NCBI GenBank assembly: GCA_011523315.1
Contig: WTHE01000457.1
Location: 1-26,658 of the forward strand
DNA: 26,658 nucleotides
Source: Candidatus Binatota bacterium
Lineage (GTDB): Bacteria > Desulfobacterota > Binatia > Bin18
Direction: 5' to 3'
In this document: positions 1 through 26,658 of the stretch, in pieces
Numbering within the stretch: position 1 is the first letter of the stretch
Layout: each line of letters opens with the position of its first letter
The notes under the pieces: model-generated
The model's input: only the letters and a program-made list of their open reading frames with translations
What the model was told of the DNA's origin: nothing
Database searches by the model: none
Translations under genes and position numbers: made by a program

Positions 1-300
1 CCTCACATCAGTCCCGGCAAAACCCTAGAGGGCAGTGGGGGAGCGCTGCTCGGCAGTCTGGGGGCGGCCTGGATTGGCTGGGTCTGGCTGCTGCCGGAGC
101 GGAGCTGGCCTGAGTTGAGCGTGCTGGCGGCCGTCCTGGCGGTCCTGGCCCAGATTGGGGATTTGTGCGAATCGGCGGTCAAGCGGGCGTGCGGGGCAAA
201 GGATTCGGGCCGGCTGTTCCCCGGTCACGGTGGTCTGCTGGACCGGGCCGATAGTTTGCTTTTCCCGGCCGCCTTTATCTATTACTATGGTGCCCTGTGA
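1..300 (+). CDS. cdsA: Phosphatidate cytidylyltransferase, C-terminal part (5'-truncated by window edge)
   Basis: Frame 1 is open from base 1 and reads PHISPGKTLEG...QIGDLCESAVKRACGAKDSGRLFPGHGGLLDRADS, containing the CdsA SPxKTxEG and KDSGxxxPGHGGxxDRxDS motifs. Stop TGA at 298-300. Confidence 0.95.
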   Translation, partial: PHISPGKTLEGSGGALLGSLGAAWIGWVWLLPERSWPELSVLAAVLAVLAQIGDLCESAVKRACGAKDSGRLFPGHGGLLDRADSLLFPAAFIYYYGAL

Positions 301-332
301 GCCCAGTTCGTGACTTGCGATGAGGAAGCCTC

Positions 333-1409
333 ATGGATCTGTCAACTCTGGATGTGATTTGGAAAGTCGTCCTGGTCTTTGGCCTGATTGTGTTCGTCCA
401 CGAACTCGGCCATTTCAGCCTGGCCAAGCTGGTCGGCGTTGGCGTCGAGCGGTTCTCGCTCGGCTTTGGACCCAAGCTCGTCGGACGCACGGTGGGTGAG
501 ACGGAATACCTGATCAGTGCCGTGCCGCTGGGCGGCTATGTCAAGATGGTTGGAGAAGAAACGGGCGAGGAAATCGCCCCGGAAGATATCCCGCGCTCCT
601 TTCCCCATCAGTCGTTGCTGAGTCGTTTCCTGATTGTCGCCGCCGGGCCGTGCGCCAATATTGTGACCGCCTTTGTCCTGTTTGGCCTGGCCTTTGCCAG
701 CTTTGGCATTCCAGTTGCGGTAGACGAGGCCAGGGTCGGCGGAATCGTACCCGACTCGCCGGCCCAGCAGGCCGGGCTGCAGCCCGGGGACGAGATTATG
801 AGCATTGCGGGCAGCCGGGTACACACCTGGGAGGACATGGCCGAACACATCCGCAGCAGTGGTGGGGCAGAACTCAGCCTGCAGGTCAGGCGAGCGGACA
901 GTCCCCAGCCGCTCGAGGTGGTCGTCAGCCCGGAGTTGCGCCAGGGGATGGATCAAGACGGACGTGAGCGATACGCGATTGGTATCATGCCGGACACGCG
1001 TCTGGAACCGGTATCGGTCGGCCGCGCCGTGGTGCTGGGGGCTGAGCAAACCTGGGCCATCAGCGTCCTGATCGTGCAGACTGTGGGCCAACTCCTCCAG
1101 GGGAAGGTTTCGACCAAAGAGTTGGGCGGACCGATTCTCATTGCCCAGGTGGCCGGCCAGCAGGCCCAGCGCGGGCTGAGCTACCTCCTGCACTTCACCG
1201 CCGTCATCAATGTGAATCTGGCCATCTTCAATCTCCTGCCGATTCCGATTCTGGACGGCGGCCATCTGCTCTTTCTGTTCATTGAGCTGCTCATCGGCCG
1301 TCCTCCCAGCCTGCGCTCGCGCGAGATGGCCTTGCGCGTCGGCTTCGTGGTGATCATCTCGCTGGTCGTGCTGGTCTTCTACAACGATATTGCGCGACTG
1401 GTACGCTAG
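333..1409 (+). CDS. rseP: RIP (site-2) zinc metalloprotease RseP with one PDZ domain
   Basis: HELGH zinc motif, GFGP motif, PDZ-like segment (SPAQQAGLQPGDEI) and NLLPIPILDGGH motif. SD-like GAGGA at 322-326. Confidence 0.95.
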   Translation: MDLSTLDVIWKVVLVFGLIVFVHELGHFSLAKLVGVGVERFSLGFGPKLVGRTVGETEYLISAVPLGGYVKMVGEETGEEIAPEDIPRSFPHQSLLSRFLIVAAGPCANIVTAFVLFGLAFASFGIPVAVDEARVGGIVPDSPAQQAGLQPGDEIMSIAGSRVHTWEDMAEHIRSSGGAELSLQVRRADSPQPLEVVVSPELRQGMDQDGRERYAIGIMPDTRLEPVSVGRAVVLGAEQTWAISVLIVQTVGQLLQGKVSTKELGGPILIAQVAGQQAQRGLSYLLHFTAVINVNLAIFNLLPIPILDGGHLLFLFIELLIGRPPSLRSREMALRVGFVVIISLVVLVFYNDIARLVR

Positions 1410-1437
1410 CTGTGTCACCAGCAGGGGAGACGCAAGC

Positions 1438-2157
1438 GTGCTTGTCCTCGGCCTGGACACGGCAACTTGGCTGACCAGCGTCGGATTGATGCGTGACGGG
1501 AGGGTCCTGGCCGAGGAGTCGCGCCAGGTTCGGACCGGGCACACGGATATCCTGTTGCCGCTCGTCCACCAGCTCGTGTCACGGGCCGGTGTGGGGCTGA
1601 GCGAGTTGGACGGGGTTGGGGTGTCAATCGGACCCGGCTCTTTCTCCGGCCTGCGGGTCGGCCTGAGCACGGCCAAGGGGCTGTGTTACGCGCTGGGACT
1701 GAGGCTGGTCGGCGTGTCCAGCCTGGAGGCGCTGGCGACGACCGTGGGCGATTGGCAGGGACGGCTGTGTGCCCTGCTTGACGCCCGGAGAAAAGAAGTC
1801 TACGCGGCCGTGTTCGCTCGCGAGCAACACCGTGGGCTGCGACGGCTGAGCCCCGATATGGTTGTGGCGCCGGATGAGCTGTGGCCGCATATTACGCCTC
1901 CCTGTCTGTTTGTCGGCGACGGAGCCGAGGCGTATCAGGAACTGATTCGAGACCGCTACGGTGATGCCGCCCGGTTTGTGCCGTGGACCGACTGTCATTC
2001 CAGCGGTGTGGCGGTGGCCCGTTTGGCGCTGCCGAGGCTGCGGGCCGGCGAGTCGGACGATGTCGCAACACTGGTGCCGCGCTATGTCCGCCTGTCGGAG
2101 GCTGAGCGGAAGCGACGTCAGGCCCGGTCAGCACCGTCCGGACCGGCCAAGCCCTAG
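1438..2157 (+). CDS. tsaB: tRNA threonylcarbamoyladenosine biosynthesis protein TsaB
   Basis: VLGLDTAT, GPGSFSGLRVG, LDARRKEVY and PRYVR motifs. Start moved from the track's 1390 to GTG 1438, which follows GGGGAG and avoids overlap with rseP. Confidence 0.92.
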   Translation: MLVLGLDTATWLTSVGLMRDGRVLAEESRQVRTGHTDILLPLVHQLVSRAGVGLSELDGVGVSIGPGSFSGLRVGLSTAKGLCYALGLRLVGVSSLEALATTVGDWQGRLCALLDARRKEVYAAVFAREQHRGLRRLSPDMVVAPDELWPHITPPCLFVGDGAEAYQELIRDRYGDAARFVPWTDCHSSGVAVARLALPRLRAGESDDVATLVPRYVRLSEAERKRRQARSAPSGPAKP

Positions 2158-2214
2158 ACAGGCTGGTCGAATTTTGGCATTTTGCCAGCGTTTTGAGCGT
2201 GAGAGTGAGGACGT

Positions 2215-3384
2215 ATGAATATTCATGAATACCAGGCAAAAGACCTGTTGCGGCAGTACGGCGTCGCCGTCCTGAACGGCAAAATGGCTACCACGCCCGA
2301 GGCGGCACAGGCTGCGGCCGAGGCGCTGGGCGGGCAGCTGTGTGTGGTCAAGGCCCAGATCCACGCCGGCGGTCGGGGCAAAGCGGGTGGGGTGAAGCTG
2401 GCCAAGACGCCCCAAGAGGCGCGGGACATCGCGGCCGGCCTGCTGGGAAAAAACCTGGTCACCCACCAGACCGGCCCCGAGGGCAAGGAGGTCCAAAAGG
2501 TCTTTATTGAGCAGGGCTGCGCCATTGCCAAGGAGTTCTACCTGGGCATGGTCCTTGATCGGGCCACCTCGCGCGTTACCGTCATGGCCAGCTCTGAGGG
2601 CGGGGTCGAGATTGAAGAGGTCGCCGCCCGCTCGCCCGAAAAAATCTTGCGCGAAGCCGTGGACCCGGCGCTCGGCGTCGGCGACTTTCAGGGTCGCAAA
2701 ATCGCCTACGGTCTGGGCCTGCCCAAGGAGGCGATTCCCAAAGCGGTTGCCTTTGTCAGAGCCCTGTACCGGGCCTTTATCGAGACCGACGCCTCGCTGG
2801 TCGAGATCAACCCCCTGGTCCTGACCCAGGACAACGATCTGGTCGCGCTGGACGCCAAGATGGGCTTTGACGACAACGCGTTGTACCGTCAGCCCGAGGT
2901 TCGCGATCTGCGAGACGTGTCGGAAGAGAACGAAAAAGAAATCGCGGCCTCCAAGTTCGACCTCAGTTACATCGCGCTCGACGGCGATATCGGTTGTATG
3001 GTCAACGGCGCCGGGCTGGCCATGGCCACCATGGACATCATCAAGCACTACGGCGCCGAGCCGGCCAATTTTCTGGATGTCGGGGGTGGAGCCACGACCG
3101 AAAAAGTGACCGAGGCGTTCAAGATCATTCTGTCCGATCCCAAGGTCAAGGGCGTGTTGGTCAACATCTTCGGCGGCATCATGCGTTGCGACGTGGTGGC
3201 CGATGGCGTGGTCGAAGCGGCCAAACAGGTCAAGCTGTCGGTGCCCCTGGTGGTCCGCCTTGAGGGCACGAACGTTGAGCAGGGCAAGCAGATCCTGGCC
3301 CAGTCGGGACTCAATATCATTCCGGCCAGTGACTTGGCCGATGGCGCCAAGAAGGCGGTTGAGGCGGTCAGGGCGGCGGGCTGA
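2215..3384 (+). CDS. sucC: Succinate--CoA ligase (ADP-forming) beta subunit
   Basis: MNIHEYQAK start, [42 protein letters not shown] and VVRLEGTN motifs. SD GAGGA upstream. Confidence 0.98.
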
Positions 3385-3402
3385 GTAGTCTACAGACGAG
3401 AA

Positions 3403-3450
3403 AGGTGAACGCTGATGACTCCCTTATCAGGAAGAACTCAGCGTTCACCT
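3403..3450. other. Perfect 13-bp inverted repeat (AGGTGAACGCTGA / TCAGCGTTCACCT, 22-nt loop) between sucC and sucD
   Basis: Read directly: arms at 3403-3415 and 3438-3450. There is no U-tract, so it is not called a terminator. Confidence 0.7.
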
Positions 3451-3463
3451 GTGGAGAAGTCGC

Positions 3464-4360
3464 GTGAGTATTCTTGTGAATAAAGAGACCAGAGTGGTCA
3501 CCCAGGGCATTACCGGTTCAACCGGTCAGCTCCACACCCGGGCCTGCCGGGAATACGGCACCCAGATGGTGGCCGGCGTGACCCCGGGCCGGGGTGGGAC
3601 CGATTTTGAGGGCATTCCTATTTTTAATACCGTCGCCGAGTCGGTAGCCGCAACCGGCGCCAACGCCTCGGTGATCTATGTCCCCCCGCCGTTTGCCGCC
3701 GACGCGATTCTTGAGGCGGTTGACGCCGAACTCCCGCTGGTGATCTGCATCACCGAGGGCATTCCTATTTTGGACATGATCCGGGTCAAACGCTATATGG
3801 CGGGCAAGGCGTCCCGTCTGATCGGCCCCAACTGTCCCGGCGTCATCACGCCAGGCGAGTGTAAGATCGGCATCATGCCGGGCTATATTCACAAGACGGG
3901 CACCATTGGGGTGGTGTCGCGCAGCGGCACGCTGACCTACGAGGCGGTTCATCAGCTGACCCAGATCGGGATCGGGCAGTCCAGCTGCGTCGGCATCGGC
4001 GGCGATCCGGTCAACGGGACCGGCTTTGTCGATGTGCTGCGCCTGTTCCAGGACGACCCGCAGACCGAAGGGGTGGTGCTGATCGGTGAAATCGGGGGCA
4101 GCGCCGAAGAAGACGCGGCCGCCTTTATCCAGGCTCAGATGACCAAACCCGTGGCCGCCTTTATCGCCGGGCAGACCGCGCCCAAGGGCAAGCGCATGGG
4201 TCACGCCGGGGCGATCATTGCCGGGGGCTCGGGCACGGCCGCAGAAAAAATTCGAGCCTTTGAGCAGGCCGGCGTGCACACGATTCCCAGCCCGGCCGAG
4301 ATGGGGGTAACCATGGCCAGGGCGATGGGCATCGCGGTCGAGGAGCCGGCCGGTTCGTGA
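3464..4360 (+). CDS. sucD: Succinate--CoA ligase alpha subunit
   Basis: QGITG, GVTPG, IGPNCPG and RSGTLTYE motifs, plus phospho-His motif MGHAGA. GTG start preceded by GGAGA. Confidence 0.98.
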
Positions 4361-5445
4361 ACCCCGAGCGCCTGTTTGAGCGCGCCGAACGCGCCCGCCA
4401 CGCCAGCCGCTTTGCCGCCGCTCTCGACCTCTACCGCCAGGCCCGGACCGTCTATGCCAGCGAGGGAGATCCCGACGGAGAGCGCGATGCCTGCATCGGC
4501 ATTGGCGACTGCCTGCGTATGCTGGGACGCTTCGGTCTGGCCAAACGTGCCTATGCCAGGGCGGTCAACCTGTCCGAGGCACTGCACGACCCGGAAGGCT
4601 TGGCTGAGAGCCAGGCCGGTTTCGGTCTCAGCCTGCGCGCCCAGGGCAATCCCGAACGCGCTTTGCCCTATCTCCAGCACGCCCATCGGCTGTACCGCCA
4701 GGCCCAGGCTGCCCAGGGCGAGGGATTCGTCCTGTGGGCGCTCGGCAGCACCTACCGCTTTTGTGGCGATTTGCGCAAGGCGATCAGGCATTTCAAGAAT
4801 GCCTTAGTCCTGGCCCAGCAGCAGGGCGACGAGCCCGGTACCGGCTATGCCCTGTGCGGGTTGGGCGGCGCTTCGCGCCTGATGGGCCGCTTTGCCGATA
4901 CCCAGGACTATTATCAGCGGGCAAACGCGCTGTTCGAGGCCGAAAAAGACACCTATGGGCGCGCCTATTCCTACTGCGGGCTGGGCAATGCCGCACGGAT
5001 GCAGGGCGACTATGCGACGGCCATGCAGCTGTTTGCCAGGGCCGAGCAGCTCTACGCCCGCATTGGTGATACCGCCGGCTTTGCCTATACCGTCTGGGCG
5101 ATGGCCACCGTCCACAAGATGCGCGGCGATTATCCCCGCAGCGCCCAGACCTTTGCCCGGGCTCGGGATCTGTTCCGGAAAACCCGGGATGCCCGTGGCG
5201 GCATCTACTGCCGGCTGGGGACAGGCGAGCTGGCGCTGCTGCGGGGCAGACACAAAACCGCCCAGACCGCTTTTAGCCGCTGTCTGGAGAGGGCCGAGCA
5301 ACTTGGCTATCATGCCGAAGCGTGCCACGCCCGGACCGGGCTGGCCCTGCTCGACGACACGCCCGACTGGGCTGCGGTCAAACAAGCCCACCGTCAGTGC
5401 GGTTTGCACTTCACCCCGCCGCCGCCGCCCTTGAATCTGCCCTGA
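4357..5445 (+). CDS. Standalone tetratricopeptide-like repeat protein (about 8 repeats of 40 aa)
   Basis: 40-aa periodicity of Y/FxxA...GDxxG.AY...LG....GxY..A across the protein. GTGA overlap with the sucD stop. No signal peptide evident. Confidence 0.85.
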
Positions 5446-5487
5446 ACGGGGCGACACGGACGGGGAGATTCCGAACCGGGCGGCGCG

Positions 5488-5516
5488 TTGACCCCCTTTT
5501 GGCCTCCCGCTACACT
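5488..5516 (+). promoter_or_regulatory. Sigma70-type promoter upstream of ndk
   Basis: TTGACC (5488-5493), 17-bp spacer, TACACT (5511-5516), 26 nt before the ndk ATG. Confidence 0.7.
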
Positions 5517-5542
5517 GGCCCGACGCTGAAGAAAGGACCAGC

Positions 5543-5965
5543 ATGAAAGAACGTACCCTGTCGATCATCAAGCCGGACGCCGTGCAAAAGAATGTTGTGG
5601 GTGAGATTCTGGCTCGGTTTGAACGCGCCGGTCTCAAGATCATTGCGGCCAGGCTGCTCCAGCTCAGCAAGGCCGAGGCCCAGGGGTTTTACGCCGTCCA
5701 TAAGGAACGCCCTTTTTTCGACAGCCTGACGACCTTCATGTCGTCCGGACCCATTCTGGTCTCGGTGCTCGAAGGCCAGGACGCCATCCAGACCAACCGG
5801 CGGCTGATGGGCGCGACCAACCCGGCCGAGGCCGAGCCGGGGACGATTCGCAAGGACTTTGCGACCGACATCGAGAAGAATGCCGTCCACGGCTCCGACG
5901 GGCCGGACACCGCCCGCCAGGAAATCGCCTATTTCTTTGGGGAGATGGAGCTCCACACGTCTTAA
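5543..5965 (+). CDS. ndk: Nucleoside diphosphate kinase
   Basis: [26 protein letters not shown] and NAVHGSD (phospho-His) motifs. SD AAAGGA. Confidence 0.98.
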
Positions 5966-6987
5966 TGTCACACGACATTAAAGAACTCAGCCGGGCCGAA
6001 CTTGAGCAGTGGTGCCTCGACAACGGCTACACCACCTTTCGGGCCCGGCAAATCCTGCGCTGGCTCTACCGGCACGGGACCACCAGCTTTGCCGATATGA
6101 GCGATGTGTCGGTCGCCCTGCGGGAACGGCTGGCCGCAGCCTTTTCGATTGGCCGTCTGACCTGCGTGCGGACCTCGGCCGCCGCCGACGGGACGCGCAA
6201 ATACCTGTTTGGTCTGGCCGATGGACGGCGGATCGAGAGTGTTCTGATTCCCGCTCCGGGCCGTCAAACCTTGTGCATCTCGTCCCAGTTTGGCTGTGCG
6301 ATGGGGTGCCAGTTCTGTGCTACGGCGCGGATGCGGCCGGTACGGGACCTGACCGCCGGAGAGATCGTTGGGCAGGTGTGGGAGGTCCAGCGCGAGCTAG
6401 ATGCTGACCAGCAACTGACCAACGTCGTGTTCATGGGCATGGGCGAACCGTTGGCCAACTACGATCAGGTGGTAAAGGCCATTGAGGTGCTGACCGCCGA
6501 GTGGGGGCTTAATTTTTCTCCCCGCCGGGTCACGGTCTCCACGGTTGGGCTGGTGCCGCAGATGCAGCGTCTGTTGGACGAGACCCGGGTCAATCTGACC
6601 GTCTCGCTGAGCGCGACCACCGATGAACTGCGCGCCAGATTGATGCCGGTCAACAGCCGCTATCCCCTCGGGCAGCTGCTCGACGCGTGCCGCAGTCTGC
6701 CGGCCCGCTCGCGGCGACGTCTGACCTTTGCCTACACCATGTTGGCCGGCGTGAACGACGGTCTGACCGACGCCCGGCGGCTGGTCAAACTGCTGCACGG
6801 CATACCCGCCAAGGTCAACCTCATCCCCTTTAACGCTTTTCCCGGCTCGGATTTTACGTCAAGCCCGCGCCTCCACATCGACCGTTTTCGCCAGCTCCTG
6901 TTGGACAAAGGCGTGCTGGCGACGATACGCGAAAGCCGCGGCCAAGATGTCCTGGCCGCGTGCGGCCAGCTGGCGACCCAGGGCTGA
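5965..6987 (+). CDS. rlmN: Dual-specificity RNA methyltransferase RlmN (radical SAM)
   Basis: CISSQFGCAMGCQFC (CxxxCxxC), FMGMGEP, KVNLIPFN and AACGQL motifs. TAATG stop/start overlap with ndk. Confidence 0.95.
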   Translation: MSHDIKELSRAELEQWCLDNGYTTFRARQILRWLYRHGTTSFADMSDVSVALRERLAAAFSIGRLTCVRTSAAADGTRKYLFGLADGRRIESVLIPAPGRQTLCISSQFGCAMGCQFCATARMRPVRDLTAGEIVGQVWEVQRELDADQQLTNVVFMGMGEPLANYDQVVKAIEVLTAEWGLNFSPRRVTVSTVGLVPQMQRLLDETRVNLTVSLSATTDELRARLMPVNSRYPLGQLLDACRSLPARSRRRLTFAYTMLAGVNDGLTDARRLVKLLHGIPAKVNLIPFNAFPGSDFTSSPRLHIDRFRQLLLDKGVLATIRESRGQDVLAACGQLATQG

Positions 6988-7022
6988 CAGCGCGCTCAGA
7001 ACAACTTTGCAAGGACACAGGC

Positions 7023-7892
7023 ATGGCAACACTCGGTGTAATCGGCGGCAGTGGGCTGTATCAGATGACCGGGCTCAGCAACGGCCAATGGGTGTCGGTT
7101 GAGACTCCGTTTGGCGCGCCCTCGGACGACTACTTTGTGGGCGAGCTTGACGACGTGCGGCTGGTCTTCCTGCCCCGTCACGGTCGGGGCCACCGGGTCC
7201 TGCCCTCGGAGCTGAACTTCAGAGCCAATATCTACGGGATGAAAAAGCTCGGCGTGGAATACCTGATTGGAGTCGGGGCGGTGGGCAGCCTCAAGCAGGA
7301 CATTGCGCCCGGCCATCTGGTCATTCCCGATCAGTTCATTGATCGGACCCGGAGTCGAATCGGGACCTTTTTTGGTCGCGGCCTGGTTGCCCATGTGTCT
7401 TTTGCCGATCCGGTGTGCGCGTCGCTGTCGGGGCTGTTGGCCGAGGTCGGTCGCGGACTCGGGGCGGCGATTCACGCCGGCGGGACCTATGTGTGCATGG
7501 AGGGCCCCCAGTTTTCGACCCGGGCCGAGTCTTTCCTGTACCGCAGTTGGGGGGCCGATGTGATCGGCATGACCAGTCTTCAGGAGGCCAAGCTGGCGCG
7601 CGAGGCCGAGCTGTGTTTTGCCAACCTGGCTCTGGCCACCGACTACGACTGCTGGAACACCGAGGCTGGCGACGTGGTGATCGAGGAGGTGTTGGCGATC
7701 CTCAACACGAACGTCACGACCGCCCAGCAGATCGTCCGCGAGGCTGCGGCCCAACTCCCGGACCGTCAGGCCTGTGGCTGCTCCCAGGCGCTGAAAGACG
7801 CCATTATCACCGACCGGAGTCTGATTCCGGCCGAGTTGAAGCGCGAGCTTGACCTCTTGATCGGCAGGTATCTCCGAGCGGCTCAGCCATGA
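7023..7892 (+). CDS. mtnP: S-methyl-5'-thioadenosine phosphorylase
   Basis: GVIGGSG, FLPRHG, MEGPQFSTRAES, GMT and ATDYDCW motifs. Start set at ATG 7023 after AAGGA (track starts at 6960). Confidence 0.93.
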   Translation: MATLGVIGGSGLYQMTGLSNGQWVSVETPFGAPSDDYFVGELDDVRLVFLPRHGRGHRVLPSELNFRANIYGMKKLGVEYLIGVGAVGSLKQDIAPGHLVIPDQFIDRTRSRIGTFFGRGLVAHVSFADPVCASLSGLLAEVGRGLGAAIHAGGTYVCMEGPQFSTRAESFLYRSWGADVIGMTSLQEAKLAREAELCFANLALATDYDCWNTEAGDVVIEEVLAILNTNVTTAQQIVREAAAQLPDRQACGCSQALKDAIITDRSLIPAELKRELDLLIGRYLRAAQP

Positions 7893-8896
7893 CGCATGAC
7901 ACGACAACGCCTCAGCCCGCAGCCCCGGCTCCGCCAGCCGTCAACCCCGACCCAGAGCCATATCTGTCGGTGGTCGTGCCGATCTACAACGAGGCCGAAA
8001 ATCTGCGGCCGCTGTGTCAGACCCTGTCCGAGGTCTTGTCGGCAGGCAGCTGGAGCCACGAGGTGATTATGGTCGATGACGGTAGCACAGATGGCAGCGC
8101 TGACATCCTGGTCGAGCTGCACCAGGCCTACAGCTGGCTGAAAGTCGTGCGCTTTCGGCGGAATTTTGGCCAAACGGCCGCCCTGGCGGCTGCCTTCGCC
8201 CATGCCCGGGGCGAGGTGATCGTGTCGCTGGACGGCGACCTGCAAAACGACCCGGCCGATATCCCCAAGCTGGTGGCCAAGCTCAACGAGGGCTACGATC
8301 TGGTCAACGGCTGGCGGGTTGATCGGCAGGATCCGTTTTGGCAGCGTCGCCTGCCATCCCAGATTGCCAACTGGGTGATCTCGCTGTTGACCCAGGTCAA
8401 GCTGCACGACTACGGCTGTACCCTCAAAGCCTTCCGCCGTCATATCGCCAAAGACCTGAAGCTGTATGGCGAGATGCACCGCTTCATCCCGGCCCTGGCC
8501 CGCGATCTGGGGGCAACGATTACCGAGATGCCGGTCACTCATCACCCGCGCACCCGTGGGACTTCCAAATACGGTCTGGCGCGGACCCTGTGGGTGATCC
8601 TGGATCTCTTGACGGTCAAGTTTCTGTCGAGCTATGCCACCCGCCCGAGCCATTTATTCGGTCTGCTGGGCTTTGTGTCGCTGCTGGTCGGCGGCCTCAT
8701 TACGACCGTCCTGGGGGTGCAGCGTCTGTTCTTTGCCGTTGAGCTGTCCAACCGTCCGCTGCTGTTGCTCGGTCTGCTGCTGATCGTAACCGGTGTCCAG
8801 TTCCTGACCATGGGACTGATCGGCGAGATGCTGATCCGCACCTACCACGAGAGCCAGGAGAAGCCCATCTACTGGATTAAAGACGTGTTGGAATGA
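7889..8896 (+). CDS. Family 2 glycosyltransferase, polyprenol-phosphate type (GtrB/ArnC/DPM1-like) with C-terminal TM helices
   Basis: SVVVPIYNEAENL, VDDGSTDGS, RNFGQTAA, LDGDLQNDP and EMHRFIP motifs, with two hydrophobic C-terminal segments. ATGA overlap with mtnP. Confidence 0.9.
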   Translation: MTHDTTTPQPAAPAPPAVNPDPEPYLSVVVPIYNEAENLRPLCQTLSEVLSAGSWSHEVIMVDDGSTDGSADILVELHQAYSWLKVVRFRRNFGQTAALAAAFAHARGEVIVSLDGDLQNDPADIPKLVAKLNEGYDLVNGWRVDRQDPFWQRRLPSQIANWVISLLTQVKLHDYGCTLKAFRRHIAKDLKLYGEMHRFIPALARDLGATITEMPVTHHPRTRGTSKYGLARTLWVILDLLTVKFLSSYATRPSHLFGLLGFVSLLVGGLITTVLGVQRLFFAVELSNRPLLLLGLLLIVTGVQFLTMGLIGEMLIRTYHESQEKPIYWIKDVLE

Positions 8897-8933
8897 GAAC
8901 CGGGAGCCGTCGGCTCCGGGGGCAGGAGAGACT

Positions 8934-10274
8934 ATGCGGCTGTGTGTTATTGGGACCGGCTATGTGGGACTGGTGGCGGGAACCTGTTTTGCCGAGAGCG
9001 GCAATGAGGTGGTGTGTGTGGATATCGACCGGCACAAGATCGCCGAGCTGAACGCCGGCCGGGTGCCGATCTACGAACCCGGTCTGGCCGAGCTGCTGCA
9101 ACGCAACACCACAGACGGCCGGCTGCGGTTTTCGACCGACCTGGCCGCAGCGGTCAGGGACAGTCTGGTGTGCTTTATCGCCGTGGGCACGCCGTCCGAC
9201 GGCGACGGCTCGGCCGATGTCCAGATGGTGGTCGAGGCCGCTCAGAGCATTGCCGGCGCCATGCCGGGCTATCGGATTGTGGTCCTCAAGAGTACGGTCC
9301 CGGTTGGGACGGCTCAGACGGTCCGGCAGGCGATGGCGGCGCTCACCGCGCATCCGTTCGACATTGTCTCGAATCCCGAGTTTCTCAAGGAAGGGGCGGC
9401 TGTTGAAGACTTCATGAAGCCCGACCGGATTGTCCTGGGCGGCGCTGACGAGCGCGCCCTGTCCGTCGTGCAGGAGCTGTACGCCCCGTTTGTCCGCACC
9501 GACAATCCGATTCTGGTCATGGACAACCGCAGCGCAGAAATGACCAAGTACGCGGCCAACGCGTTTCTGGCCACCCGTATTTCGTTTATCAACGAAATCG
9601 CCCGGCTGTGCGAAAAAACCGGGGCCGATGTGGCCGAGGTGCGGCGCGGCATGGGCTCTGATCGGCGGATTGGGCAGGCCTTTCTGTTTCCCGGCGTTGG
9701 CTACGGTGGCTCGTGCTTCCCCAAAGACGTGCGGGCGGTCATCCAGATGGCTGAACACCACGGCGTGGACTTCTCGCTGCTGAAAGCCGTTGAGGCGGTC
9801 AACGCCCGGCAGAAGCGGCTGTTGGTCGACAAGGTCCAGCAGACCTTCGGCACCGATCTCAGCGGACGCAGGCTGGCCATCTGGGGTTTGGCCTTCAAGC
9901 CCCGCACCGACGATATGCGCGAAGCCCCGTCGCTGGTCATCGTCGAGGCGCTGCTGGCCGCCGGGGCCAGCCTGGCGGTGCACGACCCGGAGGCGCTCGA
10001 CCGGGCGCGTCAGCTGTTCGGTGCGCGCGTGTCCTACCACCGGGGCAATTACGAGGCCCTGGACGAGGCGGATGCCCTGCTGATTGTCACCGAGTGGAAC
10101 GAGTTTCGGCGGCCGGACTTTGCCCGCATGCGGGCGGTGATGAAGACACCGATCATTTTTGACGGCCGCAATCTGTACGAGCCGAGGATGATGGACCAGG
10201 CGGGCTTTCGCTACTATGCGGTTGGCCGTCGGGCCGTCGGCCATACCTCCCCGGATACGGCGTCCGCAGCCTGA
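8934..10274 (+). CDS. ugd: UDP-glucose 6-dehydrogenase
   Basis: [37 protein letters not shown] (catalytic Cys) and GLAFKP motifs. Confidence 0.93.
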
Positions 10275-10281
10275 GGCGGCC

Positions 10282-11223
10282 ATGGCACGTATTGTCGTAA
10301 CGGGTGGGGCGGGCTTTATCGGTTCGCATCTATGCGAGCGCTTTTTGGCCGAGGAGCACGAGGTCATCTGCATCGATAACCTGGTGACCGGCAAGGCCGA
10401 TAATATTGCCCATCTGTTTGCCGACGCCCGCTTTTCCTTCATCCCCCAGGATGTGACAACGTATCTGTACGTCAAGGGCGAGCTGGACGCGATCCTCCAC
10501 TTCGCCTCCCCGGCGAGTCCGACCGATTACCTGGAATTGCCGATTCAGACCCTCAAGGTCGGCTCGCTCGGCACGCATAAGGCGCTGGGCCTGGCCAAAG
10601 AGAAGAGCGCCCGTCTGCTTCTGGCCTCGACCTCCGAGGTCTACGGCGACCCACTCGTCCATCCCCAGACAGAGGACTACTGGGGCAACGTCAATCCCAT
10701 CGGGCCGCGCGGGGTGTACGACGAGGCCAAACGCTTCGCCGAAGCGCTGGTCATGGCCTATCAGCGCAGCCACGGCCTTGAGACGCGCATCGGGCGCATC
10801 TTCAATACCTATGGGCCGCGGATGCGGCTCAGAGACGGTCGGGTGGTGCCCAATTTTATTTCCCAGGCTCTGCGGGGCGAGGACCTGACCGTGTATGGCG
10901 ATGGCAGCCAGACCCGTAGCTTTTGCTTTGTGACGGATCTGGTCGAGGGGATCTGCCGGCTGCTGCGCTCGGACTATGACGGACCGGTCAATCTCGGCAA
11001 TCCCCAGGAGATGTCGGTGCTGGATTTTGCCAAGCTGATTATCTCCCTGACCGGCAGCCGCAGCCGGATTGCCTTCCGACCGCTGCCGGCCGACGATCCT
11101 CAGGTTCGCCAACCGGATATTCGTCTGGCGCGGCGTGTGCTGGAGTGGCAACCCCAAGTACCCCTCGAAACCGGACTCAGACAGACCATCGCCTATTTTC
11201 GGGACAGGCTCGACCACGACTAG
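10282..11223 (+). CDS. UDP-glucuronic acid decarboxylase (UDP-xylose synthase) family SDR
   Basis: [46 protein letters not shown] and DDPxxRxPDI motifs typical of UXS. Start set at ATG 10282 after GAGG. Confidence 0.88.
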
Positions 11224-11249
11224 GCGGGGACGGGACAAGAGGAGCAGGC

Positions 11250-12176
11250 ATGCGGATTTTGGTGACCGGGGGGGCGGGCTTTATCGGCTCCCATGTTGTG
11301 GACGCCTATATTGCAGCCGGTCATGCGGTTGTTGTGGTTGACGACCTATCGACCGGCAAGCGCGAAAACCTCCACCCCCGGGCGCGTTTTGTCCGAGCTG
11401 CCATTCAAGACCCGGACGTGCGGCATCTTCTGCGTGAAGAAAAAATCGAGGTCGTCAACCACCACGCCGCCCAGATGGACGTGCGGCGTTCGGTGGCCGA
11501 TCCGCTGTTTGACGCCCGGGTGAATATCCTCGGTCTGCTGAACGTGCTCGAAGGCGCCCGCCAGGCCGGGGTGACCAAGATCATCTTTGCCTCGTCGGGC
11601 GGAACGGTGTACGGTGAGCAGCAGGTGTTTCCGGCCGATGAAAGTCATCCCACCCGGCCGATCAGCCCCTACGGCGTGAGCAAGCTGAGCGGCGAGCAGT
11701 ATTTGTCTTTCTATCATGCCGAATATGGGCTGCCGTATATTGCGCTGCGCTACGCCAACATCTACGGACCGCGCCAGGACCCGCACGGCGAGGCCGGGGT
11801 GGTGGCGATTTTCAGCCAGCGCCTGCTGGCCGGAGAACAGCCGGTGATTCATGGCGACGGCGAGCAGACGCGCGACTATGTGTTTGTTCACGACGTTGCG
11901 CGGGCGAATGTGGCGGCGCTGGGAGTGGACTATACGGGTGCGCTGAATATTGGTACTGGACGGGAGACCAGCGTCAACACGCTGTTTCGGCAGCTGCGTC
12001 GCCTGACTGGGGCCGGGGCCGCCGAGCAACATGGACCGGCCCAGGCCGGAGAGCAACGCCGGAGTGTCCTGGCCGGGGATCGCGCCGCGCAGATACTGGG
12101 CTGGCGTCCGCAGGTCGCGGTCGTCGATGGGCTGGAGCGGACGGTGGCCTTCTTTCGAGACCGGCAGGACGGATAG
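11250..12176 (+). CDS. NAD-dependent epimerase/dehydratase (UDP-glucose 4-epimerase-like)
   Basis: [34 protein letters not shown] (YxxxK), NIYGPRQDPHGEAGVV and TRDYV motifs. Start set at ATG 11250 after AGAGGAG. Confidence 0.85.
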   Translation: MRILVTGGAGFIGSHVVDAYIAAGHAVVVVDDLSTGKRENLHPRARFVRAAIQDPDVRHLLREEKIEVVNHHAAQMDVRRSVADPLFDARVNILGLLNVLEGARQAGVTKIIFASSGGTVYGEQQVFPADESHPTRPISPYGVSKLSGEQYLSFYHAEYGLPYIALRYANIYGPRQDPHGEAGVVAIFSQRLLAGEQPVIHGDGEQTRDYVFVHDVARANVAALGVDYTGALNIGTGRETSVNTLFRQLRRLTGAGAAEQHGPAQAGEQRRSVLAGDRAAQILGWRPQVAVVDGLERTVAFFRDRQDG

Positions 12177-12185
12177 CGGGACGTC

Positions 12186-13997
12186 ATGAACAGCAGCCTG
12201 ATTCGCAACTTCAGCATTGTCGCCCACATCGATCACGGCAAATCGACGCTGGCCGACAAGCTGCTGTCATATTCGGGTTCGATCAGCGAGCGCGAAGAGG
12301 CGACCCAGTTTCTGGATACCATGGATCTGGAGCAGGAGCGGGGGATTACGATCAAGGCGCGGACGGTGCGCCTCCGCTACCAGGCCCAGGACGGCGAGAC
12401 CTACTGCCTGAATCTGATCGATACCCCCGGCCATGTTGACTTTTCCTACGAGGTGTCGCGCAGCCTGTCGGCGTGCGAGGGCGCCATTCTGGTTGTTGAT
12501 GCCGCCCAGGGGGTAGAAGCCCAGACCCTGGCCAATACCTATCTGGCCCTGGACCACTCGCTGGAAATTCTGCCGGTCATCAACAAAATAGACCTGCCCA
12601 GCGCCGAGCCCGAACGCGTGCGAGCCGAATTGGAGGACGTGATCGGTCTGGACGGCAGCGAGGCCGTTCTGGCCAGCGCCAAACACGGGCGCGGGATTCC
12701 CGAGGTGCTGGAAGGAATTGTGCGGACGGTTCCCCCGCCTCAGGGCGACGCCCGGCGGCCGCTCAGCGCCCTGGTGTTTGATAGCTGGTTCGACCCTTAC
12801 CAGGGCGCGGTGGTCCAGGTGCGTGTCTTTGACGGCGTGCTGCGGGCCGGAATGCGTATCCAGTTCGTCTCAACCGGTACGGTCTATGAGGTCGGCCAGA
12901 TCGGCGTGTTTGCCCCGCGACCGCTGGCCGTGTCCGCGCTGGGGCCCGGCGAGGTGGGCTTTGTGATGGCCAACATCAAGACGGTGACCGAGGCCCGGGT
13001 CGGGGATACGATCACCGACGCTGAGCGGCCGACCCGACAGCCGTTGGCCGGCTTCAAGGAGGTCAAGCCGATGGTGTTCAGCGGCCTCTATCCGGTCGAG
13101 TCCCACCAGTATGACGCGCTGCGCGACGCCATGGAAAAACTCCGGCTGAACGACTCCTCGCTGAGCTATGAGAAAGAGAGTTCCCTGGCACTCGGGTTTG
13201 GCTTCCGGTGCGGTTTTCTGGGCCTGCTGCACATGGAAATCGTCCAGGAGCGCGTGGAGCGCGAGTTTGGTCTGGATCTGATCACCACCACGCCGACGGT
13301 TGAATACCGGGTGCGGACGCTGGACGGCGAAGCGCTGCTCGTCGATAATCCGGCGCTGCTGCCCCCGGTCCAGGAGATTGCGGCGCTCGAAGAGCCGTTC
13401 ATTCTGGCCACCGTCCACGTCCCGACCGACTATCTCGGCAATGTCCTCCAGCTGTGTCAGGAACGGCGTGGCGTCCAGCGCGAGCTGAAATACCCGGCTC
13501 CCCAACGCGTCATGGTCTTGTACGAGCTGCCGCTCAACGAGGTCGTGGTTGACTTTCACGACCGCCTCAAGTCGGTTACCCGAGGGTATGCGTCGCTCGA
13601 CTACGAGCTGCTGGACCTGCGGCCGGCCGATCTGGTCAAGCTCGATGTGCGCATCAACGGCGACATCGTCGATGCCCTGTCGCTGATCGTCCACCGCGAT
13701 CAGGCCTACAGCCGGGGGCGTGAGCTGGTCCAGAAAATGCGCCAGCTGATTCCGCGCCAGATGTTTGAGGTGGCGGTCCAGGCGGCCATCGGCAACAAGG
13801 TCATCGCCCGCGAAAGCGTCAAAGCGCTGCGCAAAAACGTCACCGCCAAGTGCTACGGAGGGGATATTACCCGTAAGCGAAAACTGCTAGAAAAGCAAAA
13901 AGAAGGGAAGCGGCGTATGAAGCAAGTCGGACGGGTTGAGATTCCCCAGGACGCTTTTCTGGCCCTGCTGCGGGTTGGCGAAAAAGGGGAACGATGA
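12186..13997 (+). CDS. lepA: Translation elongation factor 4 (LepA)
   Basis: [35 protein letters not shown] and [25 protein letters not shown] motifs. Confidence 0.98.
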
Positions 13998-14069
13998 TGA
14001 CCACCTCGTCGAGCAGAACTCCTCGTTCACCTTTTGCCAACGGTCTGTGCCGGGGGCGCTAGGCGGGCT

Positions 14070-14765
14070 ATGGCCAAGCACAAACCGTCCGCACGGGTCG
14101 CCCTTGAGCCGGACCCTCCGACTGCCGGAGACAAGCCGGTGGCCGCCTCGCGGGCTCGGCTCAGGCAAAAGTCCGTTGTTCGGGAATACACCGAAGCCCT
14201 GCTGGTGGCCCTGCTGCTGGCCCTGTTCATCCGCAGCTTCATCGTCCAGGCCTTCAAAATCCCCTCGGGTTCGATGCTGACAACCCTCCAGGTCGGCGAT
14301 CACATCCTGGTCAACAAGTTTCTGTACGGGCTGCGTCTACCGTACCCTCTCGATCTGCCCCTCGTTCAGTGGGGGCAACCCCGGCGCGGTGACGTGATTG
14401 TCTTTGTCTACCCCAAAGACAGCAGCAAAGACTTCATCAAACGGGTGGTGGCGGTTGGCGGAGATACGGTCGAGATCCGCCGTAAACAACTGTTCATCAA
14501 CGGCCGGCCAGCCGAGGACCCGTACGCCACCTTCGCCGAAGCCGATCAGGAACGGCCGGGGCCACGCGATAACATTGGGCCGATTCGCGTCCCGGCCAAC
14601 CGGCTGTTTGTAATGGGTGATAACCGCGACCACAGCCACGACAGCCGGTTTTGGGGCTTTGTCGATGTGCACGATGTCAAGGGCAAAGCCTTTCTGATCT
14701 ACTGGTCCTGGGACGGGGCCGACCGCTGGGTGCGCTGGGAGCGCCTGGGGTCGCTGATTTACTAG
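14070..14765 (+). CDS. lepB: Signal peptidase I
   Basis: TM segment followed by IPSGSM (Ser), DFIKR (Lys) and GDNRDHSHDSRFWG. Start at ATG 14070 preferred over the track's 14034. Confidence 0.95.
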   Translation: MAKHKPSARVALEPDPPTAGDKPVAASRARLRQKSVVREYTEALLVALLLALFIRSFIVQAFKIPSGSMLTTLQVGDHILVNKFLYGLRLPYPLDLPLVQWGQPRRGDVIVFVYPKDSSKDFIKRVVAVGGDTVEIRRKQLFINGRPAEDPYATFAEADQERPGPRDNIGPIRVPANRLFVMGDNRDHSHDSRFWGFVDVHDVKGKAFLIYWSWDGADRWVRWERLGSLIY

Positions 14766-14776
14766 GGTGGTGCGTG

Positions 14777-16474
14777 ATGAGTCGGCTCGATGAGTTGCTG
14801 CTGGCGACCGGCAAGCTGTCCTCCGACGATCTGCGTCGGGTCCAGCTGGTCCAGCAGGAACGTGGCGAGCCCATGGAGCGTCTGCTGCTCGAACTCGGCT
14901 TCATGTCTGAGGACGATCTGCTGCCCGTGCTGGCCGACTACTACCGGGCGCCGCTGATCGGAGTGCGCGACTTTCCGCAGGATCCTCCCGCCCTCGACTC
15001 CATTAACCCGGCCTATTTTCGCCAGGCACGCATCTGCCCGCTGCGTGTCGAGGACGGCCAGCTCGTCGCCGCCATGGCCGACCCGGGGGATGTCGACGCG
15101 GTCGAAGCCCTGGAGAAGGCGACCGGTCTGCGTGTGGTGCGCCGGCTGGCGCGCGAACGTGAGCTGCTCGACGCGCTGAGCGCCTACGACACCGAGGGCG
15201 ACGGGCCGCCCGATAGGCTGGAGGCTGAGAACGGAGAGGGCGGCTATCTCGAAGAGGATCAGGACGTTGTCGCCCATCTGCGCGACCTGGCCAGCGAGGC
15301 CCCGGTCATCCGCCTGGTCAACGTCATGATCTCTCGGGCGATGGAGCAGCGGGCCTCGGATATCCACATTGAGCCGTTTGAGAAGGAACTGCGTGTCCGC
15401 TACCGCATTGACGGCATCTTGCACGATATTGAGTCTCCGCCGCGCTGGATGCAGGCCGCCCTCATCTCGCGCGTCAAGCTGATGGCCAAGCTGGATATCG
15501 CCGAACGCCGCCTGCCCCAGGACGGGCGGATCAAACTGCGCATGCTAGGTCGTGAGGTGGACCTGCGGGTCTCGACCCTGCCGACGCTGTACGGGGAGAG
15601 CGTTGTCCTGCGTATTCTCGACCGCTCCAGTATCACGCTCAGCCTCGAATCCTTAGGCTTCCCGACCGATACCCTGGAATTGTTCGAGACCCTTATTGCC
15701 AAGCCCTACGGCATGATCCTGGTGACGGGACCGACCGGCAGCGGAAAGACGACTACGCTGTACGGGGCTTTGGACAAAATCAACTCTCCCGACAAAAAGA
15801 TCATTACCATTGAGGACCCGGTCGAGTACCAACTGAGCGGTGTCAACCAGGTCCACGTCAAACCCCAAATCGGCCTCAGCTTTGCCTCGGGGCTGCGTTC
15901 TATCGTGCGCCAGGACCCGGACGTCATTATGATCGGTGAAATTCGTGATTACGAAACCGCCGAGATTGCGATTCAGTCCGCGCTGACCGGTCACCTGGTG
16001 TTCTCGACCCTGCACACCAACGATGCTGCCGGGGCGGTCACTCGACTCCTGGAGATGGGGGTTGAGGACTATCTGTTGGCCTCCTCGCTGCTGGGCGTGA
16101 TGGCCCAGCGCCTGGTCCGCTCATTATGCCGCCAGTGCCGCCGCCCCAGCCATAGCGGGCTTGAGCTTGAGGAGCAGGGGCTTGGGGCAAACGGTGTCGC
16201 CAACGGTACGGCGCCCGCTCCTTCCCTGTCCTACGACGCGGTCGGCTGCGAGGCCTGTGCCAACACCGGCTATCACGGTCGGCGGGGCATCTTCGAGCTG
16301 ATGACCGTCGATGAAGACATCCGCCCGCTGATCCTCAAACGCGCCTCGGCCGACGTGATCAAAAACCGGGCCATTGCCGCCCAGGAGATGCGCGTGCTGC
16401 GCGACGACGGCTGGCGGACGGTGGGCCAGGGCCTGACTACGGTGGCCGAAGTCCTGCGGGTGACCCAAGAGTAG
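14777..16474 (+). CDS. gspE: Type II secretion / type IV pilus assembly ATPase (GspE/PilB family)
   Basis: ASDIHIEP, RLPQDGR, GPTGSGKTT (Walker A), TIEDPVEY, RQDPDVIMIGEIRD, HTNDA and CRQC...CEAC motifs. MshEN-like N-terminus. GspE versus PilB cannot be settled by eye. Confidence 0.85.
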   Translation: MSRLDELLLATGKLSSDDLRRVQLVQQERGEPMERLLLELGFMSEDDLLPVLADYYRAPLIGVRDFPQDPPALDSINPAYFRQARICPLRVEDGQLVAAMADPGDVDAVEALEKATGLRVVRRLARERELLDALSAYDTEGDGPPDRLEAENGEGGYLEEDQDVVAHLRDLASEAPVIRLVNVMISRAMEQRASDIHIEPFEKELRVRYRIDGILHDIESPPRWMQAALISRVKLMAKLDIAERRLPQDGRIKLRMLGREVDLRVSTLPTLYGESVVLRILDRSSITLSLESLGFPTDTLELFETLIAKPYGMILVTGPTGSGKTTTLYGALDKINSPDKKIITIEDPVEYQLSGVNQVHVKPQIGLSFASGLRSIVRQDPDVIMIGEIRDYETAEIAIQSALTGHLVFSTLHTNDAAGAVTRLLEMGVEDYLLASSLLGVMAQRLVRSLCRQCRRPSHSGLELEEQGLGANGVANGTAPAPSLSYDAVGCEACANTGYHGRRGIFELMTVDEDIRPLILKRASADVIKNRAIAAQEMRVLRDDGWRTVGQGLTTVAEVLRVTQE

Positions 16475-16500
16475 ACCCAAGAGTAGTGACCCAAGAGTAG
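16460..16500 (+). repeat. Tandem triplication of the gspE 3' end (GTGACCCAAGAGTAG / ACCCAAGAGTAG / GTGACCCAAGAGTAG)
   Basis: Read directly: 16460-16474 (includes the gspE TAG), 16475-16486 and 16486-16500. Confidence 0.9.
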
Positions 16501-16553
16501 AAGGAATAGGCGGCAGAGGCGGGTCCGTCACACGGACGGGGGCGGGTCTGAAT

Positions 16554-16994
16554 CTAGGGTGTGCGAGTAACGGACGGTCTGTCCGGGGTCCAGTGTTCGA
16601 CCGCAGCCCGGGCCACCGGGCTGAACACCTCGGCTACACTCTCGACAAGCTGTGACAACCCGACCCAGCGCCGTCGGCGGGCGGTTTCATACGTCGCGCC
16701 CTCGCCGGTGACGCTGGCGGCAAAGAAAAAAAATGGCGTCGCCGCTCCTCCGGCTTCGCCTGCCACCCTGAGCGTGGCCAACAGGCGGCCGACCTCAACC
16801 GTATAGCCACTCTCCTCCGCACACTCCCGGGCGGCTGCTTGCTCCAGGCTTTCTCCCGGCTCGACCGTGCCGACCGGAAAAATCCAGCTACGGGGGTGTT
16901 TGCGGCTGGTAATCAGCAACACCTCGGGCTCGGCCGTGGCCGTGGGGCGGGTGGCCACGACGCCGGCCTTGGCTGGTGGTACATCGAGAGGCAT
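16554..16994 (-). CDS. Nudix hydrolase (resembles the Ap6A/DIPP subfamily)
   Basis: Nudix box GTVEPGESLEQAAARECAEESGY (Gx5Ex7REUxEExGU), preceded by EVLLITSRKHPRSWIFP. Confidence 0.88.
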   Translation of the reverse strand: MPLDVPPAKAGVVATRPTATAEPEVLLITSRKHPRSWIFPVGTVEPGESLEQAAARECAEESGYTVEVGRLLATLRVAGEAGGAATPFFFFAASVTGEGATYETARRRRWVGLSQLVESVAEVFSPVARAAVEHWTPDRPSVTRTP

Positions 16995-16997
16995 GGC

Positions 16998-17483
16998 CTA
17001 GTCTTTGGGCAGGTGCTCATGGCCCGGTTGGTCGTGGTGGGCCTGGTGTGATGCCGGGCTGGTCGGACGAACATCCCGGCCGGGTTCATGGCTCAGGTGC
17101 AGGCGACCCAGAAATTTGACGTTGGCACACGCGTCAACCTCGCCAACCGCACACTCCTCGACATTGGGAATAAAGAAGCGGAACGGGCCGCCTTTTTTGG
17201 GCGGCAGCGGTGCATCCCCCAGCCGATAGGCCACAATGGCGTCCTGCACGGCGGTGATCGGCAGGCTGGCCGAAAATTTTCCGTCGCTGGATTCGAGGGT
17301 AATATACCGAGCGCTGTCCGCAGGGCTGACCCGCTCGAGCAGAGACCGCAGGCGAACCCCGCCGCCGTCACGGCCGGGAACAAACTGCCCGACATCGGCG
17401 ATCTGGTCGGGCAGCCGAGTCAGGTCGTTGAAGCTGAAAGTGTGGGGGGAGGAAACCTCACCCTCTATGCGGAGCTGTGTCAT
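16998..17483 (-). CDS. Sulfite-oxidase-family molybdopterin-binding-like domain protein with His-rich tail
   Basis: LRIEGEVSSP, GVRLRSLLE, ESSDGKFSASLP, GDAPLPPKKGGPFR and NVKFL match the Oxidored_molyb layout. SD AGGAG overlaps the upstream stop. Confidence 0.7.
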   Translation of the reverse strand: MTQLRIEGEVSSPHTFSFNDLTRLPDQIADVGQFVPGRDGGGVRLRSLLERVSPADSARYITLESSDGKFSASLPITAVQDAIVAYRLGDAPLPPKKGGPFRFFIPNVEECAVGEVDACANVKFLGRLHLSHEPGRDVRPTSPASHQAHHDQPGHEHLPKD

Positions 17484-17494
17484 GTTTTCGTCTC

Positions 17495-19072
17495 CTACAG
17501 CGGATAGCGCTCCCGCAGCCGGGCTGCGGCTTCGACCATGACCGCCAGCTTGTGCTCGGCCTGCTGGGCCGAAACGATGGGGTTGTCGGCAAAGGTGGCA
17601 AAGCCGCAGTCCGGGTTGAGCAGCACCCGTTCCGGTCCGAACAGGGCCACGGCGCGCTCAGCCTTGGCCAGCACCTCCTCAAGGCTTTCCGTGGTCTGAT
17701 GCTTCTGGTTGACCACGCCGACGCCGATGCGCGCCTCGGCCGGCAGCGCGGCCAGGATTTCCATATCACCGGCCCGCGGGGTACACATTTCGAGGAAAAA
17801 CGTCCCCACCGGCAGCTTTTGCAGGAGCGGGATGAGCGGCACATAGTCGCCGGCCAGAGCAACGCTCTCGTCCGGGGTCCAGTTGCCGCGACAGATGTGT
17901 ATGCCCAGGCGTTCGCGTGGCAGACCGGCGACGACCTGTCGAATGAGTGATTCGGCGAAGGCGAGTTCGGCTGCGGGTTCGCGTTTTTCTCCCAGGGCAC
18001 CGCACATGAAGGTGCGGTTGGTGAGCGTGCCGCTGAAGACGACCTCGGTCAGAACCGGCTCGTCGAGCTGGACCAGGGACACGCCGGCGGCCAGCAGATG
18101 ATGCACCTCCTCGCGCAGCACCCGGACGATGTCGGTGGCGAGGTCTTCACGGGTGTCGTAGGCCCGGTCTGAGATACACTCCATCCACATCGTCCGGGTC
18201 AACAGGTAGGGGCCGGGCAGGGCGACTTTCAGCGGCGCCGGGGTCAGACCCCGCAAGAACTCGGCCTCGTGAACGGTGAGCGAACGGCTGCGCCCCAGGG
18301 GGCCGAACACTGCGGGATGGCGGACTCTGCCGGCCGGCACGTCCAGGGCGCGCAGCTCGCGCTCAAATTCGTGCGGATCGTCAACATAGGGCAGCAGGTC
18401 GGTGATGGGGATCAGCTGACAGTTGTCGAGCAGGCCACCCACAAAGCTGGCGTAGTTGTCGCGGTGCTGCTCGCCGTCGGTCACGACCTGGACCCCGGCC
18501 CGCTGCTGGGCGGCAACCGCCAGCCGCACCGCGTCTTCGGCCGTGCGGGAAAATTCGTCGTCCGGCATCCGCCCTTCGAGATGGTCGTTCAGCGCCCGCA
18601 GCAACCACGGCGGACGTGGCCAGCTCCCGATGTTCATGACCGACAGCGGGGCAATGGCCGGAGCGGGCTGGGGGGCCGGCAGCCGGTCGGGAATGACCAC
18701 CTCTTTGATCGGCTGGGTGATCGGCGCCGGTTCCCTGTCCGTGCGCGGCGTTCGCGTTTTTTTGTGCCGATTCTTCTGGACAGGTGACGGTGTAGGCGCC
18801 CGGTCGGCCGGCTTGTGATGCGGCCCTTTGGAGACCAGAAAACTGTTCTGCCCGCCGCGCCGGATATGGGACACCAGCTCATTCTTGGTCAGACGACACC
18901 AGGCCGGCAGGTCTTCGACGACCGAGGATTCGGTTGACAGGATCTCGAGCAGCTGGCCGGGGGTGAGCGGATCGATATGTTTGCGGATCAGCAGCAGCAG
19001 GCCGTTTCCGCAGTCGAGATCGCCACCGTCAAAACTGTCGTGCGGCTGGTACGGGTGCTCATCCATTGCCAT
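17495..19072 (-). CDS. Fusion of an N-terminal TusA/SirA-like sulfur-carrier domain and a cobalamin-independent methionine synthase II (Meth_synt_2/MetE C-terminal) catalytic domain
   Basis: aa 8-83: FDGGDLDCGNG...GQLLEILS...EDLPAWC...NELV (TusA pattern). aa 144-525: GSWPRP, TDGEQHR, LPGPY, QLDEP, HICRGN, LE and NPDCGF, giving zinc ligands H392, C394, E428 and C489. True start may be ATG 19066, which has better SD spacing. Confidence 0.88.
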   Translation of the reverse strand: MAMDEHPYQPHDSFDGGDLDCGNGLLLLIRKHIDPLTPGQLLEILSTESSVVEDLPAWCRLTKNELVSHIRRGGQNSFLVSKGPHHKPADRAPTPSPVQKNRHKKTRTPRTDREPAPITQPIKEVVIPDRLPAPQPAPAIAPLSVMNIGSWPRPPWLLRALNDHLEGRMPDDEFSRTAEDAVRLAVAAQQRAGVQVVTDGEQHRDNYASFVGGLLDNCQLIPITDLLPYVDDPHEFERELRALDVPAGRVRHPAVFGPLGRSRSLTVHEAEFLRGLTPAPLKVALPGPYLLTRTMWMECISDRAYDTREDLATDIVRVLREEVHHLLAAGVSLVQLDEPVLTEVVFSGTLTNRTFMCGALGEKREPAAELAFAESLIRQVVAGLPRERLGIHICRGNWTPDESVALAGDYVPLIPLLQKLPVGTFFLEMCTPRAGDMEILAALPAEARIGVGVVNQKHQTTESLEEVLAKAERAVALFGPERVLLNPDCGFATFADNPIVSAQQAEHKLAVMVEAAARLRERYPL

Positions 19073-19126
19073 GACTCCTGGGCCCTCGTCTCTGAGCTAC
19101 GGCGGCAAACGGGAGAACGATTCGGA

Positions 19127-19489
19127 TCAGTACGACACACACGGCGTGCCGTCGGCCAGATACTCGATCAGCTTGGCCCCGCCGACGATCTTCGCCCCCG
19201 GCACCAGACTGTTCTCGTCCAGGCCCCGTTTCTTGAAGCACGGCGAGCACACATAGATCGTCCCGCCGGCCTCGGCGTAGTTCGTCATCAGCTCTTTGAG
19301 GGGCAGAAAGCCGTCTTCACGGATATCGTCGGCATAGCCGTTGACGGCCAGACGCACGCCTTCGGTACTCAAGAATACCAGGGTTTTCTGGTCGGAGCCG
19401 ACTGCGGCATTGGCAATCACAAAGGCGACGGTGGCTTTATCCGGGTTGTCTTTGGCGTGGGTGAGAGAAACACAGAATTTACCTGGCAT
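19127..19489 (-). CDS. DsrE/DsrF-family sulfur relay protein (120 aa)
   Basis: DKATVAFVIANAA, VFLSTEGVRL, GGTIYVCSPCFKKRGL and IVGGAKLIEY match the DsrE-like fold pattern. ATG 19489 follows AGGAGG (the track's 19570 extension is not supported). Confidence 0.88.
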   Translation of the reverse strand: MPGKFCVSLTHAKDNPDKATVAFVIANAAVGSDQKTLVFLSTEGVRLAVNGYADDIREDGFLPLKELMTNYAEAGGTIYVCSPCFKKRGLDENSLVPGAKIVGGAKLIEYLADGTPCVSY

Positions 19490-19529
19490 GGGATCCTCCT
19501 TCGCATGTGGGTGGCAGGTCGATGGGGGC

Positions 19530-19558
19530 ATCATAGCCAGCCGTACCGGGTCCCGCAA
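19530..19558 (-). promoter_or_regulatory. Sigma70-type promoter for the dsrE operon
   Basis: Minus strand TTGCGG (19558-19553), 17-bp spacer, TATGAT (19535-19530). Confidence 0.55.
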
Positions 19559-19581
19559 CGCGGGCCGCAACAGTCAGCGTC

Positions 19582-19611
19582 TTGCTGCCCCGCGTCTTCT
19601 CCCGCTATACT
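19582..19611 (+). promoter_or_regulatory. Sigma70-type promoter for metY-metX-metW
   Basis: TTGCTG (19582-19587), 18-bp spacer, TATACT (19606-19611). Confidence 0.55.
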
Positions 19612-19679
19612 CGGACGAACGCCAGCTACCTTGGCAAGAGGGGCGCGGCCGAGCCTGGCATCACGAGGGAGAATAACGC

Positions 19680-20978
19680 ATGAGTGCCAACCAGACGAAG
19701 GATCGCCAATACGGATTCAGCACCCGTCAGCTGCACGCCGGCCAACAGCCCGATCCAACCACCGGCAGTCGGGCGGTGCCGATCTACCAGACGACCTCCT
19801 ATCAGTTCAAAGACACCGGGCACGCGGCCGACCTGTTTGCTCTCAAAGAGCCCGGCAATATCTATACCCGCATCATGAATCCGACCAACGATGTCCTGGA
19901 GCAGCGCCTGGCCTCGCTCGAAGGCGGGGTCGGCGCCCTGGTTTCCAGCAGCGGCCACGCGGCCCAGATGATGGCTATCATGGCCCTGTGCGGGCAGGGC
20001 GATCATATCGTCAGCAGTAGCCGCCTGTACGGCGGGACGTATAACCAGTTCACCCACACCTTTCCGCGCATGGGGATTACGACGACCTTTGTCGATCCGA
20101 CCAAACCCGAGGAGTTTGCCGCTGCGGTCCAGCCCAACACCAAGATTCTGTACGGTGAGACCCTGGGCAACCCGGACATTACGGTTTTCCCGTTCGACGA
20201 GGTGTCCGAGGTGTCGCGGACCAAGCGCGTGCCGTTCATGCTGGACAACACCTTTGCCACGCCCTACCTGTGCCGGCCGTTTGAGTGGGGGGCGCACATT
20301 GTGACCCACAGCACGACCAAGTTTCTGAGTGGGCACGGCACGGCGATTGGAGGGGCGATTGTTGACGGCGGCAATTTTGACTGGCGCAGCGGACGCTTCC
20401 CCAATTTCACCGAACCGGACCCGTCCTACCACGGCTTGGTGTACGCCGACCTGGGCGCCCCGGCCATGATTCTCAAGTCTCGCGTGCAGATCCTGCGCGA
20501 CGTGGGTGGCTGCCAGGCGCCGTTTGACAGTTTCACCACCTTGCTCGGGGTTGAGACGCTGAGTCTGCGTATGCAGCGGCATGTCGAAAACGCCCAGCAG
20601 GTGGCCGAGTTTCTCGACACCCACCCCGGGGTCGAGTCGGTCGCCTTTCCCGGTCTGGCCCAGCATCCGGACCACGCCAGAGCCCAGAAATATCTCCCCC
20701 GCGGCGCCGGATCGATCCTGGGCTTTCGGATCAGGGGCGGGCGTGTGGCGGGCGAGACCTTCATCAACAGCCTCACACTCCACAGTCATGTGGCCAATGT
20801 CGGGGATGCCAAGAGCCTGGCCATTCACCCGGCCAGTACGACCCACAGCCAGCTCAACGAGGACGAGCTGCTGAGCGCCGGGGTGTCGCCCGATTTCGTC
20901 CGGCTGAGTGTCGGTATAGAAGACATTGATGACATTGTGTGGGACCTGGACCAAGCCCTCAGGACGGCCAGCAGCTAG
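19680..20978 (+). CDS. metY: O-acetylhomoserine aminocarboxypropyltransferase (sulfhydrylase)
   Basis: AVPIYQTTSY, YTRIMNPT, HSTTKFLSGHG (PLP-Lys), ETLSLRMQRH, NVGDAKSL and RLSVGIE motifs. SD GAGGGAG. Confidence 0.92.
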   Translation: MSANQTKDRQYGFSTRQLHAGQQPDPTTGSRAVPIYQTTSYQFKDTGHAADLFALKEPGNIYTRIMNPTNDVLEQRLASLEGGVGALVSSSGHAAQMMAIMALCGQGDHIVSSSRLYGGTYNQFTHTFPRMGITTTFVDPTKPEEFAAAVQPNTKILYGETLGNPDITVFPFDEVSEVSRTKRVPFMLDNTFATPYLCRPFEWGAHIVTHSTTKFLSGHGTAIGGAIVDGGNFDWRSGRFPNFTEPDPSYHGLVYADLGAPAMILKSRVQILRDVGGCQAPFDSFTTLLGVETLSLRMQRHVENAQQVAEFLDTHPGVESVAFPGLAQHPDHARAQKYLPRGAGSILGFRIRGGRVAGETFINSLTLHSHVANVGDAKSLAIHPASTTHSQLNEDELLSAGVSPDFVRLSVGIEDIDDIVWDLDQALRTASS

Positions 20979-21009
20979 CGCTCCGGCGGAGAGCTGACCG
21001 AGACAACCC

Positions 21010-22230
21010 ATGAGCAGTACTGGCGATGTCGGCGCTGTCCAGCCGCACCAATTCACCTTCGCCCAGCAGCAGCCGTTTCCGCTCGACAGCGGGGCTACGC
21101 TGAGCCCGGTCAGCCTCACCTATGAGACCTATGGCCAGCTGAACGCGGACCGCTCGAACGCCATTCTGATCACCCATGCGTTGAGCGGGAGTGCCCACGC
21201 CGCCGGCCACTACGAGCCCGAGGACGGGCGTCTGGGCTGGTGGGACGACTGCATCGGACCGGGCAAAGCCTTCGATACCGACCGGTTCTTTGTCATCTGC
21301 AGCAACGTCCTGGGCGGCTGTTACGGCTCGACCGGTCCGACCCATATCGATCCGGCCACCCAGACGCCGTACGGCATGCGTTTCCCGGTGGTGACCATAG
21401 GCGATATGGTTCGCGCCCAGGTTCGGCTGGTGGATTACCTGGAGATTGACCAGCTGCTATGCGTGGCCGGCGGCTCCATGGGCGGTATGCAGGCCCTGGA
21501 GTGGGCGGCCGCGTATCCGCAGCGCGTCCGGGCGGCCATCCCGATCGCCACCACGGCCCACCACAGCCCGATGCTGATCGCGCTGAGCGAGGTCGGCCGC
21601 CAGGCCATTTACGCCGACCCGGCCTGGAATAACGGCGATTATCATGACGCCGAGGTCAAGCCCGACGCCGGGCTGGCGGTGGCCCGGATGGTCGGCCACA
21701 TTACCTATTTGAGCGAAGAGTCCATGCAGCAGAAGTTCGGCCGCCGTTTGCAGGACCGCGTCCGCTACGGCTATGAATTTCGGACCGAGTTTCAGGTTGA
21801 GAGCTATCTGAAATACAAGGGCAATAATTTTACCCGTCGGTTTGACGCCAACAGCTATCTGTATATCACCAAGGCGATGGACTATTTCGACCTGAGCGCC
21901 GCGACCGGTTCCCTGGCCGCCGCGTTTGCCAACTCGGCCGCGCTCAAATACCTGGTCGTCAGCTTTACCAGCGACTGGCTGTATCCGAGCTATCACAGCA
22001 AGGAGCTGGTCAGCGCGCTGACCGCCGCCGGGGCCGATGTCACCTATCTCGACGTGCAGAGTTCGTGGGGACACGACGCGTTTCTGCTCGAAGTCGAGAC
22101 CATGACCAGCTTACTCGGCAGTTTTCTTGACCGCCTGGTCCACGATGAGGACATCGCTCTGCCCGCCGGCCCCTCGTCCCATCCGCCGACCCGCAATCAC
22201 AAAGGGCGGAAGACCGGGGTGGCCGCATGA
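21010..22230 (+). CDS. metX: Homoserine O-acyl(acetyl)transferase
   Basis: HALSG, GGSMGGMQA (nucleophile Ser), ARMVGHITY, RFDANSY, SDWLYP and GHDAFL motifs. Acetyl versus succinyl specificity not determinable by eye. Confidence 0.93.
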   Translation: MSSTGDVGAVQPHQFTFAQQQPFPLDSGATLSPVSLTYETYGQLNADRSNAILITHALSGSAHAAGHYEPEDGRLGWWDDCIGPGKAFDTDRFFVICSNVLGGCYGSTGPTHIDPATQTPYGMRFPVVTIGDMVRAQVRLVDYLEIDQLLCVAGGSMGGMQALEWAAAYPQRVRAAIPIATTAHHSPMLIALSEVGRQAIYADPAWNNGDYHDAEVKPDAGLAVARMVGHITYLSEESMQQKFGRRLQDRVRYGYEFRTEFQVESYLKYKGNNFTRRFDANSYLYITKAMDYFDLSAATGSLAAAFANSAALKYLVVSFTSDWLYPSYHSKELVSALTAAGADVTYLDVQSSWGHDAFLLEVETMTSLLGSFLDRLVHDEDIALPAGPSSHPPTRNHKGRKTGVAA

Positions 22231-22270
22231 GGGTGCAGCCGCTTCGCGCGTTCTGCCCCCAGGCCGCTCC

Positions 22271-22873
22271 GTGAACCCTGTCGGTCTGCGTTCCGATCTG
22301 CTGGTGATTGCCGAGCTGGTCCCCTCCCAGGTCCGTATTCTTGACCTGGGGTGTGGGGACGGTGCCCTGCTGGAGTATCTCGTCCGTGAGAAACAGGTGA
22401 CTGGACGGGGCATTGAGCTGGGCGAGGCTGGGGTTCTGACCTGCGTCCGGCGCGGTTTGAGCGTGCGCCAGGGCAACCTCGAAGAGGGACTGGCCGATTA
22501 TCCGGCGGCCAGTTTCGACTATGTGATCCTGAGCCAGACGCTGCCGTTTCTGGACGATCCGGCCATGATCGTCGAGGAGATGCTGCGGGTCGGCAAACAG
22601 GCGATTGTCAGTTTTCCCAACTGGGGCTATTGGCGGTGCCGGTTTGAGCTGCTGCTGACCGGGCGTATTCCGCACGCCTCCGACCTGCCCGAACGCTGGC
22701 ACGAGACGCCCCGCTGGCAGGCCTTCACGGTGGCCGATTTTGGCGACTTCTGCCGCCGGCTGGGGGTGCGTATTACGCAGGAGCGCTATCTGGCCCACAC
22801 GCGCCGCCTGAAAAATATCCGCTATAAGAATCTGCGGGCGACGACCGCAGTGTTCAGTCTGGAAAAATGCTGA
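22271..22873 (+). CDS. metW: Methionine biosynthesis protein MetW
   Basis: RSDLLVIAELV, ILDLGCGDG, FDYVILSQTL and VSFPNWGYWR motifs, directly after metX. Start set at GTG 22271 (the track's 22127 overlaps metX). Confidence 0.88.
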   Translation: MNPVGLRSDLLVIAELVPSQVRILDLGCGDGALLEYLVREKQVTGRGIELGEAGVLTCVRRGLSVRQGNLEEGLADYPAASFDYVILSQTLPFLDDPAMIVEEMLRVGKQAIVSFPNWGYWRCRFELLLTGRIPHASDLPERWHETPRWQAFTVADFGDFCRRLGVRITQERYLAHTRRLKNIRYKNLRATTAVFSLEKC

Positions 22874-22876
22874 GCC

Positions 22877-22912
22877 AAAAAAACGGGGCCTCCCCCATAG
22901 GAGACCCCGTTT
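22877..22912 (-). terminator. Intrinsic terminator downstream of the DyP gene (possibly bidirectional)
   Basis: Minus strand AAACGGGGTCTCC-TATGGG-GGAGGCCCCGTTT followed by TTTT (run of 7 T in total). Confidence 0.8.
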
Positions 22913-22933
22913 GCTGCGAGGCGGAGTGCTGCG

Positions 22934-23857
22934 CTACGACAGCGCCTTGTCAAGCGTCTCGACCGACGGGGCAAAATAGAACGAGCCCGATGCCGGGTTG
23001 CTGTACGATGTCAGCCGGTCACGTACCTGGCCATCTATCCCATACATGGCCCGCATGCGCTCGCGCAGCGGCGCCTGAGCCTTGCAGAAGGCCATGAAAT
23101 ACAGGCCGACCGTCCCATCGTGGAAGGCATACGGCGTCGACCGGCGGGAGATCTCGTCGCGCTTGGGCGTGCTCTCATCGCCCGTTTTGCCCTCACGTAG
23201 CTCGTGGTGGGCCAGGTGCGAGTGGGGCGGCAGGGGGGACAGCTTGGCGGATTCATCGCCCTTGGTCCGACCAAAGACTTTTTCCTGTTCATCGACCGGC
23301 AGCAGATTAAACGCCTCCAGGTCATGAATCCAGCGCTGGGCGATGATAAAGCTGCCACCCGCGCCGGGTTCGCCGTCCGGCACGACGGCCACCTCGACAT
23401 CGCGCTCGGGGTCAGGGTTGCCGGTCCCGTCTTTGAAGCCGGTCATGTCAAAGGAGTTGCCATAGATGAAGGTCATGGTCTCGCGGGCGACGCGCATGTC
23501 CTCCCTGAGCGCCTCGCGGGCGTCATACTGCGTCTTCCAGACCTTGTCTTTGTCGTCGTGGTTCAGCCAGAACAGCAGCTCTTCCTGGGTCCCCTTGGCC
23601 TCTTTGCCGCTGCCATCAACAGACCGAAAGGTTTCGTAGGGCTGAAAATCGTTGGGCACATCATCCGTCAGGTCTGACAATAGGCTGGGACCAACACCGA
23701 TGGTCAGGTTGATGCCCTGATCATCGCAGTCTTTGCGCAGTTGCGAGACAGCAGCCTTGATCCGACCCATATCTGCGCCGTCCAGACGACTCAGATGAAC
23801 GTACCATTGGTGCTTCCCCATATCCCTGTTCAGTACGGCAGGTTGAGGTGTTGCCAT
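22934..23857 (-). CDS. Dye-decolorizing (DyP-type) heme peroxidase
   Basis: GFKDGTGNP (GxxDG), QRWIHDL, VFGRTK, HSH (proximal His), ISRRSTPY (distal Arg) and FYFAPS motifs. SD AGGAGGA. Confidence 0.9.
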   Translation of the reverse strand: MATPQPAVLNRDMGKHQWYVHLSRLDGADMGRIKAAVSQLRKDCDDQGINLTIGVGPSLLSDLTDDVPNDFQPYETFRSVDGSGKEAKGTQEELLFWLNHDDKDKVWKTQYDAREALREDMRVARETMTFIYGNSFDMTGFKDGTGNPDPERDVEVAVVPDGEPGAGGSFIIAQRWIHDLEAFNLLPVDEQEKVFGRTKGDESAKLSPLPPHSHLAHHELREGKTGDESTPKRDEISRRSTPYAFHDGTVGLYFMAFCKAQAPLRERMRAMYGIDGQVRDRLTSYSNPASGSFYFAPSVETLDKALS

Positions 23858-23889
23858 GTAATCCTCCTCTCTGAAATTTGCTACTCCCC

Positions 23890-23918
23890 CTCTTATCCAG
23901 CACAGCTGAGACTGTCAA
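23890..23918 (-). promoter_or_regulatory. Candidate sigma70 promoter for the DyP gene
   Basis: Minus strand TTGACA (23918-23913), 17-bp spacer, TAAGAG (23895-23890). Perfect -35, imperfect -10. Confidence 0.5.
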
Positions 23919-23984
23919 GATTAGGCGCCTCTCCCAGCCTGGCCGCCGGTGTCCTTTTGGCCGCGGCTGGGATAGATTGGGCGC

Positions 23985-24281
23985 GTGGATCAGCGTGACA
24001 CAGCGACCTCTGGCCTCCTCGCCGGCTTCGGGGCAATTGGGCGACGGAGTCTGATCGGCCTGCTGCGCGGCTATCAGCGCCTGGTATCGCCGCTCCTGCT
24101 GGCCGTGTTCGGTCCGCAGGCCGGCTGTCGTTTTTCGCCCAGCTGTTCCCAGTACGCTATCGAGTGTTTTCAGCTCCATCCCTTCTTCTACGCCTTGGGC
24201 CTGGCGCTCAAACGGCTCGGCCGCTGTCACCCCTGGTGTGCCGGCGGCTGTGATCCTGTCCCCCGACCCCGTTCTCGCTAG
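23985..24281 (+). CDS. yidD: Membrane protein insertion efficiency factor YidD
   Basis: YQRLVSP, CRFSPSCSQYA and RLGRCHPW...GGCDPVP motifs. Start codon uncertain. Confidence 0.88.
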   Translation: MDQRDTATSGLLAGFGAIGRRSLIGLLRGYQRLVSPLLLAVFGPQAGCRFSPSCSQYAIECFQLHPFFYALGLALKRLGRCHPWCAGGCDPVPRPRSR

Positions 24282-24296
24282 CCGCAGGAAGGCTCC

Positions 24297-25106
24297 ATGC
24301 GCATTATTTCGTGCAATCTCAACGGTATCCGCTCGGCCGCCCGCAAAGGATTTTTTGTCTGGCTGGCAGACCAGCAGCCCGACCTGGTGTGTGTCCAGGA
24401 GCTGAAAGCCCAGGAGGCCGATCTGTCCCCCGCTCTGCTCCAGCCCCCGGGTCTGAGCGGATATTTCCATCCGGCCGAAAAGCGCGGCTATTCCGGAGTC
24501 GGGGTGTATGCCCGGCGTCCGCCAGACGCCCTGCGCTGCGGCTGGGGCCACGCCGATATCGATGCCGAGGGACGCTACCTGCGGGCCGATTTTGGCCGGC
24601 TGAGCCTGGTTTCGCTGTACCTGCCGTCGGGGTCGAGTTCAGAGCAGCGCCAGGCGGCCAAGTATGCGTTCATGGACCGCCTCCTTCCCGAGCTGCGCGC
24701 GCTGCGGGCCAGTCGCAGACACGTGGTGGTGTGCGGAGATTGGAACATCGCCCATACCCAGAAGGATTTGAAAAACTGGCGCTCGAATCAGAAGAATTCG
24801 GGTTTTCTGCCCCAGGAACGGGAGTGGCTAACGGGTGTCTTTGACGAGGTCGGCTTTGTGGATGTGTTCCGACGCCTGAATCACGAACCCGAGCAGTATA
24901 CCTGGTGGTCAAACCGGGGGCAGGCCTGGGCCAAGAACGTTGGCTGGCGGCTGGACTACCAGATTGCCACCCCTGGCCTGGCGGCCAAGGCTCGCCAGAC
25001 GTGGATTTATAAAGACCGGCGCTTTTCCGATCACGCGCCGCTGATTATTGATTACGACTACGAGCTTGCTCCGGCTCGCAAAAAACGGGCTGGTCGTGCG
25101 GCCTAG
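24297..25106 (+). CDS. xth: Exodeoxyribonuclease III / AP endonuclease
   Basis: NLNGIRS, QELKA, GYSGV, CGDWNIAH, YTWWSNRG, GWRLDY and SDHAP motifs. SD AGGAAGG. Confidence 0.95.
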   Translation: MRIISCNLNGIRSAARKGFFVWLADQQPDLVCVQELKAQEADLSPALLQPPGLSGYFHPAEKRGYSGVGVYARRPPDALRCGWGHADIDAEGRYLRADFGRLSLVSLYLPSGSSSEQRQAAKYAFMDRLLPELRALRASRRHVVVCGDWNIAHTQKDLKNWRSNQKNSGFLPQEREWLTGVFDEVGFVDVFRRLNHEPEQYTWWSNRGQAWAKNVGWRLDYQIATPGLAAKARQTWIYKDRRFSDHAPLIIDYDYELAPARKKRAGRAA

Positions 25107-26188
25107 TTCGAGTCCGTGCGGTCTGCGTTGAGCAAGTCCTGCAAACCCGAGGCGAACAGCCCGGCGACGCTGTGGGCGATCAACTCGGGCAGCTCGTGCG
25201 GCCGACAGCCGGAAGCCGCAGGGTGGCCACCGCCGCCGAACATTTGGGCCAGCTTGGACAGGTCAGCCCGGCAGTCCGGAGAGCGGCGTAAACTGATCCC
25301 CCCGTTTTTGCGATCATAGAAGACAAAGACGGTATTGGTCGCCTGTTTGCCCCAGCTGTCCCCGATTTCGCTCGGATAGCCGTCACACACCGCGCAGACC
25401 AAGCTGCTGCCGTCCGGCCCCACCCGCCGGACTCTGCTGCGTTGGGCCAGGGCGAAACTGTCTTTGATCTCGCGGGTCGATTGCTCGTAGGCCGCCTGCA
25501 TGGCCGGGCTGTAGGTGACGTCGGCGTCAATATCGAGCAGGGCGTGGTAGGCGTCGAGATTGTCGTCGTCGGTGCCGGCCAGGGTGCTGACGGTCAAGGC
25601 CAGCTCACGCGACCCGGGGATGGCGTGTATCCACCGGTCGTTGTCATCGGCCTGGGCCACAACCGGCGCAAAGGCGCGAAACGCCTCGTTGGTTTTGCCG
25701 CTGGCGTCCAGCTGCCGCTCCAGATATTCGTACACCAGGCGGGCGCCCGACACGGCCTCGTTCAGCTCATAGTCGGTGAAAGGCGCATGAATCGCCCCAC
25801 TGGCATGCCGGGCGATAGCCGTCCGGTGGTGGTCGAACCAGTACAGCTTGACGCCCTTGGTCGCGAGTTGTCGCAGGTGGGCGTTGGTCGCTTCCTCGGT
25901 CCACGAAATATCGGTGATCCACACCTCGCTGCCCGCCGGGGTGTGCTCCGGGCTGATTGAGCACAGCACCTGATCAATGCGGCTATTCGAGGCAAAGCGG
26001 GGAATCAGCCGAGCCCCGTCCCGGTAGCGGGCAACCGCCACCGCTGCGGCTACGCCGTCCAGACAGCCTGGACCGTGACTGACGATATAGACGCACGGAG
26101 CGCCGGATTCGGGACTGTTTACGCGTTGCATAGGGGGTGTATTATCGGGTGCCTCGACCCGGACTGCGGCCCGGGCCGGGTATGTCAT
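25103..26188 (-). CDS. DHH/DHHA1-family phosphoesterase (NrnB/oligoribonuclease-like)
   Basis: SHGPGCLDG, ITDIS, FDHH, DDNDRW, SLR and GGGGHPAASG motifs. Start placed at ATG 26188, just after the upstream small ORF; 26131 is also possible. Convergent 4-nt overlap with xth. Confidence 0.85.
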   Translation of the reverse strand: MTYPARAAVRVEAPDNTPPMQRVNSPESGAPCVYIVSHGPGCLDGVAAAVAVARYRDGARLIPRFASNSRIDQVLCSISPEHTPAGSEVWITDISWTEEATNAHLRQLATKGVKLYWFDHHRTAIARHASGAIHAPFTDYELNEAVSGARLVYEYLERQLDASGKTNEAFRAFAPVVAQADDNDRWIHAIPGSRELALTVSTLAGTDDDNLDAYHALLDIDADVTYSPAMQAAYEQSTREIKDSFALAQRSRVRRVGPDGSSLVCAVCDGYPSEIGDSWGKQATNTVFVFYDRKNGGISLRRSPDCRADLSKLAQMFGGGGHPAASGCRPHELPELIAHSVAGLFASGLQDLLNADRTDSN

Positions 26189-26201
26189 GGGCTGGCGCAG
26201 C

Positions 26202-26375
26202 TCAGCGGGTCCGAACGGTGTAATCGCACGATTTGCTCTCGCACGCCCAGTAGAAGCCTTTCTTCGAACCAAAACCCGCGTACTGGACAACCCGAGCGCT
26301 TTCTTTACACACTGGACAGGGGCGTTTGTGCTGCGAATCTTTGTCTTTTCTGGCGCCTCTTCCTCTTTCGGCCAT
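26202..26375 (-). CDS. 57-aa basic four-cysteine (zinc-ribbon-like) protein, not in the ORF track
   Basis: My translation: MAERGRGARKDKDSQHKRPCPVCKESARVVQYAGFGSKKGFYWACESKSCDYTVRTR*. SD AGGAGGA lies 5 nt before the ATG, with a promoter upstream. Confidence 0.8.
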   Translation of the reverse strand: MAERGRGARKDKDSQHKRPCPVCKESARVVQYAGFGSKKGFYWACESKSCDYTVRTR

Positions 26376-26410
26376 GGGTTTCCTCCTGATGTCCAGGGAC
26401 GGACTGTCTC

Positions 26411-26439
26411 AGCATACGCATCTCGACCACGTCTGCCAA
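26411..26439 (-). promoter_or_regulatory. Sigma70-type promoter for the small four-Cys ORF and DHH gene
   Basis: Minus strand TTGGCA (26439-26434), 17-bp spacer, TATGCT (26416-26411). Confidence 0.55.
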
Positions 26440-26477
26440 GCCCGCCCGCATCGCTTGCCGACGGGTGACGTGGTCCT

Positions 26478-26502
26478 TGTCACACCGCGACCGGGTGTGA
26501 CA
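26478..26502. promoter_or_regulatory. 9-bp inverted repeat TGTCACACC-N7-GGTGTGACA, candidate operator
   Basis: Arms at 26478-26486 and 26494-26502, 10 nt upstream of ATG 26513. The function is inferred. Confidence 0.4.
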
Positions 26503-26512
26503 CAACAGGCCC

Positions 26513-26658
26513 ATGCTGGTTGATGGCCATGATCTCGTCCAGGCGCTGTTTCGGTGGCTGCATATCCTGGCCGGCGTGACGTGGATCGGTCTGCTGTATT
26601 TCTTGACTTTCATCCATGTCCGACTCAGCCCCGCGCTCCGCAGCCAGCTGCTCTCTCA
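26513..26658 (+). CDS. Membrane protein resembling the N-terminus of the urate hydroxylase PuuD family (3'-truncated by window edge)
   Basis: My translation: MLVDGHDLVQALFRWLHILAGVTWIGLLYFLTFIHVRLSPALRSQLLS... The RWLHxxAGxxWIG pattern is recognisable, but only 48 codons are visible. Confidence 0.5.
   Translation, partial: MLVDGHDLVQALFRWLHILAGVTWIGLLYFLTFIHVRLSPALRSQLLS

Follow-up and report, generated by a model that had tools for sequence, protein, structure and literature searches.

A widespread DsrE and TusA::MetE-type cassette, embedded beside metY-metX-metW in Binatia, and a putative cysteine relay to its homocysteine-binding zinc site

The MetE fold is otherwise that of a textbook zinc alkyl-transferase, and the zinc sites of the MetE family are known for alkyl transfer, not for chemistry on S-S or S-Se bonds. 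In E. coli MetE the roles of the zinc ligands (H641, C643, E665 and C726) and of the homocysteine-binding residues have been set out (Price et al. 2021, PMC7857596); MesD, of the 'core' families MesA-D, needs a non-homologous helper, MesX, together with a methyl donor that is unknown (PMC7857596). YedF is a selenium-associated two-domain protein comprising TusA and a DsrE with a CGXC motif (Lin et al. 2015, PMC5322559). DsrE-like proteins with a CxxC or UxxC motif are viewed as redox proteins, and a UxxC selenoprotein family exists among them (PMC1088965).

Here we consider a locus that encodes a MetE-type enzyme together with both carrier folds. The window – by which we mean the whole stretch analysed, 26,658 nt of contig WTHE01000457.1 (assembly GCA_011523315.1) – comes from a sponge-associated Binatia-like MAG that is 88% complete. 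Its relevant features are as follows.

16554-16994, minus strand: Nudix hydrolase, 146 aa (PF00293, 61 bits; Nudix box intact)
16998-17483, minus strand: short sulfite-oxidase-fold (Moco-like) protein, 161 aa (PF00174, 63.6 bits, partial)
17495-19072, minus strand: TusA::core-MetE fusion, 525 aa (TusA 32.9 bits, Meth_synt_2 91 bits)
19127-19489, minus strand: DsrE-family protein, 120 aa (PF02635, 57.3 bits)
19490-19679, no strand: divergent spacer, 190 nt, between dsrE and metY
19680-20978, plus strand: metY, O-acetylhomoserine sulfhydrylase (TIGR01326, 650 bits, cut-off 495)
21010-22230, plus strand: metX, homoserine O-acetyltransferase (NF001209, 529 bits, cut-off 331)
about 22289-22873, plus strand: metW (TIGR02081, 217 bits, cut-off 190)
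22881-22912: strong hairpin closing the metY-metX-metW operon

A first-pass annotation had read the four minus-strand genes as a single system divergently paired with a complete direct-sulfhydrylation operon. As a description of the locus it was accurate: open reading frames and Pfam/NCBIfam matches agree on all four gene names, the intergenic gaps of 54, 11 and 3 nt and the 190-nt divergent spacer are exact, and MetY, MetX and MetW each score above the curated cut-off, making the opposite operon complete. As claimed, no gene in the window other than the fusion is a candidate for methylating homocysteine, and neither a cysteine desulfurase nor metH nor metF is found among the annotated ORFs of the window. 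The true start of DsrE is the ATG at 19489, with GGAGGA just 5′ of it. All seven genes are covered by sponge and marine metatranscriptome contigs (92-99% alike), some of which span the DsrE/fusion, fusion/Moco-like and Moco-like/Nudix junctions, a pattern consistent with, though not proof of, a single transcript across the four minus-strand genes. Depth is similar for this operon and for metYXW and is 10-50 times higher at the nearby dyp gene; the signal is therefore RNA and not flat DNA carry-over. That the genes are real and expressed is confirmed.

The spacer was supposed to be a shared control region, and this found no support. No Rfam family matches the 190 nt at the gathering threshold (chance-level matches only, E 5-6), and a generic consensus promoter scan of it found nothing. 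It does contain TTGCGG-17-TATGAT facing dsrE and TATACT facing metY – back-to-back, promoter-like elements – and in an alignment of eight Binatia spacers these two promoter-like boxes and two ribosome-binding sites are all that is conserved. The Rfam result, along with this alignment, speaks against a riboswitch or shared regulator in the spacer.

The fusion protein consists of a TusA-like domain (residues ~10-85), a flexible, K/R/P-rich tether of about 35 residues (~89-124) and a MetE/MesD-type zinc enzyme (~140-525). The last of these is shown, on alignment, to be a single MetE/MesD-type barrel in which the predicted zinc site is intact, as is the triad expected to bind homocysteine or methionine by its amino-acid end. 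The zinc ligands H392, C394, E428 and C489 and the homocysteine-binding triad S150, E201 and D337 (S433, E484 and D599 of E. coli MetE) do not vary among the 20 sequences aligned; E428 and C489 align directly to E665 and C726 of the E. coli enzyme, and the HxC motif aligns to 3RPD, the MesD structure. This structure is the best PDB sequence match (E 2e-25) and also a top fold match, Foldseek having paired the AF2 model with the MetE C-barrel and with 3RPD (TM 0.73). The folate-binding N-terminal barrel was not found in the fusion (Meth_synt_1 16.6 bits, cut-off 27), which upholds the earlier description of a MetE-type enzyme that has no folate domain. Against the two-barrel model TIGR01371 the protein reaches 35-84 bits (72 in the window profile search) for a cut-off of 930, and against the core-synthase models PRK04326, PRK09121 and PRK00957 it reaches 161, 104 and 76 bits for cut-offs of 406, 392 and 258, which leaves it outside MesA-MesD.

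Cysteines are a recurrent feature of the fusion and of its partner. The TusA domain (32.9 bits, gathering threshold 28.6, PF01206) aligns over residues 10-83 to residues 8-80 of E. coli TusA, with C21 at the position of Cys19; the canonical CPxP of TusA is not present in this domain, which carries D-C-G-(N/S)-G, invariant in 20 sequences and DCGNG (Cys21) in the window. Three further cysteines, C218, C299 and C357, show no variation across the fused forms (20 sequences), and C357, within an FMC motif in the loop that follows the DEP motif, is the sole extra cysteine kept in short unfused relatives (43-46% identity). Confidence in the modelled loops that bear these cysteines is low, so that their placement at the mouth of the active site rests on the MetE alignment and not on the model. 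DsrE, which scores 57.3 bits against a gathering threshold of 22.7 and belongs to the PF02635 family, has the CxxC motif C81-S-P-C84. Of 71 homologues, at least 97% retain P83 and C84 and at least 90% retain C81, which occupies the conserved cysteine position of the family, aligned with the Cys of the DsrE-like structure 3MC3. A search of NCBIfam with this DsrE at E 1e-5 gave no match, the YedF model TIGR03527 included. Prediction of a DsrE-fusion complex scored 0.02, which weighs neither for nor against binding.

Which of these genes belong together was addressed by a neighbourhood survey of 80 loci from many phyla. The statement, in the first-pass annotation, that TusA, DsrE and Meth_synt_2 genes cluster in other bacteria proved correct: in 71-72 of the 80 the gene immediately upstream of the fusion is DsrE, and an extra small TusA gene (motif C-G-(D/E)-L) accompanies the cassette in 47-54, usually ahead of DsrE and the fusion. 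An unfused version, TusA-DsrE-TusA-short MetE, also exists, its DsrE being 67% identical to that of the window. The fusion family comprises more than 6000 protein clusters with 62-85% identity across phyla; in a species-level genome collection at least 578 stretches were confirmed, counting the first 600 candidates listed, and the cassette spans at least eight phyla. The 72 loci that lack adjacent metYXW genes belong to Planctomycetota, Actinomycetota, Burkholderiales, Acidobacteriota, Rokubacteria, Dehalococcoidia and others. Cysteine carriers are the only constant gene partners of the fusion in the 80 loci, never methyl-donor proteins: genes for corrinoid proteins, MesX or methyltransferases do not recur in the cassette's vicinity, and neither a desulfurase nor a rhodanese nor a sulfur-source enzyme is linked to it in the loci surveyed. 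The conserved unit is DsrE plus the fusion, usually with a small TusA before them – widespread, self-contained and uncharacterised – and full-text searches of the literature found no paper on the fusion.

The window holds a Binatia-specific embedding of this (small TusA)-DsrE(CxxC)-TusA::core-MetE cassette; by tblastn, the window's MAG has no standalone cassette-type TusA elsewhere. The idea that all four minus-strand genes form one system is not borne out by the survey: the Nudix gene adjoins the cassette in 2 of 80 loci, the Moco-like gene adjoins the fusion in 2 of 80 (L013 and L014), and elsewhere the latter stands alone among unrelated genes. Both are lineage-specific additions, adjacent in two close relatives only. 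Nor is there support for the Moco-like protein as a working Moco enzyme: residues 1-110, where the Mo-ligating Cys loop is expected, hold no cysteine; it matches only positions 73-163 of the 169 in PF00174, lacks the complete Moco domain and Mo-ligating Cys that define sulfite oxidase and MsrP, and is from a small family (198 clusters, mostly Binatia-like). The Nudix box, GTVEPGESLEQAAARECAEESGY, fits GX5EX7REUXEEXGU, and every NCBIfam equivalog scores the hydrolase far below its own cut-off. The proposed link to metY-metX-metW is likewise local: adjacency is seen in eight loci, all from Binatia relatives, and within 10 kb of the other 72 no metY, metX or metW was found bar a weak MetY-family match (36% identity, L083). 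Being confined to one lineage, this is probably a single inherited arrangement, and metY, metX and metW are neighbours, not members, of the conserved cassette.

It had also been argued that homocysteine methylation was the step still needed, and asked whether carriers lack metE and metH. The genomes speak against both. A full-length MetH (1226 bits, cut-off 1011) is present in the source genome, and MetH occurs in four of five other carriers, with MetE as well in two; the candidate explanation that carriers lack metE/metH is thereby rejected and, because MetH is present, the cell does not depend on the fusion as its methionine synthase.

Our reading of the cassette is a cysteine relay. We predict, with a confidence that stops somewhat short of thinking it probable, that such a relay supplies a zinc-bound substrate of the homocysteine type with sulfur or selenium, or else with reducing power. 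DsrE and the TusA domain would pass on either a Cys-bound chalcogen (sulfane sulfur, alternatively selenium) or a redox equivalent of the thiol/disulfide kind, and C357 would hand it to the substrate, an amino acid of the homocysteine type bound to zinc as its thiolate; the enzyme would then form or resolve an S-S or S-Se bond on that substrate, taking no methyl group from folate or B12. A more specific version, which we put forward only tentatively and with appreciably less confidence, is a new class of reaction for the MetE fold, in which a zinc-bound (seleno)homocysteine thiolate would exchange S/Se through Cys357 with persulfides or perselenides delivered by TusA/DsrE. In the window's lineage the cassette has lost the separate TusA gene, stands head-to-head with metYXW and has gained the degenerate sulfite-oxidase-fold gene and the Nudix gene. 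Given the head-to-head arrangement the cassette may act, in this lineage, on the homocysteine pool made by MetY, a link that is local only.

Some features sit awkwardly with a relay. The TusA domain has CGNG instead of the canonical CPxP, the intact homocysteine pocket suits a true methionine synthase equally well, and a methyl donor could be a free metabolite that requires no cassette gene.

One alternative, which we regard as doubtful, makes the fusion a genuine methionine synthase that needs neither folate nor B12. It would in effect add a fifth 'core' family to MesA-D, useful under B12 scarcity, and TusA and DsrE would keep its cysteines and zinc site reduced or help to supply an unusual methyl donor. 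The zinc ligands and homocysteine triad are intact, the nearest solved relative is MesD (3RPD), and MesD likewise has its outside helper and donor (PMC7857596); MetH without a full-length MetE is the situation in the window's genome and in a complete Binatia genome, where a B12-independent back-up would make sense, and in Binatia the cassette stands head-to-head with metYXW. MesX itself (DUF1852, PF08908) had no match in the 88%-complete genome, control genomes being equally silent. Set against this, Duganella and Massilia hold MetH, MetE and the cassette at once, no methyl-donor gene is linked in any locus surveyed, and the link with met genes is confined to one lineage. The constant partners are sulfur/selenium carriers – and a Cys-borne methyl would be a poor donor – while scores against NCBIfam core-synthase models fall far below the cut-offs (161 against 406 and 104 against 392 bits). 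What survives of the original proposal is a possible accessory enzyme; the missing methylation step, with MetH present, does not.

Selenium offers a second alternative, which we consider unlikely: the carriers would move Cys-S-Se, and the enzyme would act on a seleno-amino acid or hand selenium towards SelD. SelD occurs in 50 of 54 carriers (93%) and in 276 of 364 background genomes (76%; odds ratio 4, p ~0.002), a modest link in which kinship is ignored and carriers may be the better assemblies. The SelD of the window's genome itself contains Sec, YedF combines the two domain types seen here (TusA and a DsrE with CGXC, PMC5322559), and a UxxC DsrE-like selenoprotein family exists (PMC1088965), although the window's DsrE does not match the YedF model TIGR03527. 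Moreover SelD is common anyway in the carrier phyla (75% of the Planctomycetota sampled), and Burkholderiales carriers show no enrichment (5 of 7, against 76% overall). Three of the 80 loci have SelD no more than 10 kb from the fusion; all three are unclassified Burkholderiales MAGs and may be related, and in L055, where an IS200-type transposase gene separates the fusion from SelD and the neighbours are otherwise unrelated genes, the adjacency is loose. With the cassette in 2 of 301 genomes, Actinomycetota were too sparse in carriers for a within-phylum test. No TGA-containing fusion homologue was found in 201 genomes of one phylum, 301 of Actinomycetota and 251 of Burkholderiales. A candidate selenocysteine core-MetE paralogue in a complete Binatia genome was rejected when its in-frame TGA turned out to be upstream of the start.

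We think it very improbable that the cassette is a thiol-based reductase, whose pocket would bind oxidised derivatives of methionine or homocysteine (a sulfoxide, a mixed disulfide or homocystine) for attack by C357 with zinc as Lewis acid, the cysteines of TusA and of the DsrE CxxC regenerating C357. The sulfite-oxidase fold is that of the methionine sulfoxide reductase MsrP, and a gene of this fold joined the operon in the Binatia lineage; it is lineage-specific, however, and its product lacks a Mo ligand. We know of no reductase with a MetE-type fold, and the proposal is purely inferential. The conserved-cysteine relay does end in a CxxC protein, of a kind classed with the redox proteins (PMC1088965).

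Least credible of all is the suggestion that the four genes mobilise sulfur and channel it as persulfide to MetY for homocysteine synthesis: the head-to-head arrangement with metY-metX-metW is kept in eight Binatia-relative loci, metatranscriptome depth is alike for both operons and the HcyS thiocarboxylate route reportedly provides a precedent for a protein-bound sulfur donor, yet nothing beyond this local adjacency supports it, for metYXW is missing near the other 72 loci (bar the weak L083 match), the surroundings of the cassette lack any linked desulfurase, rhodanese or sulfur-source enzyme, the sulfur substrate of MetY enzymes is free sulfide, a Mo ligand is missing from the Moco-like protein and the zinc/homocysteine-binding barrel is left without a role.

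To return to the cysteine relay, a MetE fold in which the folate barrel has been exchanged for a tethered sulfur carrier would represent a folate-independent methionine synthase of a fifth kind or else new S/Se chemistry on homocysteine. Were chalcogen exchange to be true, chalcogen trafficking and the homocysteine/methionine pool would be directly connected across thousands of bacterial species. There is a practical side too: fusion genes currently carry the label '5-methyltetrahydropteroyltriglutamate--homocysteine methyltransferase', which their domain content contradicts, and metabolic models that count the fusion as MetE will wrongly predict B12-independent methionine synthesis. Cultured carriers exist, among them Duganella, Massilia and a sequenced planctomycete.

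Comparison with described systems shows the cassette to share parts with several. Like MesD (PMC7857596; PDB 3RPD), the fusion is a single MetE-type barrel without a folate domain, with the same zinc and homocysteine residues, and just as MesD relies on the unrelated protein MesX, so the fusion is paired with unrelated TusA/DsrE; the putative helper, however, is TusA/DsrE and not MesX, and the fusion has two large loop insertions, C218/C299/C357 and a tethered TusA domain. With MetE (E. coli b3829, and the T. maritima, fungal and plant structures) it shares the fold of the catalytic C-terminal barrel, equivalents of S433, E484, D599, E665 and C726 and the HxC motif, but it has no N-terminal barrel and co-exists with real MetE in Duganella and Massilia. 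The TusA/DsrE(FH)/TusBCD persulfide relays of sulfur oxidation and tRNA thiolation use the same two carrier folds with cysteines at canonical positions; there the acceptor is DsrC, MnmA or Hdr, whereas here it would be a MetE-type enzyme, no desulfurase is linked, TusA has CG(N/S)G in place of CPxP and DsrE has a CxxC pair. YedF (TIGR03527) resembles the cassette in pairing TusA-like and DsrE-like CxxC modules in SelD-bearing genomes and differs in that here these are separate chains, or a TusA fused to an enzyme, and the window's DsrE does not match TIGR03527; a MetE-like partner is not described for YedF. With the Wolinella HcyS/MetY route, finally, the cassette has in common the idea of a protein-bound sulfur donor beside a MetY-type enzyme, but no ThiS-like carrier or adenylating enzyme is annotated in the window, the MetY link is limited to one lineage, and the carriers are of the persulfide type.

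The first-pass annotation described a four-gene minus-strand operon – dsrE, the fusion of a TusA domain to a MetE-like barrel, a Moco-like gene and a Nudix gene – divergent from metY-metX-metW. Each of its gene names was borne out by ORF listing and profile searches, and its distances are exact (gaps of 54, 11 and 3 nt; a spacer to metY of 190 nt). Its interpretation stands only in part: the conserved object is smaller than claimed, comprising two genes in the window and three elsewhere, and is far more widespread than one window implies. Judged from sequence, this object is probably a MetE-fold zinc enzyme combined with a TusA/DsrE relay.

Minus-strand genes facing metY-metX-metW
Start at 19489 (ATG, behind a GGAGGA site), (-): DsrE-family protein, 120 aa
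17495-19072, (-): fusion, 525 aa, N-terminal TusA domain and C-terminal Meth_synt_2 barrel
16998-17483, (-): Moco-like protein, 161 aa, its match confined to the latter half of the sulfite-oxidase molybdopterin domain
16554-16994, (-): Nudix hydrolase, 146 aa, Nudix box intact

No convincing terminator was seen within this row. Assembled metatranscriptome contigs (four runs, three studies) cover all seven genes and span all three junctions of the minus-strand genes, consistent with a single transcript from dsrE to the Nudix gene. Runs containing window DNA are chiefly sponge and marine metagenomes. That the metatranscriptome signal is RNA and not DNA carry-over follows from the Dyp-type peroxidase gene adjoining metW (22934-23857, (-)), whose depth exceeds that of neighbouring genes 10-50 times in four metatranscriptomes from sponge and marine samples (33-265 versus 5-20 in three of the four); this symbiont apparently expresses it strongly. 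The scores of metY, metX and metW all exceed NCBI curated cut-offs, and their operon ends at a strong GC-rich hairpin of 14 bp, flanked on each side by T-runs (22881-22912), probably a bidirectional terminator, between the convergent metW and peroxidase genes. Three further ORFs – 23721-24551 (-), 25103-26290 (-) and 26305-26613 (-) – are without a Pfam match at E 1e-5, and some may be shadow frames in GC-rich DNA.

The control region attributed to the divergent pair is physically shared, but a common operator was not seen across eight Binatia spacers: the conserved blocks are two ribosome-binding sites and two boxes, one oriented to dsrE (TTGCGG-17-TATGAT) and one to metY (TATACT), and nothing else. 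No Rfam family reached its gathering threshold in the 190-nt spacer, where matches were otherwise at chance level.

Cluster-level relatives of the fusion with the same architecture number over 6000, and in a species-level genome collection at least 578 stretches encode one (578 of 600 candidates among the matches listed). The 80 best loci of those listed, 60-84% identical to the window fusion, had their neighbourhoods compared by tblastn and clustering of all ORFs. Binatia, the nearest kin of the window, are represented, as are Planctomycetota, Actinomycetota and Acidimicrobiia; Burkholderiales, with the cultured Duganella and Massilia among them; and Acidobacteriota, Rokubacteria, Methylomirabilota, Dehalococcoidia and other groups. 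DsrE lies immediately upstream of the fusion in 71-72 of the 80, and an additional small TusA gene precedes DsrE in 47-54, none of them Binatia. The genes that had been read together with these as one system follow far less often: a Moco-like gene adjoins the fusion in two of the 80 (L013 and L014, with three further Binatia loci carrying it at 7-9 kb), a Nudix gene is near it in two, and metY-metX-metW in eight, all Binatia relatives. These counts therefore identify the carrier or carriers, DsrE and the MetE-like enzyme as the unit of selection; the four-gene operon and its pairing with metYXW are a lineage-specific arrangement. TusA-DsrE-fusion sits amid unrelated genes in three Pfam-annotated loci from unrelated phyla, and one actinobacterial relative has the parts unfused, in the order TusA, DsrE, TusA and a 382-aa MetE-like enzyme; its DsrE shares 67% identity with that of the window.

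Oxalobacteraceae show a variant of their own. A PhnD/PhnE/PhnC-type ABC importer sits between DsrE and the fusion, as at 7483-9967 of the Duganella alba locus L051 and likewise at L032, L037, L057, L058, L065, L067, L075, L084, L085 and L088; PhnE and PhnC exceed NCBIfam cut-offs, the binding protein passes a subfamily model only, and these loci have a second DsrE-like gene too. What the importer takes up may hint at the function of the cassette.

Moco-like proteins of this kind form a small family (198 clusters, mostly Binatia-like, 159-161 aa), and elsewhere the gene stands alone. The window protein lacks the Mo cysteine that defines its namesakes; a C111-x7-C119 pair is present, and the tail is His-rich. 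A local rearrangement that placed the gene behind the fusion is suggested by a relative, locus L099, where (at 8999-10480) it adjoins an Exo_endo_phos gene, yet the window counterpart of the latter (24297-25106) is 7 kb off. Between the Moco-like gene and metW the same relative holds a CBASS-like defence set (13289-15716; SMODS cyclase, bacterial HORMA and AAA ATPase) that is absent from the window. Its metW is adjoined by a PNP_UDP_1 phosphorylase, possibly an MTA phosphorylase (18716-19540), the window copy of which (6960-7892, (+)) is 14 kb from metW.

What kind of enzyme the fusion might be was approached by aligning 20 diverse family members to E. coli MetE (C-terminal half). The counterparts of S433, E484, D599, E665 and C726 are invariant in all 20; the first three hold homocysteine in MetE (Price et al. 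2021, PMC7857596) and the last two are zinc ligands. The His-x-Cys ligands correspond to an invariant H392-I-C394, aligned to the HxC of the MesD structure 3RPD. In an AlphaFold model (pLDDT 72.9) the TusA domain and barrel are confident, and Foldseek groups the barrel with MetE C-terminal barrels and with 3RPD (TM 0.73 by target); the N-terminal, folate-side barrel is absent. Relative to MesD there are two large insertions, at about 206-262 and 345-375, and three added invariant cysteines, C218, C299 and C357, which, judging from the alignment to MetE, would lie on loops of the barrel's active-site face, where the model is of low confidence. Only C357 – directly past the DEP strand, in the motif R-T/S-F-M-C-G/A-A-L – is kept in relatives of 43-46% identity. 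The tether (89-124) is variable and K/R/P-rich, and is followed by a conserved segment, APITQPI...IP..LP.P.PAP. On the carrier side, C21 aligns with Cys19 of E. coli TusA in a CG(N/S)G motif instead of CPxP, and DsrE has a conserved C81-x-x-C84 pair with C81 at the family's usual position.

Homocysteine methylation had been taken as the step still lacking a gene. The window's MAG (782 contigs, 88% complete) nonetheless encodes a full-length MetH (1226 bits, cut-off 1011), and the suggested check for absence of metE and metH from carrier genomes was negative more widely: MetH exceeds its cut-off in four of five other carriers examined, with MetE in addition in Duganella and Massilia. Two-barrel MetE was not found in the 88% complete MAG, where five other Meth_synt_2 paralogues occur, each single-barrel and 25-29% identical to the fusion (contigs C328, C273, C656, C749 and C725). 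A complete Binatia genome has the same pattern of single-barrel paralogues without two-barrel MetE.

A selenium role for the cassette is plausible by analogy: selenium-linked YedF combines TusA with DsrE(CGXC) (PMC5322559), and selenoproteins of a DsrE-like UxxC family are known (PMC1088965). SelD is above cut-off in 50 of 54 carriers – the window's genome, 46 of 48 further carriers reached via loci and three of five new carriers in a Burkholderiales sample – against 276 of 364 in a background of Burkholderiales-sample non-carriers and a Planctomycetota sample from which the centre genome, a carrier, had been removed and whose remaining genomes were unscreened for the fusion (odds ratio 4, p about 0.002, without phylogenetic correction and with carriers possibly the better assemblies). 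Among Burkholderiales alone, carriers are not enriched. Three of the 80 best loci, all Burkholderiales MAGs, have SelD less than 10 kb from the fusion; at the one inspected, L055, a transposase gene intervenes. A search for TGA-containing homologues of the fusion in 201 genomes of one phylum, 301 of Actinomycetota and 251 of Burkholderiales found none. The window's own SelD is a Sec-containing form with an in-frame TGA (G000:C28:258-1205). In several Binatia and Planctomycetota carriers (G561-G564, G572, G574 and others) SelD lies within open frames of ~730-800 aa, fused to a large extra domain.

A mechanism can be proposed on the basis of the zinc site, the homocysteine-type pocket, the lack of a folate domain, the obligate cysteine-carrier partners, the extra conserved cysteine and co-existence with ordinary methionine synthases. 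The co-substrate would be brought in on a cysteine and, since methyl on cysteine is a poor donor, its cargo is more likely a chalcogen (sulfane sulfur or selenium) or a redox equivalent. Such a relay, starting at DsrE and running by way of the TusA domain and then C357 to a zinc-bound thiolate, is our tentatively preferred reading. Its main rival is a genuine accessory methionine synthase that takes methyl from a free metabolite and uses the carriers for maintenance; an intact pocket, relatedness to MesD and Binatia genomes with MetH and without MetE all agree with it, and we consider it possible if rather unlikely. The earlier proposal that persulfide is fed to MetY draws on the local metYXW adjacency and nothing more, and is very improbable.

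A full-text literature search turned up no publication describing the fusion. Among known systems MesD/MesX comes nearest, sharing with it the barrel, the residues and a dependence on helpers. The fusion differs in scoring below the curated core-synthase models, in its other helpers (TusA is unmentioned by Price et al., PMC7857596), in the extra cysteine and in the tethered carrier. Its single barrel excludes it from MetE. The window's carriers, for their part, belong by Pfam to the TusA and DsrE families, with atypical motifs.

Follow-up and report, generated by a model that had tools for sequence, protein, structure and literature searches.

Methionine synthases and the sulfur relays built on TusA and DsrE are both textbook systems, and to our knowledge no link between them has been described. 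The described synthase closest to the locus analysed here is MesD (MesD/MesX, ACIAD3523/3524 in Acinetobacter; Shewanella structure 3RPD; Price et al., 2021; PMC7857596). MesD is found in aerobes and depends on an unexplained accessory or partner protein; Ser22, Glu73 and Asp188 are the substrate-site residues of 3RPD, and a MesD-specific insertion brings a conserved Tyr226 into contact with the substrate carboxylate (PMC7857596). In MesA and MesC, Gln replaces Glu484 of MetE (PMC7857596). DsrE-like UxxC, OsmC-like and rhodanese-related proteins are described as thiol-redox selenoproteins (Zhang, Fomenko & Gladyshev, 2005; PMC1088965).

Here we analyse a 26,658-nucleotide contig of a Candidatus Binatota bacterium (the window), in which a MetE-type barrel is fused to a TusA-like domain. 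Its barrel comes with cysteine carriers, here the tethered TusA-like domain itself, with C21 and C59, and the DsrE-like CxxC protein of the adjacent gene. This cassette points to sulfur or selenium chemistry on homocysteine, other than that of an ordinary methionine synthase.

Results

Domain architecture and conserved residues

The fusion ORF runs from an ATG at 19070-19072 to a TAG at 17495-17497 (codon check), with AGGAG as its ribosome-binding site 3-4 nt 5' of the ATG (Table 1). The original prediction for this ORF left its strand unstated; it lies on the minus strand. That prediction had described a TusA-like domain joined to a single Meth_synt_2 barrel, and both Pfam and the AF2 model bear this out: Pfam places TusA at residues 26-82 (32.9 bits, cut-off 28.6) and Meth_synt_2 at residues 250-517 (91 bits, cut-off 21), and residues 12-81 of the model form the beta-alpha-beta-alpha-beta-beta fold of TusA. 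Because the only match to Meth_synt_1 is a sub-threshold one of 37 residues (16.6 bits, cut-off 27), we conclude that the fusion has one barrel and that the folate half is absent, again as predicted.

Table 1. Positions of the features in the window.
Feature	Position	Strand	Basis or remark
NUDIX hydrolase gene, last of the co-directional run (context only)	16554..16994	-	Pfam; nearest relatives only
Small sulfite-oxidase-fold (Oxidored_molyb) protein gene (context only)	16998..17483	-	Pfam, 63.6 bits
TusA-like::MetE-type single-barrel fusion gene (P0001), product 525 aa	17495..19072	-	ORF, translation, Pfam
MetE-type (beta-alpha)8 barrel, aa 144-525	17498..18643	-	Pfam and NCBIfam matches, 3RPD alignment, Foldseek
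C357 codon ('RTFMCGALG'), candidate extra catalytic cysteine	18002..18004	-	Invariance, paralogues, Sec sister family
Conserved extended peptide before the barrel, aa 117-143	18644..18724	-	Kept across phyla, pLDDT
Variable basic Pro-rich flexible tether, aa 84-116	18725..18823	-	Homologue comparison, pLDDT
TusA-like carrier domain, aa 10-83	18824..19045	-	Alignment to E. coli TusA/YhhP, AF2 model
dsrE-like gene, 120 aa, first gene of the operon	19127..19489	-	Pfam DsrE, ribosome-binding site, homologue length
Candidate sigma-70 promoter of the dsrE-fusion operon (TTGCGG, 17 nt, TATGAT)	19530..19558	-	Binatia alignment
metY, divergent (context)	19680-20978	+	Pfam Cys_Met_Meta_PP
metX, divergent (context)	21010-22230	+	Pfam Abhydrolase_1
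metW ORF, divergent (context)	22127-22873	+	Pfam MetW; true start probably further downstream

The Pro/Lys-rich linker of about 60 residues noted in the original prediction has the expected composition (15 Pro, 6 Arg and 5 Lys in the 60 residues 84-143), but it falls into two parts, of which only residues ~84-116 are variable. These differ among homologues in both length and sequence and are predicted to be disordered, with a pLDDT of ~41 at residues 90-111 of the AF2 model. Residues 117-143, by contrast, carry a motif common to homologues across phyla ('APITQPI..V.IP..LP.P.PAP') and are predicted to be ordered (pLDDT 91-97) with no secondary structure in the model, from which we infer that they pack against the barrel.

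C21 ('DLDCGNG'; codon 19010-19012) aligns with Cys19 of E. coli TusA ('LRCPEP'; structures 1DCJ and 3LVJ), and C59 ('DLPAWC'; codon 18896-18898) aligns with Cys56. Both are invariant among 51 homologues, as are all four predicted zinc ligands, with minus-strand codons at 17897-17899 (H392), 17891-17893 (C394), 17789-17791 (E428) and 17606-17608 (C489). The complete zinc site and the two carrier cysteines of the original prediction therefore stand, although its list missed three further cysteines of the barrel, C218, C299 and C357, that are likewise invariant in the 51 sequences. Also invariant in this set are the homocysteine-binding residues S150, E201 and D337, which correspond in the alignment to Ser22, Glu73 and Asp188 of MesD 3RPD, a structure that has selenomethionine bound. 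Among the extra cysteines, C357 alone is retained in unfused paralogues (41-44% identity); C218 and C299 are not. In the AF2 model it sits in the loop between the D337 strand and the H392/C394 strand, a topology that would put it on the catalytic face of the barrel, and we consider it a candidate extra catalytic cysteine.

Gene context

The product of the dsrE-like gene matches Pfam DsrE (PF02635) at 57.3 bits (cut-off 22.7) and has no NCBIfam equivalog match; we set its start from the ribosome-binding site AAGGAGG and from homologues of 120 aa. Its CxxC motif, C81-S-P-C84 in 'VCSPCFKKRG', is invariant. Of 80 loci, drawn from many phyla, 71 have this gene next to the fusion, and a further, standalone TusA paralogue in which the GCG/EDLPAWC motifs recur is present in nearly all of the non-Binatia loci of this set. 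A complex prediction for DsrE and the fusion gave a score of 0.02, which counts neither for nor against binding. Upstream of the operon, the GGCTATGAT block and the TTG that precedes it are kept in all 10 aligned Binatia intergenic regions; this candidate promoter was not listed by a consensus scan because its -35 element matches at only three of six positions.

Other neighbours have a far narrower distribution. The Oxidored_molyb gene lies 11 nt downstream of the fusion, and is found beside it only in the nearest relatives (2/80 loci, together with L017 and L018), and metY-metX-metW is paired head-to-head with the cassette only in Binatia (9/80 loci). We therefore rejected the Oxidored_molyb, NUDIX and metYXW genes as parts of the cassette, and treat them as lineage-specific context. 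De novo clustering of neighbouring ORFs from the 80 loci found no conserved partner beyond DsrE, TusA and a PhnCDE-like importer, and no conserved thioredoxin or reductase; nor is a gene for a corrinoid protein, or for any other methyl-donor protein or domain, conserved near the fusion in these loci. An Rfam scan of 11 loci detected no SAM or B12 riboswitch, and indeed no riboswitch at all.

Predicted selenocysteine in a sister family

A sister family that is 39-46% identical to the fusion has an in-frame TGA exactly at the position of C357. A relaxed pattern search found this family in at least 120 genomes (about 0.5 matches expected by chance), and the TGA is present in all 80 sister loci that we fetched; a stricter pattern, M-U-[GA]-A ... 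H-[IV]-C-R-G-N-W, had zero matches. A conserved, SECIS-like hairpin lies 12 nt downstream of the TGA. In a count over the named hairpin, pairing holds in 93% of cells, covariation is almost absent, and the sequences vary too little for RNAalifold to recover it. Given the in-frame TGA and the conserved hairpin, the sister-family residue reads as selenocysteine (Sec). Two strains with the predicted Sec form are Desulfopila aestuarii DSM 18488 and Desulfobulbus alkaliphilus DSM 24258; a whole-genome protein search of two phyla (151 and 301 genomes) found Cys forms only. A TGA-containing MesD-like paralogue from Binatia (L117) was set aside, as it lies outside the C357 (FMC) family and its TGA is beyond the aligned region. 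The Sec family also sits with TusA, DsrE and OsmC genes, including a TusA::OsmC fusion, and another sister family adjoins OsmC and a tandem rhodanese.

Cys/Sec exchange characteristically marks a catalytic residue with a redox or nucleophilic role, and the exchange at C357 argues, as far as the sequences go, for chalcogen or redox chemistry and against plain methyl transfer. MsrA/MsrB-type reductases show a similar exchange, and the fusion could be a thiol-dependent reductase of oxidised methionine or homocysteine (free methionine sulfoxide, homocystine or mixed disulfides), with C357 or Sec attacking and the TusA cysteines and the DsrE CxxC resolving the sulfenate or disulfide. The CxxC of the DsrE partner, the occurrence in sister cassettes of TusA fused to OsmC, which has a thiol peroxidase fold, and the methionine-binding pocket kept in the fusion all agree with such an activity. 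Nonetheless, we regard it as highly doubtful: the families of TusA, DsrE and rhodanese transfer sulfur and are not ones of disulfide reductases, we know of no role for zinc in such reductions, and the loci have no conserved thioredoxin or reductase.

Distribution and the case for a methionine synthase

By the terms of the original prediction itself, a one-off fusion would have spoken against it. The fusion is no such case: at least 584 species genomes, spread over many phyla (at least 10), carry it at ~65% identity, with more than 6000 homologues at ~67% identity across phyla. Cultured carriers include Duganella alba, D. levis, Paraburkholderia sp. J67 and Burkholderia multivorans WS-FJ9. We found no published paper on the family, and the literature gave no characterised MetE-like member with a tethered carrier, just as the prediction had held.

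The fusion could be a folate- and B12-independent methionine synthase, in effect a fifth 'Mes' family that would methylate zinc-bound homocysteine, in which C357 or Sec would act as a methyl-relay nucleophile, a substitute for cobalamin, or in which TusA and DsrE would keep the Zn-thiolate site and C357 reduced. The catalytic machinery of a homocysteine methyltransferase is complete, the closest structure is MesD, and MesD likewise requires a partner protein (PMC7857596). Of 11 carrier genomes, 9 lack full-length MetE and 10 have MetH, and in nine Binatia loci the cassette is in head-to-head synteny with metY-metX-metW. We nevertheless consider this explanation somewhat unlikely. TusA, DsrE and rhodanese carriers move sulfane sulfur, not methyl groups, and the thioether methyl on a cysteine is a chemically incompetent donor. 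The cassette has no conserved methyl-donor protein or domain, and none of the 11 loci scanned has a SAM or B12 riboswitch. Moreover, Duganella alba and Paraburkholderia sp. J67 each hold MetE, MetH and the cassette in one genome, and the source genome already encodes MetH and a PRK09121-type core synthase besides the fusion. The spread of the fusion is patchy (7/201 Burkholderiales, 2/151 Chloroflexota), with ~65% identity across phyla, and looks accessory and horizontal.

An alternative is that the cassette handles selenium: Se, taken for instance from imported selenite or (methyl)selenium compounds, would travel on its cysteine pairs as a selenotrisulfide or perselenide, and the barrel would process selenohomocysteine or selenomethionine or feed selenide to SelD. 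Several observations are consistent with this possibility. The cassette is interrupted by a PhnCDE-type oxyanion importer in ~11-15 loci, and the binding protein of this importer is a distant relative of TIGR04553 ('putative selenate' binding protein); one Burkholderiales clade has a selD/cystathionine-beta-synthase-like operon 2.5 kb away from the cassette; 3RPD binds selenomethionine; and selenium starvation induces TusA/TusD-like genes in Methanococcus maripaludis (PMC11097638). selD is present in each of the 11 carrier genomes that we tested directly, but we rejected this co-occurrence as evidence and see no enrichment among carriers, because the background is high (157/201 Burkholderiales, 78%; 107/151 Chloroflexota, 71%) and 2 of the 7 Burkholderiales carriers lack a selD match. 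Furthermore, the selD adjacency is confined to one narrow clade (88-96% identity), the importer binding protein scores 77 bits against a selenate-family cut-off of 250, and the importer is absent from the cassette in the window. A role in selenium handling seems quite improbable.

Discussion

Judging by its sequence, the fusion is a member of a large family of MetE/MesD-barrel zinc enzymes that have no folate, corrinoid or MesX partner. We tentatively favour, while recognising that it may well be wrong, a reading in which a cysteine relay swaps sulfane sulfur, selenium or redox equivalents with zinc-bound homocysteine. We favour it because no variation occurs in the zinc ligands or the homocysteine triad and the fold is closest to selenomethionine-bound MesD; because there is no folate domain, MesX, corrinoid protein or SAM/B12 riboswitch; because DsrE adjoins the fusion in 71 of the 80 loci, standalone TusA is common and the CxxC is invariant; because C357 is kept in distant paralogues and is replaced by predicted Sec in 80 of 80 sister loci; because sister families recur with TusA, DsrE, TusA::OsmC or OsmC and rhodanese; and because, besides the fusion, the source genome encodes MetH and a PRK09121-type core synthase.

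We propose that zinc would activate the thiol of bound homocysteine, or of a seleno or oxidised analogue, and that C357, on a mobile loop above the active site, would form a covalent S-S or S-Se intermediate with the substrate. Such an intermediate could form or resolve a homocysteine persulfide, an S-sulfonate or a mixed (seleno)disulfide. The chalcogen or disulfide would then pass from C357 to C21/C59 of the TusA-like domain and on to the CxxC of DsrE, or in the reverse direction, with standalone TusA or rhodanese possibly extending the relay where they are present. The enzyme would thus link a relay of protein-bound sulfane sulfur, possibly selenium, to the homocysteine/methionine pool, and would not perform methyl transfer of the folate or corrinoid type.

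Several points count against this cysteine relay. Every characterised enzyme known to us with a MetE-type barrel and a homocysteine pocket methylates homocysteine, and we know of no established physiological need for an intermediate of the homocysteine-persulfide type. The head-to-head metY-metX-metW genes in Binatia fit a terminal methionine synthase, and the MetE and MetH content of the carriers is the pattern that a B12-independent back-up synthase would show. A bolder reading sees in the cassette a new enzymatic principle, in which a MetE-type zinc site, a catalytic Cys or Sec and a persulfide/perselenide relay would jointly act on homocysteine or methionine directly, with its chalcogen being built in, repaired or stripped off. 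This could take the form of a PLP-, folate- and B12-independent loading of carrier-bound S or Se onto the methionine pathway, or of a methionine synthase fed by methylated S or Se compounds, with the relay capturing the released chalcogen; we think it improbable.

The family presents a MetE-type enzyme with an extra Cys or Sec, a candidate nucleophile, hard-wired to carriers in hundreds of species from at least 10 phyla. Solving its reaction would close a gap in S/Se trafficking at the homocysteine/methionine node, would explain orphan selenoprotein families (DsrE-like, OsmC-like and rhodanese-like) and would correct thousands of 'methionine synthase' annotations. The MetE-like Sec family, of which the text of a 2026 selenoproteome review makes no mention (PMC13188914), would be an added selenoprotein family. 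The cultured carriers make the cassette directly testable.

Comparison with known systems

By the features and scores described for MesD, MetE and MesA/MesC, the fusion family appears to fall outside all three. MesD (3RPD) is the best match of the fusion in both sequence (E 1.9e-25) and fold (Foldseek TM 0.81 over the target, 25% identity), and shares with it the single MetE-type barrel without a folate domain, the zinc ligands and the Ser/Glu/Asp pocket, at an identity of 24-27%. However, Tyr226 of MesD ('HICYGYG' in 3RPD) is replaced by N397 ('HICRGNW'), and MesD has neither the TusA domain, the C357 loop insertion nor the DsrE partner. A search for mesX (DUF1852, PF08908) in the source genome (87.7% complete) gave no match, although it was a weak search in which control genomes were likewise without a match; mesX is also absent from the neighbouring genes called in 9 loci, and the ORF clusters conserved over the 80 loci include none of this kind. 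The fusion has the barrel of the MetE/Mes superfamily (PF01717, with the Zn ligands and Ser/Glu/Asp), and resembles MetE in zinc site, homocysteine binding and catalytic-barrel fold, the barrel being the C-terminal one in MetE. MetE, however, has two barrels (PF08267 and PF01717) to the one in the fusion, is ~20% identical to it, and has neither the extra Cys nor the carrier partners; the fusion scores 71.9 bits against the MetE equivalog TIGR01371, whose cut-off is 929.95. MesA and MesC take their methyl group from a corrinoid protein, and where they have Gln the fusion keeps an invariant Glu, E201. With these defining features lacking, the 'MesA-D type' label of the original prediction holds only as an analogy, whereas other parts of its reading have gained: the fusion is conserved, in a context of DsrE and standalone TusA, with rhodanese and OsmC accompanying sister families.

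The carrier domain has the Pfam score (PF01206), fold and Cys19-position cysteine of TusA. It differs in having C-G-N-G (C-G-[NS]-G in the family) in place of CPxP, together with a conserved second Cys, and scores 26.4 bits against the TusA equivalog NF001423 (cut-off 78). Known TusA-DsrE relays (TusA-TusBCD-TusE; Rhd-TusA-DsrEFH-DsrC; DsrE3-TusA) set a Cys19-position cysteine beside a DsrE active-site Cys, as the cassette does, and the rhodanese of Rhd-TusA-type relays recurs in one sister cassette. Unlike in those relays, the DsrE of the cassette carries a CxxC, and the client is a MetE-type zinc enzyme rather than a tRNA thiolase, DsrC or sHdr; the literature that we searched describes no MetE-type client of a TusA/DsrE relay. 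Lastly, the DsrE-like, OsmC-like and rhodanese-related selenoproteins (PMC1088965) belong to the same partner families, with a redox motif at the same place and interchange of Sec and Cys. They were catalogued as stand-alone families of unknown function, whereas the MetE-like Sec family would link them.

A TusA-like domain fused to a single MetE-type barrel

The open reading frame lies at the coordinates of the original prediction and encodes a protein, P0001, with two Pfam domains, TusA at residues 26-82 (32.9 bits, over the gathering score) and a single Meth_synt_2 barrel at 91 bits, whereas Meth_synt_1, the folate-binding domain, gives only a hit below threshold; the proposed fusion of TusA to a single MetE-type barrel without the folate-binding half is thus borne out. 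The top NCBIfam match is PRK04326 (161 bits against a cut-off of 406), the MetE equivalog scores 72 bits against 930, and every methionine-synthase equivalog cut-off is far above the scores of P0001. Alignments to E. coli TusA and to the core methionine synthase MesD (structure 3RPD) agree with all residue numbers predicted originally: C21 (motif DLDCGNG) corresponds to the catalytic Cys19 of E. coli TusA and C59 (DLPAWC) to Cys56, with H392, C394, E428 and C489 as the predicted zinc ligands. S150, E201 and D337 match the selenomethionine-binding residues of MesD (PMC7857596). All of these residues, together with C299 and C357, are invariant in 51 sequences, and C218 is nearly so (at least 90%).

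In the AF2 model (mean pLDDT 83), the TusA fold spans residues 12-81; it is joined to the barrel by a disordered tether (90-111) and a conserved extended peptide (117-143; pLDDT >90). C357 is in a loop (349-360) predicted to be flexible, between the strand that ends at D337 and the strand bearing H392 and C394, so that it belongs to the barrel's catalytic face. The first-ranked Foldseek match is MesD 3RPD (TM 0.81 over the target, 25% identity), followed by MetE C-terminal barrels.

Features of the fusion locus in the window
Feature	Position	Strand	Remarks
Fusion gene (P0001)	17495-19072	-	525 aa
dsrE-like gene	19127-19489	-	120 aa; strong RBS; first in operon
Promoter-like element TTGCGG-17-TATGAT	19530-19558	-	upstream of dsrE; in 10/10 aligned Binatia loci
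Mo-domain gene	16998-17483	-	161 aa; C-terminal part only of sulfite-oxidase Mo-binding domain
metW ORF as listed	22127-22873	+	~100 nt overlap with metX

The fusion is widespread and travels with a DsrE-like gene

Homologues number more than 6000 in a protein search; the best 120 are all of similar length, share 66-97% identity, mostly contain both Pfam domains, and come from Binatia, Actinomycetota, Planctomycetota, Burkholderiales and others. Since at least 584 fusion loci were confirmed in a species-level genome collection, a one-off fusion, which by the original prediction would have counted against it, is ruled out. The closest loci among the matches listed are from Candidatus Binatia MAGs, so the window itself probably belongs to Binatia; cultured carriers include Duganella alba, D. 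levis, Paraburkholderia sp. J67 and Burkholderia multivorans WS-FJ9. Among the genomes sampled, the fusion is present in only 7 of 201 from Burkholderiales, 2 of 151 from Chloroflexota and 3 of 301 from a further phylum. Despite this patchy occurrence, sequence conservation across phyla is very high, and the cassette of dsrE-like and fusion genes looks like a horizontally spread accessory module.

The operon in the window runs dsrE-like gene, fusion, small Mo-oxidoreductase-fold gene, NUDIX, with metY-metX-metW divergent. Across 80 loci, a DsrE gene adjoins the fusion in 71, the misses being mostly contig ends, and nearly all non-Binatia loci have a standalone TusA paralogue upstream of DsrE. 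By comparison, metYXW is beside the cassette in only nine loci, all from Binatia, and the Mo-oxidoreductase-like and NUDIX genes in only two. De novo clustering of neighbours in the 80 loci gave no further conserved partner except a PhnCDE-type ABC importer, located between dsrE and the fusion in ~11-15 Burkholderiales loci and directly upstream of the cassette in one Rokubacteria locus (L071). The DsrE protein has an invariant CxxC motif (VCSPCFKKRG). Unusual 'GCG ... EDLPAWCR' motifs are common to the standalone TusA and the fused domain, whereas the housekeeping TusA of the genome has a CPxP-type motif instead.

Several local features were also observed. In Duganella alba (L068/L120), a PhnD/PhnE/PhnC-type importer occupies 3483-5967 inside the cassette, its binding protein scoring above the phosphate/phosphite/phosphonate subfamily cut-off only; in Duganella, a second DsrE gene overlaps the 3' end of the fusion gene. 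The standalone TusA of Planctomycete CP036290 (L013:6909-7613) has a ~160-aa N-terminal extension bearing CxxC pairs, possibly a zinc ribbon. In the window, the promoter-like element was not picked up by a consensus promoter scan. The Mo-domain gene begins 11 nt past the stop codon of the fusion and overlaps the NUDIX gene that comes after it, an arrangement found in nearest relatives only. The true metW start is probably further downstream than listed, given the 217-aa homologues.

C357 aligns with a putative selenocysteine

Unfused paralogues at 41-44% identity retain C357 ('TFMC') but not the other two extra cysteines, C218 and C299. A genome-collection search for the DNA pattern M-TGA-[GA], 28-37 codons, HxCRGNW matched at least 120 stretches, with ~0.5 expected by chance by our own estimate from the specificity of the pattern. 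All 80 loci fetched encode a barrel 39-46% identical to that of the fusion, with the in-frame TGA aligned exactly to C357 (RRTFM-U-ATLATR). Twelve nt past the TGA is a nearly invariant, GC-rich, 6-bp hairpin (ACCCGC-CGUGAU-GCGGGU); pairing holds in 93% of cells, with a few G-U changes and one compensatory change, variation too small for covariation statistics. Translated with U at the TGA, the gene of Desulfopila aestuarii gives a full-length match to Meth_synt_2. This family is therefore probably a selenoprotein family; it spans at least 120 genomes in many phyla (loci L123-L202), examples being D. aestuarii DSM 18488 (L199:3382-4509:-) and Desulfobulbus alkaliphilus DSM 24258 (L194). Cys/Sec interchange is a sign of a nucleophilic or redox catalytic residue, and marks C357 as a candidate catalytic cysteine; we know of no characterised MetE or Mes enzyme that has or needs an extra catalytic Cys or Sec. 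One in-frame TGA was reported for a MesD-like paralogue on a Binatia chromosome (L117; G003:C1:5604734-5605771), but alignment did not place it inside the conserved region.

Among Sec-type loci whose upstream sequence is long enough, 48 of 55 have TusA-like and DsrE-like genes upstream of the barrel, and the Desulfopila order is TusA, DsrE, TusA::OsmC, Sec-barrel, such that TusA is tethered to OsmC in the sister cassette and to the barrel in the family of the window. In two phyla, an OsmC-like protein and a tandem rhodanese are encoded downstream of unfused Cys-type paralogues. Hence, three subfamilies independently link the barrel to cysteine-carrier or sulfurtransferase proteins. DsrE-like (UxxC), OsmC-like and rhodanese-related proteins are all among selenoprotein families, the first two classed as thiol-dependent redox selenoproteins (PMC1088965).

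Possible functions

At the sequence level, the fusion has a zinc and homocysteine-type pocket, an active-face Cys/Sec position, a tethered two-Cys TusA domain and, usually, a DsrE CxxC neighbour. As the likeliest of four readings, we tentatively propose a relay in which C357 would form a covalent S-S or S-Se intermediate with a zinc-activated substrate thiol and exchange sulfane chalcogen or disulfide with the TusA domain, which would shuttle to DsrE on its tether of ~30 residues. A role in the reduction of oxidised Met or Hcy seems very unlikely.

It appears rather unlikely that the enzyme is a genuine methionine synthase with an added dependence on cysteines. The Binatia synteny with metYXW, and the presence of MetH in 10 of 11 carrier genomes and full-length MetE in two, fit a B12-independent back-up synthase; however, Duganella and Paraburkholderia carriers have MetE, MetH and the cassette enzyme, 11 loci lack a riboswitch before the cassette, no methyl-donor protein is conserved nearby, and the genome of the window already encodes a PRK09121-type core synthase above cut-off (341 aa; 400.7 against 392; L003:1495-2520, contig C656). 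At least five further Meth_synt_2 loci are present in this genome; MesX (DUF1852), the partner of MesD, was not found there, at 87.7% completeness and with control genomes equally without a match.

A selenium-specific role is improbable. selD is present in all 11 carriers tested directly, but its background frequency in the genomes sampled is also high (Burkholderiales 78%, Chloroflexota 71%), and two of seven Burkholderiales carriers have no match; thus, co-occurrence is not above background and we rejected it as evidence. Moreover, selD adjacency is confined to one narrow clade. In that Burkholderiales clade (L111 G204:C27, L112 G348:C167, L061, L072), a GST gene follows the cassette; ~2.5 kb away, in convergent orientation, selD forms an operon with a cystathionine-beta-synthase-like gene. 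The selD of the window's own genome (L102, contig C28:258-1205) has one in-frame TGA, suggesting a Sec-type SelD and an organism that decodes selenocysteine.

Relation to known systems

Our literature search found no paper describing the fusion or cassette, and MetE, homocysteine, TusA and the Sec-type barrel family are all absent from the text of a 2026 selenoproteome review (PMC13188914). Price et al. (PMC7857596) restricted core-synthase candidates to at most 400 aa, which would have excluded the 525-aa fusion family. The fusion falls outside MesD (no MesX, Asn at the Tyr226 position, 24-27% identity), MetE (one barrel, score far under cut-off) or MesA/C (Glu retained). Functionally, it would most resemble a core enzyme of the MesD type coupled to a TusA/DsrE relay, the cassette combining known kinds of barrel and carrier with a chemistry that is possibly new.

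Follow-up and report, generated by a model that had tools for sequence, protein, structure and literature searches.

The 57-codon frame close to the end of the window (the whole 26,658-nt stretch of DNA analysed here, a contig of Candidatus Binatota bacterium) is a genuine conserved gene of the uncultured class Binatia, and it is under purifying selection. It encodes a microprotein of 6.5 kDa, which we read as a stand-alone zinc ribbon remotely related to the Zn_ribbon_Top1 domains (PF01396, also Topo_C_ZnRpt) of topoisomerase I and most likely binding single-stranded nucleic acid, a reading to which we give somewhat better than an even chance. Zinc binding, nucleic acid binding and any partnership with c3, a protein encoded directly downstream outside the window's genus, are predicted properties. 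Binatia are an abundant lineage of uncultured soil bacteria.

The Gene and its Expression Signals

The coordinates of the gene, its signals and related features are collected in Table 1. An earlier note on this DNA had described a 57-aa ORF with the knuckles CPVC (C20/C23) and CESKSC (C45/C50, Cx4C), an AGGAGGA ribosome binding site and a TTGGCA-17-TATGCT promoter, and all of these are present, with the sequence exactly as quoted. The basic N-terminal tail and the aromatic residues to which it drew attention are equally borne out: the protein has a pI of 9.75 with 14 Lys and Arg residues against 6 Asp and Glu, the aromatic strand F41-Y42-W43 directly precedes C45, and neither F41 nor W43 varies among the 18 sequences of our alignment A1.

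The promoter hexamers match the consensus at 9 of 12 positions and lie within the 137-nt gap between the start of the microprotein gene and the divergent Urate_ox_N-type gene. They form the sole promoter-like site on the minus strand of the region, where a scan of the two strands gave 2 such sites and shuffles predicted 0.3. Transcription is predicted to start near 26404. A scan of the microprotein region against Rfam gave zero RNA families. Two further long, overlapping minus-strand frames were rejected as genes, namely 25103-26290, since conservation of the DHH protein begins at the ATG at 26131, and 26305-26613, which runs antisense to the Urate_ox_N-type gene. The window also carries a string resembling GACAAGGACC ~40 nt ahead of its -35 hexamer; several genera share a conserved element, GACAAGAACCCTTGACAG, that overlaps the -35 hexamer ahead of the microprotein-c3 operon (upstream regions of loci L011-L020). 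GC content at third codon positions is 0.59 in the microprotein gene, 0.80 in the adjoining DHH gene and 0.63 over the window, and the low value of the microprotein gene could be due to the small sample, to expression-related codon choice or to relocation.

Table 1. Positions of the microprotein gene, its signals, its neighbors and related features. Positions without a prefix refer to the window; L, C and G prefixes denote other loci, contigs and genomes.
Feature	Position	Strand	Remarks
Microprotein CDS, 57 aa, stop included	26202-26375	-	ORF read-out; exact match to the quoted sequence
Codon of ligand 1 (C20)	26318-26316	-	
Codon of ligand 2 (C23)	26309-26307	-	
Codon of ligand 3 (C45)	26243-26241	-	
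Codon of ligand 4 (C50)	26228-26226	-	
Shine-Dalgarno AGGAGGA	26381-26387	-	ATG at 26375 begins 5 nt further on
-35 hexamer TTGGCA	26434-26439	-	
-10 hexamer TATGCT	26411-26416	-	17-nt spacer to TTGGCA
DHH/DHHA1-like phosphoesterase gene	25103-26131	-	DHH E 1.7e-4, DHHA1 E 5e-4, both below curated cut-offs
Exonuclease III family gene (xth-like)	24297-25106	+	Exo_endo_phos E 4.8e-32; convergent with the DHH gene
Urate_ox_N-type membrane-protein gene	26513-26658	+	Divergent; start only, cut by the window end
Urate_ox_N-type gene, full-length orthologue	L022:3252-3863		PF06181 E 2.9e-17
c3, own genome	L063:1462-1821	-	Same as contig C307:7471-7830
c3, further locus	L028:4184-4516		
c3 promoter in a genome without detected microprotein (G025)	L075:1400-1535		Resembles the promoter of the microprotein-c3 operon
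Microprotein homologue, family f14	L069:1317-1493	+	Also in L070
Homologue without ligand 2	L033:4001-4162		
Cys-less bL32	G000:C661:1687-1857		
Cys-less bL32	G001:C1:1533706-1533876		
Cys-less bL32	G007:C1:1387147-1387317		
bL33 and bL31 matches	L114-L119		

Conservation and Distribution

Intact single-copy homologues were found by six-frame search in 31 of 41 related Candidatus Binatia genomes, counted with the family profile at E <= 1e-3, and a single-protein query likewise gave one strong, uninterrupted match in each of 31. Within the genus, pairwise dN/dS (Nei-Gojobori, for pairs with measurable dS) lies between 0.04 and 0.36 and is typically ~0.2, one exceptional pair of two close sequences standing at 0.63. 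Both comparisons had been suggested by the earlier note, and both came out in favor of the gene. The conserved protein starts at ATG or GTG at the identical alignment position in every locus, and a GGAGG-type Shine-Dalgarno motif stands 5-8 nt ahead of this start in all 19 loci inspected; ahead of the conserved start, the open frame continues with a translation that is not conserved between loci. The promoter hexamers are kept in 6 of the 7 other genomes of the window's genus, and other genera carry TTGACA-17-TATCCT at the equivalent position. It is on the intact single-copy homologues, the low dN/dS and the conserved start, Shine-Dalgarno motif and promoter that the reality of the gene rests.

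The extent of the family became visible only by exhaustive profile search. A word-index homologue search returned two close clusters only, and the profile search over 1.84 billion representative proteins gave 55 clusters at E <= 1e-3, 20 of them at E <= 1e-10, with nearly all representatives being 53-66 aa long. Longer proteins were also searched for the domain and yielded two singleton relatives only (125 and 249 aa), so the domain stands alone. Among 201 sampled genomes of the phylum, the microprotein was found only in class Binatia and one other family, f14, in which it occurs in 2 of 2 genomes and c3 is absent. The f14 genomes are 1.9 Mb in size with a GC content of 42 %; their homologue is distant and adjoins a thiC-like gene, in one genome together with an integrase-like gene. 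A metagenome scan with the distant microprotein subgroup gave no matches, and a second scan recovered further Binatia-type microprotein-c3 loci and nothing else.

These data also decide on the reading that the frame is non-functional, having arisen by chance or acting as a regulatory upstream ORF whose peptide sequence is irrelevant. The frame is short, it sits just upstream of another gene, and a high-GC genome favors long chance frames; yet its amino acids are conserved class-wide with 15 invariant residues in A1, its putative ligands covary, and to these are added the dN/dS and the representative clusters given above. Because of this conservation, we take the reading to be already refuted and leave it next to no probability.

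Family Signatures and Putative Metal Ligands

The residues invariant in A1 are M1, A2, C20, P21, C23, Q31, G34, F35, G36, K39, G40, F41, W43, C45, and T56. In the wider family, represented by profile A2, the recurrent motifs are the N-terminal MAEKKAKTA, CPxCG, a V-V-x-[FY]-A-G-[FY]-G hairpin, G-F-[FY]-W-x-C, the second knuckle and, usually, a C-terminal RTR. In A2, W43 reaches at least 90 % conservation, and nearly all members have Phe or Tyr at residue 42.

The earlier note had pointed to homologues conserving the four Cys as the evidence to look for, and the family does retain them in large part: ligands 1 and 3 do not vary, ligand 2 is kept in at least 90 % of the sequences, and either Cys or a compensating His serves as putative ligand 4. 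Among ~110 unique sequences, the fourth ligand is a Cys in 55 (Cx3C in 31, Cx4C in 19, and Cx2C in 5), and where this Cys is missing a His stands two residues later (n = 35; Cx5H in 33 and Cx3H in 2). All 9 of the A1 rows that lack the fourth Cys carry this His. Such an exchange of Cys and His at ligand 4 is the pattern predicted by a metal site.

In a few relatives, ligand 2 has been lost and the remaining ribbon kept, the first knuckle then reading CPMSG, CPTGG, or CPNGG (the L033 match in Table 1, P0006, P0044, and P0055). These could possibly be metal-free variants. Given these few relatives, the fold may not require zinc in every member, and the dependence on metal may have loosened in some of them.

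Predicted Fold and Proposed Kinship with Topoisomerase I Ribbons

AlphaFold2, run on A1, models the microprotein as a four-stranded ribbon with strands at residues 17-19, 26-32, 40-45, and 52-55, a core pLDDT of ~80 and a disordered N-terminal tail. AGFG forms the turn between strands 26-32 and 40-45, in keeping with the YAGFG hairpin-like segment that had been proposed from the sequence. Of the structural check suggested at the same time, the fold half succeeded, but no significant structural match emerged, the best Foldseek hit against the PDB having E 0.35 (Rpa12, with Rpa12 and Rpb9 in the top rows). The wide VIA-align search also gave nothing significant (best Z 3.8), and the weak matches of the model in Foldseek and VIA are exclusively zinc-ribbon folds. 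The PDB profile search with the microprotein reached a best E of 0.085, and the nearest ESM Atlas clusters are unnamed hypothetical proteins. Scans against Pfam and NCBIfam gave nothing above threshold, with Pellino_RING (E 0.006), zf_CopZ, and YdjO as sub-threshold noise. A search of the literature on Binatia plus zinc found nothing relevant.

In bacterial topoisomerase I, the Zn_ribbon_Top1 repeats make up the C-terminal domains that bind ssDNA. PF01396 repeats were cut from the TopA genes of the same genomes and then aligned (A7), and hhalign of A2 against A7, a comparison of a short Cys-rich domain with a few chosen families, gave a probability of 89.7 % and E 1.9e-6 over 35 columns with 4 of 4 ligands aligned. 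In this alignment, the G-x-aromatic-x-x-C strand of the microprotein pairs with the invariant G-K-F-L-x-C of TopA, and residue 42 falls on the invariant Phe of the TopA repeats. The score of 31.3 was reached by none of 200 full-column and none of 200 Cys-fixed A7 shuffles (means 10-11, sd ~3, maximum 22.1), and four control comparisons stayed at 0.4-1.5 %, three of them pairing the microprotein profile with the DksA finger, with c3, and with bL32, and the fourth pairing c3 with the Top1 repeats. Since the match beats every shuffle and every control, it argues for a remote kinship of the Top1 type. Direct searches remained below threshold: the window protein had zero hits to PF01396 even at E <= 10, 5 of 30 family members hit it with a best E of 0.018, the microprotein lying below the curated cut-off of 32 bits, and a six-frame whole-genome scan with PF01396 (E <= 0.01) returned TopA repeats only. 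As judged by profile alignment, the microprotein family is thus a remote, uncatalogued relative of Zn_ribbon_Top1, and a member of it neither by Pfam threshold nor by the usual architecture.

The likeness covers the order of the ligands and the strand that carries the aromatics. Both the microprotein and the Top1 ribbon have CxxC followed by C-x(n)-C in a four-stranded ribbon (C20-x2-C23 and C45-x4-C50 in the microprotein), a Gly and an aromatic on strand 3 just ahead of the third Cys, and a β2-β3 turn of basic or aromatic character; in Zn_ribbon_Top1, the first two ligands are spaced by two residues, and the third and fourth are further apart (PMC9369019). On the other hand, the microprotein is a lone single domain, whereas Top1 ribbons are tandem repeats ending a type IA topoisomerase. 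Its hairpin is longer, with 21 residues between the knuckles, its fourth ligand alternates between Cys and His, it does not have the second Top1 knuckle C-x-x-Y-P-x-C, and it bears signatures unlike Top1, namely the MAEKKAKTA tail, GFG..KGFFW, and the C-terminal RTR.

In E. coli topoisomerase I, the ribbons bind ssDNA mainly via pi-stacking on a conserved aromatic of strand β3 and on residues of the β2-β3 turn, with additional contacts from Arg and Lys (PMC4678816; motif described in PMC9369019). The microprotein keeps F41, F/Y42, and W43 on the β3-equivalent strand and F35 in the turn. By analogy, the 6.5-kDa ribbon, predicted to comprise two knuckles (CPxC and C-x3-5-C/H), four β-strands, a disordered Lys/Arg-rich N-terminal tail and the invariant aromatic hairpin (GFG..KGF[FY]W), would let bases of ssDNA or RNA stack on the aromatics of strand 3 and the preceding turn, and the tail would contribute electrostatic contacts to the nucleic acid. 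Binding of single-stranded nucleic acid appears the most likely function, given the aromatics of this strand, F35, and the Lys/Arg-rich tail.

Comparison with Other Zinc Ribbons

The zf-GRF domains of APE2, NEIL3, and TOP3A are ssDNA-binding zinc ribbons of eukaryotes and share with the microprotein the small ribbon and a Gly-basic-aromatic motif before the third ligand. APE2 belongs to the ExoIII-family nuclease class, and in the window's genus an ExoIII-family nuclease gene is found two genes away from the microprotein gene, with xth on the opposite strand and the neighborhood being genus-specific. The model matches the APE2 Zf-GRF structure 5u6z at VIA Z 2.3, which is within noise. In zf-GRF (PF06839), the first knuckle has one residue between the ligands (PMC9369019), whereas CPxC of the microprotein has two, with K-G-F in place of G-R-x-F, and no Pfam zf-GRF hit is listed among the family members.

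Archaeal CPxCG microproteins such as the HVO_0758 family are alike in size and in the CPxCG knuckle, and Elf1 has the same succession of a basic tail and a ribbon. An ESM Atlas feature search placed clusters of the HVO_0758 family and of TFIIS type at 0.90-0.91, a range that shuffled proteins also reach. The matches to the TFIIS/Rpb9/Elf1 type are weak (Rpa12 at Foldseek E 0.35 and PDB profile E 0.17; 1qyp at VIA Z 2.5 and 1wii at Z 2.1), and for the HVO_0758, TFIIS, Rpb9, and Elf1 families no Pfam hit passes the threshold.

Conceivably, the microprotein could also be a small zinc protein of the ribosome, or one associated with it, that is specific to this lineage. It is small and basic, its gene has a strong Shine-Dalgarno motif and promoter with RNA-modification genes nearby, one relative carries the JGI name 'ribosomal protein L37AE/L43A', and the PDB profile search gives weak hits to eS31, eL42, and eL43 (E 0.14-8). 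Descent from bL31, bL32, bL33, or bL36 was rejected: the relatives possess all four, so the microprotein is no diverged orthologue of them, it has no Pfam hit to them, and hhalign against bL32 gives 0.9 %. Moreover, the gene lies outside any ribosomal-protein operon, and seven good-quality Binatia genomes lack a detectable copy, all of which makes a ribosomal role improbable.

The Ancestral Operon Partner c3

Outside the window's genus, all 49 Binatia-type loci examined have the microprotein gene immediately ahead of c3, with a gap of 0-90 nt and some TAAATG stop-start junctions, and the pairing holds even where the upstream neighbors differ. There the pair is divergent from ttuB (ThiS-like), ttuA, and trmI and convergent with a gene for a pseudouridine synthase of rluA/rluD type. 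In the ancestral arrangement, the microprotein gene opens a two-gene operon with c3, and in the window's genus it has moved ahead of the DHH/DHHA1 gene. Insertion of ttuB-ttuA as the event that displaced the microprotein was considered and rejected, many loci holding both.

The c3 protein (110-125 aa) combines a basic tip at its N-terminus with an acidic segment, a helix, and a part of the pattern CxxC-x3-CH...CxxC. Its mean column identity amounts to 66 %, and its core is nearly invariant. Neither Pfam nor a PDB profile search provided a relative, and its AlphaFold2 model, at pLDDT 54, is unusable for a fold search. A DksA/TraR-like factor was rejected, as 0 of 16 c3 sequences hit PF01258 at E <= 1; genome scans give one canonical DksA per genome, which is never c3, and hhalign of c3 against DksA gives 2 %. 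All 27 good-quality Binatia relatives possess c3, and the microprotein was found in 20 of them. The seven genomes that keep c3 and in which the microprotein was not found belong to families f2, f4, f6, f8, and f11; in these, a similar promoter leads straight into c3, and there is no small ORF upstream. A promoter of this kind, resembling that of the microprotein-c3 operon, precedes c3 in G025 (Table 1).

The linkage invites the alternative that the microprotein is a protein-protein adaptor which docks onto c3 or RNA polymerase and modulates that partner rather than binding nucleic acid. Such an adaptor would fit the unbroken position ahead of c3, TAAATG junctions included, and the persistence of this linkage through changes of upstream neighbors; topoisomerase I C-terminal domains have been reported to touch the β' subunit of RNA polymerase (PMC4678816). 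Against it, c3 is more widely retained than the microprotein, the two genes are on separate contigs in the window's genus, and the conserved exposed aromatics and the basic tail suit nucleic acid binding better. We regard an adaptor as possible but doubtful. Any partnership with c3 must in any case be dispensable, because c3-only Binatia genomes exist and the window's genus unlinks the two.

Another, unlikely, scenario is that the microprotein and c3 form a Binatia-specific two-protein zinc module that acts on RNA together with the neighboring tRNA T-loop modification genes. The module would be, for example, a substrate-presenting or specificity factor for ttuB-ttuA-trmI and the rluA-type pseudouridine synthase, and the microprotein would be its single-strand-binding subunit, lost in some families and redeployed beside the DHH/DHHA1 nuclease.

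Arrangement in the Window's Genus

In the window's genus, the microprotein gene, with its own promoter, stands between the Urate_ox_N-type and DHH/DHHA1-like genes, and c3 is found on a different contig (C307), between an rluA-type gene and ttuB-ttuA-trmI. The DHH gene begins 70 nt after the microprotein stop, no terminator-like site was seen between them, and the two are probably co-transcribed, in this genus only. The DHH/DHHA1-like gene, which encodes a putative divergent NrnA/RecJ-like phosphoesterase, is conserved class-wide (34 of 41 genomes) and is located elsewhere in other genera.

The sole bL32, bL33, and bL31 matches in this genus are Cys-less, zinc-independent forms (Table 1), and in the sister genus g8, bL32 (G014, G020) and the bL33 of G014 keep CxxC...CxxC. 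The Cys-less ribosomal proteins could be a sign of zinc economy, even though the genus keeps the Cys4 microprotein. One could then suppose that the microprotein handles zinc or redox state, be it as metal buffer, chaperone, or thiol switch, and plays no part on nucleic acid, given the Cys4 site at its core, the Cys-rich partner c3 and this hint of zinc economy. A single structural site per 57 residues makes a poor buffer, though, neither a Zur box nor metal-transport neighbors were seen, and the aromatic hairpin, the basic tail and the Top1-type similarity would be left unexplained; we therefore hold such a role to be very improbable.

Annotation Status and Significance

The earlier note had supposed that the gene was likely missed by annotation pipelines, and here it was mistaken: the exact 57-aa protein has already been called on 12 contigs (NCBI, JGI/IMG, ENA, Logan). 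Relatives are deposited as 'hypothetical protein' (e.g., MCE2483909.1 and MGE0825227.1), and a few JGI entries bear the names 'Elf1' or 'L37AE/L43A', which are unsupported. As the gene is real and already called, the gap in annotation is functional rather than one of gene finding.

The practical consequence is modest. The microprotein and c3 mark a locus conserved across the class Binatia, and the exchange of Cys for His together with the occasional loss of ligand 2 offers a natural series on how zinc ribbons lose their metal. On the kinship proposed from profile comparison, the analysis adds an uncatalogued family of bacterial microproteins, with no entry in Pfam, NCBIfam, or PDB, to the topoisomerase-I-type zinc-ribbon superfamily, and it would mean that a Top1-type module can occur by itself, as a 6.5-kDa protein whose gene has a promoter of its own.
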